Source of the DNA: Myxococcales bacterium | GTDB lineage: Bacteria; Myxococcota_A; Polyangia; Nannocystales; Nannocystaceae | NCBI GenBank assembly: GCA_020633335.1 | Contig: JACKDU010000002.1 | Span: 442,730-506,729 of the forward strand | Length of the DNA stretch: 64,000 nucleotides | Direction of reading: 5' to 3' | Shown: piece after piece, positions 1 to 64,000 of the stretch | Position numbering within the stretch: the stretch's first letter is position 1 | Layout of the letters: every line of letters begins with the position of its first letter | Notes under the pieces: model-generated | Databases searched by the model: none | The model's input: the letters and a program-made list of their open reading frames with translations, nothing else | What the model was told of the DNA's origin: nothing | Program-made: the position numbers and the translations under genes

Positions 1-324
1 GCCCGTGACCTCGCCTTCGCGCCGCGCGGGGCGATCGAGCTCAAGCAGATGGTCCGCGAGGACATCCCCGAGCTCGGGGTGATGGCGGTCGCCGCCCCTG
101 CCCCCGCTGGCGGGACCGCGGTCGTCGGCGGCGCGCCCGACTCGGCGAGCCCGCCCCCGGCCGAGGGCAGCGCCCCGCCGAGCGAGGCGCCCGGCGCCGG
201 CAAGGGATCGGCGTCGGCCAACGTCCGCTCGGCCTGCTCGTGCAGCAGCGAGGGCGGCGATCCGGCGGCGGCCGGGCTCCTCGCCCTCGGCCTCCTCGGG
301 CTCGCGCGCCGGCGTCGGCGCTGA
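1..324 (+). CDS. 3' end of a secreted protein (partial, runs in from upstream) ending in a MYXO-CTERM-like sorting tail (Cys-containing motif, Gly-rich, LLALGLLGLARRRRR)
   Basis: Frame 1 is open from base 1 and shares a frame with ORF 49..324. C-terminus reads '...SACSCSSEGGDPAAAGLLALGLLGLARRRRR' followed by a stop: Cys motif, hydrophobic helix, Arg-rich end, typical of myxobacterial MYXO-CTERM. Confidence 0.5.
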   Translation, partial: ARDLAFAPRGAIELKQMVREDIPELGVMAVAAPAPAGGTAVVGGAPDSASPPPAEGSAPPSEAPGAGKGSASANVRSACSCSSEGGDPAAAGLLALGLLGLARRRRR

Positions 325-367
325 GCGTCCCGGGGCGCGAACGCGCGAACGCGCGCGACCGGGTCCG

Positions 368-400
368 CCCGGCCGCGCGCGCGTTTTTGCGCCCCTCCAG
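368..400 (+). terminator. putative intrinsic terminator (GC palindrome ccgcgcgcgcg followed by ttttt)
   Basis: 'ggccgcgcgcgcgtttttgcgcccc' lies directly downstream of the stop at 324. The GC-rich self-complementary run is followed by T5. Confidence 0.35.
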
Positions 401-457
401 ATTTTTTCGCGTGCAGCGAATTTTCCCCTTGCGCGGCCGCTGGGGGCGGTCCAAGTA

Positions 458-520
458 TTAGACCACTCGGTCGAAACGACCGGTCGAACCACTCGGTCGA
501 ACCAGCCAGTCACCTCCTCG
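458..520. repeat. three direct repeats of ~13 bp (aCTCGGTCGAAc / GACCGGTCGAAC) containing the 10-bp palindrome CGACCGGTCG, immediately upstream of the TetR gene
   Basis: Sequence 'ccactcggtcgaaacgaccggtcgaaccactcggtcgaaccagcc'. cgaccggtcg equals its own reverse complement. Confidence 0.5.
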
Positions 521-539
521 CCCCCGCCCCGACCCGCCG

Positions 540-1202
540 ATGCCCCGCCCCCGCTTCACCGCCCTCGACCCCGAGCGCCGCCAGGCGATCCTCGACGCCG
601 CGATCGAGGAGTTCGCCCGCGACGGCTTCGACGGCGCCTCCTACAACCAGATCATCGCCCGCGCCGGGATCTCGAAGGGGGCGATGTACTACTACTTCGA
701 CGACAAGGCCGATCTCTACCTGACCGCCCTCGGCGGGATGATCGAGCGCCTCTTCGCCGCCCTCGGCGAGCTCCCGAGCTTCGACGACGCGCGCTCCTTC
801 TGGGGCGCGATGCGGGCGCTCATCGCCCGCCTCCTCGCCTTCATCGCCGACGAGCCCCGCCTCCCCGGCCTCGCCAAGAGCCTCCTCGCGCCCCGCGACC
901 CCGCGCTCGTCGAGGCCCTCGCCGGCTACATGGGCCAGACCACCGGGCTCGTCGCCGGCCTCGTCGACGCCGGCCAGCGCCTCGGGGCGATCCGCAGCGA
1001 CCTGCCGACGCCGCTCCTCGCCCACCTCCTCTCCGGCCTCGGCGAGGCGCTCGACCGCTGGCTCATCGATCGCTGGTCCGAGCTCAGCGCCGACGAGCTC
1101 GCCGCCCTCCCCGACCTCAGCGCCAATCTCTTCATCCGCCTGGCCGCGCCGCTGCCGCTCGCCCTCGAGCTCCTCGGCGCCCCGAGCGAACCTTCCTCTT
1201 GA
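540..1202 (+). CDS. TetR/AcrR family transcriptional regulator
   Basis: N-terminal HTH 'ILDAAIEEFARDGFDGASYNQIIARAGISKGAMYYYF' is the canonical TetR_N signature. Length is 220 aa. Confidence 0.85.
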   Translation: MPRPRFTALDPERRQAILDAAIEEFARDGFDGASYNQIIARAGISKGAMYYYFDDKADLYLTALGGMIERLFAALGELPSFDDARSFWGAMRALIARLLAFIADEPRLPGLAKSLLAPRDPALVEALAGYMGQTTGLVAGLVDAGQRLGAIRSDLPTPLLAHLLSGLGEALDRWLIDRWSELSADELAALPDLSANLFIRLAAPLPLALELLGAPSEPSS

Positions 1203-1249
1203 GACAGACAACAACAACCACAACGACCAACGACAAGGAGCGAAAGGAC

Positions 1250-1729
1250 ATGCAACCCGACCCCGAACATTGCCGCTACCTCGACCAGGAGTGCCCCCTC
1301 ACCCTCGCCGAGGGCCTCGAGGAGTTCGCCGCCGCCAACCCCGGCCTGATCCCCTCCGACGAGAGCACCGAGCTCGGCCGCCTCACCCGGGCCCACGACG
1401 CCTGCCACGTCCTCTTCGGCCTGACCACCGCGGTCGAGGACGAGGCGCTCGCCGACACCTGGACCCTCGCCGCCTCGACCGTGACCCTCCGCGAGTACAT
1501 GCAGTACCTCAAGCACGAGGAGTTCACCGACCTGATCAAGCAGATCGGCGCCTGGCCGATGATCCGGGGCTCCGTCCGGGCGATCCCGCGGGCGCTCAAG
1601 ATCTTCGGCCGCTCCCGCCGGATGAAGGAGCGCTGGCCCTTCTTCGGCTACCGCGACTACCTCGACACCCCGCTCGCCGAGATCCGGCGCCGCTTCGGGA
1701 TCGAGCTCCTCCCGCGCCCCACCCACTAG
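1250..1729 (+). CDS. Coq4-like zinc-binding protein (HDxxH-x11-E motif), function unknown
   Basis: ATG at 1250 is preceded by 'aaggagcgaaagg' (RBS). Motif 'RAHDACHVLFGLTTAVEDE' fits the Coq4-family HDxxH(x)11E metal site. Its stop lies 16 bp from the stop of the convergent minus-strand gene. Confidence 0.45.
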   Translation: MQPDPEHCRYLDQECPLTLAEGLEEFAAANPGLIPSDESTELGRLTRAHDACHVLFGLTTAVEDEALADTWTLAASTVTLREYMQYLKHEEFTDLIKQIGAWPMIRGSVRAIPRALKIFGRSRRMKERWPFFGYRDYLDTPLAEIRRRFGIELLPRPTH

Positions 1730-1744
1730 CGCCCCGCGAGCGCG

Positions 1745-4700
1745 CTAGAGCGATCGGGCGATCGCCAGCCGGAAGGTGTCGATCCCGTCGATCTTGTCGA
1801 AGCCGTGGGCGTAGGTGACGAAGAGGTTGATGTACTCGAGGTAGCCGATCTTGAAGGTGAAGATCAGCGAGGCCCCGGCGCCGACCTTGATCGCCTCGCG
1901 CGCGAGCTTGCCGCTCCACGCCCCGCCGATGTCCGAGAAGGGCTGGAGGGTCATCCGCCGGAAGAAGAGCGGGACCGTGCCGAGCCCCCGCTCGACGTCG
2001 GCGATCGGGATCCGATACCCGAGGTTGAGGACCCCGAAGTAGTTGCCCGAGAACGCACCCGGCGCGTAGCCCTGGAGGACGCCGATCTCGGCGAAGGCCG
2101 AGCGCGCGATCAGGGTGCGGATGATGTCCTGCTGCTGCGAGAAGCCGCCGATGAAGTAGGCGCCGCGGCGGCCGAAGCCCCCCGCCGAGGCGCCAGCGCC
2201 GAGGCGCATCGCCAGCACCTGGTGGCCGCGCCAGGGCATCCGCAGGTACTCGGTGTAGGCCGCCGAGATCTGGACGTCGCCGTAGTCGCCGCCGAGGTGG
2301 GGGTCGACGAGCGAGAGGCGCATCGATGCCCGCCGCCCGGTCTCGCTGGCGTAGGCGTGGCGGACCGTGCGGGTGTTGTCGTAGGCGAAGCTGAGGTCCA
2401 GCTGGCCGACGTCGCCGACCAGCGGCAAAGTCGACGCCGGCGCGTTGGGATCGACCGGCTCGCCGGCGTCGAGGTTGGTGTAGCGGGTGAAGGAGTAGCC
2501 GAGGCTCGCGTCCGCCTGGTGGATCGGGTGGCGGAGCACCGGCACGCCGAGCTCGGCGGCGAAGCGGGTGCTCCGCTCCGCGTAGGTGTTGCGGAAGTAG
2601 GTCCCCTCGTCGGGGTGCTCGTAGTCGTAGCGGTTGAAGCCCTTGCGGTAGGCGAAGCCGCGGCCGAAGGCGAGCGCGAGGCTCGGCACCAGCTGGTAGA
2701 GGCGGTAGCTCACCGAGCCGACCGGCTGCTGAGCGTCGAAGTAGTAGCCGAAGGAGCCGCTCAGCGAGTGGAGGCCGACGACGTCGGAGATCGACGAGTT
2801 GAGCCCGAAGAAGCGGCCGCTCTCCGCCCCCTGGTACTCGACGTTGGCCGGGACGATCACCCGCGGGAACATCGTCCGGCTGGGGCGGTAGCGCCGGCTC
2901 CGCTGGCTCGCGTGGCGCCCGCGATCGACCCCGAGCTCGGGGGTCGGATCGTCGATCTGCGGGAGCGCGTCGATCACCGGCAGCGGTTCGAAGAAGGCCT
3001 CGGGATCGAGGTCCATCACCCAGATGTCGTAGCCGGTCGAGCTCGCGCCGACGTAGGCGAAGCGCTCGCCGTCGTGGCTGACCACCGGCTCGAAGGCGCC
3101 GCCGAGGACGTTGGTGACCTGCCAGAGCTTGGCCGCCTCGACCTCGTAGGCGTAGACGTTCATCACCTCGTCGCGGTCGCTCGAGAAGAGGATGTAGCGG
3201 CCGTCCGGGGTCCACGAGGGCTCGATGTCGAGGAAGCGATCGGCGGTGATCCGCTCGACCTCGCCGCGCTCGCGGTCGTAGACGTAGATGTCGCGGTAGC
3301 CGCCCTCGCGCCAGCCGGAGAAGGCGACCCTCTTGCCGTCGGGCGACCACATCGGCGAGAAGACCTGGGAGATCCGGTCCATCGGCGGGATCTCGGTGAC
3401 CTCGAGGGTGTCGAGATCGAGGAAGGCGAGGCGCGACTGGGCGCTGTCGTTGCGCGAGAAGGCGACGCTGTGGCCGTCGGGCGAGACGTGGGGATCGCGG
3501 GCCCGCATGCCGAAGGTGAGGCGCTCGATCGCGCTCGGGTTGGGCGCGTGCCAGCGGTAGAGGTCGTTCCAGGCGTAGCGGAAGTCGTGGGTGCGGACCT
3601 GCTCGAAGACGATGTCGTCGGAGACCGCGACGAAGGAGCCGGTCGCCGACTGCTGGACGTCGAGGATCCGCTCGACGTCGAGGTTCATCCCCTGGCGGCC
3701 GATGCCGACGCCCTCGCGGATCCGCCCGCCGCGCGCGCGGATCCGCCGGAGCCCCGGGTTTCGGTGGCCGTCGTCCTCGTAGAAGTAGACGTGCTCGTCG
3801 TCCGGCGCCCAGAAGGGGTGGCGCGAGAACTGGCCGGAGGCGGCGTTGCCGACCGAGAAGGTGAGGCGCCGCCCCTCCCGGATCCCGCGGGCCCGGATCC
3901 GCCGCGCCTGCGCCTGGAAGCGGCGGGTGGTGTCGAGCTTGAACTCCTCCCAGAGCTGGTAGTAGTCGACGCCGATCACCTGCTTGAGCGCCCGGTTGAT
4001 CGAGTAAGGGATCAGGCGCCCGCCGTAGATGTGACCGAGCTCCTGGAGCTTGTCGCGGCCGTAGTGGGTGGCGATGTAGTGGATCAGGTGGAGGCCGTAG
4101 AGGTAGACGACGGTCGCGTGCGGGAAGACGTTGGCGCCGCTCGAGACCCGATCGATCGGCAGGAAGCCCTGCTCCAAGACGTGGAGCCGGAGCATGTTGT
4201 CGAACTGCGCCGAGCGCCGCCGACCCTGGCTGGTCAGGTGCGACTCCTCGTAGGTCGCCAGCCCCTCGACGTACCAGCGGGGCTGGAGGATGTTCGGCGA
4301 CCAGAGCTTGCCCAGCACCCCAAAGCCGACCAGCGCGTTGATCAGCCGCGGGATCCCGTGGACGGTGTCGAGGTGGACGACGTGGACGTACTCGTGGGTG
4401 AGGAGGATGTTGAGCCAGTCGTCGTAGGACTCGAGCACCGACATCGAGTCCGGCGCGGTGACGAAGGCGTTGATCCGCGGGAAGGGCACCGCCGTCGCCG
4501 AGCCGTTGGCGCCGTCGGTGTTGTCGACCATCGTGATGTGGGTCTTGAGGAAGGGCGCGTGGCCGTAGGCCGCCGTCAGCCGCTCGTGGGCCCGCTCGAC
4601 GTGCATCGCCGCCCGCGCAGCCGCCTCCTCTTCGCCCGCGTAGTAGTGGATGTAGAAGTGCTCGGTCTCGAGGGTCCTCCACTTGAGATCGCGGCTCGTC

Positions 4701-4903
4701 GCCCCGGCCTCGGTCGGCGATCCGAGCACCCCGACCAACACGCAGAGCCAGGCCGCTGCGGCCGCCACGCGCCGAGATCGGGACCAGGTTGCGGGAGCGC
4801 CGGCCACAGCCGCACGAAGCCTAACAGAGCCCAGGCCGCCGCGGCCCCCCTGCGCGACGCGGTCGCCCTCCGGCGTCCGCCCCTCAGCCCTCGGCCGACT
4901 CAT
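1745..4903 (-). CDS. large exported protein: N-terminal HExxH region (HEYVHVVH), multiple TolB/PD40-type beta-propeller repeats, C-terminal beta-rich (Omp85-like?) domain
   Basis: Signal-like 'AAAAWLCVLVGVLGSPTEAGA'. PD40-like repeats 'SPDGHSVAFS', 'SPDGKRVAFSG', 'TPDGRYILFSS', 'SHDGERFAYVG'. C-terminal third has alternating aromatic/Gly beta-strand patterns. Preferred start is ATG 4903, which overlaps the upstream stop as ATGA. The ORF also extends to ATG 4951. Confidence 0.7.
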   Translation of the reverse strand: MSRPRAEGRTPEGDRVAQGGRGGLGSVRLRAAVAGAPATWSRSRRVAAAAAWLCVLVGVLGSPTEAGATSRDLKWRTLETEHFYIHYYAGEEEAAARAAMHVERAHERLTAAYGHAPFLKTHITMVDNTDGANGSATAVPFPRINAFVTAPDSMSVLESYDDWLNILLTHEYVHVVHLDTVHGIPRLINALVGFGVLGKLWSPNILQPRWYVEGLATYEESHLTSQGRRRSAQFDNMLRLHVLEQGFLPIDRVSSGANVFPHATVVYLYGLHLIHYIATHYGRDKLQELGHIYGGRLIPYSINRALKQVIGVDYYQLWEEFKLDTTRRFQAQARRIRARGIREGRRLTFSVGNAASGQFSRHPFWAPDDEHVYFYEDDGHRNPGLRRIRARGGRIREGVGIGRQGMNLDVERILDVQQSATGSFVAVSDDIVFEQVRTHDFRYAWNDLYRWHAPNPSAIERLTFGMRARDPHVSPDGHSVAFSRNDSAQSRLAFLDLDTLEVTEIPPMDRISQVFSPMWSPDGKRVAFSGWREGGYRDIYVYDRERGEVERITADRFLDIEPSWTPDGRYILFSSDRDEVMNVYAYEVEAAKLWQVTNVLGGAFEPVVSHDGERFAYVGASSTGYDIWVMDLDPEAFFEPLPVIDALPQIDDPTPELGVDRGRHASQRSRRYRPSRTMFPRVIVPANVEYQGAESGRFFGLNSSISDVVGLHSLSGSFGYYFDAQQPVGSVSYRLYQLVPSLALAFGRGFAYRKGFNRYDYEHPDEGTYFRNTYAERSTRFAAELGVPVLRHPIHQADASLGYSFTRYTNLDAGEPVDPNAPASTLPLVGDVGQLDLSFAYDNTRTVRHAYASETGRRASMRLSLVDPHLGGDYGDVQISAAYTEYLRMPWRGHQVLAMRLGAGASAGGFGRRGAYFIGGFSQQQDIIRTLIARSAFAEIGVLQGYAPGAFSGNYFGVLNLGYRIPIADVERGLGTVPLFFRRMTLQPFSDIGGAWSGKLAREAIKVGAGASLIFTFKIGYLEYINLFVTYAHGFDKIDGIDTFRLAIARSL

Positions 4904-5760
4904 CCCTCGGTCAGAAACCCGCGGATCCGGGCGACCAGGGCCTCCGGGCACTCCTCGTTCGGCGCGTGCCCGCAGCCCTCGATCACCTCCAGGCGCGCCC
5001 CCGGGATCAGCGCGGCGAGGCGCTCGCCGTCGCTGGGCGGGATGATCCGATCCTCGGCGCCCCAGACCAGGAGCGTCGGCGCCCGGATCCCGGCGAAGCG
5101 CGGGCCCATCGGCGACATGTCGACCAGGTGCTCGAGCATCGCGTGGGCGGCCTCGCGGCGCCCCGGGCGGGCGAGGCGGTCCCAGTAGACGTCGATCGCG
5201 TCGTCGTCGATCTTCGCGGAATCGGCGAAGACCTTCTCGAAGTAGCGGTGGAGCTCGGTGCGGCGGTAGACGTTCTTGAAGAGCGCCGGCCCGACCCGCG
5301 GGAGGAGGGCGACCCAGCCCTCGAGGGGGAGGCTCATATCGAAGCAGACCGGGTCGACGAGGACGAGGCGCGAGACCCGCTCGCCGAGGACGTGGGCGAG
5401 GCAGGCCGCGATCGTCCCGCCGGTGCTGTGCCCGACCACCGCGAGGCGGTCGATCTCGAGGCGATCGACGAGCTCGGCGAGCACCCGGGCGTGCCAGTCG
5501 AAGGAGTAGCCCTCGGCGATCACCGGCGCCGGCGCGTCGCTCTCGCCGGCGCCGAAGAGGTCCGGCGTGAGCACCCGGTGCGCGCGGGCGAGCATCGGCA
5601 CGATCCGCGCGAATTCGTGGTGATGGACCAGGAGCCCGTGGATCAGCAGGAGGGGCGGAGCCGCGGCCGGGCCGCGCTCGCTGAGGTAGAGGCGGCCGTG
5701 GCTGAGGGTGAGCATCCGCGATCGATCGACGATCGCCGGCGCTGCCGGTCGGATCCTCAC
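4900..5760 (-). CDS. alpha/beta-fold hydrolase
   Basis: 'LLLIHGLLVHHHEF...VVGHSTGGTIA' shows the HG oxyanion motif and a GHSxG nucleophile elbow. Start 5760 overlaps the ptsI stop (ATGA). Confidence 0.8.
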   Translation of the reverse strand: MRIRPAAPAIVDRSRMLTLSHGRLYLSERGPAAAPPLLLIHGLLVHHHEFARIVPMLARAHRVLTPDLFGAGESDAPAPVIAEGYSFDWHARVLAELVDRLEIDRLAVVGHSTGGTIAACLAHVLGERVSRLVLVDPVCFDMSLPLEGWVALLPRVGPALFKNVYRRTELHRYFEKVFADSAKIDDDAIDVYWDRLARPGRREAAHAMLEHLVDMSPMGPRFAGIRAPTLLVWGAEDRIIPPSDGERLAALIPGARLEVIEGCGHAPNEECPEALVARIRGFLTEG

Positions 5761-7610
5761 CCCTCCTCCTCGGCCGAGCGCCCGCCCCCGTGCTTGAGGT
5801 GCTCCGGGAAGCGCTCGCGCATCGCCGCCAGGACGATCTCGTTGGCCTCCCGCGCGGTCGTCGTCGCCAGCACCTGGGCGGCGATCGCCCGCATCTCGGC
5901 CGCGGTCGAGCCGCGGATGATGTGCTTGATCACCGGGACCGCGCTCGGGCTCATCGAGAGCTCGGTGATCCCGAGCCCGATGAGCACCCAGGTGAAGCGG
6001 GGATCGGCCGCCATCTCGCCGCAGAGCGAGACCGGCACCTTGTGGCGCGCGCCGGCCTCGGCGACCCCCTTGATCAGCCGGAGGATCGCCGGGTGGAGCG
6101 GCTGGTAGAGGTAGTCGACGTCGTCGTTGTCGCGGTCGACCGCCAGCGTGTACTGGATGAGATCGTTGGTGCCGATGCTCATGAAGTCGACCCGCGCCGC
6201 CAGGAGATCGGCGCAGATCGCCGCCGACGGGGTCTCGATCATCACCCCGACCGGGACATCGTTCGCGTAGGCCATGCCCGCGCTCTCGAGCTGATCGCGG
6301 GCCTCGGCGACCGCCTCGAGGCCGGCGTCGAGCTCCTCGAGCGACGAGACCAGCGGCAGCATGATCCGCAGCGGGCCGTGGACCGCCGCCCGCAGGAGGC
6401 CGCGGAGCTGGTCGAGGAAGATCTCGCGCTGACGGAGCGCGAGCCGGAGCGAGCGCAGCCCCATCGCCGGGTTCGCCTCCGGCTTCGAGAAGGGGATCAG
6501 CTTGCTCGGCTTGTCGGAGCCGAGGTCGAAGGTCCGGAAGATCACCGGGTAGGGCGCGTAGCGCCGGATCACCATCTTCGCGGTCCGGTAGTGCTCCTCC
6601 TCGCGGGGGAGCGCGTCCCGGTTCATGTACATGTACTCGCTGCGGTAGAGGCCGATCCCCTCGGCGCCGTAGCGGATCCCGAGCTCGATGTCCTCGGTCA
6701 GCGAGAGGTTCGCCCGCGACATGACCCGGAGGCCATCCTCGGTGATCGCCGGGAAGGCGTGCTCGCGCTGGACCCGCTGCTCGAAGGCGTCGTAGCGATC
6801 GCGCTCCTCCTCGTGCTCGCCGAGCTCCTCGCCCTCCGGGCGGGCGATCACCTGACCGCGGACGCCGTCGACCACTACGAGGTCGCCTGTCATGACCTCA
6901 CCGAGGATACCGTCGACGCCGACGACCGCGGGGATCTGCAGCGATCGCGCCATAATTGCCGAGTGGGAGGTCTTGCCGCCGGCGGCGGTGACGATCCCCG
7001 CGACCTGGCAGCGGTGGAGGTGGGCGGTGTCGGCGGGGCTCAGGTCGTGGGCGATGACGACCGAGCCGGCCGGCGGCGTGATCTCGTGGGTGTGGTCGCC
7101 GAGGAGCGCCTGGAGCACCCGCTCGGCGAGGAACATGATGTCCGAGCGGCGCTCGCGGAAGTAGTCGTCGTCGGCCCGATCGAGCATCTCGTGGACCTCG
7201 TCGGCCGCCGTCGCCACCGCCCACTCGGCGCCCCGCAGCTCCTCGCGGATCAGGACCTCGACCCGGCCGATGAGGTCGGGGTCGCGGAGCATCATCTGCT
7301 GGGCCTTGAGGATCGCCCGGTGCTCGCCGTGGGGGAGGCGCCCCTTGATCACCTCGATCTGCTGGCGGGTCGCCCGCATCGCCTCCTGGAAGCGCCGGAC
7401 CTCGTCGTCGGCGACCTCCCGCTCGATCTTGGTCCGCGGGACGTGGACCCGGCGGCGATCGATCACGTAGGCCGGGCCGATGCCGATCCCGGAGCTCGCC
7501 GCGACGCCGCTCCGCTCGTGCCGCGGCGCCGTCCGGGCGCCCTCGCTGCCGGCCTCGCTCAAATCTCGCCGAACCCCCCGCGGACCAGCTCGGCGAGGGC
7601 GTCGAAGCAC
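5757..7610 (-). CDS. ptsI: phosphoenolpyruvate-protein phosphotransferase (PTS enzyme I)
   Basis: 'GGKTSHSAIMARSLQIPAVVG' is the phosphohistidine region. 'GSDKPSKLIPFSKPEANPAMGLRSLRL' and 'CGEMAADP' are PEP-utilising TIM barrel motifs. ATG 7610 would overlap ptsH by 52 bp. An in-frame TTG at 7562..7560 abuts the ptsH stop and may be the true start. Confidence 0.9.
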   Translation of the reverse strand: MLRRPRRAGPRGVRRDLSEAGSEGARTAPRHERSGVAASSGIGIGPAYVIDRRRVHVPRTKIEREVADDEVRRFQEAMRATRQQIEVIKGRLPHGEHRAILKAQQMMLRDPDLIGRVEVLIREELRGAEWAVATAADEVHEMLDRADDDYFRERRSDIMFLAERVLQALLGDHTHEITPPAGSVVIAHDLSPADTAHLHRCQVAGIVTAAGGKTSHSAIMARSLQIPAVVGVDGILGEVMTGDLVVVDGVRGQVIARPEGEELGEHEEERDRYDAFEQRVQREHAFPAITEDGLRVMSRANLSLTEDIELGIRYGAEGIGLYRSEYMYMNRDALPREEEHYRTAKMVIRRYAPYPVIFRTFDLGSDKPSKLIPFSKPEANPAMGLRSLRLALRQREIFLDQLRGLLRAAVHGPLRIMLPLVSSLEELDAGLEAVAEARDQLESAGMAYANDVPVGVMIETPSAAICADLLAARVDFMSIGTNDLIQYTLAVDRDNDDVDYLYQPLHPAILRLIKGVAEAGARHKVPVSLCGEMAADPRFTWVLIGLGITELSMSPSAVPVIKHIIRGSTAAEMRAIAAQVLATTTAREANEIVLAAMRERFPEHLKHGGGRSAEEEG

Positions 7611-7840
7611 TTCGCCGCGTCCCCGCCCGCGCAGCGGAGGCGCACCTTCGACCCCTTGCCGCAGGCGAGCATGAGGACGCCGAGCATGCTCTTGGCATTG
7701 ACCTCGGTCTCGCCCTTCGCCAGCCAGACGTCCGATTGAAACTTGTTGGCGAGGCTCACGAGCTTGCTCGCCGCCCGGGCGTGGAGGCCCAGGGGGTTGA
7801 CGATCTCGAGCTCACCGGCGACTTCCTGTGCCTTGCTCAT
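7559..7840 (-). CDS. ptsH: phosphocarrier protein HPr
   Basis: 93 aa. 'NPLGLHARAASKLV' contains the His-15 region and 'GKGSKV' the Ser-46 region. Start overlaps the EIIA stop (ATGA). Confidence 0.85.
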   Translation of the reverse strand: MSKAQEVAGELEIVNPLGLHARAASKLVSLANKFQSDVWLAKGETEVNAKSMLGVLMLACGKGSKVRLRCAGGDAAKCFDALAELVRGGFGEI

Positions 7841-8262
7841 CCGCTCTCCTCCGGAGGACGTATTGTGACCGATCGCTGGGCCGAGGCCGCGCAGGCGGCC
7901 GCGAGCTCGGTCGGGCCGAGGCTCGCGCGATCGAGGGAGGCGAGCTTGAGGAGCATCGCCAGGTTGAGGCCCGAGAGGAGCGCGAGCGAGTGTCCGACGC
8001 CCTCACGGAGGCCGCAGGAGCACGGGCTCGCGCCCAGGAGATCGACGACGAGGAGGACGCCGGCGCCGTGATCGGCGGCGCCGATCTCCGCGAAGAGGCG
8101 CTGCGCGAGCTCGGGGGTCTGGCCGGCGCCGGCGTCGACCGCCACCACGTCGTCGAGCGCGTCGCCGCCGACGATCCCGCGGGCGGCCTCGAGGAGCTGC
8201 GACGCGGTGCTGCCGTGACCGACGATCACGACCCCGACCGTGTGCTCTGTGATGGGAACCAT
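7837..8262 (-). CDS. PTS EIIA component, mannose/fructose family (regulatory, paired with HprK/RapZ)
   Basis: 'VGVVIVGHGSTASQLLEAA' is an EIIA-Man fold with the phosphorylatable His in the GHG context. 141 aa. It sits in the conserved position between rapZ and ptsH. Confidence 0.75.
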   Translation of the reverse strand: MVPITEHTVGVVIVGHGSTASQLLEAARGIVGGDALDDVVAVDAGAGQTPELAQRLFAEIGAADHGAGVLLVVDLLGASPCSCGLREGVGHSLALLSGLNLAMLLKLASLDRASLGPTELAAACAASAQRSVTIRPPEESG

Positions 8263-8270
8263 CCCCTCCC

Positions 8271-9125
8271 CTACCCCTCGCTGATGTCTCGGTGACGGAC
8301 GATGAGCTGCGGCGGCGGCCGCGAGAGCTCGTCCCCCTCGGTGAGGCGCCGGGCGAGGCGCTCGGTGAGGGCGACGGATCGATGCTGACCACCGGTGCAG
8401 CCGATCGCAACCGTCAGGTAGGAGCGCCCTTCGCGCACCGTCCCCGGGACCAGGAAGCGGATGAAGCGCTCCATGTGGTCGAGGAGCTCGCCGGCCTCCG
8501 GCTGACCCAGCACGTAGTCCGCGACCGCAGGGTCGAGGCCGGTGAGCGGCCGCAGCTCCGGGATGTAGAAGGGGTTGGTCAGGAAGCGGACGTCGAAGAC
8601 CAGGTCGGCGAAGGCCGGGAGGCCGCTCTTGAAGCCGAACGAGAGGAGCACGAGGTGGAGGACCCCGCGGGCGCCGTAGCGGTCGCGGATCATCTGCCGG
8701 AGGTCGCGGCTGCGGAGGGTCGCGGTGTCGATCGTCGCGCTCGTCCGCGCGCGGATCGGGGCGAGGAGCGCCCGCTCCTCGTCGATCGACCCCGGGATCG
8801 GGCCCATCGGGTGCTTGCGCCGAGTCTCCGAGTAGCGGCGGACGAGGACGTCGGTCGGCGCCTCGAGGAAGAGGATCTCGAGGCTGTGGCCGGCGTCGGC
8901 GAGCGCCTGCTGGACCTCCTCGAAGTCGCGGAGGTAGGCGGGCTCGCGGGCGTCGATGCCGACCGCGACCCGGCGCCCGCCCTCGCGGTTGGCGACGAGA
9001 TCGGCGAGCTGCGGGAGGAGCGGGACCGGGACGTTGTCGACGCAGTAGAAGCCGATGTCCTCGAGCGCGTCGAGGGCGGTCGACTTGCCCGCGCCGCTCA
9101 TCCCGCTGACGACCAGGATCTCCAC
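8271..9125 (-). CDS. rapZ: RNase adapter protein RapZ (YhbJ family P-loop NTPase)
   Basis: 'MEILVVSGMSGAGKSTALDALEDIGFYCVDNVP' carries a Walker A motif, and the protein shows RapZ family conservation throughout. Confidence 0.9.
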   Translation of the reverse strand: MEILVVSGMSGAGKSTALDALEDIGFYCVDNVPVPLLPQLADLVANREGGRRVAVGIDAREPAYLRDFEEVQQALADAGHSLEILFLEAPTDVLVRRYSETRRKHPMGPIPGSIDEERALLAPIRARTSATIDTATLRSRDLRQMIRDRYGARGVLHLVLLSFGFKSGLPAFADLVFDVRFLTNPFYIPELRPLTGLDPAVADYVLGQPEAGELLDHMERFIRFLVPGTVREGRSYLTVAIGCTGGQHRSVALTERLARRLTEGDELSRPPPQLIVRHRDISEG

Positions 9126-9129
9126 CGCC

Positions 9130-10146
9130 CTACTCCACCTCGATCGCGGGCAGCGGCGCCGACTGGCTCCGGGCGATCGGCTCGGGGACGCCGGCGCCGG
9201 TCGAGGCGGCGATCCGGGCGTTGATCTTCTCCTGGAACTCGCGGGCCGAGTCGTGGCCGCGGTACTTCAGGATCTGGTTGCGGGCGACGACCTCGATGAG
9301 CGCGGCGATGTTGCGACCTGGCCGCAGGGGCATCCGCGCCAGCGGGACGTCGACCCCGAGGATCGGCCAGACCTCGTCCTCGGTGCCGAGGCGATCGTAG
9401 TCGGCGTCGTGGGCCTCGCTGAGCTCGACCACCACCTCGATCTTCTTGGTGTCGCGGACCGCCGCGACCCCGAAGAGGCTGGTGATGTTGAGGATCCCCA
9501 TCCCGCGGATCTCCATGTGGTGCTGGTGGAGCTCGGTCGCCGAGCCCCAGACGGTGTGGGGCGGCCGCACGGTGACCTCGACGACGTCGTCGGCGACCAG
9601 GCGGTGGCCCTTGAGGATCAGATCGAGCGCCGCCTCGCTCTTGCCGACGCCGCTGCGGCCGATGAGGAGGAGGCCGATCCCGTAGACGTCGACCAGCACC
9701 CCGTGGATGTGGGTGCGCGGCGCCATCATCTCCTCGAGGCGGTTGGTGACCACCGTGATCACCGTCGAGCTCATCTGCGGGCTCCGCATCACCGGCACGC
9801 GGTGGCGGCGGGCGGCCTCGAGCAGGAAGTCGGGGGCCTCGAGGCCGCGGGTGATCAGGAGGCCGCAGAGGCCGCGCCCGCAGAAGGCGTCGAGGCCGGC
9901 GATCGCCTGCTCGAGGGGGATGCTGAGGAGGTAGTCGAGCTCGGTGAGGCCGAGGATCTGCAGGCGGTCGGGGAAGACGTGCTTGACGAAGCCCGAGAGC
10001 GCGAGGCCGGCCTTCTGGATCCGCGGCCGCGTGATCTTGCGATCGAGCTCGCCCCAGTCGGAGATGAGGGAGAGCTCGAGGGTCTCCTGGCAGGCCCGAA
10101 AGAGCTGACCCACCTCGACCGTGATCTCGCGCGACATGGGCGCCAC
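9130..10146 (-). CDS. hprK: HPr kinase/phosphorylase
   Basis: 'GVLVDVYGIGLLLIGRSGVGKSEAALDLILKGHRLVADD' is the HprK P-loop and signature. 338 aa. Confidence 0.9.
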   Translation of the reverse strand: MAPMSREITVEVGQLFRACQETLELSLISDWGELDRKITRPRIQKAGLALSGFVKHVFPDRLQILGLTELDYLLSIPLEQAIAGLDAFCGRGLCGLLITRGLEAPDFLLEAARRHRVPVMRSPQMSSTVITVVTNRLEEMMAPRTHIHGVLVDVYGIGLLLIGRSGVGKSEAALDLILKGHRLVADDVVEVTVRPPHTVWGSATELHQHHMEIRGMGILNITSLFGVAAVRDTKKIEVVVELSEAHDADYDRLGTEDEVWPILGVDVPLARMPLRPGRNIAALIEVVARNQILKYRGHDSAREFQEKINARIAASTGAGVPEPIARSQSAPLPAIEVE

Positions 10147-10186
10147 TCTACACCACCCCCCGCGGCCGCTCGCGCGGCCCCTCGCC

Positions 10187-10825
10187 TCACTCCGCCGACG
10201 CGGGCTCGACCCCGTCGGCGGCCTCGATCAGCCCGTAGGTGTCGTCATCGCGGCGATAGACCACGTTGACGCCGCCGGTCTCCGCGTTGGTGAAGACGTA
10301 GAAGGCCTTGTGGACCAGGTTCATCTGCATCACGGCCTGCTCGACCGTGAGCCGCTCGGTGTCGATCTCCGAGACCTTGATCACCTTCACTTGCGGGCGC
10401 TCGGGGGCGGCCGCGACCTCGGGCCCGGCGGCGGCCTGGGCCTCGGCGGGCTCGACCTCGCCGACCTGCTCGTCGGTCTCACGCTCGGCGGCCAGGACCC
10501 CGAGGCGGACCTTGGCGCTCCGCCCCTCGTGGGCCTTGTGGTGGCGGATCCGATCCTTGTAGCGCCGGACCTGGCGCTCCATCTTCGCCAGCGCCATGTC
10601 GACCGACGAGTACATGTTCTCGGTCGCCTCGGAGGCGTGGAGCTGGAGCCCGTTGCGGAGGACGACCTCGACCTCGGCGATGTGATAGATCTTCTCGACC
10701 GAGAAGGTGCACGAGATCCTCAGCGGGTCCGCGAAGTAGCGCTTGATCTTCTCGAGGCGCTCCTCGGTGTAGCCGCGGAGGGCGTTGGAGGACTCCATCT
10801 GGCGGAAGACAAAGTGGGTCTGCAT
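10187..10825 (-). CDS. hpf: ribosome hibernation promoting factor (long HPF / sigma-54 modulation protein)
   Basis: 'MQTHFVFRQMESSNALRGYTEERLEKIKRYF...' is the RaiA/HPF N-domain. A C-terminal extension domain is present. ATG is at 10825. The track ORF extends to 10918, but the upstream residues are non-conserved. Confidence 0.85.
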   Translation of the reverse strand: MQTHFVFRQMESSNALRGYTEERLEKIKRYFADPLRISCTFSVEKIYHIAEVEVVLRNGLQLHASEATENMYSSVDMALAKMERQVRRYKDRIRHHKAHEGRSAKVRLGVLAAERETDEQVGEVEPAEAQAAAGPEVAAAPERPQVKVIKVSEIDTERLTVEQAVMQMNLVHKAFYVFTNAETGGVNVVYRRDDDTYGLIEAADGVEPASAE

Positions 10826-10868
10826 CGTGCTGGCACCTGTGGTCCCGCCGCCTTCGCCCGGCCCTGGG

Positions 10869-12353
10869 CTAGAAGAGTCGGCGGCGCTTGGAGCTCGAAA
10901 GGACGTTGAGTTGCTCACGGTACTTGGCGACCGTGCGCCGGGCGATGTCGATCCCCTCCTTGCGCAGGAGCTCGACGATCTTCTGATCGCTGTAGGGCTT
11001 CGCCGGGTCCTCGTTGTCGATCAACACCTTGATCTTGGTCTTGACCGCCTCCGAGGCCAGCTCGTCCCCGCCGCGCCGGCTGATCCCCGTGTTGAAGAAG
11101 TACTTCAGCTCGAAGATCCCCTGCGGGGTGTGAACGTACTTGTTGGTCGTCACCCGCGACACCGTCGACTCGTGCATCGAGATGTCCTCGGCGACATCCT
11201 TGAGGATCAGCGGCCGGAGGTAGTGGACTCCCTTCTCGAAGAACTCGCGCTGGAACTTGAGGATGCTCTTGGTGACCTTGACGATCGTCCGCTGCCGCTG
11301 CTGGATCGACCGGATCAGCCACTGCGCCGAGCGCAGGCGCTCGGAGATGTACTCCTTGGCCTTGGCGTCGGAGTGGATCGCCGAGCGGTAGTAGTTTGAG
11401 ATCTTGAGCTTCGGGAGGCCGTCGTCGTTGAGGGTGACGACGAAGTCGTCGCCGACCTTCTGGATGTACACGTCGGGGACGATGTACTGCGGCGACTCCG
11501 AGACGTACTCGCGGGCCGGCCGGGGATCGAGGCCCATGATCACCTTGGTCGCCTCGTAGACCTCCTCGAGCGCCTCGCCGACGTCGCGGGCGATCGCCTG
11601 GTAGTTGCGGTTCTCGAGGTTGTGGAGGTGCTTGGCGATGATCGCCAGGACCAGCGGGTCCTCGATCGGGTGCTCGGGGTGGTTGGCCTGGATCCACAGG
11701 CACTCGGCGAGGTTGCGGGCGCCGACCGCCACCGGGTCGAGGAGCTGGACCCGCCGGAGCACCGACTCCACCCGCAGCGTCGAGGTCCCGAGGCGGCGGG
11801 CGATCTGGGTGACCGAGGTGTCGGCGAGCGAGCCCGAGGCGTTGAGGCAGCGGACGATGTACTCGGCGATCTCCTCGTCGGCCGGCGAGAAGCTCGACAT
11901 CCGCACCTGCCAGAGGAGGTGCTCGTCGAGTGTCTCCGGGCGCGAGTGGGTCGCCTCGAGGGAGGGGAGCTCCTCGGAGTCACCGCCCCCGCCGGCGCCC
12001 GGATCGGGCGGCAGGTAGGTGTTGTTCTCGAGGACCGCCTCCCAGTCGAAGTTGTCGCGGTCGGGGACCTCGCCGACCTTGACCTCGTCGAGCTTGGCGT
12101 CGGCCGGCGCCTCGGCCGAGCGCTCCTCCGAGCGCTCGTCGCCGCGCTCGTCGCCGCTCGCGTCCGCGCCCTCCTCGGCCGAGGAGCCGATCTCCTGGGT
12201 GTCCTCGAGGAGCGGGTTCTCGAGGAGCTCATCACGGACCAGGTCGCTGAGCTCGATCCGCGAGAGCTGAAGCAGCTTGATGGCCTGCTGGAGCTGCGGC
12301 GTCATCACCAGCTGCTGGCTCATCCGCAGGTCGGGGCGCATCTGGAGGGCCAT
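10869..12353 (-). CDS. rpoN: RNA polymerase sigma-54 factor
   Basis: 'MALQMRPDLRMSQQLVMTPQLQQAIKLLQLSRIELSD' is sigma-54 activator-interacting region I. 'RPLILKDVAEDISMHESTVSRVTTNKYVHTPQGIFELKYFF' is the RpoN box/HTH. Start is taken at ATG 12353. Confidence 0.9.
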   Translation of the reverse strand: MALQMRPDLRMSQQLVMTPQLQQAIKLLQLSRIELSDLVRDELLENPLLEDTQEIGSSAEEGADASGDERGDERSEERSAEAPADAKLDEVKVGEVPDRDNFDWEAVLENNTYLPPDPGAGGGGDSEELPSLEATHSRPETLDEHLLWQVRMSSFSPADEEIAEYIVRCLNASGSLADTSVTQIARRLGTSTLRVESVLRRVQLLDPVAVGARNLAECLWIQANHPEHPIEDPLVLAIIAKHLHNLENRNYQAIARDVGEALEEVYEATKVIMGLDPRPAREYVSESPQYIVPDVYIQKVGDDFVVTLNDDGLPKLKISNYYRSAIHSDAKAKEYISERLRSAQWLIRSIQQRQRTIVKVTKSILKFQREFFEKGVHYLRPLILKDVAEDISMHESTVSRVTTNKYVHTPQGIFELKYFFNTGISRRGGDELASEAVKTKIKVLIDNEDPAKPYSDQKIVELLRKEGIDIARRTVAKYREQLNVLSSSKRRRLF

Positions 12354-12549
12354 CGTCGCTCTTCCTCGCTCCTCGTAGCCGCCTTCGAGGCTAGGGGTCA
12401 GGATACCAGAACCCGGACGTGTTACTAGTGTCGCGGCGGCCGCGCACACATCACCCGACACCGCGACGGGTCCCTGCCCGCTCGCGCTGCGGACCCCTGC
12501 TCCGGTGGCGCCCGGTCCTGCCCCAGAGGTCAGGTGACGCCCGCGCCGC

Positions 12550-14226
<1,677 letters not shown>

Positions 14227-14287
14227 TCACCGACCGGGCGGCGCCGAGGCGGACCGGTCCGATGCAGCGACCTCCGCGCGCGACCGG

Positions 14288-15807
14288 CTAGCGGCGCCAG
14301 CGGGCGGCCTGGCGCCAGCCCGAGGGGGTCTCGCCCTCCCCGCAGCCGCCGGCCGGCGCGCCCAGGGAGCCGGCCGCGTGGAAGGCGGCCGCCGCGGCGA
14401 TCGCCCGCGAGGTCGGCGCGTCGATCTCGGGGCTCTGCAAAAGGTGCGGATGCTCGTCGATGTAGCGGGTCGAGAAGTGCCCGGCGTTGAAGTCGGCCTC
14501 GTCGAGGACCCGGAGGTGGAAGGCGATGTTGGTCTGGATCCCCAGGAGGACGGTCTCGCGGAGCGCCTCCCGCATCCGCCGGATCGCCGTCGGCCGATCC
14601 GGGCCCCAGACCGTGAGCTTGGCGATCATCGGGTCGTAGAAGGAGGAGACCTCGCTGCCGCTGGCGACCGCCGTGTCGACCCGGATGTTGCCGCCGACCG
14701 GCCAGCGGGCGAAGTGCACCGGGCCCGGCGAGGGCAGGAAGCGGACCGGATCCTCGGCGTAGAGGCGGCACTCGATCGCGTGGCCGTGGAGCTCGACGTC
14801 CTCCTGGGTGTAGCCGAGGGGCTCGCCGGCGGCGACACGGATCTGATCGAGGACGAGATCGCGGTTGCAGGTCGCCTCGGTCACCGGGTGCTCGACCTGG
14901 AGGCGCGTGTTCATCTCGAGGAAGTAGAAGCGCGGCCCCTCCTCGGTCTCCTCGAAGAGGAACTCGACCGTGCCGGCGCCGCTGTAGCCGACCGCCTTGG
15001 CCGCCTTGACCGCGACCTCGCCCATCGCCCGCCGGATCGCCGGGCTCATCTGCGGGCTCGGGCTCGGCGCCTCCTCGATCACCTTCTGGTGGCGGCGCTG
15101 GACCGAGCAGTCGCGCTCGTTGAGGTAGACGGCGTTGCCGTGGTTGTCGGCCATCACCTGGATCTCGACGTGGCGGGCCCGCATCACCGCCCGCTCCATC
15201 AGCATCCGGCCGTCGCCGAAGGCCGCGGTCGCCTCGCGGGTCGCGCCCTCGAAGGCCCGCCGGAGATCCTCGCGGCGGTGGACGATCCGCATCCCCTTGC
15301 CGCCGCCGCCGGCCGACGCCTTGAGCATCACCGGGAAGCCGATCGACTCGGCGGCCGCGAGCGCGTCCTCGGCCGACTCGAGGTCGTTGACGCCGGGGAC
15401 CACCGGCACGCCGGCGGCGGCCATCGCCTTGCGCGCCCGGACCTTGTCGCCCATCACGTTCATCGCCTCGGCGGGCGGGCCGATGAAGACGATCCCGGCC
15501 GACGCGCAGGCGTCGACGAAGACCGCGCGCTCGCTGAGGAAGCCGTAGCCCGGATGGATCGCCTCGGCGCCGGTCGCCCGGGCGGCGGCGATGATCTTCT
15601 CGATGCTCAGGTAGCTCTCGCTCGCCGCGGCGCCGCCGAGATGGACCGCCTCGTCAGCGCCGGCGACGTGGAGACCGCCCCGGTCGGCGTCCGAGTAGAC
15701 CGCGACGGTGCTGATCCCCTGCTCGGCGCAGGTCTTGAAGACCCGGAGGGCGATCTCACCGCGATTGGCGACCAGGATCTTGCGGAACGTCGGCTTGGTC
15801 ATCATCG
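14288..15807 (-). CDS. accC: biotin carboxylase (acetyl-CoA/pyruvate carboxylase biotin-carboxylase subunit family); no BCCP domain
   Basis: 'KILVANRGEIALRVFKTCAEQGISTVAVYSDAD...HPGYGFLSE' and ATP-grasp motifs 'GGGGKGMRIV' and 'EMNTRLQVEHPVTE' are present. Start is the ATGATG at 15807. Confidence 0.85.
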
Positions 15808-16027
15808 GCCGGGGGATCGGTAGCACAGGCCGGCGAGCATTCGCCAGCGCCGCCGCCCGCGGGCCCGGTCGGTCCGCCGTCCTCGATCGGCCGCGCGACC
15901 GACGGCGGCGGCGGCGGCGGCCACTTCGGCGGCGGCGCACGGCCCACGCACCCCGTGAGCAGGCCACAAAACACGACGAGGCCGAGCGCAGGGCCCGGCC
16001 TCGTCAGGAGCTGGGAGCGAGGGTCGC

Positions 16028-16609
16028 TCAATCGTCCGAGTCGTCCTCCGACTCGTCCTCCGACTCGTCCTCGAGGTCGCCAAGGTCGGAGTCGTCGAGA
16101 TCCCCGAGGTCCTCGTCGAGATCGTCGCCGCTGTCGAGATCGCCCTCGTCGTCGCTGCTCGACTCGTCCTCGTCGTCCGAGCTCTCCTCCTCGTCCTCCT
16201 CCTCGTCCTCCTCGTCCTCGGAGTCGTCGTCGGTCTTCTCCTTGGGCTTGGTGCCGAGCTTCTCGAGGTCCGCGGTGAGCTCCTCGATGTCGGCGCCGAC
16301 CTCCTCGCCCTCGTCGCCCTCGAGGCTGAAGGCCGCCGCGTCGAGGTAGGAGCCGTCGCCGGTGCTCGCCTTGAGGCGGCTCCGCTGCTCCTCGATGAAC
16401 TCGACCATCACGCCGTCGACGTCCTCGACGAAGCGGACGTGATCGTCGCCGATCTCGCGGAGCGCCGTGACGGCGCTCTTGTTTTCGCACTCGACCAGCG
16501 CCCGGCCCTTGCCCTCGAGGAGGGAGCGAGCACGCCGTGACGCGAGGATCGTCAGGGCGAAGCGGTTGGGGACGCGTGCGAGGCAGTCTTCGACGGTGAC
16601 GCGGGCCAT
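16028..16609 (-). CDS. rpoZ: DNA-directed RNA polymerase subunit omega with ~115-aa poly-acidic C-terminal tail
   Basis: N-terminus 'MARVTVEDCLARVPNRFALTILASRRARSL' is the classic RpoZ core. The C-terminal half is almost entirely D/E/S (DDSEDEEDEEEDEEESSDDEDESSSDDEGDLDSGDD...). Confidence 0.8.
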   Translation of the reverse strand: MARVTVEDCLARVPNRFALTILASRRARSLLEGKGRALVECENKSAVTALREIGDDHVRFVEDVDGVMVEFIEEQRSRLKASTGDGSYLDAAAFSLEGDEGEEVGADIEELTADLEKLGTKPKEKTDDDSEDEEDEEEDEEESSDDEDESSSDDEGDLDSGDDLDEDLGDLDDSDLGDLEDESEDESEDDSDD

Positions 16610-16679
16610 GGGCGGGCGAGTATGGAGAGTCGCGCTCCGCCGCGCAAGCCTATTGAGCGCCCGCGACCTCGCGCGTCGA

Positions 16680-17114
16680 CTACATCTCGACGAGGAGCTG
16701 CTGGCCGCGCTCCCGGAGCTCGATGCTGTCGGCGACCCACTTGATGAAGGCGACGGCGTGCTCGCCGCTGAAGCGGAAGGCCTCGGCGAGCTCGACCAGC
16801 GCCTCCCGCTCGCCCTCGACCAGGCGGCTGTCGGCGAAGGCGGCGCGGACGGCCTGGTAGTAGAGGAAGATCCGGGCCTCGCGGTGGGTCACCGAGTGGG
16901 CGACCTCGACGAGGTCGCTCGGGTTGGTGAACTCACGGCGGACGAGATCGCGCTCCTCGGGGAGGAGCATCATCTGGCCCATCAGCTCCTCGACAAAGTG
17001 CCGCTCGCTGTCAGAGACCTGCTCGTCCCTGGACGCCATGATGGCCACCGCGCGGGCGACAGCGACCTGCTCCTCGGGGGTGATGAGCTCTGCGATCGGA
17101 AACTCGAGCATCAC
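16680..17114 (-). CDS. TerB-like (tellurite-resistance TerB / DjlA-N family) protein
   Basis: 144 aa, all-helical. 'DEQVSDSERHFVEELMGQM' and 'DSRLVEGEREALVELAEAF' are the paired acidic helices typical of TerB-like domains. Confidence 0.45.
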   Translation of the reverse strand: MMLEFPIAELITPEEQVAVARAVAIMASRDEQVSDSERHFVEELMGQMMLLPEERDLVRREFTNPSDLVEVAHSVTHREARIFLYYQAVRAAFADSRLVEGEREALVELAEAFRFSGEHAVAFIKWVADSIELRERGQQLLVEM

Positions 17115-17351
17115 TTCTCTCCAGGCCCCAGGCTACCGCAACTCGCCGCCCGCTGACCACCGGCGAGAGCGCCCCCCGGCGGCGTCTTCGGGCGGCGGCC
17201 GGGCGGCCGATGTCCGCCACCGCCCCGGACCGCGGCCAACGGGGCGCGAACGCGGATTTATTCCCGATGCGTCGCTGCGCCACGTCACCCCGGGCCCGCG
17301 GGATCTCTCCCCACGGGCGCGGGCTGGCGGGCGCAGGCCGGCGGACGCGGG

Positions 17352-19013
17352 CTAGCGGGCGCTCAGCTCCGCGGGGCGGTGGAAGATCTTCCCGGGATCG
17401 AGCTCGACCGTCCGCTCGTCGTCGCCGACCGCGAAGCGGATCGAGTGCTCCGCCGGGTCGAAGCCCTCGGGCAGCGGCACCTTCACGTTGAGGACCGGGT
17501 AGTGGGGCCGCACGCTCACCTTGGCGGCCTCCTCGAAGACCTGGCCGCCGACCGTGAAGCGGACAACGTGGTCGCTCGAGCGCTCGCTCGCGGTCACGTC
17601 GTCGAAGCTCCCGGGCACCGTCCACCACTCCTCCTCGCCGTCGGGGGTGATCGCGCCGATCAGCAGGCCGGGGCCGGGGCCGGGATCGGCGGGCGGGGCC
17701 TCGTTCTCCCACGCCGAGAGGGTCCTGATCCGCTCGTAGGTCGCGTTCCACTGCCAGTCCGAGCACCAGGTCGGCCCGCAATAGGACATGTAGTCCTTGG
17801 TCGCGGTCGGGTGGTGGAGGCCGAAGTCGCGGATCCCGAAGCCCCAGACGCCGATGTTGCCGTTGCTGTAGGGGTAGCTGGGATCGGTGCCCGCGGCCCC
17901 GCCGTTCGGGCAGTCGATGTGCCGGCGCCCCTGGGTGTGGCCGATCTCGTGGACGAAGGTCGACGGGGCGGCCCCCTCCCCGCCGATGCTGTCGAGCTGA
18001 CCGGCCGCCGCCCGGCCCGACGCGTCGCTCTTGGCGGGGCCGGTGATGTCGGCCGCGAGTCCGACGGTGCAGCCCGCGTTGATCCCGCCGCCGCCGCCGA
18101 TGCACTTCCCGCAGCTCTTGAAGCTCCCGTAGTAGTAGACCTCCGGCGGCGCGCCGTCGGCGGCCCGGAGCTGGCTCATCTCGTTGACCAGCTTGCTGAG
18201 GCCGTTCATCGTCCCGAGATCGTAGGTGACCTTGTGCGGCGGGCGAGCGATCAGCTCGATCGACTCGAGCCCGTTCTGCTCGAAGATCGCGTCCTCGAAG
18301 CTCTTGAGGAGCGCCTCGGCGTCGACCACCTCGTTGCAGCCGCCGTAGCTGTAGTCGACCGGGACCAGGACGACCCGCATGTTCTGGTAGGAGTCCTCGA
18401 CGCCGACCAGCGCGTTCGAGCCGTCGTAGGGGAAGATGGGGTTGCCCTCGGGCTCGCTCTCATGGCCGAACTCGGTCTCCCAGAGGGAGATCGAGTACTT
18501 CACGCCGGGCTGCATGAGGTCGGCCGGGATCCCGAAGAAGGGGCCGCTGGCGACCGCGCTCTCGCGAGAATCGGACGAGATCTCGAACTCGTCCTCGAAC
18601 TCCTCGACGGTGCCGTCGGCCTGGGTGACCTTGAGGACACCTCGGATCGTCCGGGTCACCCAGCCCTCGGGGACCGTCACGTAGGCCCGGATCAGGGTGT
18701 CGCGGCGCGGCGGGATGTAGGCGTTGCGGCCGCTGCCCCCGACCGCGCCGCCGTTGAGGCCGATCGGCACGGCGACGCCGGGGTTCGCCTCGACCTTGAT
18801 GATCGAGACGCCGTGCGCCGGGTAGGGCTCGAAGGGGACGCCCGTCGTCGCCTCGGTCGCCACTCCGGTCCCTTCGGTCGCGCCGCTGGTGCCGGTGGCG
18901 AGACCGGTGGTCGCGCTTGCGTTCGAGTCAGAGCCGGAGTCCTTGTCGTCACCACACGCGGAGGCCGAGAGGGTAAGGACGGTGGAGAGCAGGGGAACAG
19001 CTACGCGGCGCAT
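17352..19013 (-). CDS. secreted zinc metalloprotease lipoprotein (HExxH: FVHEIGHTQGRRH)
   Basis: Lipoprotein signal 'MRRVAVPLLSTVLTLSASACGDD' (start ATG 19013). Motif 'HEIGHTQGRRHIDC' is a metzincin/M-family-like zinc site. Ser/Thr/Gly-rich linker follows the lipobox. Confidence 0.6.
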   Translation of the reverse strand: MRRVAVPLLSTVLTLSASACGDDKDSGSDSNASATTGLATGTSGATEGTGVATEATTGVPFEPYPAHGVSIIKVEANPGVAVPIGLNGGAVGGSGRNAYIPPRRDTLIRAYVTVPEGWVTRTIRGVLKVTQADGTVEEFEDEFEISSDSRESAVASGPFFGIPADLMQPGVKYSISLWETEFGHESEPEGNPIFPYDGSNALVGVEDSYQNMRVVLVPVDYSYGGCNEVVDAEALLKSFEDAIFEQNGLESIELIARPPHKVTYDLGTMNGLSKLVNEMSQLRAADGAPPEVYYYGSFKSCGKCIGGGGGINAGCTVGLAADITGPAKSDASGRAAAGQLDSIGGEGAAPSTFVHEIGHTQGRRHIDCPNGGAAGTDPSYPYSNGNIGVWGFGIRDFGLHHPTATKDYMSYCGPTWCSDWQWNATYERIRTLSAWENEAPPADPGPGPGLLIGAITPDGEEEWWTVPGSFDDVTASERSSDHVVRFTVGGQVFEEAAKVSVRPHYPVLNVKVPLPEGFDPAEHSIRFAVGDDERTVELDPGKIFHRPAELSAR

Positions 19014-19133
19014 GTCAGATAAGGTAGTTATAATACTTGGACAGCCAACGCTATCGACGAGCGACACAGCGCGCAGGAATTGACGAGATCTTCCTCACTC
19101 GTCGTTCGACGATGCTGACGCGCCGAGCGCCGG

Positions 19134-19162
19134 TTGACAGGCTCGATCCGCCTGGGTCATAT
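19134..19162 (+). promoter_or_regulatory. sigma-70-like promoter (TTGACA-17 nt-TCATAT) for the riboswitch/btuB transcript
   Basis: ttgaca at 19134-19139 and tcatat at 19157-19162 give 17-nt spacing, about 25 nt upstream of the riboswitch. Confidence 0.35.
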
Positions 19163-19184
19163 CCGCTCAACAACTGAATGGCCT

Positions 19185-19350
19185 GCGGTCACGCCCGAGG
19201 ACGGCGTGAAAAGAGGGAAGTCGGTGAAGATCCGACGCGGCTCCCGCCACTGTGATCGGTGACGAGGTCTGCAAAGAGCCACTGGGGGAGAAACCCTGGG
19301 AAGGCGCAGACCGAGGATGACCCGAAAGCCAGGAGACCTGCCGCAGGCGA
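19185..19350 (+). promoter_or_regulatory. cobalamin (AdoCbl) riboswitch
   Basis: Near-consensus elements in order: 'agaGGGAAGtcGGTGaAgATCCgacGCGGCTCCCGCCACTGTga', then 'GCCACTGGGggagaaaccctGGGAAGGC' (B12 box), then 'GAcccGaaAGCCAGGAGACCTGCCgc'. It lies in the 5' leader of a TonB-dependent receptor gene. Confidence 0.88.
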
Positions 19351-19548
19351 CCTCGCCGCCCCGCTCGATGCGGGGCGCGGTCCACGGGAGGATGGACCGG
19401 AGCGCCCGCGTTCGGCGGGCTCCCGCCTCCCTGGAATTGGTGAGACGGGAGCGAACTCGCCATCACACGCCGACGCCCCTACCCCCCTCTCTTCAGCGCC
19501 CTCGCCGGACTCCTCGGCGCCGCCACAGCAGCGGCGCCTGCCGCGGCG

Positions 19549-21648
19549 ATGGCCGCAGGTGAGGACGGGGCCGCAGGGGGCTCCGCGCGTCCCACCGAGG
19601 AAGCACCGGGGAGATCGCAGGCTGATTCACCCGGCGCCCTGCGGACCGTCGTCCGCAGCCGCCGCGATCCCCAGGCCGAGGCCGACGCCCGCAGCCCGGG
19701 CTTCGTCACCGCGATCGACGTCGCGGCGATCGAGGACAGCCGCCCCGCGGACGATCTCCCGCGCCTCCTCAATGAGGGGGCGGCGACCAACGTCCGCTCG
19801 CTCGGCGGCCTCGGGCAATTCTCGGCGGTGTCGATCCGCGGCTCGACCGCCCAGCAGGTCGCCTACTACATCGACGGCGTCCCCCTCGGCCAGGCGCTGA
19901 GCGGCCTCCAGAGCGCGGGCGATCTCCCGCTCGACGGCCTCGATCGCATCGAGGTCCACCGCGGCCACCTCCCGCTCGCGCTCGGCTCGGCGATCGGCGG
20001 GGCGATCAACCTCGTCGGCGATCTCCGCTGCCGCGGCCCGGCCCTGCGGGCGATCGCCGGGGTCGGCTCCTTCGCCGGGCATGACGCCCGCCTCGCGACG
20101 CGCTGGCGGATCCGCCGGGTCTGCCTCAGCGCCCGCGCCGGGGTCGCCGGAGCAGCCGGCGACTTCGACTTCCTCGACACCCGCGGCACCCCGCAGAACC
20201 CCGCCGACGATCGGCTCGTCCGGCGCCGCAACAATCAATACGAGCGGGCGCTCGGCCAGCTCGGGGTCGCGGCCCGCCGCGGCCGCTGGGTGCTCCGCGG
20301 CCGCCAGCTCGTCGCCACCAAGCGCCAGGGGATCCCGGGGCCCGGCTACGCCCAGTCGACCCTGAGCGAGCTCGAGACCCTGAGCGCGCGGACCCTGGCG
20401 AGCGCCGAGGCCAGTGACCTCCTCGGCGAGGGCGCGCCGCTGACCTGGGTCGCCAGCGTCGGCGTCGAGCGCCGGCGCTACCGCGATCCCCTCGGCGAGG
20501 TCGGCCTCGGCAACGACGACGAGCGCCTCCTCGCCGCCGACGCCTACCTCTCGCCGCGCCTGGCGGTGCCGCTCTGGCGCGGCGCGATCCTCTCGCTCCT
20601 CGGCGAGGGCCGGGGCGAGGCGATCGCGGTCGACGAGGCCCAGGGGGTCCCGGGCGCGAGCGGCGACGCCCGCCGCCGCCGCTTCGCCGCCGCCGCCGGC
20701 CTCCAGCTCGATCAGCGCCTCGGCGGCCGCTTGCTCGTCGCCCCGGGGATCCGGATCGACGCCCTCCGCAGCCGCTTCGCCGTCCCCGCGGGCGAGGGCG
20801 AGGTCGACGATCAGGGGCGCGACGCCGCGACCCTCGGGACCTCGCCGCGCCTCGCCGCCCGCCTCGATCTCGGCGAGGGGCTGAGCCTGCGGGCGAGCGC
20901 CGGCCGCTACTTCCGGGCGCCGACCCTCGTCGAGCTCTTCGGCGACCGCGGCTATGTGATCGGCAACGAGGGGCTCCGCCCCGAGCGCGGCACCAACCTC
21001 GAGGGCGGCTACGTCTACCGCCGCGGCGGCCGCGATCGCGATCTCGACCTCCGCCTGCACACGGCTGGCTTTTGGACCAGGTCCGAGGATCTGATCCAGT
21101 GGGTGCAGACCGGGCCGGTGATCCAGCCGCGCAACCTCGCCGCGGCGCTGGTCCGCGGGATGGAGCTCGGCCTCGCCGCGAGCTGGCGGCGCCTCCTCGC
21201 CGTCGACGCGAGCTACACGCTCCTCGCCACCCGCAACCTCAGCCCCGACGCGTCGATGGCCGACAAGCGCCTGCCGGGGCGCCCCCTCCACCAGCTCTTC
21301 GCCCGCGCGAGCGCGGGCTGGCGCTTCGCCAGCGCGGTCGCCGGGGCGATCGAGCCGCGCCTCCACTACACGCTCGAGGTCACCTCCGGCACCTTCCTCG
21401 ACGCCTCCGAGCGGGTCGCCGTGCCGCCGCGGGTGCTCCACGGCTGCGGGATCAGCGTCGAGCTCGCCGAGCGCCTCCGCCTCGCGCTCGAGCTCCGCAA
21501 CCTCCTCGATCTCCGGACCACCACCTGGACCCCGCCGGTCCGCGGGGCCTCGCCGCTGACCGTCCCGGTGAGCGACTTCATCGGCTACCCGCTCCCCGGT
21601 CGCTCGCTCTGGGCGAGCCTCCGGATCGACCTCGATCGCCCGCACTAG
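19549..21648 (+). CDS. btuB: TonB-dependent outer-membrane receptor (BtuB-like, B12-riboswitch controlled)
   Basis: Plug domain 'IDVAAIEDSRPADDLPRLLNEGAATNVRSLGGLGQFSAVSIRGSTAQQVAYYIDGVPLG'. A long beta-barrel follows. Only the ATG at 19549 is available in this frame. The in-frame upstream stretch encodes a signal-peptide-like sequence with no start codon (see findings). Confidence 0.85.
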   Translation: MAAGEDGAAGGSARPTEEAPGRSQADSPGALRTVVRSRRDPQAEADARSPGFVTAIDVAAIEDSRPADDLPRLLNEGAATNVRSLGGLGQFSAVSIRGSTAQQVAYYIDGVPLGQALSGLQSAGDLPLDGLDRIEVHRGHLPLALGSAIGGAINLVGDLRCRGPALRAIAGVGSFAGHDARLATRWRIRRVCLSARAGVAGAAGDFDFLDTRGTPQNPADDRLVRRRNNQYERALGQLGVAARRGRWVLRGRQLVATKRQGIPGPGYAQSTLSELETLSARTLASAEASDLLGEGAPLTWVASVGVERRRYRDPLGEVGLGNDDERLLAADAYLSPRLAVPLWRGAILSLLGEGRGEAIAVDEAQGVPGASGDARRRRFAAAAGLQLDQRLGGRLLVAPGIRIDALRSRFAVPAGEGEVDDQGRDAATLGTSPRLAARLDLGEGLSLRASAGRYFRAPTLVELFGDRGYVIGNEGLRPERGTNLEGGYVYRRGGRDRDLDLRLHTAGFWTRSEDLIQWVQTGPVIQPRNLAAALVRGMELGLAASWRRLLAVDASYTLLATRNLSPDASMADKRLPGRPLHQLFARASAGWRFASAVAGAIEPRLHYTLEVTSGTFLDASERVAVPPRVLHGCGISVELAERLRLALELRNLLDLRTTTWTPPVRGASPLTVPVSDFIGYPLPGRSLWASLRIDLDRPH

Positions 21649-21682
21649 CGACCTCCAACTCACGGAAGAGACCAGAGACGAC

Positions 21683-22942
21683 ATGCAGACCCCGACCCTC
21701 AGAACCCCGACGCGCCCGCGCGATTTTGCGCTCGCCGCTCCCCTCCTCCTCCTCCTCGCCTGCACCGGCGGGAGCGCGACCTCGGAGTCCGAGGGCGCGA
21801 CCGACTCTGACTCCGACACCGGGGCGGCGACCGACTCCGACACCGAGGGCGCGCCGACGATCCTCGAGCTAGACGGCCCCTGCCAGGGCCCGGTCGCCGA
21901 TCCGAGCCGCCTCGCGGTGATCACCACCGACTTCGTCAACGGCTCGCTCAGCGTCGCCGACGCGGCCGCGATGAGCGTCAGCCTCGACGTCGCGGCCGCG
22001 ACCACCGACACCCTGGCGACCTGGGCCGACGGCCGCCTCTACCTGGTCCATCGCTTCGGCTTCAACGCGATCGACGTCCTCGACGGCGCCTCCTGGGCGA
22101 AGGTGGGGAGCCACATGGTCAGCGTCGACGGGGTCGCCGAGCCCAACCCGCAGACGCTGGTGATCGGCGACGACGGCCTCGCCTACCTCACGCTCTTCGG
22201 CGCGCCCGAGGTGCAGGTCCTCGACCTCGCGGGCGGCGGCGGCGAGGTCGGGACGATCGACCTCAGCGCCTTCGCCGACGACGACGGCAACCCCGAGGCC
22301 GGGGTGGCGATCGCCTGCGGCTCGACCCTCATCGTCGGGATCCAGCGCCTCGATCCGAGCTTCACGCCGGTCGACCAGAGCTACCTCGTCGCGCTCGACA
22401 TGACCCTGGGGACAGCCATCGACCTCGACCCGAGCGCCGACGGGATCCAGGGGCTCGCGCTCGCCGGCTCCTGGCCCCGGCAGATCCGGGTCGACCCGGC
22501 CGATCCGAGCGGCGAGACGATCCTGGTGCTGACCAGCGGGATCGAGCGGATCCACCTGCCGAGCGCGACCCGCGAGTGGGCGCTCGCGGCCGCCGATCTC
22601 GAGGCCGCCGGGATCGCCGGCTTCGCCCCCCAGGCCTTCGTCACGGACGCAGCCGGCGAGGTCGCCTACCTCGCGGCCAGCGACGGCGAGTGGCCGGCGG
22701 CGGCGGTCTTCCGGGCCGGCCTCGACGGCCGGGCGCCGACCGCCCCGGAGAAGGTGATCAGCGGGATCGCCACCCACGAGAAGGTCCTCGAGCGGATCGG
22801 CGACCGCCTCTGGGTCGGCGACACGACCCCGGGCGCCAGCGGCCTCCGGGTCTGGGACCTCGCCGCCGGCGCGCCGACCGAGGTCACCGCCGCCCCCCTC
22901 GACACCGGCCTCCCGCCCTACACCCTCCTGCCGATCCCCTGA
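21683..22942 (+). CDS. lipoprotein of unknown function, paralog 1 (beta-rich, probable propeller-like); in the B12-uptake operon
   Basis: Lipobox 'APLLLLLACTGG', then an acidic S/D/T linker. Shares blocks and C-terminus ('...DTGLPPYTLLPIP') with the next gene ('...ATGLAPYALSVVP'). An 8-bp gap separates it from the next gene. Confidence 0.7.
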   Translation: MQTPTLRTPTRPRDFALAAPLLLLLACTGGSATSESEGATDSDSDTGAATDSDTEGAPTILELDGPCQGPVADPSRLAVITTDFVNGSLSVADAAAMSVSLDVAAATTDTLATWADGRLYLVHRFGFNAIDVLDGASWAKVGSHMVSVDGVAEPNPQTLVIGDDGLAYLTLFGAPEVQVLDLAGGGGEVGTIDLSAFADDDGNPEAGVAIACGSTLIVGIQRLDPSFTPVDQSYLVALDMTLGTAIDLDPSADGIQGLALAGSWPRQIRVDPADPSGETILVLTSGIERIHLPSATREWALAAADLEAAGIAGFAPQAFVTDAAGEVAYLAASDGEWPAAAVFRAGLDGRAPTAPEKVISGIATHEKVLERIGDRLWVGDTTPGASGLRVWDLAAGAPTEVTAAPLDTGLPPYTLLPIP

Positions 22943-22949
22943 GGCGCCG

Positions 22950-24161
22950 ATGCCCCGCCGACCCCTCGCCGCCCTCCTGGCGCTCGTAGCCTGCGACTCG
23001 GCGCCGCCGCCGATCGATCCGCCGGACCAGGGTCCGCCGCCGATCGTCGGCGCGCCGGCCCTCGATCGGCCCTGCGAGGGGCCGCCGGAGGCCCCCCGCT
23101 TCCTCGCGGTGACGACCACCGACTTCACCACGGGGGCGCTCTCGATCGTCGACGTCGAGGCGATGGCGTCGACGCCAGACGTCGCCCTCGCCAGCTCCGA
23201 CGCCAAGCCCTTCGCCCACGAGGGCCTCCTCTACGTGCTCCACCGCTACCAGCTCGACGCCCTCGACGTCATCGATCCGGCGGCCGAGTGGGCGCTGGTC
23301 GACTCCCAGGCGATCGATCACGAGGGCCCCGGGAGCGCCAACCCGCACGCGATCGCCTTCGCCGACGACGGCCTCGCCTACGTCTCCTTCTTCGGCGCGC
23401 CGGCGATCGCCGTCTACGACCTCGGCGATCCCGCGCACCCGCGGCGGAGCGGGACGATCGCCCTCGGCGCGCTCGCGGACGCCGACGGCAACCCCGAGGC
23501 CTCGCTGGCGATCGCCTGCGGCGACGCGCTCTTCGTCACCCTCGAGCGCCTCGACCGCGACGCCGCCTTCGCCCCGCGCGAGGACCACGACGAGGTCGCG
23601 GTGATCGACCGCGCGAGCGGCCGCCTCCACGACCTCGACGCCGACGCGCCGGGGATCCAGGGGATCGAGCTCCGGGGGCTCTGGGCCCGGCAATGGCGCC
23701 GCGATCCCGACGACCCGCGCGGGACGACGCTGCTGGTCCTCACCGAGGGGATCGAGCGCCTCGATCTCGCGGCCGGCGAGAGCACCTGGCTGGTCGCGCC
23801 GGCGCTCCTCGAGGGGCTCGGGATCCGCTCCTACCTCCAGCCGCAGGCCTTCGCCCTCCACCCGGCGAGCGGCGCGATCTACCTCGCTAGCTACCGCGAG
23901 GACTTCTCCGAGGTGGTCGTCCACCGCGTCGATCCGGCGGCGGAGCCCGAGGCTGCGGCGGTCGAGGTCCTCAGCGGCCTGATGACCAGCGAGCAGACCC
24001 TCGAGGTGATCGGCGACACCCTCTGGATCGGCGACCGCACGCCGGGCGCCGCCGGGATCCGGGCCTACGCGATCGACCCGAGCAGCGGCGCCCTGAGCCC
24101 GCGCCTGGACGCCCCCCTCGCCACCGGGCTCGCGCCCTACGCCCTGAGTGTGGTCCCCTGA
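22950..24161 (+). CDS. lipoprotein of unknown function, paralog 2 (tandem duplicate of 21683..22942)
   Basis: Lipobox 'LAALLALVACDS'. Shared blocks are 'PCEGPPEAPRFLAVTTTDFTTGALSIVD' versus 'PCQGPVADPSRLAVITTDFVNGSLSVAD', 'DGLAYVSFFGAP' versus 'DGLAYLTLFGAP', and 'ADADGNPEASLAIACGDALFV' versus 'ADDDGNPEAGVAIACGSTLIV'. Confidence 0.7.
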   Translation: MPRRPLAALLALVACDSAPPPIDPPDQGPPPIVGAPALDRPCEGPPEAPRFLAVTTTDFTTGALSIVDVEAMASTPDVALASSDAKPFAHEGLLYVLHRYQLDALDVIDPAAEWALVDSQAIDHEGPGSANPHAIAFADDGLAYVSFFGAPAIAVYDLGDPAHPRRSGTIALGALADADGNPEASLAIACGDALFVTLERLDRDAAFAPREDHDEVAVIDRASGRLHDLDADAPGIQGIELRGLWARQWRRDPDDPRGTTLLVLTEGIERLDLAAGESTWLVAPALLEGLGIRSYLQPQAFALHPASGAIYLASYREDFSEVVVHRVDPAAEPEAAAVEVLSGLMTSEQTLEVIGDTLWIGDRTPGAAGIRAYAIDPSSGALSPRLDAPLATGLAPYALSVVP

Positions 24162-24163
24162 GC

Positions 24164-25234
24164 GTGATGACGATGCGCGGAGACGAGCGTCGCGGGGAGC
24201 GCGGAGGCGAGCACAGGGCCCGCCTGCGGCGTCGGGCGTCGGCGGCCGCCGCCGGAGATGTCCCCACGACCAGGTCGAGCGGGCGCGCGCGCGCGGGCGA
24301 TTCGCTCGACGTCGCCGCCGCGACCGAGCCCCGCGAGCGACGCCCTCGCGCCCGCCTGCGCAGCCTCGCCGGCGCCCTCGCCCTCGCCTGCGCCACCTCG
24401 CTGTCGGCCTGCGCGCGCCCCCCTGCCCCGCGTGCGGAGACCAACGAGCACCGGCGGGTCGCCTCGCAGACGGTGCTCAGCGACGAGATCCTCTGGGCGC
24501 TCGGCCCCGAGACCCAGGCCCGGGTGATCGCCGTCTCGCCGCTCGTCGACGATCCCCGCTACTCGACGATCCCCGGCGCCTGGCCGCCCGCGCTGCCCCG
24601 CCTCGCCGGCTCGTCGGAGTCGCTCCTCGCGCTCGCGCCGGACCTCGTGATCATCGCCTCCTTCACCGCCCCCGAGACCCGCGTCTTCCTCGAGGCCCAC
24701 CACGTCGAGACCCTCGAGCTCGACGCCTTCACCGGCTTTGACGATCTCTGGCGCCACACCCGGGCGATCGCCGCGGCGGTCGACGCCGAGGCCGCGGGCG
24801 AGGCGCTGATCGCCGGCCAGGAGGCCCGCCTGGCCGCGCTCCGCCGCGATCACGATCGCGGGCGCCGCCCCGCCGCCGTCTCCTGGGGCGACGGGATGAT
24901 CGCCGCCCGCGACACCTCCTTCGACGCGATCGCCGGGGCCGCCGGGCTCGACAACCTCGCCGCCGCCCGCGGTCTCGTGGGACATGTCCCTTTGACCATC
25001 GAGGAGCTCACCGCCTGGGATCCCGAGGTCATCGTCATCGGCTGCGAGCCGCCCGGCTGCGAGGCGGCGGAGCGCGAGCTCGCCGGGCGGCCGGGGATCG
25101 CCGCGACCCGGGCGGCCCGCGAGGGCGGGATCATCGCGCTCCCGGCGGCCGCGCTGGCGAGCACCGGCGAGGGGATGATCGTCGCCGCCGAGCTCCTCAG
25201 CGCCCGCCGCCTCGCGCTCCCGGAGGCGCCGTGA
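24164..25234 (+). CDS. btuF: ABC transporter periplasmic substrate-binding protein, BtuF/FecB (class III) family
   Basis: Signal 'LRSLAGALALACATSLSACA'. 'RVIAVSPLVDDP...LAPDLVIIASFTAPE...HVETLELDAF...WDPEVIVIGCEPPG' is the two-lobe siderophore/B12 binding-protein pattern. Confidence 0.75.
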   Translation: MMTMRGDERRGERGGEHRARLRRRASAAAAGDVPTTRSSGRARAGDSLDVAAATEPRERRPRARLRSLAGALALACATSLSACARPPAPRAETNEHRRVASQTVLSDEILWALGPETQARVIAVSPLVDDPRYSTIPGAWPPALPRLAGSSESLLALAPDLVIIASFTAPETRVFLEAHHVETLELDAFTGFDDLWRHTRAIAAAVDAEAAGEALIAGQEARLAALRRDHDRGRRPAAVSWGDGMIAARDTSFDAIAGAAGLDNLAAARGLVGHVPLTIEELTAWDPEVIVIGCEPPGCEAAERELAGRPGIAATRAAREGGIIALPAAALASTGEGMIVAAELLSARRLALPEAP

Positions 25235-26244
25235 GCCGCCTCCCCCTCGTCCTCGCCCTCGCCGCTGCGCTCGCGGCCCTCGCCCTCGCGCTCCTCGTCG
25301 GCCCCGGCGAGCTCGGCCCCGGCGACGTCGCGGCGATCCTCGGCCACCACCTCGGCCTCGTCGACGCCGCGCCGCCGCCGATCGCCGACGCGATCATCTG
25401 GGAGCTCCGCCTCCCCCGCGCCCTCCTCGCGGCGGTGATCGGCGCGGCCCTCGGCGGCGCCGGGGCGATCACCCAGGGCCTCTTCCGCAACCCGCTCGCC
25501 GAGCCCGGCGTCCTCGGGATCTCCTCCGGAGCCGCCCTCTTCGCGGTGATCGGCTTCGCCCTCGGCCTCGACGCCGCGACCCCGTGGGCAGCCGCGCTCC
25601 TCGCCGCCGGCGGAGCGACCAGCGTCCTCCTCCTCCTCCTCGCCTTCGTCGGCGCGCGGATCGACGTCGCCACCCTCCTCCTCTCGGGGGTCGCGGTCGC
25701 GGCCCTCGCGTCGGCGGTCACCACCCTGATCCTCGCGCTCGCGTCGGCGCGCTGGGATCTCGGGCTCCGGGTGATCCACTGGCTCATGGGATCCTTCGAG
25801 GGCCGGAGCTGGGGGCACCTGGCGATCGCCGCGCCGATCGTCAGCCTCGGCCTCGGCCTCAGCCTCTGGATCCGCCGCGACCTCGACGTCCTCTTCCTCG
25901 GCCCCGAGAGCGCGCGCTCGCTCGGCGTCGACCTCCGCCGCCTCCACCTCCAGGCGATCGCGGCGATCGGCCTCCTCGTCGGCGTCGCCACCGCGCTCAC
26001 CGGGATCATCGGCTTCATCGGCCTCATCGTCCCCCACCTCGCCCGCCGCCTCGGCGGCCCCGGGCACCGCCGCCTGATCCCGCTGAGCGCGGCGATCGGC
26101 GGCGGTGTCCTCCTCCTGGTCGACACCGGCGCCCGCGCGTTCACGTCCTTCGTCCTCCCGCCCGGGGTGATCACCAGCCTCCTCGGCGCGCCCTTCTTCC
26201 TCTGGATCCTCTGGCGCCAGCGGGTGCGGGTCGACGGGCTCTAG
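25231..26244 (+). CDS. btuC: ABC transporter permease, FecCD/BtuC family
   Basis: 'RLPRALLAAVIGAALGGAGAITQGLFRNPLAEPGVLGISSGAAL' is the FecCD signature. About 9-10 TM helices. Start overlaps the upstream stop. Confidence 0.85.
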   Translation: MSRLPLVLALAAALAALALALLVGPGELGPGDVAAILGHHLGLVDAAPPPIADAIIWELRLPRALLAAVIGAALGGAGAITQGLFRNPLAEPGVLGISSGAALFAVIGFALGLDAATPWAAALLAAGGATSVLLLLLAFVGARIDVATLLLSGVAVAALASAVTTLILALASARWDLGLRVIHWLMGSFEGRSWGHLAIAAPIVSLGLGLSLWIRRDLDVLFLGPESARSLGVDLRRLHLQAIAAIGLLVGVATALTGIIGFIGLIVPHLARRLGGPGHRRLIPLSAAIGGGVLLLVDTGARAFTSFVLPPGVITSLLGAPFFLWILWRQRVRVDGL

Positions 26245-26370
26245 CGCACTAGCGGGGCGTCGCCTTTGCATGTCCGAGTGGACATGTTGATCGCGCCCCC
26301 GAAGGTCCTCGACGACATGTCTCTTCGGACATCTTCTTCGAGGGGCTCGTCGTCACGCGCCGCAGCGCCG

Positions 26371-27675
26371 CTACTCGATCTCGACCCGCCGCACGAGCAC
26401 CTCGCCGATCGTCACCTCGACCGCGACCGCCTCGGGCGGCGGCGTGAAGCGGACGCCGACGCCGACGCCGACGAGCGCCCCCTCCCCGTCGAAGGCCCGC
26501 CAGCGCCGGAGCGGCTCGCCCTCGTCCCAGCCCTCCGCCGGCGCCAGCCAGCCGTCGCCGTCGCCGACCAGCGCGGCCGCGTAGGCGGGGGGCTCCTCGG
26601 GGAGCGGCGCCCCGGCCGGCCCGAAGAAGCGCTCGTCGACCGGCTCATTGCGCCAGTCGCAGTGGACGTGGTCGTCGTAGACCTCGCGGAAGCCGGCGCC
26701 CTCGACCCCGCAGCGGTCGTAGACCTCGGCGAGGCTCGCGTTCGACGCCTTGAGGTCGAAGGCGTCGCCGTAGATGTGGCGCGACCAGGTCGAGCCGCCG
26801 AGGCCCGCGTTGTGGACCGGGTTGCGGAACCCCGAGGGCACGGTGATCGGCCCGAGCGCGTCGCGGATCGCCTGGATGTGCTCGACCGCCGACGGCTGGA
26901 CGACGACGTAGGGCCCGAACTGGGCGGTGACCAGCTCGCTGAACGCGAAGTTCGGCGCGACCTTGATCCCGAGGTCGACGCCGGTGAGGTCGATGAAGGC
27001 CAGGGGCGCCCGGTAGTTCGGGTCCTGATCGAGGGGCGGCGGGTACTCGAAGCCGAGCTCGTCGGCCGCGGGCAGCACCAGCGGGAAGCAGACATCCCAG
27101 GCGCCCCCGGGCCCGGGGTAGCAGACGTCGTCGCCGAGGACGCCAGTGTCCCCGGTGTCCCCCGTGTCCCCGGTGTCCTCGCCGTCGCTGACCACGGTGA
27201 CCCGCGTCGCGCCGCCGACGATGTAGCCGCAGCCGTCGTAGGCCGTCGCCTGGATCGACCGCGGGCCGACCGGCGCGAAGGTGTACTCGACCGCGAAGTC
27301 CGAGGCCACGTCCGTGCTCTCGCCGATGTAGAGCACGGCCTCGGCCTCGTAGACCACCCGCGCGACCGGCCCGTCGGCGACCGCGGTGATCGTGACCGGG
27401 TTGACCGCGCTCGCCCCCGGCGACGTGATCTCGAGGTTGACCGTCTGACCGCAGGCCTGGCCGCCGGTCTGGCCGCCGCTGGTCCCCTCCCCGCTCTCCC
27501 CGCCGCTCGACGACGAGGCGCCGGTCGACCCCTCCCCCGACGAGCCGGGGCCCGGGTCTCCGCTCGAGGGGAACGCGTTGGTCCCGCCCTCACTCGCCCC
27601 CTCGGAGGGGCCACCACAGGCGACGCCGAGCGCGGCCGAGAGGGCGCCTGCGAGGTATTTCGGGGGTCTCACCAT
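26371..27675 (-). CDS. secreted lipoprotein with C-terminal peptidase M15/DUF882-like (YcbK/VanY-type) zinc D,D- or L,D-peptidase domain
   Basis: Lipobox 'LSAALGVACGG'. Gly/Ser-rich linker. Motif 'VPSGFRNPVHNAGLGGSTWSRHIYGDAFDL...DDHVHCDW' matches the SGxR...N..GG..S.H..G.A.D...H.D metal site of M15/DUF882 peptidases. Confidence 0.65.
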   Translation of the reverse strand: MVRPPKYLAGALSAALGVACGGPSEGASEGGTNAFPSSGDPGPGSSGEGSTGASSSSGGESGEGTSGGQTGGQACGQTVNLEITSPGASAVNPVTITAVADGPVARVVYEAEAVLYIGESTDVASDFAVEYTFAPVGPRSIQATAYDGCGYIVGGATRVTVVSDGEDTGDTGDTGDTGVLGDDVCYPGPGGAWDVCFPLVLPAADELGFEYPPPLDQDPNYRAPLAFIDLTGVDLGIKVAPNFAFSELVTAQFGPYVVVQPSAVEHIQAIRDALGPITVPSGFRNPVHNAGLGGSTWSRHIYGDAFDLKASNASLAEVYDRCGVEGAGFREVYDDHVHCDWRNEPVDERFFGPAGAPLPEEPPAYAAALVGDGDGWLAPAEGWDEGEPLRRWRAFDGEGALVGVGVGVRFTPPPEAVAVEVTIGEVLVRRVEIE

Positions 27676-28445
27676 GCGGCCATGTCCTTCGGGTTGCGGG
27701 CGCCGTCAGGCGCCGACGGTCGTCGAGTGTAGCTACAAGCGACGCCCTCGCCCGGCCCTTTTTCACAGCCTTTTTGGCGAAGAAGGCTACAGATTTGTCT
27801 CACGGGGCGACGTCCCCGAGGGCGCCGCCAGACGATGTGACATCCCTCAGAGCATCCCATAAAGACATGTCCATAGCAACATGTCTCTAAATACATGGTC
27901 CGCTGAGCATCGCTCAAGACCGCCCTGCGCGCCCCTGCGTGCGGGCGAAAGCGTCAGCGAGGGATCCCGACCCCAGCGGCGATCGGGTTCGCGTGGGGGG
28001 ACGCCTGCGATCGCGCGGCGCGTCCTCGCCAGCGACCCCGCAGCCGGCCGCGCAGCCGGCCGCGGGAGCGCGCTGCGCATGATCTCCCAGAGGACAAGAC
28101 CACAACATATTGGGTAGCCATGCGCGATCGATCCACGACATCTTGGGGCGCGTCGCGATCGCCCTCGCCCGCGCTCGATCACGCGGCGAGCGATCAAGTG
28201 CCAGTGTCAGATTACGTGCACATACATCAGGGCGAATGCGCGCCTGAACAGACGTGCATAGACCACTACGAAAGGCCCCGAACCATCGTTATGATGGTCG
28301 CCCTCTTCACCCCAGGTCGTGATCGAGACCGTGCCGAGCAACGCATATCACCGGCGCAGCCGCGCCACCTCTGCCCCGGCTTCCCGACGGCCCGGACGAG
28401 CGAGCGCTCGCCCGGCGCCTGGTCCCCGACAAGGAGTAGGACACT

Positions 28446-29475
28446 GATGCGACGCGCACTGCCTGCGCTTCTGCCTGCGCTTCTCACGACGCTGCTGGCC
28501 GGCCCCCTCGCCTGCGGCGGCGTGCCCGACGAGGACGAGACCAACTCCAGCGGCGAGCTCAGCGAGGGCCGCGAGCTCGCGGCGATCGAGGAGTCAGACT
28601 CCAACCTGGTCCTCGCGCTCCTCGAGAGCGACGGCAACGCCGACCCGGACGCCGATCCCGACGCCGACGCCGACGCCGCCGAGAGCGCGGGCGACGACGA
28701 GGCCGCCGCCGACTTCGTCCCCCGGGCCTGCGTCCACTCGCTCGACGAGAAGCGCCCGCGGATCACCAAGTCCGCCCAGCTCCTCACCAAGCGGATCATC
28801 CGTCACACGGCCAAGCGCATGGGGGTCCACGAGGACTTCCGAAAGCTCCTCGCCCTCATCGCCCTCCGCGAGTCGAGCTACCAGTCGGGCCTCGTCCACC
28901 GCCTCTCACCTGACCTAAACGCCAGCTACTCGAGCTGGCGGAAGATGTCGGCGCGCTACGAGGACAACCCGCACGCGAGCGACCCGACCCTCTGGCAGAC
29001 CTACGGCCTCTTCGGGATGAACTCGAACTACTTCACGCTCCTCTGGGATCAGAAGGCCGATCCCCGGGTGCTCTGCGATCCGATCGTCGACATCATCCTC
29101 TACCGGCGGGCGGCCGAGCGCGCGCTCCGGAAGATGCTGAGCGGGCCGATCCGCTGCAAGGGACAGGACGGCGACACCTTCGACATCACCGTCGAGCCGA
29201 CCTGGGGGAACATCCACCGCGCGGTCTCCGGCGGGAAGATCTGTCCCTCGAAGCATGAGGAGCGGGCGGCGACGATGCGCAAGTACTTCGACGCGCGGGC
29301 CCGGCGGGTCGGCATCGACCCGAACGCTCGGGTCTCGCTCAAGATGCTCGGCAAGGAGCCCGGCCGCGGCCTCGACGGCGAGACCTGGGAGGGCCAGGAG
29401 GCGATGGTCACCGGCCTCTGGAAGGAGATCGACGCCGGCGCGGACGACAAGCGCGCCGCCGCCGAGGACGAGTAG
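28446..29475 (+). CDS. lipoprotein with SLT-like lytic-transglycosylase motifs (putative cell-wall hydrolase)
   Basis: ATG 28446 follows 'aggagtagg'. Signal 'MRRALPALLPALLTTLLAGPLACGG'. Acidic repeat 'DADPDADPDADADAAESAGDDE'. 'LLALIALRESSYQSGLV...YGLFGMNSNYF' resembles the E-S...GLMQ catalytic region of SLT domains. Confidence 0.5.
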
Positions 29476-29628
29476 GCCAGCGGTCCGGCCTGCATGAGGC
29501 CCCCACGAGGCCCAGATGAGGCCAGATGCCCCCAGCGCGAGGGATCCCGACCTCGGGTCAACTCGGGAGGCATCTGGCCTCGTTATCAGCCCGCCCGGCC
29601 GGTCCCGTGGTAGAGTCAGCCCCCCTCG

Positions 29629-30675
29629 ATGACCGCGGCCCAACCCATCAACGCCTACATCTCGGGCACCGGCTTCTACGTGCCGCCGCGGATCGTGACC
29701 AACGACGATCTGGTCAACGGCTACGGGATCGAGACCACCAACGAGTGGATCATCCAGCGGACCGGCATCGAAGCCCGACGCTACGCCGAGCGCGGGGTCG
29801 GCAGCGCCGAGCTCGGCGCCCGGGCCGCAGAGGACGCCCTCGCGGACGCGGGGATCGCCGCCACCGACCTCGATCTCATCGTCTTCGCCACCCTCTCGCC
29901 GGAGTACGCCTTCCCCGGCAGCGGCGTCCTCCTCCAGCACCGCCTGGGCCTCAACGAGGGCCCGAACGCGCGCCACGTCCCGGCCCTCGACGTCCGCAAC
30001 CAGTGCTCGGGCTTCCTCTATGGGCTGACGACCGCGAACGCGATGGTCCGCTCGGGGGCCGCCCGCCACGTCCTGGTGGTCGGCGCCGAGACCCACTCGG
30101 CCGCCCTCGATCTCACCACCCGCGGCCGCACGGTCTCCTCGCTCTTCGGCGACGGAGCCGGCGCCGTCGTCGTCTCGGCGACCACCGAGGACCGGGGGAT
30201 CCGCGGCTGCTACCTCGGGGCCGACGGCTCGCAGGCCGAGACCCTCTGCCAGCGGGTCTGGGACATCCGCGAGCGCCCCTTCATCCCCCTCGGCGAGGAC
30301 GGCTGGGGCCGGGTCTCCCCCGAGCACATGTACGCCCACATGGACGGGCGGATGGTCTTCAAGCACGCGATCGCCAAGATGACCGGCGTGCTCAAGCAGG
30401 CCTGCGACGACCTCCACGTCGGCCTCGACGACATCGACCTCTTCTTCTTCCACCAGGCCAACCTGCGGATCAATCAATACGTCGCCGAGCTCCTCAAGCT
30501 GCCGGCCGACAAGGTCCCGCACAACATCGAGCGCTACGGCAATACGACGGCGGCGACCCTGCCGATCCTCCTCGCCGAGGCGGTCGATGACGGGCGCCTC
30601 CGCCCAGGCGCCAAGATCGCCCTCGTCGCCTTCGGCTCCGGGTTCACCTGGGGCTCGGCGATCATCGACTGGTAG
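29629..30675 (+). CDS. fabH: 3-oxoacyl-[ACP] synthase III (KAS III)
   Basis: 'ISGTGFYVPPRIVTNDDLV...NEWIIQRTGIEARRYA' and active-site 'RNQCSGFLYGL' (Cys), with the His/Asn region 'FFFHQANLRINQYVAELL...GNTTAATLP'. Confidence 0.85.
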   Translation: MTAAQPINAYISGTGFYVPPRIVTNDDLVNGYGIETTNEWIIQRTGIEARRYAERGVGSAELGARAAEDALADAGIAATDLDLIVFATLSPEYAFPGSGVLLQHRLGLNEGPNARHVPALDVRNQCSGFLYGLTTANAMVRSGAARHVLVVGAETHSAALDLTTRGRTVSSLFGDGAGAVVVSATTEDRGIRGCYLGADGSQAETLCQRVWDIRERPFIPLGEDGWGRVSPEHMYAHMDGRMVFKHAIAKMTGVLKQACDDLHVGLDDIDLFFFHQANLRINQYVAELLKLPADKVPHNIERYGNTTAATLPILLAEAVDDGRLRPGAKIALVAFGSGFTWGSAIIDW

Positions 30676-30738
30676 GCGGGCGTAGGCCCGCGCGCGATAT
30701 CGGGCGCCGCACCGCGCCCGTGTTGGGAGCATGGTTCG

Positions 30739-31311
30739 ATGCGACACGTGAGAGCTCGATCGACGTCGAGGCGCCCTGGCGCCGGGGGATCGCTCGCGCT
30801 CGCGCTCATCGCCTGCGCCCCGGTAGCGACCGAGGCCCCGCCGCCAGCGCCCCCGCCCGTGGCCGTCGCCGCGCCCCCGCCGGCCGCCCCTGCGCGGGTG
30901 ATTCCGAGCGTCGACCCCGTGCTCTACGGCGGCCCCAAGGAGCCGGTGACCGCGACGATGGCCAACCGGGTCAACATCGACCGCGCGGCCACGCACCTCA
31001 AGAACGACCCCGATCTCCACCTCCTCCTGATCGGCCGCACCGACTCGATCGGCGCGCCGGCGGCGAAGAACCTCGAGCGGGGGATGGACCGCGCCCGCGA
31101 GGTCTGTGAGGACATCATCCGCCGGGTCGGCGTCGACTTCACGCGGATCCGGATCGGCTCCCGCGGCCAGGCCAACCCGATCGCCTCGAACGAGGACGCG
31201 GCCGGCCGCGCCCAGAACCGACGCGTCGAATTCTTCTTCTACTACCCGGACGATGAGAAGCTGCGATCGCGCTTCGACTTCAACATCGTCATCGAGGGCG
31301 ACGAACCCTAG
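30739..31311 (+). CDS. OmpA-family peptidoglycan-binding protein
   Basis: Signal 'GGSLALALIACAPVA'. OmpA-C motif 'LLLIGRTDSIGAPAAKNLERGMDRAREVCEDI...RIGSRGQANPIASNEDAAGRAQNRRVEFFF'. Confidence 0.8.
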   Translation: MRHVRARSTSRRPGAGGSLALALIACAPVATEAPPPAPPPVAVAAPPPAAPARVIPSVDPVLYGGPKEPVTATMANRVNIDRAATHLKNDPDLHLLLIGRTDSIGAPAAKNLERGMDRAREVCEDIIRRVGVDFTRIRIGSRGQANPIASNEDAAGRAQNRRVEFFFYYPDDEKLRSRFDFNIVIEGDEP

Positions 31312-31328
31312 CCCTCGACGGTGCCGCG

Positions 31329-31910
31329 ATGCCACACGAGCCCTCCCCGACGACCCGCGCCCGCCCGACCATCGCCTGCTTCGTCGACGGCGCGTCGCTG
31401 GCGACGGCGTGGCGTCGCCTCGGCGAGCGCGGCCCCTGCCACCTCGATCTCCACGCGCTCTGCAAGCCGATCGTCGGCTGGCTCGGCGGCGAGCTCGGCC
31501 AGATCCACCTCCGCCCCCAGGCCCTCCGCTCGCCCCTCGCCCGCCGCCGCTCGCAGGGCTACCTGCGCGCGCTCGTCGGCCTCGGCGTCCGCATCGACCC
31601 CGAGGAGATCGAGCTCGGCGCGTCGATCGTCCTCCACCGCCTCGCCGGCGCCTTCGATCAGGCGCTGGTGATCACCGGCGGCTGCGCCTCGCTCATCGAT
31701 CCCTCGCCGCTCCTCCGCTCGCTCACCGAGCGCCCCCGCCGCCTCCGCCCCCGCCGCTTCGTGATCCACGTGGTGACGCCGCCGGAGCTCGAGACGATCC
31801 GCCGCCGCGACACCTGGCCGGTCCTCGAGAGCGGCGAGCTCAACCCCAACCTCCTCCGCAAGGCCCGCCTCGGCGGCGGCGACGATCACCTCCAGGCGCC
31901 GGCGGCGTAG
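31329..31910 (+). CDS. NYN/LabA-like domain protein (putative RNase fold)
   Basis: 'IACFVDGASL' and 'DQALVITGGCASLIDPSPLL' resemble the D-rich NYN (DUF88) active-site strands. 193 aa. Confidence 0.45.
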   Translation: MPHEPSPTTRARPTIACFVDGASLATAWRRLGERGPCHLDLHALCKPIVGWLGGELGQIHLRPQALRSPLARRRSQGYLRALVGLGVRIDPEEIELGASIVLHRLAGAFDQALVITGGCASLIDPSPLLRSLTERPRRLRPRRFVIHVVTPPELETIRRRDTWPVLESGELNPNLLRKARLGGGDDHLQAPAA

Positions 31911-32009
31911 GCGTCCTCGCCTCGAGCGCGCCGTCCCCCGCGTCTGCCGACCGCGTCGTCGGCGTTCCGCGGGGCTCCAGATCGCGCCGGGGCTGCTACT
32001 CTGCGGCCC

Positions 32010-33812
32010 ATGCGTCGCTCCGCTCGCCCGCGCACCTGGGCCCTCCTCCTGCTCCTCGCCGCCTGTCGCCCGCCCTCCGAGGCGCCGGCGAGCCCGCCCG
32101 CCGAGGCCGCGCCGCCCGCGGCCGCCTCCGCCGAGCCTGACCCTTGGGCCAGCCCGCCGCGCCTCACCCGCGGGACCTTCGACGCCCACCTCCAATTCCT
32201 CGCGGACGACGCCCAGGAGGGCCGCCCGCCGGGGACCGACGCCGACCGCCGGGTCCAGGACCACGTCGAGGCGGCGATGATCGAGATCGGCCTCAATCCC
32301 GCGTTCGGCGAGGCCTACCGCCAGCCGCTCACGGTCACCGACGGGGTCCGCACCCGCGGCGACGCGAAGACCGAGCTCCTCCTCGGCAAGACGCCGATCG
32401 CCCACACCCTCGTCCCCTTCGGCCACGACACCGGCGACGCCCCGGTCCGCGGCGAGCTCGTCTACGTCGGCCACGGGATCGCCGGCGAGGGGAGCGACGG
32501 CGACTACGCCGGCCTCGGCGACGCGCTCCGCGGCAAGATCGCGGTGATCCTCGCGGGCGCGCCCAACGACCCCCACCTCTCGCCCGCGAGCACGCGGCCG
32601 CAGTCCCGGGTGATCGCCGCCCGCGACCGCGGGGCGATCGCCGCCCTCATCGTCGACCTCGAGCTGGAGAAGCCCTACCCCAACCACGGCGCCCACTCGG
32701 ATCTCCAGATCCCGGTGCTCGCGGTCGGCAAGTCCGACGCCGGCAAGATCCTCGCGGCGGTCGGCGGCAAGGGCGGGAAGCCGCCGAAGATCGGCGCCCG
32801 CAGCCGCAAGAGCGTCGAGATCGCCACGCCGATCGAGCCGATCAGCCTGGCGACCGCGAACATCGGCGGCGTCCTCCGGGGGAGCGGCGCCGAGCCGAAG
32901 CGCCTGGTGATCGGCGCCCACATGGATCACCTCGGCCACGGCACCGCCTCGTCGCTCGCCCCCGGGGTCTCGGCGATCCACAACGGCGCCGACGACAACG
33001 CCTCCGGCGTCGCGACGATCCTCGCGCTCGCCGAGGCGCTCGCCAAGATCCCCGCGAGCGCCCGCCCCTACGACGTCGTCTTCTTCGCCTTCGCGGCCGA
33101 GGAGATGGGCCTCCTCGGCTCCAAGCACCTGGTCGAGGCGATGCCGCAGGCGGAGCGCGAGGCGATCCTGACGATGCTCAACTTCGACATGGTCGGCCGC
33201 CTCCGCGACAACACGGTGATCGTCTCCGGGACCGGCACCTCGAGCCGCTGGCCCGAGCTCCTCGAGCAGAGCCGCGGCGGCCTCACGGTCAAGGCGAGCG
33301 ATGACGGCTACGGCGCCTCCGATCAGACCTCCTTCTACGAGGCCGGGATCCCAGTCCTCCACTACTTCAGCGGCCCCCACGACGACTACCACCGGCCGAG
33401 CGACGACATCGAGCGGATCAACGGCGAGGGGGCGATCGCGATCGGCGACGCCGCCCTCAACCTCGTCAGCATTGTCATGCGCGAACGCCCCGCCCTCGAC
33501 TACATCAAGGTCGAGCGCAAGACCTCGCAGCGCGGCGGCTTCCGGGTCTCGCTCGGGACGATCCCCGACTACGCGGCCCAGCTCGACGGGGTGAAGCTCT
33601 CGGGGGTGCGCCCGGGGGGCCCGGCCGAGGCCGCCGGCCTCAAGGCGGGCGACGTCATCGTCGTCCTCGCCGGCCGCGAGATCCACAACCTCGACGACTA
33701 CATGGCGACCTTCGCCATGCTCAAGCCCGACGTCGAGATCGACGTGGTCGTCCTCCGCGGCGAGGAGCGGGTCTCGCTGAAGATGACCCCCTCCGCGCCT
33801 GCGCGCCGCTAG
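32010..33812 (+). CDS. M28-family zinc aminopeptidase lipoprotein with PA and C-terminal PDZ domains
   Basis: Lipobox '[11 protein letters not shown]'. M28 metal ligands '[11 protein letters not shown]', '[15 protein letters not shown]', '[14 protein letters not shown]', 'NFDMVG'. PDZ '[29 protein letters not shown]'. Confidence 0.8.
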
Positions 33813-34096
33813 CCCGGCCCCGCGACGACGACATCTGCGCGGCGACCGAGTCCAGGGAGGTCGCGGCCGCGGACGATCTCGACCCCGCGGGCGCCTGCGG
33901 ATCCGGCGCGCCGGGCCGACGGCCTCTCCTCCGCCGATCGCCGCTTTCGCGGCGCACGATCGCGCGGCTGCTGGCGTTGCGTGCGCTGGCCGGCCGCTGG
34001 TATATGCAGCGCCGAGCCCCCACGGGGACGTGACGCTCGCAGACCCGGAGAGCCCTCCGCCCCTCGCGGCGGCCGCCCTCCACCGAGGAAACATCC

Positions 34097-35289
<1,193 letters not shown>

Positions 35290-35293
<4 letters not shown>

Positions 35294-36171
35294 GCGTCCT
35301 CGTCGACAAGAACACCCGCCTCATCGTCCAGGGCATCACCGGCAAGGTCGGGATGTTCCACGCCCAGCAGTCGCTGAGCTACGGCACCCAGGTGGTCGGC
35401 GGGGTCACCCCCGGCAAGGGCGGCGAGAAGATCCTCGACCTCCCGGTCTTCGACACCGTCGCCCAGGCGGTCGAGCACACCGGCGCCAACGCCAGCGTGA
35501 TCTTCGTGCCGCCGCCCTTCGCCGCCGACGCGATCATGGAGGCCGCCGACGCCGAGGTCCCGCTCATCGTCTGCATCACCGAGGGGATCCCGGTCGCCGA
35601 CATGGTCAAGGCGAAGCGCTACCTCGAGGGCCGCAAGTCCCGCCTCATCGGCCCCAACTGCCCGGGCATCATCACCCCCGAGCAGTGCCGGATCGGCATC
35701 ATGCCGGGCTACATCCACAAGCCCGGCCGGATCGGCGTGGTCTCGCGCTCGGGCACCCTGACCTACGAGGCCGTCCACCAGCTGACCACCCTCGGCCTCG
35801 GCCAGACCACCGCGATCGGCATCGGCGGCGACCCGGTCAACGGCACCAACTTCGTCGACTGCCTGAAGCTCTTCCAGGAGGATCCGGCGACCGAGGGGAT
35901 CGTGATGATCGGCGAGATCGGCGGCTCGGCCGAGGAGGACGCGGCGGCCTTCATCAAGGAGCACGTCACCAAGCCGGTCGTCGGCTTCATCGCCGGCGTC
36001 ACCGCCCCGCCCGGCAAGCGGATGGGCCACGCTGGCGCGATCATCTCCGGCGGCAAGGGCACGGCCGAGGCCAAGCTCGAGGCGCTCCGCGAGGCTGGCG
36101 TGCACATCGCCGACACCCCGTCGGACCTCGGCTCGACGATGGCCGCGGCGATGAACAAGCAGGCCTCCTAG
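35290..36171 (+). CDS. sucD: succinyl-CoA synthetase alpha subunit
   Basis: ATG 35290 overlaps the sucC stop (ATGA). '[35 protein letters not shown]' and phosphohistidine loop '[18 protein letters not shown]'. Confidence 0.95.
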
Positions 36172-36207
36172 CCCTCCGGGACAGGCACAAACGTTCAGTC
36201 GAGCAGA

Positions 36208-36246
36208 CGAGGACGTCGACCGCGCGGTCGACGTCCTCGTCGCATT
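36208..36246 (+). terminator. perfect 14-bp inverted repeat hairpin (CGAGGACGTCGACC-gcgc-GGTCGACGTCCTCG) downstream of sucD, probable terminator
   Basis: Stem 36208-36221 and 36226-36239 with a 4-nt loop, followed by a weak T tract 'tcgcattt'. Lies 37 bp after the sucD stop. Confidence 0.45.
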
Positions 36247-36442
36247 TGGGGCCTCCCACGCCTCCCCTCGTCCACCCACACGCAACTCTGAAATTATCGT
36301 AAGCAGGCTTTCCAATACATCGTTCTCGCGACGTCACCAAATCCGGCCTGTCTTGCAAAATCGGCCCCTGGAGCGCATTAAGGACGCTCGTCTACGTTGC
36401 ATCTACACGGCCACGGACGGCCAGATGACGACGAGTGAGACC

Positions 36443-37525
36443 ATGCACCAGCTCCGCCACGCGCTCTCGATCGCCCTGCTACTCGCAGCTTGTCAGCCTC
36501 GCATGTCGAACGACGACGGCGACGTGGTCCTGACGACCAGCACTGGCGACGCGTCGACCGGCGAGGTCACGACCAACGTGTCGACGGTCACCGGCCTGAT
36601 GACGACCTCGACCACCGCCGACGCCAGCACCTCCGGGGGCGCGACCGACAGCGAGGGGAGCTCGACGACCACCGGCGAGCAGGGCTTCTGCGGCGACGGC
36701 GTGGCCCAGGGCGACGAGGAGTGCGACGACGGCAACCAGGACGACGACGACGAGTGCCTCTCGACCTGCAAGCTCGCCACCTGCGGCGACGGCAAGGTGC
36801 TCAAGGGCGTCGAGGAGTGCGACGACGGGAACGGCGAGAACTCGGACTCCTGCACCAACGAGTGCAAGGAGGCGTTCTGCGGCGACGGCTACCAGTACCT
36901 CGGCTTCGAGGAGTGCGACGACGGCAACATCCTCAACTCCGACGCCTGCACCGACGAGTGCGTCGAGGCGGTCTGCGGCGACGGCTACGTCTACAAGGGC
37001 GAGGAGCTCTGCGACGACGGGGTCAACGCCGGCAACTACGAGGGCTGCGCGCCCGGCTGCAAGTCCTTCGGCCCCCACTGCGGCGACGCCGTGGTCCAGG
37101 ACAACGAGGGCGAGCGCTGCGACACCAACCCGCCGCAGACCAACGTCACCTGCAACCAGAACTGCACCTACAACTTCTCGAAGGCGACCCAGCTCTACTG
37201 CTTCGCCAAGTGCACCTGGGACGACGTCGACGGCTGCCAGAAGGCCGACGCCGATCTCTTCTGCCAGCTCAAGCTCGGCTCGCCGACCGCCAAGGCCAAG
37301 AGCTTCAACCCGGCCGTCAACGTCGGCCCGCCGACCAACGGCTCGGGCTTCGGCTGCGCCCACGTCGCCTACTTCATCGACGACGGGATGGGCAAGGAGG
37401 CCCGCCAGAACCTCGGGGAGCTCCCGGAGTACGGCGTGTATCGCCCGGTGATGTGGGTCAACAAGAACCTCCTCGACACCCACGGCCCCGGCGACACGAT
37501 CAAGAACGTCGAGTGCATCGACTGA
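36443..37525 (+). CDS. lipoprotein with five tandem Myxococcus-type cysteine-rich repeats (CGDG...EECDDGN...C...C) and a C-terminal Cys-rich domain
   Basis: Signal 'MHQLRHALSIALLLAACQP'. S/T-rich linker. Repeats 'FCGDGVAQGDEECDDGNQDDDDECLSTCKLAT', 'CGDGKVLKGVEECDDGNGENSDSCTNECKEAF', 'CGDGYQYLGFEECDDGNILNSDACTDECVEAV', and further copies. Alternative start ATG 36425. Confidence 0.7.
   Translation: MHQLRHALSIALLLAACQPRMSNDDGDVVLTTSTGDASTGEVTTNVSTVTGLMTTSTTADASTSGGATDSEGSSTTTGEQGFCGDGVAQGDEECDDGNQDDDDECLSTCKLATCGDGKVLKGVEECDDGNGENSDSCTNECKEAFCGDGYQYLGFEECDDGNILNSDACTDECVEAVCGDGYVYKGEELCDDGVNAGNYEGCAPGCKSFGPHCGDAVVQDNEGERCDTNPPQTNVTCNQNCTYNFSKATQLYCFAKCTWDDVDGCQKADADLFCQLKLGSPTAKAKSFNPAVNVGPPTNGSGFGCAHVAYFIDDGMGKEARQNLGELPEYGVYRPVMWVNKNLLDTHGPGDTIKNVECID
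36686..37180 (+). repeat. 5 tandem ~33-codon Cys-rich repeat units (DNA and protein level)
   Basis: Recurring 'tgcggcgacggc...gaggagtgcgacgacggcaac' units inside CDS 36443..37525. Confidence 0.7.
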
Positions 37526-37645
37526 GGGCTCGCCTGAGCCCCCACGAACGTCGTTTTCGAGCCCCTCGCGCCCCTCCCGCGCGCCCCCCCGCGACGGCAT
37601 GTCGTCCTAGAGCGCAGAGGGTCCCATGAGGTAGACTCCGCGCCG

Positions 37646-38490
37646 ATGGATCAATCGAGCCTGGTCAGCCGCGACGTCGCGGAGCGCCTCGAGGCCCTGG
37701 CTCTCCCGTTCAACCAGTACGGGATGGATCCCTACGGGATTTCAAAGCGCCACCTCGGGCTCTTCTTCACCTTCCTCGAGGTCTTCTACAAGCACTACTT
37801 CCGGGTCCGCTGCTTCGGCATCGACCGGGTCCCAGCGACCGGCCCGGTGATGCTGGTGTCGAACCACTCCGGCGGGATCCCAGCCGACGGCGGGATGATC
37901 CTCGCGTCGCTCTTCTTCGATCACAACCCGCCGCGCCTCGCCCACGGGATGGTCGAGAAGTTCGCCCAGACCTGGCCCTTCGTCTCCCAGTGGTTCTCGC
38001 GGATGGGCCAGCTCCCCGGGCTCCCGGAGCACGCGATCCGCCTCCTCCGCGACGGCCGGGTGCTCATGGTCTTCCCCGAGGGCGCGCGCGGGACCGGCAA
38101 GCTCTACAAGGACCGCTACCACCTCGTCCGCTTCGGCACCGGCTTCATGCGGATCGCCCTCCAGACCGGCACGCCGATCGTCCCGATCGCCTTCATCGGC
38201 GGCGAGGAGGCGCTGCCGACGATCTACCACGCGAAGACCCTCGCCAAGATCTTCGGCGCCCCCTACTGGCCGGTCCCGCCCTACCTGGTGCCGATGCCCC
38301 TCCCCCTCCCCTGCGAGATCCACTTCGGCGAGCCGCTCCGCTTCGAGGGCAACGGCAACGAGGCGGATCACGTGATCGAGGGCTACGTCGAGCAGGTCCG
38401 CGACGCGATCACCCGACAGATCACCTACGGCTGCGCGATCCACGGCCAACGCCGCGCCGGCCTGCCCTTCGATCACCTCGGAGAGCGCCC

Positions 38491-38494
<4 letters not shown>
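37646..38494 (+). CDS. lysophospholipid/1-acyl-sn-glycerol-3-phosphate acyltransferase family protein (PlsC-like)
   Basis: '[17 protein letters not shown]' is the H(X)4D block and '[12 protein letters not shown]' the PEG(T/A)R block. '[14 protein letters not shown]' is also present. Confidence 0.8.
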
Positions 38495-39402
<908 letters not shown>

Positions 39403-39419
39403 GCCCCGAGCCGCCGCGC

Positions 39420-40271
39420 TCAGGGATCGAGGACGTGGAGCGGGTGGCGGAGGCGGACGCCGAGGAGCTCCCCGAGGCGGCGGTTGGCGACCCGCTTGCC
39501 GTGGACCTGCCCGTCGCTCGGCGCCCGCTCCCAGCGCGGCGGCGGCTCGCCACGGGCCTCGGCGAGGAGCGCGTACATCTCGCGCCGCGGCCGGTGATCG
39601 TCGTCGCAGACGTGGATCAGCGCCGAGAGCTCCGGCGGCGCGTCGACAGCCGCGAGGACCGCGGCGAGCGCGTCATCGCGGTGGATCAAGTTGGTCGCCT
39701 GCATGCCGTCGCCGGCGAGGATCGCCGTCGGATCGTCGCGGTAGATCCGGCCGAGGCCGCGCCCGGGGCCGTAGAGCCCGGCGAGGCGGAGGATCACCCA
39801 GGGGATCCCGAGGCGCCCGCAGAGCTCCTGGACGACCGCCTCGCCCTCGCGCTGGACCCGACCGCGCTCGCTCTCCGGCCAGCGCGCGTCGTCCTCGTCG
39901 ACCCAACCCTCGGCGTCGGCGAGCGCCGAGGTCGACGAGGTGTAGACCACCCGCCGGGGCGGCCGCGCCGCGAGGGCCTCGAGGAGGCGGCGGGCGCCGT
40001 CGACGTAGAGCGCCCGGCGATCCTGGCCGCGACCGGCCGCGTAGCAGAGGACCAGCGCCTGGGCGCCCTCCAGGGCCCCTCGGACGTCCTCCGCGGAGGC
40101 GTGGAGGAGATCCAGCGCCCGCGCCTCGACCCCGGGCGGCGCGCCCTCGAGGACGCCGTCGCGGGTCGTCGCGATCACCGGCCGTGTGCTGCCGAGCGCG
40201 CGCGCGACCTCGCGCCCGAGGAAGCCGGCGCCGACCACCGCCGCCTTCGCTTGCGAGGCCACCTCCATCAC
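39420..40271 (-). CDS. NAD(P)-binding Rossmann-fold protein (atypical SDR / epimerase-like)
   Basis: 'AAVVGAGFLGREVARAL' is a dinucleotide-binding motif, and '...VVYTSSTSALAD...' fits the family. Convergent with the preceding gene. Confidence 0.65.
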   Translation of the reverse strand: MMEVASQAKAAVVGAGFLGREVARALGSTRPVIATTRDGVLEGAPPGVEARALDLLHASAEDVRGALEGAQALVLCYAAGRGQDRRALYVDGARRLLEALAARPPRRVVYTSSTSALADAEGWVDEDDARWPESERGRVQREGEAVVQELCGRLGIPWVILRLAGLYGPGRGLGRIYRDDPTAILAGDGMQATNLIHRDDALAAVLAAVDAPPELSALIHVCDDDHRPRREMYALLAEARGEPPPRWERAPSDGQVHGKRVANRRLGELLGVRLRHPLHVLDP

Positions 40272-40287
40272 GCCGCCTCCAACCTGT

Positions 40288-40977
40288 CTAAAAGGTCACC
40301 CCGGCGCCGACCATGAGATCGTAGCGAGGGATCAGGTAGCGGGGCCCGAGGACGACGTCGAAGTGGGGGATCGCCGCCCAGATCAGGAGGCGGTCGTTGA
40401 CCACCAGCTTGCTCGTGACCCCCGCCTGGATGTCGGCGCCGTGGATCCCCCGGTAGCCGCGCCAGGCCGCGAGGTGGTAGCCGAGGGCGACGTTCGGCGA
40501 GATGTAGAAGCCGAGGCCCTTGACCACCTGGATATCCCACGAGAACTTCGGCGCCAGGACCAGGCCGAAGTAGCCGCGGCCGAGGAGCTCCTCCTGGGCG
40601 AGGAGCCCCAGCGCCGGCCCGCGGGCGCGGCCGCTGAAGTGGACGCCGATCTCCTGCGAGACCTTGAACGCGCCGCCGCAGCCCCAGGCGCCGCGGAAGA
40701 GCGGATCGTCGAAGAGCGGGCCGATGTAGTAGCTGCCCTGGTAGCACTGGCCGCGGGAGATGCCGAAGGAGGGACCGACGCCGACCTGGAGGTAGATCGG
40801 GCGGGTCCCCTCGCGCAGCGCCGCCGGTCGATCACCGGCGGCCGCGTCGCCGCCGACCAGGCCGAGCGCGAGCGCCGACGCGAGCCCCAGCGCCCGCGCG
40901 ATCCGGGCCGAAGGGCGCCGCCTCAGGCGCCGAGAGAGCGGCGGCGGTGAAGTGGCTGCGAGGGCGGCGAGGGGCAT
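40288..40977 (-). CDS. outer-membrane beta-barrel protein (OmpW/porin-like small barrel), C-terminal Phe
   Basis: Signal 'ARIARALGLASALALGLVGGDAAA' (start ATG 40977). Alternating aromatic/hydrophobic strands ending '...LMVGAGVTF'. Confidence 0.55.
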   Translation of the reverse strand: MPLAALAATSPPPLSRRLRRRPSARIARALGLASALALGLVGGDAAAGDRPAALREGTRPIYLQVGVGPSFGISRGQCYQGSYYIGPLFDDPLFRGAWGCGGAFKVSQEIGVHFSGRARGPALGLLAQEELLGRGYFGLVLAPKFSWDIQVVKGLGFYISPNVALGYHLAAWRGYRGIHGADIQAGVTSKLVVNDRLLIWAAIPHFDVVLGPRYLIPRYDLMVGAGVTF

Positions 40978-41289
40978 GTGCGCGTGTTCGACCGCGATCG
41001 GTCGACGGGCCTCAAGTCTCGCACAATCGAGGGAGCGCGAGCACCAACCTCGGCCGCGTTGGTTTGCTGAGGACCGCGCGCCACCGTACACTCATCGGCC
41101 GTGGTCGTGCTTCGTCTGGTCCTCCGGGCGCCGCGAGCCCTGCCAGCGCGGACCTGCTCCGGCGCGGCTGAGGTCACCACGCACGGGCTGCGCGCAGGGG
41201 CCCCGCTCCCGCCCAGAGTCCGCGCCGGAGCCCGCTCCTCCGCCCCCTCCGGGGCGCCCCCTCGCTCCCAAGCGTCGCGCTAGGTCGGG

Positions 41290-41979
41290 ATGGAGAGCGA
41301 GCCCCAGATCGACGCGATCGACGCGCCCTCCCCGAGCGAGGCGCGGGCGAGCCGCGACCTCGCCCGCCTCGCCCGCCAGCGCCGGCAGCTCGCGGCCCGC
41401 GACGCGAACCGCCTCCGTCGCCGCCACCGGATCGCCCTCGGGATCACCTGGGTCGCGCTGACCTTCACCCTCACCGCGCTGGTGCTCGCCGGCCGCGACT
41501 CCTACCTCGCCGCCGAGGCGCTCTTCATCACCGTCGTGATCTCGGTGATCACGCTCCCCCTCCTCGCCCGCACGGCCCTGCCGGAGTGGCTGATCGAGCG
41601 GACCCTTCGGGCAGGTGATCGCGACGCCGCGCTGGCGACCGGACACCTCAGCCCGCGCCTCGCCGCCCTCGTCGAGTCCACGCGGATCCTCCGGCTGGCG
41701 ATCGAGTCGGCGGATCGGCGGGACAGCGACGCCGCCCGCGGCGTCTGGGCCTGGATCGCCGAGGTCCGCGAGCTCCCCTACGCGGACCAGCAGGTGCTCG
41801 CCGAGCTCGGGCTCTCGGTCGGCGGGATCGAGGCGGTCCTCCTCGCCGATGAGCCCGAGTCGGGTGAGCCCGCGACCGTCCCCGCCGAGCGTCGCCGCCG
41901 CGAGATGGAGGTGATGGCCGAGCAGCTCGAGGGCTTCGAAAGCGCGCTCCTCCGCCATAACCCGGGCCCCTACCGTTGA
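41290..41979 (+). CDS. hypothetical membrane protein (2 TM helices after an Arg-rich N-terminus)
   Basis: 'RIALGITWVALTFTLTALVLAGR' and 'LFITVVISVITLPLLA' are predicted TM segments. Composition resembles real coding, unlike the G/R-rich antisense ORF 41092..41958. Confidence 0.4.
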   Translation: MESEPQIDAIDAPSPSEARASRDLARLARQRRQLAARDANRLRRRHRIALGITWVALTFTLTALVLAGRDSYLAAEALFITVVISVITLPLLARTALPEWLIERTLRAGDRDAALATGHLSPRLAALVESTRILRLAIESADRRDSDAARGVWAWIAEVRELPYADQQVLAELGLSVGGIEAVLLADEPESGEPATVPAERRRREMEVMAEQLEGFESALLRHNPGPYR

Positions 41980-42109
41980 CCTCGAGCGACGGCGCCAGCG
42001 CCGCGATCGCGCGCCTTTCGAGCTCGAGGGCCGGAGGGGGCTGTCGCAGGTCGTCGTCGACGGGGCCCCTTGCCGCCCGGAGCTTGGTGCTTAAACCCTC
42101 TCCCACGCC

Positions 42110-43045
42110 ATGAGCTTGACCGTCTCGTCCGCCGTCACCCACGCTCTCCCCGCGCTCGCGGACGGGCCGACCATCGATCTGACGGAGGTCCAGAGCGACC
42201 TCGAGGCGGTCGCCCGCGACGTCGTCGCCGCCCGCCGCCGCGGCCTCCGGCTCCTCGACGCGGTCGACGATCCAGCCTTCCCCAGCCTCCGCACCTTCCA
42301 CCTCGGGATCCGCGACGCCCTCTTCCTCGAGATCCCGAGCGAGCTCGATCCCTGGATTCAGGCGGTCACCGACGGGCCCGCGGCGGTCGAGGGCGCGGCC
42401 GTCGATCACCTCCAGCGCATGCTCGTCGGCGCCGCCCAGGGGCGCGGGACCTCGGACGTCAGCGAGCTGGCCGAGCTCCAGCAGGCGCTCGCCGAGCTCC
42501 TCGTCTTTGAGGCGCTGCGCCTCCAGCTCCTGGTCATCGCCCTCGGCAGCGAGGAGTACGAGACCGTCGGCGGCGAGGAGGCCGACCTCGACGCGATCGC
42601 CTGGGCCGAGGTCGAGGCGCTCCTTCACCGCCCCGAGCTCGATGATCCCGAGGTCCGCCCCCTCCACCTCCTGCGGGCGACCGCCAGCGTCTCGCTCGCC
42701 CGCGACGCCGCCGAGCGGGCCGAGGCCCTCCGCCTCGCTGGCCCCGATCTCCGCGACGAGGTGCGGATGCGAGCCCGCCTCCGCGCGGCCCTCCGCGAGC
42801 TCCGCCTCGCCGAGTCGGTGCTCCTCGAGAACGCGCTCGCCTCGCTCCTCGGCGGCGAGCGCCGCGAGCTCACGGATCTCCAGGCCGAGCGCCCGCTCGC
42901 GCTCGACGGCCTCTCGCGGCAGGCGATGGATCAGCGGGTCTCGCGGGGTCGGCGTGCGCTGACCCGGGCCAAGCAGGGCTGGCCGCAGCGCCGCCGCCCG
43001 GCGCTCTTTGACCTCCTCCGCCGGCCGAACGCGGCCTCGCTTTGA
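42110..43045 (+). CDS. hypothetical alpha-helical protein
   Basis: 311-aa ORF with balanced composition (L/E/A-rich helices). Co-directional with the downstream lspA. No recognisable motif. Confidence 0.4.
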   Translation: MSLTVSSAVTHALPALADGPTIDLTEVQSDLEAVARDVVAARRRGLRLLDAVDDPAFPSLRTFHLGIRDALFLEIPSELDPWIQAVTDGPAAVEGAAVDHLQRMLVGAAQGRGTSDVSELAELQQALAELLVFEALRLQLLVIALGSEEYETVGGEEADLDAIAWAEVEALLHRPELDDPEVRPLHLLRATASVSLARDAAERAEALRLAGPDLRDEVRMRARLRAALRELRLAESVLLENALASLLGGERRELTDLQAERPLALDGLSRQAMDQRVSRGRRALTRAKQGWPQRRRPALFDLLRRPNAASL

Positions 43046-43082
43046 GCGGTGGTCGGCGGTGGGCTATCCTCCGCCAGCCCCG

Positions 43083-43649
43083 ATGACCGCCGAGACGCTG
43101 ACTGAGACTGCCGCCGCCGCCGCCGCCGAGCCGAAGCGCGCCCCTCGCCTCATCCTCACCGGGGTCGTCGCCGCCCTCGTGCTCGCCCTCGATCTCGGGT
43201 CGAAGGCCTGGGCCTGGGAGAACCTCCGCTTCCTCCCCAAGCGAGTGATGGTCGAGGGCTTCTTCCAGCTCGAGTTCGCCTTCAACACCGGCTCGGCCTT
43301 CGGCTTCCTCCGCTCGGCCTCGTGGTCGCGGATCTTCTTCATCGCCATCACGATCGCCGCGGTGATCTACATGGTCCGCCTGGCGCTCACCCTGCCGGCC
43401 CGCTTCATCAGCGGCTACATGGCGGTCGCGCTGATCATCGGCGGCGCCCTCGGCAACCTCCACGACCGCTTCTTCCGACTCCTCGGCGGCAAGCACGGGG
43501 TCGTCGACTTCCTCGTCTTCTACTACTGGCCGGGCAAGCGCTGGCCGGCCTTCAACGTCGCCGACGTCGCCCTGGTCGCCGGCGTGATCCTCTTCATGAT
43601 CTACCTCCGACGCCACGGCGCCGCCCTCGACGGGGCAGCCCGGCGCTAG
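43083..43649 (+). CDS. lspA: lipoprotein signal peptidase (signal peptidase II), copy 1
   Basis: 'FFQLEFAFNTGSAFGFL' and 'GNLHDRFFRLLGGKHGVVDFLVFYYWPGKRWPAFNVADVALVAGVILFMI' are conserved LspA blocks with the catalytic Asp residues. Start ATG 43083. ORF extends to 43008. Confidence 0.85.
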   Translation: MTAETLTETAAAAAAEPKRAPRLILTGVVAALVLALDLGSKAWAWENLRFLPKRVMVEGFFQLEFAFNTGSAFGFLRSASWSRIFFIAITIAAVIYMVRLALTLPARFISGYMAVALIIGGALGNLHDRFFRLLGGKHGVVDFLVFYYWPGKRWPAFNVADVALVAGVILFMIYLRRHGAALDGAARR

Positions 43650-43690
43650 CGAGCGCGCGCTCGAGCGCGAGCGCCCCGAGCCCCCACGAG

Positions 43691-44572
43691 ATGCACCCGA
43701 TCCTCCTCGAAGACACCTGGATCGGCGACCTCCACGGCTACGGGACGATGGTCCTCCTCGGCGGCCTCTGCCTCGCGCCGGGGCTCTGGTGGGACGCCAA
43801 GCGCCGGGGGATGCCGGGCGAGCTCCTCCTCGACTTCTACATCGTCCTGGTGGTCGGCTGCTTCGTCGGCGGCCGCCTCCTCGACGTCCTCAGCCGGCCC
43901 GCGGTCTTCCTCGCCGAGCCGATGCGGATCTTCAGCGGCCAGGAGAACTTCGTCTTCTACGGCTCGCTCTTCGGCGTCCTCCTCGGCTTCGTCTGGCTCG
44001 CCCGCCGCTACCGGAGGCCGGTCGCCGACGTCGCTGACCTCCTCGCGCCGTGGATCGGCGTCGGCCACGGGGTCGCGCGGGTCGGCTGCTACTTCGCCGG
44101 CTGCTGCTTCGGCGCGCCGGTGGTCGGCGATCCCGCGTGGGCGCTCCACTTCCCGCCGGGCTCGATCGCGTTTGACGGCGGCGAGGTCGCCCACGCGGGC
44201 GCGCACACGGTCGGCCTCTTCCCGGTCCAGCTCGCCGAGGTCGTCGGCCTCGAGGTGATCGGCCTCTCGCTGGTCGCCACCCGGGTGCTCCGCGGCGTCG
44301 AGAGCCGCTGGCGGATGTCGGCGCGCTACGCCCTGCTCTACGGCGGCCTCCGGATGGTGACCGAGCTCTTCCGCGGCGATCACTCGCGCAACCACCTCTT
44401 CACCGTCGAATTCCCCGGCCTCGCCGATCTCCTCCGGCTCCCGGCCGACCAGCCCTTCCTCCTCTCGACCTCGCAGCTCGTCAGCCTCGCGCTGATCGCC
44501 TGGGGCGCGGCGGTGATCATCCGGACCCGTCGGGCCGAGCATGCGCTATCCTCCGCCGACCGCCGCCCATGA
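43691..44572 (+). CDS. lgt: prolipoprotein diacylglyceryl transferase
   Basis: 'MHPILLEDTWIGDLHGYGTMVLLGGLCLAPGLWW...' and the Lgt signature region 'GRLLDVL...FFYGSLFGVLLGFVWLARRY...ARVGCYFAGCCFG'. Confidence 0.9.
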   Translation: MHPILLEDTWIGDLHGYGTMVLLGGLCLAPGLWWDAKRRGMPGELLLDFYIVLVVGCFVGGRLLDVLSRPAVFLAEPMRIFSGQENFVFYGSLFGVLLGFVWLARRYRRPVADVADLLAPWIGVGHGVARVGCYFAGCCFGAPVVGDPAWALHFPPGSIAFDGGEVAHAGAHTVGLFPVQLAEVVGLEVIGLSLVATRVLRGVESRWRMSARYALLYGGLRMVTELFRGDHSRNHLFTVEFPGLADLLRLPADQPFLLSTSQLVSLALIAWGAAVIIRTRRAEHALSSADRRP

Positions 44573-45129
44573 CCGCCCCCGCGTCCGAACGTGATCCCAA
44601 GAGAGCCCGCCGGGTCACCGCTGCGCTCGTCCTCGCCGCGGCCTCGCTCGCCCTCGACCTCGGGACCAAGGCCTGGGTCTGGGACAAGCTCCGCGGGCAG
44701 CCGGCGGAGACCGTGATCGACGGGGTGCTCTACCTCGAGTTCTCGTTCAACACCGGCTCGGCCTTCGGGCTCTTCGGCGGCCAGGACTTCGCCCGCCCCT
44801 TCTTCATCGTCGTCACCCTGGTGACCGTCGCCTACATGGCGCTCCTCCTCCGCAAGCTGCCGACCGATCGCCTCTACGGCCACCTGGCGATCGGCCTGGT
44901 GATCGGCGGCGCCCTCGGCAACCTCCACGATCGCCTGATCCGCGCGCTCGAGATCGGCGGCGAGCTCCGCCACGGGGTCGTCGACTGGATCCTCGTCTAC
45001 TACCTGCCGGGGCGCCCCTGGCCGAACTTCAACATCGCCGACGCGGCCCTCGTCGCCGGCGTCGGCCTCCTCCTGCCCTACCTCCTCCTCCACGCCGAGC
45101 CGAGGCCCGCGCCCAAGGCGGAGTCCTAG
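44569..45129 (+). CDS. lspA: lipoprotein signal peptidase (signal peptidase II), copy 2
   Basis: ATG overlaps the lgt stop (ATGA). 'LYLEFSFNTGSAFGLF' and 'GNLHDRLIRALEIGGELRHGVVDWILVYYLPGRPWPNFNIADAALVAGVGLLL' are the same blocks as copy 1. Confidence 0.85.
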   Translation: MTAPASERDPKRARRVTAALVLAAASLALDLGTKAWVWDKLRGQPAETVIDGVLYLEFSFNTGSAFGLFGGQDFARPFFIVVTLVTVAYMALLLRKLPTDRLYGHLAIGLVIGGALGNLHDRLIRALEIGGELRHGVVDWILVYYLPGRPWPNFNIADAALVAGVGLLLPYLLLHAEPRPAPKAES

Positions 45130-45197
45130 GCGCGCTCGAAGACCCTGTCCTCAAGGACAGGGCCCCCGTACCAGCGCCCGCGCCGGGAGGCGCGCGC

Positions 45198-45797
45198 TCA
45201 CTCCGAGCGCTGGTTGGCCAGCGCCTGGCCGAAGCCGACGGTGTACTGGACCGCCGAGACCACCGAGGCGATCAGCGAGATCCCGAGGGTGATGAGGCCG
45301 ACCTTGTTGAAGTCGACCCACTGGTCCGTACCCAGCATGCGGTAGGGGTAGTGGACCAGGAGGAAGCAGATCCCGATCAGCTGGAAGACCGTCTTCGCCT
45401 TGCCGCCCGCGCCCGCCGCGATCACCACGCCCTCGGAGGACGCGAGCGAGCGGAGCCCGGAGATGTAGAACTCGCGGGAGAGCAGGAGGACGACGATCCA
45501 GGCCGGCACCCGGCCGTCGGCGACCAGGTAGATCAGCAGGGCCGCGACCATGATCTTGTCGGCCAGCGGATCGACGAACTTGCCGAAGACAGTGACCAGC
45601 CCCGCCCGCCGCGCGAGGACCCCGTCGACGAGATCGAGGACCGACGCGACCACGAAGATCAGCATCGCGTAGACGCACTTGTAGGGGTCGGTCTTGTCGA
45701 CCAGGAGGAGCACCGGCGGGATCAGGAAGACCCGACCGATGGTGATCATGTTCGGGAGGTTGAGGACCTCCCGCTTGAAGCGTTCGAAGCGCTTCAT
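45198..45797 (-). CDS. pgsA: CDP-diacylglycerol--glycerol-3-phosphate 3-phosphatidyltransferase (CDP-alcohol phosphatidyltransferase family)
   Basis: 'PNMITIGRVFLIPPVLL...DLVDGVLARRAGLVTVFGKFVDPLADKIMV' is the D(x)2DG(x)2AR...G(x)3D(x)3D motif. Confidence 0.85.
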   Translation of the reverse strand: MKRFERFKREVLNLPNMITIGRVFLIPPVLLLVDKTDPYKCVYAMLIFVVASVLDLVDGVLARRAGLVTVFGKFVDPLADKIMVAALLIYLVADGRVPAWIVVLLLSREFYISGLRSLASSEGVVIAAGAGGKAKTVFQLIGICFLLVHYPYRMLGTDQWVDFNKVGLITLGISLIASVVSAVQYTVGFGQALANQRSE

Positions 45798-46459
45798 GGG
45801 CGCTTCCCCTCGTCGGTCGCCGCCGCCCCGTCGCGTCGGAGGTCGATGAGGAGCGCCCCCTCGCCCTCACAGCGGAGCTGCCGGAGCTCGGGCTCGCCGA
45901 TCGCGACGATGTCGCCGATCCAGCCGAGGAGCGCCCCCGGATCGACCCGCTGCGAGCGCCCGGGGGCGACCTTCACCGCCAGGAGGTCGCCCTGGGCCCG
46001 CAGCGCCAGGACCCCGTCGCCGGCGACCCGGGCGAAGAGCGCGCCTTCCGGCGCGTCGTCGTGGCGGGTGCCCGGGAGCGCGCCGAGCTCCCAGTGGAGC
46101 GAGGGCTCGGCCGCCCAGAGCGCGTCCTCGCGGAGGTAGCAGCGATCGCGGCGGAGGCGGGTGATGTAGAAGGCTCCGGGCCCGCGGGCGAAGACCACCG
46201 TCCCCTGCCCGTCGACCAGCGCCAGCGGCCCGGGTCCGAGCTCGACCCCGCCGGGGCCCCGCCGCGGCAGGCGGCGGATCCGGAGGCCGTCGCCGATCAG
46301 CGCCGCCGCGTCGACCCGGACGAGCATCGCCGGATCGACGTCGAGGACCAGGTGACCGCCCTCCAGGAGGGAGATCGAGCGCCCCGCCTCAGCCCCCCGA
46401 AGGAGGCGGGCGACGGCGAGCTCGGTGAGGCCAGCGATCTCAGGCTCTGCGAAGCGCAC
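45794..46459 (-). CDS. hypothetical protein (possible AIM24/DUF124-like beta-rich protein)
   Basis: 221 aa, co-directional with pgsA and overlapping its start (ATGA). No confident motif. Confidence 0.45.
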   Translation of the reverse strand: MRFAEPEIAGLTELAVARLLRGAEAGRSISLLEGGHLVLDVDPAMLVRVDAAALIGDGLRIRRLPRRGPGGVELGPGPLALVDGQGTVVFARGPGAFYITRLRRDRCYLREDALWAAEPSLHWELGALPGTRHDDAPEGALFARVAGDGVLALRAQGDLLAVKVAPGRSQRVDPGALLGWIGDIVAIGEPELRQLRCEGEGALLIDLRRDGAAATDEGKRP

Positions 46460-46526
46460 GCGGGCCGAGCCTACCGCGAACCATCGGGCGCCTCCACACC
46501 GAAGCGCGCGAAAATTCGGGCGTTCC

Positions 46527-47201
46527 TCACTCGGCGATCTGCCGCGTCGGCACCTCGCTCGCCTCGCCGGCGCTCTGGAGGAGGCGGTCGTAGCCGTAGT
46601 AGCGGCGGAGCACCGCCCGGACGTAGGCCCGCACCCCCGGGTAGGGCGGCACCCCGGCGTGCTTCTGGACCGCCCCCGCGCCCGCGAAGTAGGCCGCGAG
46701 GACGAGGACGAGATCGCCGTTGAAGCGGTTGGCGAGGAGGCGGAGGAAGCGGGCGCCGCCGTAGATGCTCTGGCGGGGATCGAAGGGCCGCTGGACCCCG
46801 AGGAAGCGGGCGGTCGCCGGCATCAGCTGGGTCAGGCCGATCGCCCCGGCGCCCGACACCGCGTTCGGCCGGAAGCGGCTCTCGGTGTGGATCAGCGCCC
46901 GCAGGAGCGCCTCCGGCAGCTGATAGAGCTGGGCCGCCCCGCGGATATGCCGCTCGTAGCGGCGCATCCGCTCGTCGTCGAGGGGATAGACGTCCGCCTC
47001 GGCCGCGCCCTCCTCGTCGGTCTGGCGGCGGTAGGCGCCCTCCCAGCCGCCGCGCGGTCCGCCGGCGACCGCGACCACGTGGACCACGCCGTCGGCGTCG
47101 GTGTAGCGGGCGTAGGTCGGCGTCGCCGCCTCGGCCACCCCGCCGAGCGCGAGGCTCAGCGCGAGCCCGCCGACCACCAGCCCTCGAGCGCCCCCGATCA
47201 T
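46527..47201 (-). CDS. lytic transglycosylase (SLT domain) with signal peptide
   Basis: Signal 'GLVVGGLALSLALGGVAEAA'. SLT catalytic region 'ALIHTESRFRPNAVSGAGAIGLTQLMPATA...AYFAGAGAV'. Real start is ATG 47201. Upstream track-ORF residues are the antisense of nadB. Confidence 0.8.
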   Translation of the reverse strand: MIGGARGLVVGGLALSLALGGVAEAATPTYARYTDADGVVHVVAVAGGPRGGWEGAYRRQTDEEGAAEADVYPLDDERMRRYERHIRGAAQLYQLPEALLRALIHTESRFRPNAVSGAGAIGLTQLMPATARFLGVQRPFDPRQSIYGGARFLRLLANRFNGDLVLVLAAYFAGAGAVQKHAGVPPYPGVRAYVRAVLRRYYGYDRLLQSAGEASEVPTRQIAE

Positions 47202-47272
47202 CGGCGGAGGATAGCAGCTCCGGACCCGGGCTATCGCAAGCGATCGCCGCCTGCTACCCTCGAACGCGCTCC

Positions 47273-48887
47273 CATGCCCATTGCGACGACCGTCCACCAA
47301 AGCCGGACCCTGGTGATCGGCAGCGGGCTCGCCGGCCTCTACTTCGCCCTCGAGGTCGCCGACCGGGGCCCGGTGACCGTCCTGACCAAGCACCGCCGGG
47401 ACTCGAGCAACACGAGCTGGGCGCAGGGGGGGATCTCGGCGGTCTTCGCCGACGACGACTCGCTCGCTGGCCACGTCGAGGACACGCTCCGGGTCGGCGC
47501 CGGCCTCTGCCACCGCGACATGGTGATGCACGCGGTCGAGCTCGGCCCCGATCTCGTCCGCCGCCTCGTCGATCGCTACGGCGTCCGCTTCGACCACGAG
47601 GGCGACGACGAGAAGGCCCCCTTCGCGCTCGGGCGCGAGGGCGGCCACTCTCACCGCCGGGTGGTCCACCACCGCGACACCACCGGCGCCGAGATCCAGC
47701 GCGCGCTGATCGCGGCCGCGGCCGCCCACCCGAACATCACCGTGATCGAGCACTACACGGTGATCGACCTCCTGAGCTGGTCGAAGGTCGACGGCTCCAG
47801 GGGCTGCTTCGGGGTCTACGCGCTCGACAACCGCAGCGGCCTGGTCGAGGCCTTCGTCGCCCCGGTGACCGTCCTCGCCACCGGCGGCGCCGGCCGGGTC
47901 TACCGCTACACCTCGAACCCCGACGTCGCCACCGGCGACGGGGTGGCGATGGCGTACCGGATCGGCGCGCCGGTGGCCAACCTCGAGTTCATGCAGTTCC
48001 ACCCGACCTGCCTCTACCACCCCGAGGCCAACACCTTCCTGATCTCGGAGGCGCTGCGGGGCGAGGGCGGGATCCTCCGGCGCAAGGACGGCAGCGATCT
48101 GATGAAGGGGCGGCACCCGATGGGCTCGCTCGCCCCCCGCGACGTGGTCGCCCGGGAGATCGACGCCGAGCTCAAGCGATCGGGTCAGCGCTGCGTGTTC
48201 CTCGACATGACCCACCTCGACGGGGCGTTCCTCCAGGAGCGCTTCCCGGCGATCTTCGCCCGCTGCCTCTCGCTCGGGATCGACCTCCGCGAGGAGCCGA
48301 TCCCGGTGGTCCCGGCCGCCCACTACATGTGCGGCGGCGTCGTCGTCGATCACCAGGGGCGGACCGCGATCCCCGGCCTCATGGCGATCGGCGAGGTGGC
48401 GATGAGCGGCCTCCACGGCGCCTGCCGCCTCGCCTCCAACAGCCTCCTCGAGGCGGTCGTCCTCGCCCACGGCGCGGCCTCGGTCGCCGACGAGTTCGGC
48501 CGCGCGCCGCCGCTCAAGGTCGATCCCTGGAACGAGGGCGCGGCGGTCGACTCCGACGAGGCGGTGATGGTCACCGCCAACTGGGAGGAGGTCCGGGCGC
48601 TGATGTGGAACTTCGTCGGCATCGTCCGCTCGGACAAGCGCCTCGAGCGGGCGCGCCGGCGGATCGAGCTGATCAGCGAGGAGATCCTCGAGTACTACTG
48701 GCGCTTTCGGGTGACCCGCGACATCGTCGAGCTCCGCAACATCTCGCTCTGCGGCCACCTGATCATCGAATGCGCGCGCCGCCGACAGGAGTCGCGGGGG
48801 CTCCACTACACCCTCGACTATCCGGAGACCCGCGAGGAGCTCGCCCGCGACACGGTGATCGACAAGAGCTGCGGCCCCGAGACATGA
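47273..48887 (+). CDS. nadB: L-aspartate oxidase
   Basis: FAD motif 'TLVIGSGLAGLYFALEVA...WAQGGISAV'. 'RHPMGSLAPRDVVAREI' and 'HYTLDYPE' are NadB/flavoprotein motifs. Confidence 0.9.
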
Positions 48888-49555
48888 TCGCCCCCTCTCC
48901 AGGTCTCCGGGCCGCCCTCGCGATTGGCCTCGCGATCGGCCTCGTCGCCACCCTGCCGGGTTGCGCCGGCCGCGGCCATCGCTCACCGGAGGCGCTCCGC
49001 GAGGCCTACGCCGCCGCCCTCGAGCGCGACGATCCCGACGCCGCCTACGCCCTCCTCGCCCCCGAGGTCCAGGCGCGGATGAGCCGCGAGCAATTCACCG
49101 CCCGCTGGCGCGATCAGGCGGCCGACCGCGAGGCCGCGGCCGCCGATCTCGCGGCCCTGCCGGCCGATCTGCGGGCCCCGCTGGCGCGCGGGACGACGAT
49201 CCACAGCAACGGCGCGGTCCTCCAGTGGACGGTCGCCGGCGGCGACTACCTGGTCGTCAGCGGGCTCCCCGCGCTCGCCGATCGGGCGACCCCCGCCGAG
49301 GCGATCCGCGCGTTCATCGCGGCGGTTCGGGGGGCTGATCTCGCGGCCCTCGAGGCGGTGCTCGCGGACGAGCTGCGGGCGCGGATCGCCGACGAGTGGG
49401 AGGCGCGGGTGAGCGCGATCGAGGCCCGCCTGGAGGAGCCTGGAGCCATTGAGCTGAGCCCGGACAGCCGGCAGGCACGCCTCCGCTACGACAAGGGGCG
49501 CTCGATCGCCCTCGAGCAGCACCCGGACGGCTGGAAGATCACCTCATTTCAGTGA
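48884..49555 (+). CDS. hypothetical lipoprotein
   Basis: ATG overlaps the nadB stop (ATGA). Lipobox 'AIGLAIGLVATLPGCAG'. Confidence 0.55.
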   Translation: MIAPSPGLRAALAIGLAIGLVATLPGCAGRGHRSPEALREAYAAALERDDPDAAYALLAPEVQARMSREQFTARWRDQAADREAAAADLAALPADLRAPLARGTTIHSNGAVLQWTVAGGDYLVVSGLPALADRATPAEAIRAFIAAVRGADLAALEAVLADELRARIADEWEARVSAIEARLEEPGAIELSPDSRQARLRYDKGRSIALEQHPDGWKITSFQ

Positions 49556-49802
49556 CAAACGCCGTCTCGTGAGCTTTGCCCGGTCGCGGCGCCTGGATCG
49601 CCGGCTGATTGTTGCTATCACCAGGCGACAAGCGCCCCAGGCGGGCGATTGCGCGCACTCCACGCTCCTTGCTCCAGGGTGACGAGCGACCCCGCGCAGG
49701 CCCCGCTACCCCCCTTCCGGCGGCGACCCCGCCACCATCGGTGGACGAGATTGCCCATCGCCGGCAAAAGGGTCAAAATGGCGCACGTCTGTTGGAGGAA
49801 AA

Positions 49803-50294
<492 letters not shown>

Positions 50295-50310
50295 GCTCCG
50301 GGGCACCACC

Positions 50311-50838
50311 GTGGCCAGCGAACAGAACGAGTACACCGACATCCAGATCTGCACCCTCCCCTGGGACCAGGTCGAGTGCGACGCCTTCGTCTGCCCGACC
50401 AATTCGGAGGGTTCGATGAGCCAATTCCCGGCCTCGAAGATCCGTGACCTCGCCGGCCCGGGGATCGAGGAGCAGGTCCGCCCCCACACCCCGCTGGCCA
50501 TCGGCGCCGCCTTCGTCAGCGGCGCCGGCCGGATGCGCGCGCACCACCTGATCCACGTCCCCAACACCGACAAGCCCGGCGGCAAGGTTCAGGTGGAGGA
50601 CGTCCTCCGGGCGACCGCGGCCGTCCTCGTCGCCGCCCGGGTCAAGGGCTTCACGACCATCGCCATGCCGCTGATGGGCGCGTTCGAGAGCGGGATCCCG
50701 GCCGAGGAGGCCGCGCGGGCGATCCACTCCGAGTTCAAGTCGTTCCGCGGCGAGCGCCCGCTCAAGGTCTTCCTCATGGCCCGCGACGCCAACGACGTCG
50801 AGGTCTTTGAGGTCGCCATCGACGGCGGCCCGCCCTGA
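50311..50838 (+). CDS. macro-domain (ADP-ribose binding/processing) protein
   Basis: 'AFVCPTNSEGSMS...GAAFVSGAG' followed by 'IAMPLMGAFESGIP' fits macro-domain N/G-rich binding loops. Confidence 0.7.
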   Translation: MASEQNEYTDIQICTLPWDQVECDAFVCPTNSEGSMSQFPASKIRDLAGPGIEEQVRPHTPLAIGAAFVSGAGRMRAHHLIHVPNTDKPGGKVQVEDVLRATAAVLVAARVKGFTTIAMPLMGAFESGIPAEEAARAIHSEFKSFRGERPLKVFLMARDANDVEVFEVAIDGGPP

Positions 50839-50893
50839 TCTGACCCTGATCCGACCCTGACCCGACGCCCGCGAACGCCCTGACGATCCCGCA

Positions 50894-51277
50894 GTGGCCG
50901 CCGAAGAGACCCTCCTGACGGCGCTCGTCCTCCTCGGCGCGGGCGCGCTCGTCGGTCGGCTGAGCCGCCGCAGCGGCGAAGCGAGCGACGACGCCCCCCT
51001 CGTCCGCCTCTCGACGCGCGGCGACCGGGGGGCGGCCGAGCTCCCGTGGACCACCCTACGGGCGGCGATCGGCGGCGGCGCGATCGCCCTCCTCGCCCTC
51101 GCCGCCCTCCCAGTGATCGTCAGCGCCGGACTCCCGGCCTGCGAGGGTCGGGGCGCGACCGCCTGCACCCCCGGCGAGCCCCTCGGCGCGGCCGCGTGGA
51201 TCATCCTCGGCCTCGCCGCCCTGCCGCTGGTGCTCGGCCTCTGGGACGACCTCCGGGCGATCGGCGAGCGCGGATGA
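50894..51277 (+). CDS. small hypothetical membrane protein (GTG start)
   Basis: Three hydrophobic helices. Its stop overlaps the next ATG (ATGA). Confidence 0.3.
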   Translation: MAAEETLLTALVLLGAGALVGRLSRRSGEASDDAPLVRLSTRGDRGAAELPWTTLRAAIGGGAIALLALAALPVIVSAGLPACEGRGATACTPGEPLGAAAWIILGLAALPLVLGLWDDLRAIGERG

Positions 51278-52536
51278 GGAGACCTGGCCCAAGGGCAATC
51301 TTCCGCCCAGGCCAGCGCTCGGTCGGGACCAGGCGCTTGCTCGGGCTCGGGCTCGCGGCAGCGCTCGCGGTCGGGTGCGCTCCCGACGAGCCGGTGCGCG
51401 TGACCCCGTCGATCCTCTACTTCGACGCCGCCCACCCCTCACGCACCCTGACGCTCCGCAACGCCGGCGCCTCCGAGGTCGCGCTCGCGCGCGTCCGCCT
51501 CGACACCCGCACCCCCGACTGGGGCTCCTTCGTCCTCACCGACGCGGCGCTCCCCCGGAGCGTGCCCGCGGGCGGCGAGGTCGAGCTCCACCTCCGCGCC
51601 GACACCAAGCACTTCGTCAGCGAGCACGCCCACGGCGAGCCCCCCCACTACCGCCGGGGCCGCAGCCGCCTCCTCCTCCAGGCGGATGGCGCGAGGGCGA
51701 TCGAGCTCCGCTTCGAGCCCCCGCCGACCCCGGGCCTCGCCCTCCAGCTCGGTCGCCTCGGGACCCTCGCGGCCGCGCTCGCCCTCCTCGTCGCCCTCCG
51801 CCGGCGACGGCCCGCGAGCGCGCCGGTCCCCTGGGCCCTCCTCGTCGCCGTGGCGATCCTGCCCTGGGGCCCACCGCTCTGCGTCGACCAGGTCGGCGCA
51901 CGCCTCGGCCGCGCTGCCCTCGAGCAGTGCGCGCTCGGCCACGGAGGCGCGCCCCTGGTCCTCGCCCCGACCGAGCTCGGCGTCGGCCTCGGCCTCGCTC
52001 TCCTCCTCCTGGTCGACCTCGCCCGCTGGGGCGCGGCGGCCCGCGACTCGGCGCCCGCGAGCGCCCTCCGCAGCGGGGCCCGCTCGCTCCTCGCCGACCT
52101 CGCGCTCCTCCTCGCGATCGCGCCGGCCCTCGCCGGCGCCGACGTCCTCGCCGTCGACGCCCTGGCCCTCGCCCAGGAGGACGCCTGGGGGGTCATCCGC
52201 CACCCGATCGCCGCCCTCCTCGCCCTCGCCGCGGCCGCCCTCCGGGGCTCCGCTGCCTCGCGCGTCGGCGCCGACGATCTCGGGATCGCGGCCCTCCTCA
52301 CGCTCGTCTTCTTCGGCGGCTGGACCCCCCCGCCCGGGCTCCCCTTCACCGCCCTTCCCCATGGGCTGATGCTCGCGCTCGGCGTCGTCCTCACCCTGGG
52401 CAAGAGCGCCGCGATCGCCCTCGGGATCGCCGCGCTCCGCCGCCGCTTGCCAGCGACGCTGGCCGCCCGGGCGCTCGGGCCCCTCCTCACGCTGGCACTC
52501 CTCACACTCGTCGTGACCGCCCTCGTTCGCAGCTGA
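51274..52536 (+). CDS. hypothetical polytopic membrane protein with lipoprotein-like N-terminal soluble domain
   Basis: 'RRLLGLGLAAALAVGCAPDE' signal/lipobox, a ~110-aa domain, then six or more A/L-rich TM helices. Confidence 0.45.
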   Translation: MRRPGPRAIFRPGQRSVGTRRLLGLGLAAALAVGCAPDEPVRVTPSILYFDAAHPSRTLTLRNAGASEVALARVRLDTRTPDWGSFVLTDAALPRSVPAGGEVELHLRADTKHFVSEHAHGEPPHYRRGRSRLLLQADGARAIELRFEPPPTPGLALQLGRLGTLAAALALLVALRRRRPASAPVPWALLVAVAILPWGPPLCVDQVGARLGRAALEQCALGHGGAPLVLAPTELGVGLGLALLLLVDLARWGAAARDSAPASALRSGARSLLADLALLLAIAPALAGADVLAVDALALAQEDAWGVIRHPIAALLALAAAALRGSAASRVGADDLGIAALLTLVFFGGWTPPPGLPFTALPHGLMLALGVVLTLGKSAAIALGIAALRRRLPATLAARALGPLLTLALLTLVVTALVRS

Positions 52537-52583
52537 TCACGCCCACCGGCGCGCCGTATTCTCACGGCTCCGTGGGCACCTTT

Positions 52584-52630
52584 GGCGGCCGCTCGCGTCC
52601 GCCGCGCGCGCCGCCGCCGTAGCTTTTTTT
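52584..52630 (+). terminator. putative rho-independent terminator (GC-rich imperfect hairpin + T7)
   Basis: 'ggcggccgctcgcgtccgccgcgcgcgccgccgccgtagcttttttt'. The T-run is at 52624-52630. Confidence 0.4.
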
Positions 52631-52784
52631 CCAGGCGGGTGATACGTTGCGCCGGCGAGCCTCAGTAGGCCCTCTGGCGAACACGGATGGTGAAGCAGAC
52701 GGTCAACGACAGCCGACGAGAGCCAGCCGGACCCACCGGTCGCGCCGGGGACTGTGCTCTCGCCGACATGCGAGGGATCACTTG

Positions 52785-53552
52785 ATGCCGACGACGATCG
52801 CCCAAATTGGGGGCTTCGAGCTCTGGGACATCCTGCAGCTCGCGCAGACCTCGCGCATGTCGGTCAAGCTCTCGGTCGAGTCGCCGCATGGCAGCGGAGC
52901 GATGTTCTTCGAGGGCGGCAACCTCCGCCACGCGATCGCCGGCGACAACGTCGGCGACGAGGCGGTCGACAAGATGCTCGAGTGGCGCGAGGGCTCGGTC
53001 TCCTCGTCGCAGCTCCCGAACGAGACCCCACAGACCGTCACCAAGTCGTCGATCACCGCGCTCCTGATGGACCGCGCGCGGGTCCGCGACGAGGAGGAGC
53101 GGCAGAACCCGCGGGCGGCCGCGCAGCCCGAGCCCGAGGTCCTGCCGGATGAGCCGATCCCCGAGCTCAACATCGACATCGAGACCGTCCGCGGGCTCCT
53201 CCACGAGGTCGACGAGCAGCTCGGCGGCGCCTTGATCGGCAGCGCGGTGATCTCCAAGGCGACCGGCATGTCGATCGCCGGGATCAACTCGCCGACCCGC
53301 TCCTCCGCGCTCTTCAATCACCTCTCCGAGCAGCTCCACAACGCGCTCGCGCGGGCTGAGGACGCGCCGGCCAAGGGCGTCCGTCAGTTCGTGATCGAGG
53401 GCGACAACGGGATCTTCATCTTCGTGATCGAGATCGACGATCGCCACCGCTGGGCGATGACGCTCGACGGGGCCCGGACCCAGCTCGGCCTGGTCTTCTC
53501 GTTCATCATCCCCGACATCCTCCCGCGCCTGACCAGCGCGCTCGGGGGATAG
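52785..53552 (+). CDS. DUF4388-domain protein with C-terminal roadblock/LC7 (MglB-like) domain
   Basis: ATG 52785 after 'cgagggatcactTG'. N-domain 'LWDILQLAQTSRMSVKLSVESPHGSGAMFFEGGNLRHAIAGDNVGDEAVDKMLEW' is DUF4388-like. The C-domain resembles roadblock. Confidence 0.6.
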   Translation: MPTTIAQIGGFELWDILQLAQTSRMSVKLSVESPHGSGAMFFEGGNLRHAIAGDNVGDEAVDKMLEWREGSVSSSQLPNETPQTVTKSSITALLMDRARVRDEEERQNPRAAAQPEPEVLPDEPIPELNIDIETVRGLLHEVDEQLGGALIGSAVISKATGMSIAGINSPTRSSALFNHLSEQLHNALARAEDAPAKGVRQFVIEGDNGIFIFVIEIDDRHRWAMTLDGARTQLGLVFSFIIPDILPRLTSALGG

Positions 53553-53661
53553 CCGACGCGCCTTCGCCAGAGACGGGCGCGGGGCGGTGCCTCCCCGGGC
53601 ACCGGCCGAGCAGCGATGAGGGCTGTCGCCGCGCCCAAGCCCTGCTACAAGAGGCGCCGCG

Positions 53662-54261
53662 ATGGTCTACATCTCGAAGGTCTACACCAAGTTCGGCGAC
53701 GACGGCCGGACGATGCTCGCCAACGGCGAGACCACCGACAAGGACTCCGCCCGGGTCATCGCCTACGGCGCGGTCGATGAGCTCAACGCGATCGTCGGCG
53801 GGGTCCGCCTCGAGATCGCGCGGGAGCCCGCCCGGGCCGACCACGCGAGCTTCTGCGATCACCTCGACGCCATCCTCGAGCGGATCCAGCAGGAGCTCTT
53901 CGATCTCGGCGCCGAGCTCGCGCACCCCGGCGCGGCCGCCGGCGAGAGCAAGCTCAAGATCGAGGACCAGATGATCCTCCGCCTCGAGACCGAGCTCGAC
54001 GCGCTCAACGATCGACTCCTCCCGCTGCGCTCGTTCGTGCTCCCCGGCGGTGGGCCGATCGCCGTCGCCGCTCACCTCGCGCGGACCGTCTGCCGCCGGG
54101 CCGAGCGCGAGGCGGTGTCGCTCCGCCGGCTCGAACCCGTCCGCGGCGAGGCGATCCGCTACCTCAACCGCCTCAGCGACTTCTTCTTCGTCCTCGCGCG
54201 GGCGGCCGCCGCCGAATTCCACCGCCCCGAGGTCCTCTGGGACTCCCGCCGCCAGCGCTGA
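53662..54261 (+). CDS. pduO: ATP:cob(I)alamin adenosyltransferase, PduO type
   Basis: 'YTKFGDDGRTMLANGETTDKDSARVIAYGAVDELNAIVG' is the PduO-type ATR N-terminal signature. Confidence 0.85.
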   Translation: MVYISKVYTKFGDDGRTMLANGETTDKDSARVIAYGAVDELNAIVGGVRLEIAREPARADHASFCDHLDAILERIQQELFDLGAELAHPGAAAGESKLKIEDQMILRLETELDALNDRLLPLRSFVLPGGGPIAVAAHLARTVCRRAEREAVSLRRLEPVRGEAIRYLNRLSDFFFVLARAAAAEFHRPEVLWDSRRQR

Positions 54262-54271
54262 CGAGCCGACG

Positions 54272-54490
54272 ATGACCGCCAAGCTCCGCAAATTCCGCTA
54301 CGAGTTCCCGCCGACCGAGGCCCGCTTCATCGCCGCGCCGACGGCCGATGCGGCCGTCCTCTACATCCGCCGGGCCTACCCCCACAACACCCGCGACGTC
54401 CTCGCAACCCTCCGCGAGATTCCCCGCTGGCCGGAATTCTGGAAGACGCTCGATCATCAGGGGATGGTCCTGCCACCGAGCGACGACTAG
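54272..54490 (+). CDS. small hypothetical protein (72 aa)
   Basis: ATG is 11 bp after the pduO stop. No motif. Confidence 0.3.
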   Translation: MTAKLRKFRYEFPPTEARFIAAPTADAAVLYIRRAYPHNTRDVLATLREIPRWPEFWKTLDHQGMVLPPSDD

Positions 54491-54747
54491 CGCCTGGCGC
54501 CGCGAGCTTCGCCCGCGCTTCGCCGACATCGAAGTAGCTCGGTCGCGCCAGAGCCGTCGCAGACCTGTGAACTCGCCTTCACAGGGGCCGATGCGAAATC
54601 GGGTGCACGCCTGGAATTGGCTTTCGCACGCGTTTTCGGGGGCCTCTGGGCTTGAGCTAGGCCGACGCCCTGCGCTACAGAGCATCCCGCGGCGGCTGGC
54701 CGCCGCCCGCCACTCTTTCCTCCTCTGCCAGCGCGATTCGACGGCCT

Positions 54748-55425
54748 ATGACCACCGCCAAGAGAGCAGCATTCTTCCGCGCCGAGGGCGTCCTCCTGAG
54801 CCGCGGCGTGCTCGCTGCGACCGCCTACTACGCGGCCAACGCCCAGAAGTTCAGCGAGCGAGCCCTGCGACTCGGGGTCGTCGCCCTCTCGGCGCCCCTC
54901 CAGGGCCTCCTCGGGCAGAACGATCGCACCCTCGCCAACCGCCTCGCCTTCCTCGCCGCCCGCGGGATGAGCGAGGACCGGCTCGCCGAGCTCGGGGAGG
55001 AGTACGCCGAGGACATGCTGAAGGACAAGATCCTCGACCAGGGGGTCGAGCTGATCAAGCGCGCCCGCGCCGAGGGCCACCGGATCGTCGTCCTCAGCGA
55101 CAACATCGCCCAGATCATGGAGCCGCTCCTGCAGCACCTCCCGAAGATCGACGACCTCGTGTGCAACCACCTCGAGATCACCGACGGCGAGGCGACCGGC
55201 AAGCTCCTCGATCCGGTGATCGGCAGCCACGGCGACGGCAAGTGGGTGCAGGGCTACGCCGAGCGCCACGGCCTCGATCTCCGGGCCTGCGCGGCCTACG
55301 GCGCCCACGGGACCGACCTCCTCCTCCTCGCAGGAGTCGGTCGTCCCTGCGCCGTCAACCCGGACTTTACGCTCCGCCGCTCCGCCCGTGAGGCAGAGTG
55401 GCCGGTGATCGACTACCAGGAGTGA
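54748..55425 (+). CDS. HAD-IB family hydrolase-like protein (motif I apparently degenerate)
   Basis: 'AAFFRAEGVLLS' sits where HAD-IB has 'AFFDFDGTL'. 'IVVLSDNIAQIMEP' and 'KWVQGYAERHGLDL...AYGAHGTDLLLL' resemble HAD motifs II-IV. Confidence 0.6.
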   Translation: MTTAKRAAFFRAEGVLLSRGVLAATAYYAANAQKFSERALRLGVVALSAPLQGLLGQNDRTLANRLAFLAARGMSEDRLAELGEEYAEDMLKDKILDQGVELIKRARAEGHRIVVLSDNIAQIMEPLLQHLPKIDDLVCNHLEITDGEATGKLLDPVIGSHGDGKWVQGYAERHGLDLRACAAYGAHGTDLLLLAGVGRPCAVNPDFTLRRSAREAEWPVIDYQE

Positions 55426-55457
55426 GCGCCCCGGCGCGAGGAGGAGGAGGAGGAAGC

Positions 55458-57161
55458 ATGCGACGCCTATCGATCCACGAGAGCTACGCCGGCAAACACG
55501 TCCTGCTGACGGGGGCCTCGGGCTTCCTCGGCAAGGTCTGGCTGACGATGGCGCTCGAGGGGCTCCCGGAGATCGCCAAGATCTACGTGCTCCTCCGCAA
55601 GAAGGCGCTGCGACCGGCGCGTGACCGCTTCGAGCGGATCGTCGCGACCTCGCCGGCCTTCAAGCCGCTCCACGAGCGCTACGGCCGCGACCTCGCCCGC
55701 TTCATCAACGAGCGGATCGAGGTCGTCGACGGCGACATCTCGTCGCCCGGCCTCGGCCTCGACCCCGAGGTCGCCGCCCGCCTCCACCGCGACGTCGACC
55801 TCGTGATCAACTGCGCGGGCCTCGTCGACTTCGACCCCGATCTCCGCGACGCGCTGACGACCAACGTCGACGGCACCCTCCACGTCGCCTCGTTCATGGA
55901 GCGCTGTCAGAAGGCCGCGCTCCTCCACATCTCGACCTGCTACGTCGCCGGCACCCGCAACGGGGTGATCGACGAGACCCTGATCGCCGACTACGCGCCG
56001 AACGGCGAGCCCTTCGACGCGGCCGCCGAGCTCGCGGCCGCCCGCGCGCGGATCGACGAGATCATCGCCGAGCACGACGGCCCGGCGAAGGAGGCCGAGA
56101 TCCACCTCGACGCGCTCAAGCACATCCGCGAGCGCCGCCTCGACCCCGACAACCCGACCCTGGTCCGCAACATCTCCCGCCGGATCAAGCGCCAGTCGAT
56201 CAAGGACGCGATGATCGAGGAGGGCCAGTCGCGGGCCCAACGCTGGGGCTGGACCAACATCTACACCTACTCCAAGAGCCTCGCGGAGTCGGTGCTGGTC
56301 CCCTACCAGGGCAAGTTCCGCTTCTCGCTGCTGCGGCCGGCGATCGTCGAGTCGTCGCTCGCCTACCCCTTCCCGGGGTGGAACCAGGGCTTCAACACCT
56401 CGGGGCCGCTCTCCTACATGCTCGCCGGCTGGCTCCGCGAGCTGCCGATGCGCAAGGACAACCCCTTCGACATCATCCCGGTCGACTACGTGTGCACGGG
56501 GATGACGATCGCCGGCGCCGCCCTCCTCCAGGGCTGCCACGAGACCGTCTATCAGTGCGGGACCTCCGACAAGAACCGCCTCTCGATCGACCGCGCCTGC
56601 GACCTCACCGCGCTCGCCCACCGCAAGCACCTCCGCCGCAAGGGCGACACGGTCGTCGACCGGGTGATCCTCGCGCGCTGGGACGGGGTCCGGGCCGACG
56701 ACATCGACCACACCCTCTCGGTCCCCAACCTCCGCCGCTTCACCCAGGGCGTCGCCCGGACGATGCGCGAGCTCCCGCGGCGCTGGCCGAAGGCGATCCG
56801 GCGGCGGGCCGAGAAGGTGGCCGAGCGCGCCGACAAGATCGACGAGTCCCTCGACACGATCGAGCACCTCATCGACCTCTACCTCCCCTTCATCCACGAC
56901 AACACCTTCGTCTTCCGGACGGACAACCTCCTCTCGTACGACATCGTCGAGCCCGAGCACCGCTGGGATCCGAAGGATCTCGACTGGCGCCACTACTGGA
57001 TCAACGTCCACATCCCCGGGCTCCGGAAGTGGTGCTACCCGCTCTTTGAGGGCAAGACCCCGGAGTCCTACAAGCCGCGCTACAAGTTCTCGCTGAGCGA
57101 GGGCGCGGAGACCAAGAGCGCCCCGGCGAGCGACGCTGAGGCCCAAGGAGAGGTCGGCTAG
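55458..57161 (+). CDS. fatty acyl-CoA/ACP reductase (male-sterility NAD_binding_4 domain + C-terminal FAR_C-like domain)
   Basis: Strong RBS 'aggaggaggaggaagc' before ATG 55458. 'VLLTGASGFLGKVWL' and 'YTYSKSLAE' are the Rossmann motif and the YxxxK of the FAR family. Confidence 0.8.
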   Translation: MRRLSIHESYAGKHVLLTGASGFLGKVWLTMALEGLPEIAKIYVLLRKKALRPARDRFERIVATSPAFKPLHERYGRDLARFINERIEVVDGDISSPGLGLDPEVAARLHRDVDLVINCAGLVDFDPDLRDALTTNVDGTLHVASFMERCQKAALLHISTCYVAGTRNGVIDETLIADYAPNGEPFDAAAELAAARARIDEIIAEHDGPAKEAEIHLDALKHIRERRLDPDNPTLVRNISRRIKRQSIKDAMIEEGQSRAQRWGWTNIYTYSKSLAESVLVPYQGKFRFSLLRPAIVESSLAYPFPGWNQGFNTSGPLSYMLAGWLRELPMRKDNPFDIIPVDYVCTGMTIAGAALLQGCHETVYQCGTSDKNRLSIDRACDLTALAHRKHLRRKGDTVVDRVILARWDGVRADDIDHTLSVPNLRRFTQGVARTMRELPRRWPKAIRRRAEKVAERADKIDESLDTIEHLIDLYLPFIHDNTFVFRTDNLLSYDIVEPEHRWDPKDLDWRHYWINVHIPGLRKWCYPLFEGKTPESYKPRYKFSLSEGAETKSAPASDAEAQGEVG

Positions 57162-58307
57162 ATGGCAATCTTCCTCACCGGCGCGACCGGCTACATCGGC
57201 TCCTACGTCGCCTCGGGCATCCTCGAGCACTACCCCGACGCCCGCCTCGCCCTCCTGGTCCGGGCGAAGACGCCGGCCGACGCCGAGAAGCGCCTCTGGC
57301 ACTCGATGCAGCTCCACCTCGACTTCGAGCGCTTCATCGACCTCGTCCGCTCGCGCTGCGACATCTACCTCGGCGACCTCACCGAGCCCGAGCTCGGCCT
57401 CGATCACGAGGCCCGCGAGCGCCTGATCCACAGCGCCGACTCCTTCCTCCACATCGCCGCCTCGCTCAACCGGAAGTCGTCGAAGGCCTGCTTCAACGTC
57501 AACCTCCGCGGCACCCTCTCGGTGATCAAGCTCGCCCAGGCGGCCCACGCCCACCACGGGCTCCGCCGCTTCACCGACATCTCGACCGTCGCGGTCGCCG
57601 GCGAGCGCAAGGACGCGGTCGTCACCGAGGACGCGACCATCGACTGGGATCGCTCGGACTACGACCCCTACGCCCGGACCAAGAAGTTCTGCGAGCACAT
57701 GATCCACGAGCTCCTGCCGGACGTGGACGTCAAGGTGTGCCGGCCGAGCATCGTCCTCGGCGACTCGCGCTTCCCGGAGACCACCCAGTTCGACATGGTG
57801 CGGGCCTTCGTGATGCTCGCCAAGATGCCGGTGCTCCCCTTCGATCCCGCCTGGCGGGTCGACATCGTCCCCGCCGACTACGTCTCCAGGGGGATCATCG
57901 CGGCCCACATGCGCGAGCGGCCGAAGTACGACGCCTACAACCTCTCGAGCGGCGCCCTCTCGCTCACCTACCGCGAGATCGTCGACCACATGGAGCGCCA
58001 GGGCCTCGGCGTCCGCCACGTCTTCGCGCCGCGCCTCGAGGGGACCTTCTCGGGGGCGGTCAACGCCCTGATGAGCACCCCGCGCAAGTGGGGGGTCTCG
58101 CTGCCGGCCTCGCTGATGAAGGTCTTCCTCCCCTACCTGACCTTCAACACCGTCTTCGACAACTCCCGGGTGATCGACGAGCTCGGCGAGGCGCCGCGGC
58201 CCTTCACCGACTACGCCCTCCCGCTCTTCCGCTTCGCCAGCGAGGGCGGCTTCTCCTACCCCTACAAGCCCTGGCCCGGCGCGGTCTCGCCGCGCAAGGT
58301 CGCCTGA
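57162..58307 (+). CDS. thioester-reductase/NAD_binding_4 family reductase
   Basis: Starts 1 bp after the FAR stop. '[14 protein letters not shown]' and 'YARTKKFCE' (YxxxK) are characteristic of the family. Confidence 0.75.
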
Positions 58308-58320
58308 GGCGGAGCCCGCG

Positions 58321-59796
58321 ATGACCAAGGCCCCGGCCAAGAAGAAGAGCCTCTGGGATCGGCTCAAGGACACCGTCGATCCTGACCGCGCGCTGATGGC
58401 GGTGACCGGGTCGTTCATCGAGGCGGTCGCGGTCAAGCGCGCCCTCGACGTCGACCAGGAGCGCTGGGCGCCCGGCAAGCCGCTCAAGCTCCTCTACGCC
58501 GGCTACGTCGGCACCCGCAACACCGGCGCCGACGTCCGGGTCGAGGAGATGATCCGGCAGATCCGCCACGTCGTCGGCGACGAGCACCTCGAGCAGACGA
58601 TCATGACCGTCGATCCCGAGCTCAGCGCCGGGTACTTCAAGACGGTCCACCAGATCCAGATGCCGGCGGTCTTCCCCCGCTTCCTCTTTGAGGAGGTGCC
58701 GAAGCGCCACGGCGTCATCGCCTGCGAAGGCTCGATGTTCAAGTCGAAGTTCGCGAGCGCGCTGACCACCTTCATGGCCGGCGCCCTCGGCTTCGCCAAC
58801 GCCGAGGACAAGCTCAGCGTCGGCTACGGCGCCGAGGCCGGGGCGATGATCCCGGCGCTCCAGGACTTCGTCCGCAAGCACTGCTCGAAGTCGCTGGTGA
58901 TCTGCCGCAACGTGCCCTCCCGCGGGGTCCTCGGCGATCTCGGGGTCCGCACGAGCGCGGGCACGGACACCGCCTGGACCTTCGACCCCGCGCCGCTCAG
59001 CCGCGGCGCCCACCTCCTCCGCCAGGCCGGCTGGGACGGCAAGAAGAAGGTCCTCGCGCTCTGCCCGATCAACCCCTTCTGGTGGCCGGTCAAGCCCGAC
59101 CTCGCCAAGCTCGCGGCCCTCAAGTTCGGCGGCCAGTACAAGCTCGAGCACTACAAGTCGTTCTACTTCCACGCGAACTCGGAGAAGATCGACCGCAAGC
59201 TCGAGACCTACATCCAGGCCTTCGCCGACGCGACCAACGCGTTCATGGAGGAGCGGAGCGACGTCTTCCCGATCCTCGTCGGCATGGAGCAGCTCGACCG
59301 CCGCTCCTGCGAGATGGTCGCGCCCCTCCTCGACCACGGCGCGCCCCTCTTCATCTCCGACGAGCACAACATGTACGACATGGTCTCGGTGCTCCGGAAT
59401 TGCGCGATGATGGTCTCGTCGCGCTTCCACGCGATCGTCACCTCGATGCCCGGCCTCGTCGCCTCGGGCGGGGTGACGATGGACGAGCGGATCCGCAACC
59501 TGATGAACGACCGCGGCCACCCCGACCTCTTCCTCGAGGTCGACGAGGAGGACCTCGGCGACAAGATCCTGGCGATGCTCCGCCGCCTCTACGACGAGCG
59601 CGAGGGGCTGGCCGCCGACATCGGCCGGGTGATCCCGCAGCAGCTCGCGCTCATGGGGCAGATGGGGATCGACTTCATGGACGAGCTCTGCCGGGTCTAC
59701 CCCGAGTTCCCCCGCCGCGACCTCCCACGGACCTGGGAGGCCCACCTGCCGCCGCTGCCCCCTGCGGTCCAGCAGCTCATGGAGCGCTACGGATGA
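58321..59796 (+). CDS. polysaccharide pyruvyl transferase family protein (CsaB/WcaK-like fold)
   Basis: 'KLLYAGYVGTRNTGADVRVEEMIRQI' resembles the PS_pyruv_trans N-terminal 'GYyGxxNxGDeai' block, and 'MVSSRFHAIV' the conserved RxH block. Confidence 0.55.
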   Translation: MTKAPAKKKSLWDRLKDTVDPDRALMAVTGSFIEAVAVKRALDVDQERWAPGKPLKLLYAGYVGTRNTGADVRVEEMIRQIRHVVGDEHLEQTIMTVDPELSAGYFKTVHQIQMPAVFPRFLFEEVPKRHGVIACEGSMFKSKFASALTTFMAGALGFANAEDKLSVGYGAEAGAMIPALQDFVRKHCSKSLVICRNVPSRGVLGDLGVRTSAGTDTAWTFDPAPLSRGAHLLRQAGWDGKKKVLALCPINPFWWPVKPDLAKLAALKFGGQYKLEHYKSFYFHANSEKIDRKLETYIQAFADATNAFMEERSDVFPILVGMEQLDRRSCEMVAPLLDHGAPLFISDEHNMYDMVSVLRNCAMMVSSRFHAIVTSMPGLVASGGVTMDERIRNLMNDRGHPDLFLEVDEEDLGDKILAMLRRLYDEREGLAADIGRVIPQQLALMGQMGIDFMDELCRVYPEFPRRDLPRTWEAHLPPLPPAVQQLMERYG

Positions 59797-61427
59797 GCTT
59801 CATCGACACCATCTTCGAGTCCCTGCGGGCCGCCGGCGATCGGCCGGCGCTGGTCGAGATCCACGGCAAGGAGCGCAAGACCGCGGCCGCCAGCGAGCTC
59901 CTCGGGCTCGCCGCCCACGTCCGCGGCTTCCTCAAGGCCGCCGGGGTGAAGCCCGGCGACCGGGTCGCGCTCTTCGCCCCCAACTCGATCCGCTGGGTCG
60001 CCTGCGACCTCGGGATCCTCGCGGAGGGCGGGATCGTCGTCCCCCTCTACGCCCGCCAGGATCCCAAGGAGCTCGCGGTGATGACCCGCGACTGCGCGCC
60101 GGTGCTCCTCATCGCCGCGACCCAGGAGCTCGCCGACGCGATCGCCGAGGCCTGGCCGGAGCACGGCCAGATCGCGCTCTTCGACGAGGTCTTCGCCGCC
60201 GAGCCCCTCGCCGCCCCGCTCCACGATCGCGGCGCCGACGATCCGGTCACGCTGATCTACACCTCGGGGACCAGCGGCGAGCCCAAGGGCGTGATCACCA
60301 CCCGGGCCAACGTCGACTACATGATCCCGCAGACGGCCGCGAGCCTCGGCGAGATCACCGGCTCGCGCGGCGCCCCGGACAAGGTCTTCCACTACCTCCC
60401 CTTCTGCTTCGCCGGGTCGCGGATCATGCTCTGGACCCAGCTCCACCGCGGGAACCCGCTGATGATGTCCAGCGACCTGACCAACCTGGTCCAGGAGATG
60501 GGCACCGCGGATCCCCACTACTACCTCAACGTCCCGGCGCTCCTCGAGCGGGTCAAGACCGGGGTCTACAACAAGCTCCGCGAGCGCGGCGGCTTCGTCT
60601 TCACGATCTACGCCAAGGGGGTCGCCGGCGCGCGGGCGATCATCGACGGCAAGGCCGGCCTCGGCGATCGCCTCTTCGCCGCCCTCGCCGGCAAGCTGGT
60701 CTTCCCCAAGATCAAGGCGCAGATCGGCCCCAGCCTCGAGTTCCTGATCTGCGGCTCGGCGCCGCTCTCCGAGGACACTCAGCGCTGGTTCGAGATCATC
60801 GGCGTCCCGGTCTACCAGGTCTACGGCCTCACCGAGACCACGGCGATCGTGACGATGGACAAGCCCGGCCAGGCCGTCCCCGGCCGGGTCGGCCACGCGC
60901 TCCCTGGCCTTGAGCTCAGGCTCTCTGACGAGGGCGAGCTCCTGATCCGCGGGCCCAACATCTTCGCCGGCTACTGGAACAAGGCCGAGGCGACCGCCGA
61001 GACCCTCCAGAGCGGGTGGATGCACACCGGCGATCAGGCCGAGGTCGACGCCCAGGGCAACTACAAGATCATCGGACGGGTGAAGAACATCCTGGTCCCC
61101 GAGTCGGGCCACAACATCGCCCCCGAGCCGATCGAGCAGAAGCTCCTGGAGCACCTCCCCGGCGCCGAGCAGGCGGTGCTGATCGGCCACGCCCGCCCCT
61201 ACCTGACGGCGATCGTCACCGGCAAGGTCGACGCCGCGGCGATCCAGGCGGCGATCGACAGGGTCAACGCCGAGGTCCCGCACTACCGCAAGATCCGCAA
61301 GTACCTCCACGTCCCCGAGCCGCTGACGATCGAGAGCGGCCTCCTCACCGCCAACCAGAAGCTCCGGCGGCGGGTGATCGAGAAGCACTTCCTCGCCGAG
61401 CTCGATCGGCTCTACGCCTCGTCATGA
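59793..61427 (+). CDS. long-chain fatty acid-CoA/AMP ligase (AMP-dependent synthetase)
   Basis: ATG overlaps the upstream stop (ATGA). 'LIYTSGTSGEPKGV' is the AMP-binding P-loop. Motifs 'YGLTETT' and 'GWMHTGD' are also present. Confidence 0.85.
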   Translation: MSFIDTIFESLRAAGDRPALVEIHGKERKTAAASELLGLAAHVRGFLKAAGVKPGDRVALFAPNSIRWVACDLGILAEGGIVVPLYARQDPKELAVMTRDCAPVLLIAATQELADAIAEAWPEHGQIALFDEVFAAEPLAAPLHDRGADDPVTLIYTSGTSGEPKGVITTRANVDYMIPQTAASLGEITGSRGAPDKVFHYLPFCFAGSRIMLWTQLHRGNPLMMSSDLTNLVQEMGTADPHYYLNVPALLERVKTGVYNKLRERGGFVFTIYAKGVAGARAIIDGKAGLGDRLFAALAGKLVFPKIKAQIGPSLEFLICGSAPLSEDTQRWFEIIGVPVYQVYGLTETTAIVTMDKPGQAVPGRVGHALPGLELRLSDEGELLIRGPNIFAGYWNKAEATAETLQSGWMHTGDQAEVDAQGNYKIIGRVKNILVPESGHNIAPEPIEQKLLEHLPGAEQAVLIGHARPYLTAIVTGKVDAAAIQAAIDRVNAEVPHYRKIRKYLHVPEPLTIESGLLTANQKLRRRVIEKHFLAELDRLYASS

Positions 61428-62200
61428 TCGACTTCTCCGAAAGCGACGGCGTCGGCGAGCTGGTCCTCCGCGCCGAGCCCTGCAACGAGATCGGCACCGC
61501 GATGGTCGCCGCCCTCGAGGGCTTCCTGGACGGGCTCGACGTCGACCGGATCCACACCCTGATCCTGCGCTCGTCGGTGCGCGGGGGCTTCTGCGCCGGC
61601 GCCGACCTCCGCGAGCTCCAGGCCGGCCTCGCCTCGCGCCCGGCGGCCGAGCACGAACCCGCCCTCCGGGCCTTCCTCGACCGGATCCACGCGGTCATGG
61701 ATCGCCTCGACATGCTCCCGGTCACCACCGTGGGCGTGATCCACGGGGTCTGCTTCGGCGGCGGCTTCGAGCTCGCGCTCACCTGCGACGTGCTCATCGC
61801 CGAGAAGAGCGCCCGCTTCTGCTTCCCCGAGCTCCGCCTCGGGATCATCCCGGGCTTCGGCGGGATCCCCCGCCTCCGCCGCGAGGTCGGCGACGCGGTG
61901 ATCCGCGACCTCCTCCTCTCCGGCCGCTCGATCTCCGGCAAGCGCGCCCAGGCCCTCGGCCTCTGCTCGCAGGTCGTCGGCCGCGGCGAGGGCCTCGAGG
62001 CCGCCCGCGCGCTCGCCAGCCAGTCGGGCAAGTTCGACGACTACGCCCGCCGCGCCTGCAAGAAGTTCATCAAGAAGCTCCCGGCCGAGGAGCTCGCCCA
62101 GGAGAAGGAGCTCTTCATCGAGCTCGCGCTCCGGCCCCCCCTCCTCGCCGCCCTCACCAAGTTCGTCGAGAGCACCGACCTCAGGCCCTACCTCCCATGA
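61424..62200 (+). CDS. enoyl-CoA hydratase/isomerase (crotonase) family protein
   Basis: ATGA overlap with the upstream stop. 'GFCAGADLREL' and 'GVCFGGGFELALTCD' are the crotonase oxyanion-hole motifs. Confidence 0.85.
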   Translation: MIDFSESDGVGELVLRAEPCNEIGTAMVAALEGFLDGLDVDRIHTLILRSSVRGGFCAGADLRELQAGLASRPAAEHEPALRAFLDRIHAVMDRLDMLPVTTVGVIHGVCFGGGFELALTCDVLIAEKSARFCFPELRLGIIPGFGGIPRLRREVGDAVIRDLLLSGRSISGKRAQALGLCSQVVGRGEGLEAARALASQSGKFDDYARRACKKFIKKLPAEELAQEKELFIELALRPPLLAALTKFVESTDLRPYLP

Positions 62201-62433
62201 GCAGCGACACCGTCCAGAAACTGATGGCCCTCGCGGCCCGCCAATTCAAGGCCGAGCTCGACAAGCTCCGGCCCGAGGACGACCTCTTCGAGGCCCTCGG
62301 CATCGACTCCTTCCAGGCGGTCGAGCTGATCTCCGAGCTCGAGGACGAATTCGACGTCGAGCTCCCCGACTACGAGCTCCAGGGCGTCAAGACCTTCGCG
62401 GCGCTCGCGGCCAAGATCGACAAGAGGCGCTGA
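62197..62433 (+). CDS. acyl carrier protein (stand-alone)
   Basis: 78 aa. 'LGIDSFQAVELISELEDEF' contains the DS(L/F) phosphopantetheine attachment site. ATGA overlaps on both sides. Confidence 0.75.
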   Translation: MSSDTVQKLMALAARQFKAELDKLRPEDDLFEALGIDSFQAVELISELEDEFDVELPDYELQGVKTFAALAAKIDKRR

Positions 62434-64000
62434 TGCTCGACCTCTCCCGCGTGCAGAGCATCGGCGAGGCGCTCGCCGACGCGACCACCACCTTCAAGTC
62501 GCGCGTCGCCCTCATCGAGGTCGACCGCCACCGCGAGAAGGCCCGCTACACCTTCGCCGAGCTCCGCCGCCTGGCGGAGGGCGTCGCCGCCTACATCCAG
62601 GAGCGCGGCTTCGAGCCCGGCGATCGCTGCGCGATCCTGATGCAGAACCAGTCGAAGTGGCTGATCTCGGCGACCGGCGCCCTCTGGGCCGGCGCGACCC
62701 TGGTCCCCCTCGACTACAAGCTCACCGCCAGCGAGCAGCTCGACCTCATCGCCCACTGCCAGCCGCGGGTGCTGATCACCGAGGCCTCGACCTGGGCCCG
62801 CCTCCGCGAGGAGGGGCGCCCCGAGCTCTTCGAGCGCACCCTCGTGATGGTCACCGAGGCCCCCGACGACATGGCGATCGCGCCCGCCGTCCACTGGCAG
62901 ACCGGCGCCGCCGAGCGCTTCCAGATGCACCCGCGCGGCCGCGATCAGCTCGCCTGCATCGTCTACTCCTCGGGCACCGGCGGCACCCCCAAGGGGTGCA
63001 TGCTCAGCCACGCCAACTACCTCGCGCAGGCCGAGGTGCTCGGCAAGCTCTTCCCGATGGAGGAGGGCGATCGCTTCTTCTCGGTGCTGCCGACCAACCA
63101 CGCGATCGACTTCATGTGCGGCTTCCTCCTCTCGCTGATGATGGGCGGGACGGTGGTCCACCAGCGCACCCTGCGACCGGCCTACCTCGCGTCGACGATG
63201 CAGCGCTACGGGATCACCCAGATCGCGCTGGTGCCGACGATCCTCAAGAACCTCGAGAAGAAGCTCCGCGAGCGCCTCGACGACCTCCCGAAGTGGCAGC
63301 GCCTGGTGATCGACGGGCTCCTCGACATCAACGAGGCGGCGACCCGCCGGCGGCCGAACCACCCGCTCTCGTCGAAGATCCTCAAGCCGCTCCACGATCA
63401 ATTCGGCGGCAAGCTCCGCTTCATCTTCGCCGGCGGCGCCTTCATCGAGCGGAAGACCGCCGACTTCTTCAACCGGATCGGGATCCCGGTGGTGATCGGC
63501 TACGGCCTCACCGAGGCCGGCACCGTCCTCACGGTCAACGATCTCAAGCCCTACCGCGGCGACACGGTCGGCAAGCCGGTCGACGGGACGGAGATCGAGA
63601 TCCGCAGCCCCAACGAGGCCGGGATCGGCGAGGTCTGGGCCCGCGGGCCGACCGTCTTCCAGGGCTACCTCGAGGCCCCCGAGCTCACCGAGGAGGCGCT
63701 CGTCGACGGCTGGCTGCGGACCGGCGACCTCGGGGTGATCGACGCCTCCGGCCACCTCAAGCTGGTCGGCCGGGCGAAGAACATGATCGTCACCGAGGGC
63801 GGCAAGAACGTCTACCCCGAGGACATCGAGGCGCTCCTCGGCGACCTCGACGGCTGCGAGGAGCACGCCGTCTACGCCGCCAACTACATCTGGCCGGCGG
63901 CGACGATGGTCGGCGAGCGCCTCGTCCTGGTGCTCCGGCCGAAGCGCGAGGCCTCTCCCGGCCAGAGCTCGGCCGCCGACGAGGCGATCGCCGCGCTCCG
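62433..64000 (+). CDS. AMP-dependent synthetase/ligase (second acyl-AMP/CoA ligase), 5' partial, continues beyond the window
   Basis: ATG 62433 overlaps the ACP stop. 'IVYSSGTGGTPKGCMLSH', 'GYGLTEAG' and 'GWLRTGDLG' are AMP-binding motifs. The frame stays open to the window end. Confidence 0.8.
   Translation, partial: MLDLSRVQSIGEALADATTTFKSRVALIEVDRHREKARYTFAELRRLAEGVAAYIQERGFEPGDRCAILMQNQSKWLISATGALWAGATLVPLDYKLTASEQLDLIAHCQPRVLITEASTWARLREEGRPELFERTLVMVTEAPDDMAIAPAVHWQTGAAERFQMHPRGRDQLACIVYSSGTGGTPKGCMLSHANYLAQAEVLGKLFPMEEGDRFFSVLPTNHAIDFMCGFLLSLMMGGTVVHQRTLRPAYLASTMQRYGITQIALVPTILKNLEKKLRERLDDLPKWQRLVIDGLLDINEAATRRRPNHPLSSKILKPLHDQFGGKLRFIFAGGAFIERKTADFFNRIGIPVVIGYGLTEAGTVLTVNDLKPYRGDTVGKPVDGTEIEIRSPNEAGIGEVWARGPTVFQGYLEAPELTEEALVDGWLRTGDLGVIDASGHLKLVGRAKNMIVTEGGKNVYPEDIEALLGDLDGCEEHAVYAANYIWPAATMVGERLVLVLRPKREASPGQSSAADEAIAAL

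Follow-up and report, generated by a model that had tools for sequence, protein, structure and literature searches.

The DNA analysed here, a stretch of 64 kb called the window throughout, comes from a member of the Nannocystaceae, which are predatory myxobacteria with large, natural-product-rich genomes. To our knowledge, almost nothing is known of the cis-regulatory DNA of this family. In the region of interest, the end of a B12-uptake operon is followed by two divergent genes for predicted secreted cell-wall enzymes:

19169-19359: cobalamin riboswitch, the only gathering-level Rfam match in the window
19444-21648: TonB-dependent receptor gene
25231-26244, plus strand: FecCD/BtuC-like ABC permease gene, the last gene of the riboswitch-controlled B12-uptake operon (PF01032, E 2.5e-81)
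26371-27675, minus strand: M15 family zinc peptidase lipoprotein (D-Ala-D-Ala carboxypeptidase type), 434 aa, with Pfam and PDB matches
28447-29475, plus strand: lipoprotein with a predicted lysozyme/lytic-transglycosylase-like fold, of an unnamed Nannocystaceae family, 342 aa

The M15 gene matched Pfam PF08291 (E 8e-14, 52.2 bits against a curated cut-off of 23.2), and its product aligned with the zinc D-Ala-D-Ala carboxypeptidase 1LBU of the PDB (E 1.6e-6) over a region spanning SRHxYGxAxD, where the zinc-ligand motif H-x6-D was found as SRHIYGDAFD opposite SRHMYGHAAD of 1LBU. The transglycosylase-like protein carries the invariant motifs R-E-S-S and YGLFGMNSNY, its family is confined to Nannocystaceae-like genomes, and AAGGAG lies 10 nt upstream of its start. 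This protein had no Pfam family at E <= 0.01, hence no SLT match, no relevant sequence match among PDB chains and nothing significant by Foldseek; in lacking a Pfam SLT match, it differs from the family 1 lytic transglycosylases, which have an SLT domain (for example, Slt70, MltE, and Bdellovibrio DslA). Each protein begins with a lipoprotein-like signal peptide that ends in A-C, which agrees with the preliminary description of two secreted lipoproteins with peptidoglycan-hydrolase-type motifs; by prediction, they are a secreted M15 peptidase and a lipoprotein of lysozyme/lytic-transglycosylase fold. The M15 start given there (27675) was kept, whereas the other start was moved from 28446 to 28447, and the spacer between the two divergent genes measures 771 bp. 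As had been noticed, the spacer is AT-richer than its surroundings, with a G+C of 0.62-0.69 compared with 0.72-0.78 in the flanks. Among the genes from 17 to 36 kb of the window, a range that extends about 8 kb to each side of the locus, no regulator gene was found; there was also no integrase in the neighbourhood and no tRNA or tmRNA in the spacer.

Repeated ACATGTC motifs had been reported around these two genes. The results showed that the hairpin behind the permease gene and the 14-bp direct repeats upstream of the M15 gene are a single element, the dyad CATGTCC-N4-GGACATG, of which the window holds S1 (26270-85), S2 (26317-32), S3 (27867-82), and S4 (27881-96). The elements below have no strand assigned, and matches are counted against ATGTCC-N4-GGACAT:

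26269-26286: S1 dyad CATGTCC-GAGT-GGACATG, 12 of 12, 0 mismatches
26317-26332, within 26306-26345: S2 dyad ATGTCT-CTTC-GGACAT, 11 of 12
27681-27687: solitary half-site CATGTCC, 6 nt before the M15 start codon, reading GGACATG on the coding strand
27837-27845: GTGACATCC, a degenerate copy of the motif
27864-27900: S3-S4 array GACATGTCC-ATAG-CAACATGTCT-CTAA-ATACATGGTCC, conserved in 11 of 11 spacers of the M15 clade

The 18-mer CATGTCC-gagt-GGACATG is present at 26269-26286 as first described, but it is not a perfect palindrome, because its 7-bp inverted arms surround a non-symmetric 4-nt spacer. S1 is the same dyad as in the arrays, although solitary; it lies in a convergent spacer, 25 nt past the stop of the permease gene, and in the fold predicted for 26255-26345 it pairs into an 8-bp hairpin. 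S2 follows the M15 stop codon by approximately 25 nt and is embedded in a longer inverted repeat, CCTCGAcgACATGTC...GACATcttcTTCGAGG, with ACAT words at 26315 and 26329, 14 bp between them. The GACATGTC and GGACATC words reported here exist, but their coordinates were 10 bp too high, the true positions being 26314-26321 and 26327-26333. The whole of 26255-26345 folds into two hairpins with z-scores of -3.3 on the plus strand and -3.7 on the minus strand.

The three ACATG(T/G)TC copies of the upstream array begin at 27865, 27879, and 27893, in exactly the 14-bp phasing first noted. The array precedes the M15 start by 190-225 bp and the transglycosylase-like gene by 550-580 bp; S3 matches the dyad at 10 of 12 positions and S4 at 9 of 12, with the central CATG common to both. 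Adjacent dyads thus overlap by this CATG, which accounts for the 14-bp register of the arrays. In 3-unit arrays, CATGTCC alone is retained in the first unit, rGACATG alone in the last, and both in the middle unit, as predicted for two dyads that share one CATG. Because the end units retain the inner half only, GACATGTC was ruled out as an independent unit of a direct-repeat array. The half-sites are inverted and their centres lie about 10-11 bp apart, that is, about one helical turn, as in an operator; this is the usual geometry of helix-turn-helix dimers. Dyads that share 4 bp would require an unusual packing of adjacent dimers, which counts against a protein site. The further copy of the motif reported at about 27833, GTGACATCC, was located in the window sequence at 27837-27845 and showed no conservation in the alignment of orthologous spacers, and the half-site at 27681-27687 has no partner (2/6) and is of uncertain significance.

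On both strands of the window, ACATGTC occurred 11 times against 1.86 expected, and 0 of 100 shuffles reached 11. With up to 3 mismatches, ATGTCC-N4-GGACAT was found 37 times in the whole window compared with 14.0 +/- 3.6. Dyads with at most 2 mismatches numbered 5 in the two spacers, where 0.03 were expected, and none of 2000 local dinucleotide shuffles reached 5. The motif is non-random. Outside this locus, CATGTCC is overall near its compositional expectation in the window, and dyad copies occur in only 3 of about 45 intergenic spacers. The distances from ACAT to ACAT in 31 orthologous spacers peaked sharply at 14 bp, with 13 pairs compared with 0-1 at adjacent distances. Assuming instead that an A+T-containing word clusters by chance within A+T-richer spacers, the spacers are indeed A+T-richer than the genes, and equal spacing is modest evidence alone, any 5-mer being found three times at equal spacing in 68 of 2000 shuffles. 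However, the shuffles that failed to reach the dyad count had kept the local composition, and both register and position are conserved across independent lineages. We consider chance to have next to no probability here; the 14-bp distance peak and the local shuffling test effectively refute it. A second candidate motif, GAGGGATCCCGAC, was rejected, as it had only two exact copies in the window and a 2-mismatch count at expectation.

The upstream array was in register in the spacers of all 11 relatives that carry the M15 gene. This gene is restricted to the closest clade of relatives; Nannocystis and other relatives have the transglycosylase-like gene immediately behind the permease gene, and the two enzymes do not form an obligate pair. 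The dyad stands at the 3' end of the permease gene in the window and also in the M15-less Nannocystis loci L018, L020, L033, L040, and L043. Since the motif occurs there without M15, the dyad is older than the M15 gene, which is a later addition to an older control region. By the same comparison, a palindromic site has been kept at this locus across a whole myxobacterial family, the Nannocystaceae. Protein identity of the flanking genes between the compared lineages is only 52-77%, and the spacer DNA beside the dyads cannot be aligned between them.

Among the relatives with M15, S1 and S2 were found in the lineage of the window only. They mirror the layout of a hairpin and then a dyad after the permease gene in Nannocystis, and the position and architecture of S1 recur in L040 and L043. 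Similar arrays stand at other gene 3' ends in Nannocystis. Those behind an OmpA-like gene, where the spacer is convergent, begin 3-10 nt past the stop and fold as one long hairpin (z -4.8 and -3.7); those inside the B12-uptake operon (L040 and L043) lie between two of its genes, and in L040 the array consists of dyad pairs in a 3 x 48-bp tandem. A 12.7-kb Nannocystis locus contains 1-3 non-coding arrays, and dyad copy number differs between species. Many dyads with up to 2 mismatches in the Nannocystis loci were discarded as coding coincidences, for example GHVP in a BtuF-like protein, DLSxGTS repeats, a lipoprotein signal peptide, and FabH. Between the convergent lspA and CDP-alcohol phosphatidyltransferase genes of the window, a related hairpin was found at 45145-45160 (CTGTCC-TCAA-GGACAG). 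Homologues of the M15 gene in four other genomic contexts had no dyad copy, and in locus L010 a 3'-end fragment of the permease gene is duplicated at the permease/M15 junction.

Beside the dyads, the divergent spacer contains other conserved sequences, as follows:

27724-27736, no strand assigned: conserved box CGAGTGTAGCTAC, some 50 nt before the M15 start
28070-28340, plus strand: highly conserved non-coding block of about 270 bp, upstream of the transglycosylase-like gene, with seven invariant boxes
28070-28088: GCGCTGCGCATGATCTCCC
28098-28115: GACCACAACATATTGGGT
28133-28148: CCACGACATCTTGGGG, a direct repeat of GACCACAACATATTGGGT, 33 bp away
28196-28210: AAGTGCCAGTGTCAG
28243-28254: CCTGAACAGACG
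28266-28274: CTACGAAAG
28287-28297: CGTTATGATGG

The box at 27724-27736 reads GTAGCTACACTCG on the M15 strand and includes TACACT, and its GAGTGTA is nearly invariant in 12 sequences; it is a possible -10 region of the M15 promoter. A scan for the sigma-70 promoter consensus found none, and a sigma-54 promoter was ruled out, because TGGCGACCCCGTTGCC occurred in only 3 of 11 lineages and was absent from the window. No terminator-like site (a G+C-rich hairpin with a T-run) was found in 26200-28500, where S1 is followed by TTGATCG. The block at 28070-28340 had the strongest conservation in the spacer (column conservation 0.7-0.9 compared with about 0.45-0.5 elsewhere), 68-83% blastn identity to relatives, and a single copy in the window, and the words of its boxes B and C recur in Nannocystis. 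It contained no conserved ORF, as stops and lengths vary and single-base indels occur; all six frames look similar because the DNA itself is conserved. RNAalifold gave -12.6 kcal/mol on the plus strand (covariation term +0.95), -27.6 on the minus strand (covariation -0.45), and -9.0 for the leader part, with no consensus RNA structure supported by covariation, at the limited power of about 7 independent lineages. A permissive Rfam search of 25800-29800 had no match at E <= 1 in the spacer, either in the repeats or in the block, and its lone match at that threshold was Cupriavidus-1 (E 0.26) within the M15 gene. A long inverted repeat of Nannocystis spacers, CTGKCASATT...AATSTGMCAG, was rejected as a case of covariation, since broken pairs were as many as compensated ones.

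The pattern of variation in the dyads resembles that of an operator, in which half-sites are conserved, the spacer is free, and pairing is not required. Information content peaks on CATG and its inner flanks while the N4 spacers vary freely, changes in one half-site are usually uncompensated in the other, and the locus consists of invariant DNA boxes separated by variable spacers. For the upstream array, the folding z was at or below -2 in no more than 6 of the 11 lineages, by differing pairings, and neither pairing nor an RNA structure of the dyads is conserved. The dyads are most likely a putative docking site for a DNA-binding protein; that they are a DNA site recognised by a sequence-specific protein is the explanation we tentatively prefer, at somewhat short of even odds. 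Two observations at gene ends count against a protein site: S1, S2, and the OmpA-side arrays of Nannocystis lie 3-25 nt past stop codons, where a promoter is unlikely, and the copies in convergent spacers form good hairpins, some with GAAA or UUCG loops. The variable copy number and the L040 tandem, typical for repeat families, also count against it, and so do the missing regulator gene nearby and the promoter scans, which placed no promoter.

In this study, we infer protein binding, its cooperativity, and any regulatory effect of the dyads from the sequence comparisons described above. A putative sequence-specific dimeric DNA-binding protein would recognise CATGTCC-N4-GGACATG, and two or three dimers would bind the 14-bp-register array cooperatively, side by side. 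The site would be part of the long, box-rich control region that separates the transglycosylase-like gene from the B12-uptake operon. In the clade of the window, the M15 gene would have been inserted beside the site, leaving S3-S4 between two divergent genes, where the array could influence either promoter. Where the permease and M15 genes converge, S1 and S2 might act as a boundary or roadblock, by bound protein or by RNA hairpins, and not as an operator.

In the preliminary description, the motif was suggested to be an operator through which a dedicated regulator would control the M15 peptidase and the transglycosylase-like lipoprotein jointly, as a lytic pair in predation. The comparisons support this proposal in part, in that the motif is conserved and probably recognised by a sequence-specific factor. 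S3-S4 stands between the two divergent genes and has been retained by all relatives with both genes, and both products are of secreted cell-wall-enzyme types. Against this, the motif is found at the same locus without M15, the Nannocystis arrays lie after the OmpA-like gene or inside the B12-uptake operon and not beside hydrolases, M15 homologues elsewhere have no motif, the best copies (S1 and S2) occupy a convergent spacer without a promoter, the adjacent genes include no regulator, and the array is 550 bp from the transglycosylase-like start with the far more conserved 270-bp block intervening. We therefore judge such a lytic-pair operator improbable, and the dyads are not specific to the two cell-wall enzyme genes. 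The main rival to a protein site, which we rate as possible although unlikely, is that the dyads are dispersed REP/BIME-like short extragenic palindromes, a repeat family of 3' hairpins that stop or stabilise transcripts at the RNA level. Such hairpins would stand where a transcription unit ends or between two cistrons, a spreader or binder of the repeats would keep them identical, and S3-S4 would be an old 3' element of the B12 operon displaced upon insertion of M15. The positions of S1 and S2 past the stops, the two hairpins of their spacer, the OmpA-side arrays with their long hairpin, the L040 and L043 arrays between operon genes, the GAAA and UUCG loops, and the related hairpin at 45145-45160 all fit this, and the absence of S1 and S2 from other spacers of the M15 clade is consistent with gain and loss of repeats. 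However, the copy number is low (3 of about 45 spacers in 64 kb), and it is unusual for a REP to be retained at one orthologous position across a family. Selection acts on the upstream arrays although no gene ends there and their hairpin potential is not conserved (S1, S2, and the Nannocystis 3' arrays form a stable stem-loop, z -3.3 to -4.8, but 5 of 11 upstream arrays do not), the stems are short (6-8 bp) and A+T-containing with no U-tract terminators found, and the mismatches have no G-U bias.

The two clusters might also be the junctions of the M15 insertion, where M15 with a dyad segment recombined with a chromosomal dyad and left att-like copies on both sides. M15 is clade-specific and placed between the permease gene and the array, it is flanked in the window by dyad clusters in the same orientation, S1-S2 repeats the layout after the permease gene of Nannocystis, and the duplicated fragment in L010 lies at this junction. 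Yet the left-hand copy is absent from the other M15-clade genomes examined, no integrase is nearby, M15 homologues elsewhere lack the sites, and the Nannocystis arrays do not flank obviously variable genes; a 4-bp spacer is also below the size of tyrosine or serine recombinase core sites, and we know of none so short. Such junctions are quite unlikely in our opinion. We give very little credence to the broader idea that the dyads are att-like sites of a new gene-capture or insulation system of Nannocystaceae, in which genes such as M15 are inserted between direct copies at operon ends. If it were true, the system would be unrelated to integrons, its sites would not follow the known geometry of recombinase core sites, and the arrays at other Nannocystis gene ends would be further docking sites.

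For annotation, the idea of a co-regulated lytic pair should be corrected, the M15 gene being a later arrival in an older control region. A short site that is retained family-wide at one locus and reused at other gene ends offers a handle for finding its putative binding protein, and it raises the question of whether Nannocystaceae use protein roadblocks or REP-like hairpins instead of canonical terminators. The block at 28070-28340 marks a family-specific transglycosylase-like gene under what seems unusually elaborate control, which is a candidate for studies of cell-wall remodelling and predation.

A literature search with GACATGTC and myxo- terms, for myxobacterial REPs, and for ATGTCC/GGACAT operators did not find the motif, and CggR was the sole analogue. 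Other known systems share parts of its design. The FNR box TTGAT-N4-ATCAA of the CRP/FNR family is a 5-4-5 dyad operator of dimeric helix-turn-helix regulators. The dyads resemble operators of this type in their inverted half-sites about 10 bp apart, conserved halves, free 4-bp spacer, and conserved control region, whereas their sequence differs, copies share CATG in a 14-bp register, and several lie in promoter-less convergent spacers. MetJ met-boxes are short palindromic units arranged head to tail with an 8-bp period and abutting units, on which neighbouring dimers bind cooperatively. The arrays are likewise short palindromic units repeated head to tail, but with a 14-bp period, a variable spacer, and end units with the inner half only. 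Similar to proteobacterial REP/BIME elements, the dyads are imperfect palindromes, single or arrayed, in part hairpin-capable, and variable in copy number, and they are found past stop codons, in convergent spacers, and between the genes of an operon; they differ in their length (16-18 nt compared with 20-40 nt), low density in the 64-kb sample, retention at one orthologous site across genera, and lack of conserved hairpin potential in the upstream arrays. The CggR operator likewise contains GGGACA/TGTCC words, its right half-site being GGGACATATAATGTCC. The two half-sites stand in the opposite order (GGACA...TGTCC in CggR, TGTCC-N4-GGACA in the dyads), the spacing is about 22 bp between CggR sites compared with 14 bp in the dyad arrays, and no gene of the SorC family was found near the dyads. 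CggR of B. subtilis, a member of that family, binds tandem GGGACA...TGTCC-type sites of the gapA operon as a cooperative dimer of dimers and acts as a roadblock to transcribing RNA polymerase (PMC2943609). A roadblock mechanism of this kind could make sense for the dyads at gene ends.

A single element, the dyad CATGTCC-N4-GGACATG, accounts for the 'hairpin' as well as the '14-bp direct repeats' around the M15 peptidase gene. Copies S1 and S2 lie in the convergent spacer between the permease and M15 3' ends, and copies S3 and S4 form the upstream array in the divergent spacer between the M15 and lipoprotein genes. The features of the locus were as follows (matches counted against ATGTCC-N4-GGACAT).

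19169-19359, + strand: cobalamin riboswitch, 125 bits, followed by a TonB-dependent receptor gene
25231-26244, + strand: FecCD/BtuC-type permease gene
26270-26285: dyad S1, 12 of 12 positions
26317-26332: dyad S2, 11 of 12 positions
26371-27675, - strand: M15 peptidase gene
27867-27882: dyad S3, 10 of 12 positions
27881-27896: dyad S4, 9 of 12 positions
28070-28340: conserved non-coding block, ~270 bp, ~105-375 bp before the lipoprotein gene start
28447-29475, + strand: lipoprotein gene (342 aa), with fabH next
45145-45160: CTGTCC-TCAA-GGACAG inside a hairpin with a 10-bp stem, 16 nt past the lspA stop codon and between lspA and a convergent CDP-alcohol phosphatidyltransferase gene

The cobalamin riboswitch and the TonB-dependent receptor gene head the operon, which is therefore one for B12 uptake and not for iron uptake; the 'FecCD' permease is its terminal gene.

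The repeats exceed chance. The window contained 11 copies of ACATGTC where 1.86 were expected, and five of the seven distinct sites fell in 1.6 kb around the M15 gene. When only the two spacers were shuffled with local composition preserved, their dyads with at most two mismatches numbered 5 against 0.03 expected, and none of 2000 shuffles reached 5; with up to three mismatches, ATGTCC-N4-GGACAT occurred 37 times in the whole window against 14 ± 3.6 expected. CATGTCC-gagt-GGACATG (26269-26286), the three ACATG(T/G)TC copies (starting at 27865, 27879 and 27893) and GTGACATCC (27837-27845) were found as described, whereas GACATGTC and GGACATC are present but had been placed 10 bp off, their actual positions being 26314-26321 and 26327-26333, and the '18-bp perfect palindrome' actually consists of 7-bp arms flanking an asymmetric 4-nt spacer. 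The reported lower G+C of the 771-bp divergent spacer also held (0.62-0.69 versus 0.72-0.78 in the surroundings).

Abutting dyads have the palindromic CATG in common (…GGACATGTCC…), which sets the 14-bp register. Stacking the units of 11 orthologous arrays, three per array, showed CATG to be conserved most strongly; the first unit retained only the right flank (TCC), the last only the left flank (rGA), and the middle both. This pattern is predicted exactly by two CATG-sharing dyads and is not predicted by three independent repeat units, which were rejected.

The window belongs to a Nannocystaceae-like Myxococcales MAG. Relatives with the lipoprotein gene comprised 23 genome loci, 26 metagenome loci and several assembly contigs, with the gene order permease – [M15] – lipoprotein – fabH. 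The M15 gene was confined to the closest clade and was missing in Nannocystis species and several intermediate MAGs; it is therefore a clade-specific addition, and the two flanking genes, previously proposed as a co-regulated lytic pair, are not an obligate pair. The upstream array was found in all 11 M15-clade spacers, at equal position and in register, for example GCATGTCC-TTGG-GGACATGTCC-CAAG-AGACAT in locus L007 and ACATGTCC-AAAA-GGCCATGTCC-TAAC-AGACAC in locus L012. Across 31 spacers, ACAT-to-ACAT distances showed a sharp 14-bp peak (13 pairs; the neighbouring distances had 0-1) and a second peak at 33 bp due to a different box pair. In Nannocystis-type loci without M15, a hairpin-like CTGTCC-N4-GGACAG dyad stands immediately 3' of the permease stop, and an ATGTCC-N4-GGACAT dyad follows 20-45 nt beyond, 450-500 bp upstream of the lipoprotein gene. 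The element therefore predates M15. The layout of S1-S2 3' of the permease matches these loci, and the dyads of the window bracket the inserted M15 gene; the other M15-clade genomes examined had a short convergent spacer or one without a dyad. At the M15 junction of locus L010 (3640-3770), a degenerate ~80-bp duplicate of the permease 3' end, ~50 bp downstream of the true stop, looks like a rearrangement footprint at the insertion point.

Dyads also occurred at other gene ends. In Nannocystis loci L022-L027, where an OmpA-like gene and a Tpt1/KptA gene converge, the OmpA-like stop codon is followed after 3-10 nt by arrays of 3-4 dyads (L022, 10246-10317; L023, 10331-10402; L025, 10411-10468; L026, 10214-10257; L027, 10396-10472), which fold together into a single long hairpin, imperfect and ~44 nt in length, whose loop is of the GAAA type. 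In metagenome contig L040 (234-393), six dyads form a 3 x 48-bp tandem between the lipoprotein and BtuF-like genes of a B12 operon, ending in the start codon region; metagenome contig L043 (281-317) likewise has dyads between two B12-operon genes, in different copy number. Over the 64 kb of this genome that was scanned, the only further non-coding relative (45145-45160) looks like the dyad; it is G+C-rich, however, and could be no more than a terminator hairpin. Many looser matches in Nannocystis loci were coding coincidences and were rejected as repeats, and M15 homologues from four further genomic settings had no dyads. The motif is a family-wide element, older than M15 and not specific to hydrolases: the original observation was real and the motif is now better defined, but its interpretation was right only in part.

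The M15 assignment agreed with a Pfam PF08291 match and with 1LBU, the zinc D-Ala-D-Ala carboxypeptidase of Streptomyces, to which the protein aligned over SRHxYGxAxD. Within this gene, ~4 tandem copies of a TGTCCCCGG-like 9-bp unit (27147-27182) encode a GDTGDTGDTG linker joining the N-terminal and peptidase domains. The lipoprotein, earlier called 'SLT-like', is probably so at fold level but did not match the SLT sequence family. Its start region (28431-28449) is nearly invariant in orthologues, with AAGGAG, ~8 nt and then yTGATGCGA, and the TGA overlapping the ATG was kept in all nine aligned sequences; the NCBI start (P0001, 317 aa) lies 25 codons later and loses the signal peptide.

The most conserved part of the divergent spacer was not the repeats but the block at 28070-28340, present once in the window (columns 0.7-0.9 versus 0.45-0.65 elsewhere in the spacer), with 68-83% identity across lineages (flanking proteins, 52-77%). 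Invariant boxes alternate with variable G+C-rich spacers; one pair of boxes, CCACAACATATTGGG and CCACGACATCTTGGG, forms a direct repeat (CCACrACATnTTGGG) with copies 33 bp apart, whose words reappear in Nannocystis as CCACAACATCTTG and CCACAACTTGTGG. The block matched no Rfam family, and neither strand gave a consensus RNA structure; it had no covariation, no conserved ORF and no sigma-70 or sigma-54 promoter that could be recognised. We read it as a putative control region dense in protein-binding sites, which may contain the promoter; an invariant CTACGAAAG precedes an invariant TATGAT by 17-18 bp, and we infer from sequence that this pair is possibly the promoter. An exact 16-mer, GCGAGGGATCCCGACC, occurs once on each side of the lipoprotein gene (27957-27972 and 29537-29552); a GGGATCCC word is kept at the upstream position in several relatives, whereas the downstream copy is not. 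In the spacer before fabH (29520-29579), an 11-bp inverted repeat, GGCCAGATGCC ... GGCATCTGGCC, 38 nt apart, surrounds the second GAGGGATCCCGAC copy and could be a terminator or other structured element.

A robust inference is that CATGTCC dyads are the target of a sequence-specific factor. The main rival, which we consider rather unlikely, is a family of REP-like (repetitive extragenic palindrome) or 3' hairpins. The S1-S2 spacer (two predicted hairpins, z -3.3 and -3.7) and the Nannocystis 3' arrays (one long predicted hairpin, z -4.8 and -3.7) fold well and occupy terminator- or REP-type positions. However, the stem sequence is kept family-wide while loops vary, one-sided stem changes are frequent, and no canonical terminator was detected by consensus scan at the locus (26200-28500). 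Fold z <= -2 was reached by the upstream arrays of just 6 of the 11 lineages, and their pairings differed. The upstream arrays lie at no gene 3' end, yet selection on them is clear, since the neighbouring spacer DNA is unalignable. An att-like origin of the two clusters flanking M15 would suit the duplicated permease fragment at the L010 junction, but the dyad spacer is 4 bp, no integrase lies in the neighbourhood and the left-hand copy is missing from the other genomes examined; we regard it as very improbable.

We tentatively rate a DNA-binding dimer as the most likely recogniser, at a little under an even chance. None of the window's genes examined from 17 to 36 kb encodes a regulator; the preliminary description had proposed that the motif could be the operator of a dedicated regulator. 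Upstream of genes, the putative dimer would make the dyad an operator-like element, and between convergent genes it might act as a boundary or roadblock, for which CggR offers a loose precedent (PMC2943609).

Follow-up and report, generated by a model that had tools for sequence, protein, structure and literature searches.

A conserved bacterial operon that probably makes a fatty-alcohol-derived, PEP/pyruvyl-modified lipid

Results

Eight co-directional genes occupy the plus strand of the window (the whole 64,000-nt stretch of DNA analysed) from position 54748 to its end (Table 1). Neighbouring genes either overlap (ATGA/TGATG) or stand 0-32 nt apart. The HAD/FAR junction comprises 32 nt with a GAGGAGGAGGAGGAGG run inside, FAR and TR abut (0 nt, TAGATG), and 13 nt lie between TR and PYR. 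ATGA overlaps connect PYR/L1, L1/ECH and ECH/ACP, while ACP and L2 share one base (TGATG). The intergenic region upstream is the sole sizeable gap ahead of these tightly packed genes. No sigma-70-like match was found in 54491..54747; 54611-54628 holds a candidate sigma-54-like GG/GC element whose spacing exceeds the consensus by one base. In the proposed frames, the GC content at third codon positions was 0.95-1.00 (about 0.98), against 0.4-0.75 in the alternative frames; the long antisense ORFs, among them 55467-58487 (1006 aa), were therefore ruled out as shadows.

Table 1. Features of the operon within the window.
Feature	Coordinates	Strand	Size	Assignment	Support
Upstream region	54491..54747	+	257 nt	Intergenic region 5' of first gene; probable promoter region of operon	
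HAD	54748..55425	+	225 aa	HAD-IB-like protein	PF12710 E 1.7e-22
FAR	55458..57161	+	567 aa	Fatty acyl-CoA/ACP reductase, FAR type	PF07993 E 5.5e-54
TR	57162..58307	+	381 aa	Stand-alone thioester reductase	PF07993 E 1.2e-41
PYR	58321..59796	+	491 aa	Compact subfamily of the polysaccharide pyruvyl transferase family	
L1	59793..61427	+	544 aa	Acyl-CoA/AMP ligase with AMP-binding_C_3 tail	PF00501 E 2e-60; PF23562 E 3e-8
ECH	61424..62200	+	258 aa	Crotonase-fold enoyl-thioester hydratase	PF00378 E 4e-31
ACP	62197..62433	+	78 aa	Stand-alone acyl carrier protein	PF00550 E 9e-15
L2	62433..64000	+		Second acyl-AMP/CoA ligase, cut by window end	PF00501 E 9e-72

Dozens of species-representative genomes, spread over several phyla, have the same gene order on one strand, and loci L083 and L085, which were independently called and annotated, also show the cluster; the arrangement is far beyond chance. 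Hosts include Nannocystaceae, Polyangiales, Sandaracinaceae, Bdellovibrionota and MAGs labelled Planctomycetota, Acidimicrobiia and Terriglobia. The window contains 522 of the about 570-575 amino acids of L2, which are 81% identical to the 574-aa L2 of locus L002, where a lipid kinase and an acyltransferase follow. In relatives, the genes past L2 encode a DAGK/YegS-type lipid kinase, a PlsC-type acyltransferase (PF01553) and often a TetR regulator. The conserved operon as a whole comprises ten genes and an optional regulator, and the window holds the first eight. A minimal variant (L085) keeps FAR, TR, PYR, ECH, one ligase and the kinase. Cyanobacterial variants retain a TR-PYR-L1 core and miss ECH and the kinase, and 13 otherwise similar clusters have no L1.

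In the Pfam-annotated clusters L083 and L085, neither an acyl-CoA dehydrogenase nor a 3-hydroxyacyl dehydrogenase stands beside the crotonase. A FAD-linked oxidase (AGPS) was absent from the Pfam lists of these two loci and from the two genes past the L002 acyltransferase; the remaining loci were screened with the eleven cluster models only, a screen that is silent on AGPS. The cluster contains no glycosyltransferase or polysaccharide export gene. We found no description of it in the literature searched, and the operon is apparently undescribed so far.

The catalytic motifs of FAR, TR, ECH, ACP and both ligases are intact. FAR carries conserved YxxxK and STCYVAG motifs, and its nearest solved relative is a fatty acyl-CoA reductase (7eoz, E 2.2e-41). 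TR has a conserved Y-x-x-x-K motif, matches TIGR01746 with E 1.2e-36 (under that model's cut-off) and is closest among solved structures to the myxalamid thioester reductase MxaA (4u7w, E 5e-19). It is encoded in 56 of 61 loci, with 51-86% identity across phyla. An assignment of the two reductases as sugar epimerases was rejected given their PF07993 E-values (5e-54 and 1e-41) and the best solved relatives 7eoz and MxaA. L1 has FadD11 as its top NCBIfam match, far under the cut-off; all NCBIfam scores of the ligases are likewise far under the cut-offs, and housekeeping FadD equivalogs were rejected. In ECH, the oxyanion-hole motif GF-AGADL and both catalytic glutamates (GGGFELAL, FPELRLG) are conserved among 38 orthologues, and the ACP has a conserved phosphopantetheine site, L-G-I-D-S. 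The HAD-like protein occurs in 52 of the 61 loci with enough upstream sequence and is fused to FAR in L078. Its motif I reads F-F-R-A-E-G, and all orthologues with a called N-terminus have F-R-(V/A/F/L)-E-G at this position. Since the catalytic Asp-x-Asp is missing, the protein is probably not an active phosphatase.

These results agree with most of an earlier note on this DNA. The eight tightly coupled same-strand genes it described are borne out, at the places it gave, by coordinates, third-position GC, overlaps or short gaps and recurrence in other genomes. Pfam and NCBIfam back every domain it named with two qualifications, the PYR score (below) and the FAR_C-like tail: PF03015 (Sterile/FAR_C) was found in 36 of 44 FAR orthologues, while the window FAR itself gave no match at E<=0.01. 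Its reading of FAR and TR as true fatty-acid/thioester reductases stands, as does that of the ligases as other than housekeeping FadD, and the ACP it reported has the DS motif and is translationally coupled to L2. The acyltransferase it expected downstream is present in relatives, together with the lipid kinase.

PYR has a GT-B fold. The window protein scores 24.3 bits against PF04230, just under the gathering score of 25.3, which its homologues pass, and matches TIGR03609 (CsaB) with E 2.6e-9. At NCBI it is named 'hypothetical protein'. A phmmer search among 1.84 billion representatives recovered 678 relatives of the subfamily, and no PDB entry matched at a significant E-value. R196, R368-x-H370 and R390 are invariant across the family. 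In CsaB, PEP is bound by R148, R306-x-H308 and K328 (PMC10435577), a set that the invariant PYR residues resemble. PYR and TR are the best-conserved and most persistent proteins of the cluster. Two different sequences (L041 and P0178) are PYR-L1 fusions, and in one metagenomic sequence (P0134) PYR is fused to a FAR_C (Sterile) domain that scores 34.8 bits against a cut-off of 35.4. PYR-family genes also occur behind PKS/NRPS genes, namely in Burkholderia, Tistlia and a third genome. With the Burkholderia relative (P0293) as query, no Chitinimonas or Paraburkholderia protein was retrieved.

Discussion

The conserved operon very probably makes a fatty-alcohol-derived lipid that is modified with a PEP/pyruvyl unit. 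How it might do so is a more tentative matter, and we favour, as a possibility, a route from fatty alcohol and phosphoenolpyruvate (PEP) through an enolpyruvyl ether to an O-alkylglycerol lipid. L2 would put a fatty acid on the ACP, or general metabolism would supply acyl-CoA/ACP, and FAR would reduce it to the fatty alcohol. PYR would then move the enolpyruvyl group of PEP onto the alcohol and, for want of a second hydroxyl for ketal closure, the reaction would end at an enol ether, 2-alkoxyacrylate. The thioester would be made by L1 or, in clusters that have no L1, by L2, and ECH would add water to the terminal methylene, giving a 2-O-alkyl-glyceroyl thioester. Crotonase hydrates methacrylyl-CoA likewise. 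Reduction by TR would yield 2-O-alkylglycerol, which the lipid kinase would phosphorylate and the acyltransferase acylate to a 1-acyl-2-O-alkyl glycerophospholipid. If this route is true, the glycerol backbone comes from PEP and alkyl-DHAP synthase is unneeded, which would amount to AGPS-independent ether lipid synthesis.

Several observations point to this PEP-ether route: the top conservation of PYR and TR and the persistence of the TR-PYR-L1 core even in cyanobacterial variants, the L085 gene set, which equals the six activities needed, and the FAR_C-PYR fusion, a single metagenomic sequence with its Sterile domain below cut-off. MxaA takes a thioester to the primary alcohol, and its place as closest solved relative of TR points the same way. 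So do the likeness of the PYR residues to the PEP-binding set of CsaB and the lipid-hydroxyl tailoring assigned to PS_pyruv_trans proteins in chitinimine and megapolipeptin biosynthesis. The PYR-L1 fusions fit a ligase that activates the carboxylate brought in by PYR, the crotonase without dehydrogenases in L083 and L085 fits a PEP-derived enoyl group, and two ligases plus two reductases fit the reduction of two carboxylates. Bacteria do have 2-O-monoalkyl glycerol ethers (PMC5552659), which again points to the PEP-ether route.

Other points speak against it. We know of no report of a PS_pyruv_trans (PF04230) enzyme whose reaction with a fatty alcohol ends at the enol ether; those characterised in the literature searched make ketals on diols. 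The predicted product is 2-O-alkyl, whereas the characterised Myxococcus ether lipids are 1-O-alkyl (PMC9131029). The HAD-like protein, with its nucleophile missing, has no role in the scheme. Nor is the chemistry uniform across the family, given the cyanobacterial variants without ECH and kinase. In the 13 clusters without L1, either L2 would have to serve twice or acyl-CoA/ACP from general metabolism would have to be the source of the fatty alcohol.

Two alternatives appear rather unlikely to us. One is a pyruvate-ketal lipid: an alkane-1,3-diol (or 1,2-diol) would be formed by ECH and TR/FAR from an enoyl or 3-hydroxyacyl thioester, PYR and PEP would close a cyclic ketal on it, and L1 would activate the ketal carboxylate for transfer or further reduction. 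The sole lipid-linked precedent in the family, ChtnH, is of this kind: to it is assigned a six-membered pyruvate acetal at a C21/C23 diol within a fatty chain (PMC13291983). PYR-family genes are located in PKS/NRPS lipid clusters. ECH with a four-electron thioester reductase could yield a terminal 1,3-diol, and the PYR-L1 fusions fit ketal-carboxylate activation equally well. However, the required enoyl or 3-hydroxyacyl donor has no dehydrogenase in the operon, the lipid kinase, the PlsC-type acyltransferase and the second reductase, all of them conserved, get no clear role, and the six activities kept in L085 are left unaccounted for. A subfamily link to ChtnH is tentative, P0293 having retrieved no protein from Chitinimonas or Paraburkholderia.

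The other, similarly improbable, is a split version of the Myxococcus xanthus ether-lipid pathway, with the genes acting as ElbB-E to give 1-O-alkyl ether lipids by the ElbD mechanism; PYR, ECH, L1 and the kinase would then have accessory roles, unless PYR corresponds to ElbC. The parts overlap: HAD-like protein (ElbB), FAR-like reductase, ACS, ACP and AGPAT (ElbD domains) and NAD-dependent epimerase-family reductase (ElbE). ElbC is 'of unknown function' (PMC9131029), as the window PYR is 'hypothetical', and split elbD variants as well as neighbouring DAG kinases and G3P acyltransferases were reported from sponge symbionts (10.64898/2026.06.23.733905). The likeness, though, was drawn from published elb descriptions and not from Elb sequences, and pyruvyl transferase has 0 occurrences in the two sponge papers that list Pfam-coloured elb neighbourhoods. 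PYR and TR, rather than ligase, ACP or acyltransferase, are the most conserved and persistent genes, so PYR hardly looks accessory.

A fatty alcohol, aldehyde or wax ester for storage or signalling, with neither ether nor ketal and with PYR acting elsewhere, for example on a glycan, is very improbable: FAR plus acyltransferase is the classical wax-ester pair, and TetR regulators are common in lipid catabolic and storage operons, but the acyltransferase is PlsC-type (PF01553) rather than WS/DGAT, no glycosyltransferase or polysaccharide export gene accompanies PYR, and PYR is the most conserved member, translationally coupled to L1 and fused with it in two sequences.

Comparison with known systems

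The elbA-E operon of M. xanthus (MXAN_1531-1527) encodes in ElbD a FAR-like R domain, acyl-CoA synthetase, ACP and AGPAT (PMC9131029). By published description, it shares with the present operon a HAD-like protein, a FAR-type reductase, an adenylating ligase, an ACP, a PlsC-family acyltransferase and an NAD-dependent epimerase-family reductase. Both systems are myxobacterial and lack alkyl-DHAP synthase, the present one as judged from L083, L085 and the two L002 genes, and how an ether bond would be formed is an open question for both (PMC9131029, PMC13012113). In contrast to elb, the present operon has every domain as a separate gene, and PYR, ECH, the second ligase and the lipid kinase are not attributed to elb in the literature searched, with the caveat for PYR that ElbC, compared by description, might correspond to it. 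The earlier note had suggested a myxobacterial ether-lipid domain set, fused there and split here; the overlap in parts holds (PMC9131029), whereas a 'split ElbD' is a resemblance, with four extra components.

With the PF04230 ketal-pyruvyltransferases CsaB of Paenibacillus alvei and Pvg1p of S. pombe, PYR shares family-level Pfam membership, the GT-B fold and a pattern of Arg, Arg-x-His and a basic residue like that of their PEP-binding residues. Their acceptors are sugars, whereas the highly diverged PYR subfamily (678 phmmer relatives, no significant PDB match) is found in lipid and NRPS/PKS clusters without glycosyltransferases.

The eukaryotic and myxobacterial FAR + GNPAT + AGPS pathway likewise opens with fatty-alcohol synthesis by a FAR that has the same domain layout (NAD_binding_4 + Sterile); it differs in its AGPS, which was not seen here in the Pfam lists of L083 and L085 or in the two genes past the L002 acyltransferase.

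Finally, the earlier note held that a pyruvyl-transferase-like protein is part of no described lipid pathway, a statement now dated. In the hybrid PKS-NRPS-PUFA-synthase lipid clusters for chitinimine and megapolipeptin in Burkholderiales, PS_pyruv_trans homologues (ChtnH and the megapolipeptin pyruvyl transferase) are assigned to hydroxyl modification on long fatty chains, the added three-carbon unit deriving from PEP, a function proposed from product structure and bioinformatics (PMC13291983). As there, PYR-family genes follow PKS/NRPS genes, a likeness of description, not of sequence. Those enzymes tailor an assembly-line product, whereas the present operon contains no PKS or NRPS.

Results

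The G+C content of the window is about 71%, and long spurious ORFs are therefore frequent. Between 54.7 kb and the end of the window, GC3 amounted to 0.95-1.00 in one frame versus 0.4-0.75 in the others. Start codons were set with a GC3 log-odds start picker and by direct reading of the junctions, which gave eight genes, all on the + strand. The multi-gene co-directional operon described in an earlier note on this sequence is thus real, and Pfam and NCBIfam searches confirmed every domain named there. In gene order, the junctions are spacers of 32, 0 and 13 nt, followed by ATGA overlaps at the next three junctions and a TGATG overlap at the last. Some apparent 'fusions' of L1 with ECH and of ECH with ACP, seen in stop-to-stop ORFs, were not trusted.

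Genes of the operon and their positions in the window
Gene	Position	Strand	Basis of call
HAD-like	54748-55425	+	GC3 start picker, junction reading
FAR (fatty acyl reductase)	55458-57161	+	GC3 start picker, junction reading
TR (thioester reductase)	57162-58307	+	GC3 start picker, junction reading
PYR (polysaccharide-pyruvyl-transferase-like)	58321-59796	+	GC3 start picker, junction reading
L1 (first acyl-AMP/CoA ligase)	59793-61427	+	GC3 start picker, junction reading
ECH (crotonase)	61424-62200	+	GC3 start picker, junction reading
ACP	62197-62433	+	GC3 start picker, junction reading
L2 (second acyl-AMP/CoA ligase)	62433 to beyond 64000, cut by window end	+	GC3 start picker, junction reading

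A sigma-54-like -24 GG / -12 GC element (CTGGAATTGGCTTTCGCA, 54611-54628) precedes the first gene by about 120 nt, and its spacing is one base over the consensus; no sigma-70-like site was found in the gap upstream of this gene. The window also encodes rpoN (10869-12461, - strand). A purine run (GAGGAGGAGGAGGAGGAAGC, 55438-55457) abuts the FAR start codon and forms a Shine-Dalgarno-like repeat of unusual length. At 54272-54490, a 72-aa ORF with weak coding signal follows the cobalamin adenosyltransferase gene, and the same position is kept in six Nannocystis-like loci (family f17). The other window genes are ordinary chromosomal ones, namely those for PTS enzyme I, rpoN, CTP synthase, biotin carboxylase, a TonB receptor, FabH, sucC, nadB, CarD and the cobalamin adenosyltransferase. 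Six sizeable ORFs with a strong GC3 coding signal (17352-19067 on the - strand, 21683-22942, 22950-24161, 28120-29475, 42110-43045 and 51337-52536) lacked a Pfam match at E<=1e-5; of these, two sit between a TonB-dependent receptor gene and genes for a periplasmic binding protein and a FecCD transporter.

Conservation and extent of the cluster

The window PYR is identical to H6711_06915 of a 'Myxococcales bacterium' MAG, annotated at NCBI as 'hypothetical protein', and the closest species representatives are Nannocystis and other Nannocystaceae genomes (PYR identity 81-86%). We deduced the end of the operon from a related locus, L002, which shares the upstream neighbours of the window (PYR identity 85%) and whose operon proteins are 74-90% identical to those of the window. 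Behind L2 (574 aa), this locus carries genes for a lipid kinase (DAGK_cat/YegS_C) and a PlsC-type acyltransferase (PF01553) bearing the motifs N-H-x4-D and F-P-E-x-x-R-T; the FG-GAP protein encoded next is unrelated. The acyltransferase which the earlier note expected downstream of the window is present in this relative, together with a lipid kinase. Relatives at greater distance also carry a TetR regulator.

Scanning one genome per species, we found at least 583 stretches with a PYR relative and took the best 80 for analysis. Gene calls of these loci were clustered, and all six-frame ORFs were then searched with an HMM of each family. The gene order was HAD-FAR-TR-PYR-L1-ECH-ACP-L2-kinase-acyltransferase-(TetR), always on one strand. 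Where the upstream flank reached at least 4.5 kb (61 loci), HAD was detected in 52, FAR in 54 and TR in 56. Downstream, within the 55 loci offering at least 7.5 kb, we detected L1, ECH and L2 in 38 each, ACP in 36, the kinase in 35, the acyltransferase in 29 and TetR in 15. A near-complete set was present in 30 of the 48 loci having both flanks, cultured Nannocystis species and Paraliomyxa among them. Hosts include Nannocystis exedens, N. pusilla, N. punicea, Paraliomyxa miuraensis, Polyangiales, Sandaracinaceae, two Bdellovibrionota MAGs (41-45% G+C) and MAGs labelled Planctomycetota, Acidimicrobiia and Terriglobia. In two loci (L083, L085), the same cluster was seen in independently made gene calls with precomputed Pfam labels. 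Of the operon proteins, PYR (52-86% identity) and TR (51-86%) show the strongest conservation. Chance adjacency of the genes is rejected, since order and strand are kept across phyla. The cluster is larger and far more widespread than could be seen from the window.

Several variants were found. In some Nannocystaceae, a four-gene module HAD-FAR-TR-PYR lies apart from the remaining operon genes. L1 is missing from 13 clusters, and L085 represents a minimal form (HAD-FAR-TR-PYR-ECH-L2-kinase-TetR) that still has FAR and TR, PYR, ECH, a single ligase and the kinase. Fusions of PYR to L1 occur in L041 and in the protein P0178, a FAR_C domain is joined to PYR in one metagenomic protein (P0134), and the HAD-like protein is fused to FAR in a Terriglobia MAG (L078). 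In one group of related genomes (L026, L031-L035), the otherwise contiguous cluster is broken by an insertion between HAD-FAR-TR and PYR, comprising a 522-aa SIR2_2-domain gene (L026 7210-8778, L031 6065-7633) and a few small ORFs. The cyanobacterial form (L066 4145-17547, L062 7643-14547) keeps only TR-PYR-L1, which adjoins an 889-aa FAAL-fatty-acid-desaturase fusion, an NAD_binding_4 reductase with a TubC_N docking domain and a Rieske protein; in L066, the next gene encodes a lanthipeptide synthetase of the LanM type. In this variant, the shared TR-PYR-L1 core seems to sit within a specialised-metabolite cluster.

Predicted functions of the operon proteins

The N-terminal Rossmann domain of the window FAR matches PF07993 (E 5.5e-54) with a conserved catalytic Y-x-x-x-K (YTYSK), and its best solved relative is a fatty acyl-CoA reductase (7eoz, E 2.2e-41). 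The FAR_C domain (PF03015, Sterile) gave no match at E<=0.01 in the window copy, and 36 of 44 orthologues matched at this threshold (best 1.3e-10); the only bit score seen, 34.4 for the FAR of L078, falls just short of the gathering score of 35.4. TR is a stand-alone thioester reductase (PF07993, E 1.2e-41) with conserved catalytic Tyr and Lys (YARTK) and MxaA as best solved relative. It scores 126.8 bits against TIGR01746, under the cut-off of 213, itself set for domains of NRPS/PKS proteins. ECH matches PF00378 (E 3.9e-31), and its oxyanion hole and both catalytic Glu residues (GF-AGADL, GGGFELAL, FPELRLG) are at least 90% conserved in 38 orthologues. The ACP keeps its D-S site, and both ligases retain the core adenylation motifs. 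That the reductases are ordinary sugar epimerases and the ligases housekeeping FadD enzymes is rejected, because PF07993 scores dominate PF01370 and neither ligase comes near any NCBIfam equivalog cut-off. The logic of the earlier note, ACP-tethered activation, modification and reduction, is reasonable.

HAD phosphatases of subfamily IB carry D-x-D with a nucleophilic Asp as motif I. In the window HAD-like protein this motif reads F-F-R-A-E-G, and R-x-E stands at the D-x-D site in every orthologue with a called N-terminus (including those of L010, L011, L013, L016, L029, L031, L037, L046, L048, L052, L056, L065, L072). Motif IV of the window copy is G-A-H-G-T-D, and the Pfam match begins only at residue 38. 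Since R-x-E replaces D-x-D, the protein is probably not a phosphatase; its motifs suggest a conserved pseudo-phosphatase or a HAD fold put to another use.

A GT-B-like two-Rossmann fold as in Pvg1p (5ax7) was found for PYR. The window protein reaches 24.3 bits against PF04230, with a gathering threshold of 25.3, and its relatives pass with 33-60 bits; its match to TIGR03609 (CsaB; E 2.6e-9) scores far below the equivalog cut-off. R196, R368, H370 and R390 are invariant or at least 90% conserved in a 45-sequence family alignment. In order and spacing they resemble the PEP-binding residues R148, R306, H308 and K328 of CsaB, but no residue-level alignment to CsaB or Pvg1p was significant (E=1). 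Among 1.84 billion representative proteins, only 678 relatives were found at E<=1e-3 and 198 at E<=1e-30, and PYR therefore appears to belong to a compact and diverged subfamily outside the broad mass of glycan pyruvyl transferases. To our knowledge, the enzyme family is known almost only from glycan pyruvylation. No glycosyltransferase accompanies PYR in the operon clusters, including the Pfam-annotated L083 and L085. Since lipid genes are present instead, this context argues against a saccharide as acceptor: PYR, one of the two best-conserved operon proteins, would be without a sugar to act on.

Distant members of the subfamily follow PKS/NRPS genes (Burkholderia, Tistlia and another genome) or lie beside ligases and ACPs. 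In Burkholderia (L081 1-13577), the gene comes directly after a PKS and NRPS-TE pair and ahead of an ABC exporter; in Tistlia consotensis and the other genome (L086, L087 10001-21450), it adjoins an alpha/beta hydrolase, a glycosyltransferase and an NRPS. Such clusters are of lipopeptide type and so far uncharacterised. PS_pyruv_trans homologues have recently been assigned to two modifications: in chitinimine, a cyclic acetal that derives from pyruvate and is placed on the C21/C23 diol of the lipid chain, and in megapolipeptins, a three-carbon unit that stems from PEP (PMC13291983, 2026). Since a search with the Burkholderia relative P0293 returned no Chitinimonas or Paraburkholderia protein among its best 120 matches, the link between the PYR subfamily and ChtnH stays an analogy.

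Discussion

Bacterial alkyl glycerol ethers are widely used environmental biomarkers. From the parts of the minimal cluster we propose a route in which FAR, PYR, ligase, ECH, TR and kinase are each used exactly once. FAR would reduce an acyl thioester to a fatty alcohol, onto which PYR would move the enolpyruvyl group of PEP, giving a 2-alkoxyacrylate. After a ligase had made the thioester, ECH would hydrate it to a 2-O-alkylglyceroyl thioester; crotonase hydration of methacrylyl-CoA is analogous textbook chemistry. TR would then reduce the product to 2-O-alkylglycerol, which the kinase could phosphorylate and the PlsC-type enzyme acylate. We infer each of these steps, and the route as a whole is tentative. 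Whether it amounts to an ether-lipid synthesis independent of both oxygen and alkyl-DHAP synthase (AGPS), with the enolpyruvyl of PEP on a fatty alcohol becoming the glycerol backbone before alkylglycerol kinase and acyltransferase act, is doubtful. Several traits would fall into place together under the proposed route: the crotonase comes with no dehydrogenase, there are two each of ligases and reductases, PYR and L1 can be fused, TR-PYR-L1 forms a core, and a lipid kinase is present. Bacteria are known to contain lipids of the suggested product class, 2-O-monoalkyl glycerol ethers (PMC5552659).

Two main rivals have to be weighed against this PEP-derived ether. A pyruvate ketal formed on a diol of a lipid would have the only precedent within the enzyme family, but it offers no explanation for the kinase, the acyltransferase or one of the two reductases. 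The other rival is a split version of the Myxococcus xanthus elb pathway for ether lipids, in which the ether-forming step is left unspecified. The elb operon encodes the HAD-like ElbB, ElbC of unknown function, the NAD-reductase-like ElbE and ElbD, a fusion of a FAR-like R domain, ACS, ACP and AGPAT (PMC9131029, PMC13012113). By their descriptions rather than their sequences, the parts of the two operons overlap strikingly. However, the fused ElbD has no counterpart here: its four functions are separate genes in the window operon and in every related locus, none of which contains an ORF joining a ligase to an acyltransferase or reductase. Nor does a fused ElbD-type gene adjoin the distant PYR relatives in the sampled contexts, where ligases, ACPs and NRPS/PKS genes are found instead. 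In addition, the present operon has four further functions: PYR, ECH, a second ligase and the kinase.

We found no description of this gene set in the literature searched. The operon fits best among the FAR-based lipid clusters of bacteria, whose known example is elb; what sets it apart is a pyruvyl-transferase homologue in a lipid context. Whatever the product, a characterised PYR would define a lipid-directed branch of a glycan-pyruvylating enzyme family, and a new way in which a glycerolipid backbone arises might come to light as well.

The reviews considered here (PMC9131029) leave open the mode of action of ElbD and its partners, and hence the way in which aerobic bacteria lacking alkyl-DHAP synthase form the ether bond. 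No such FAD-linked oxidase occurs among the Pfam-annotated neighbours of L083 and L085, nor among the two genes after the acyltransferase in L002. The operon is a concrete, testable candidate for ether-bond formation without this enzyme. The literature searched yielded no annotation of ElbC (MXAN_1529); if ElbC belongs to the family of PYR, the route from PEP would also account for the ether-forming step of elb.
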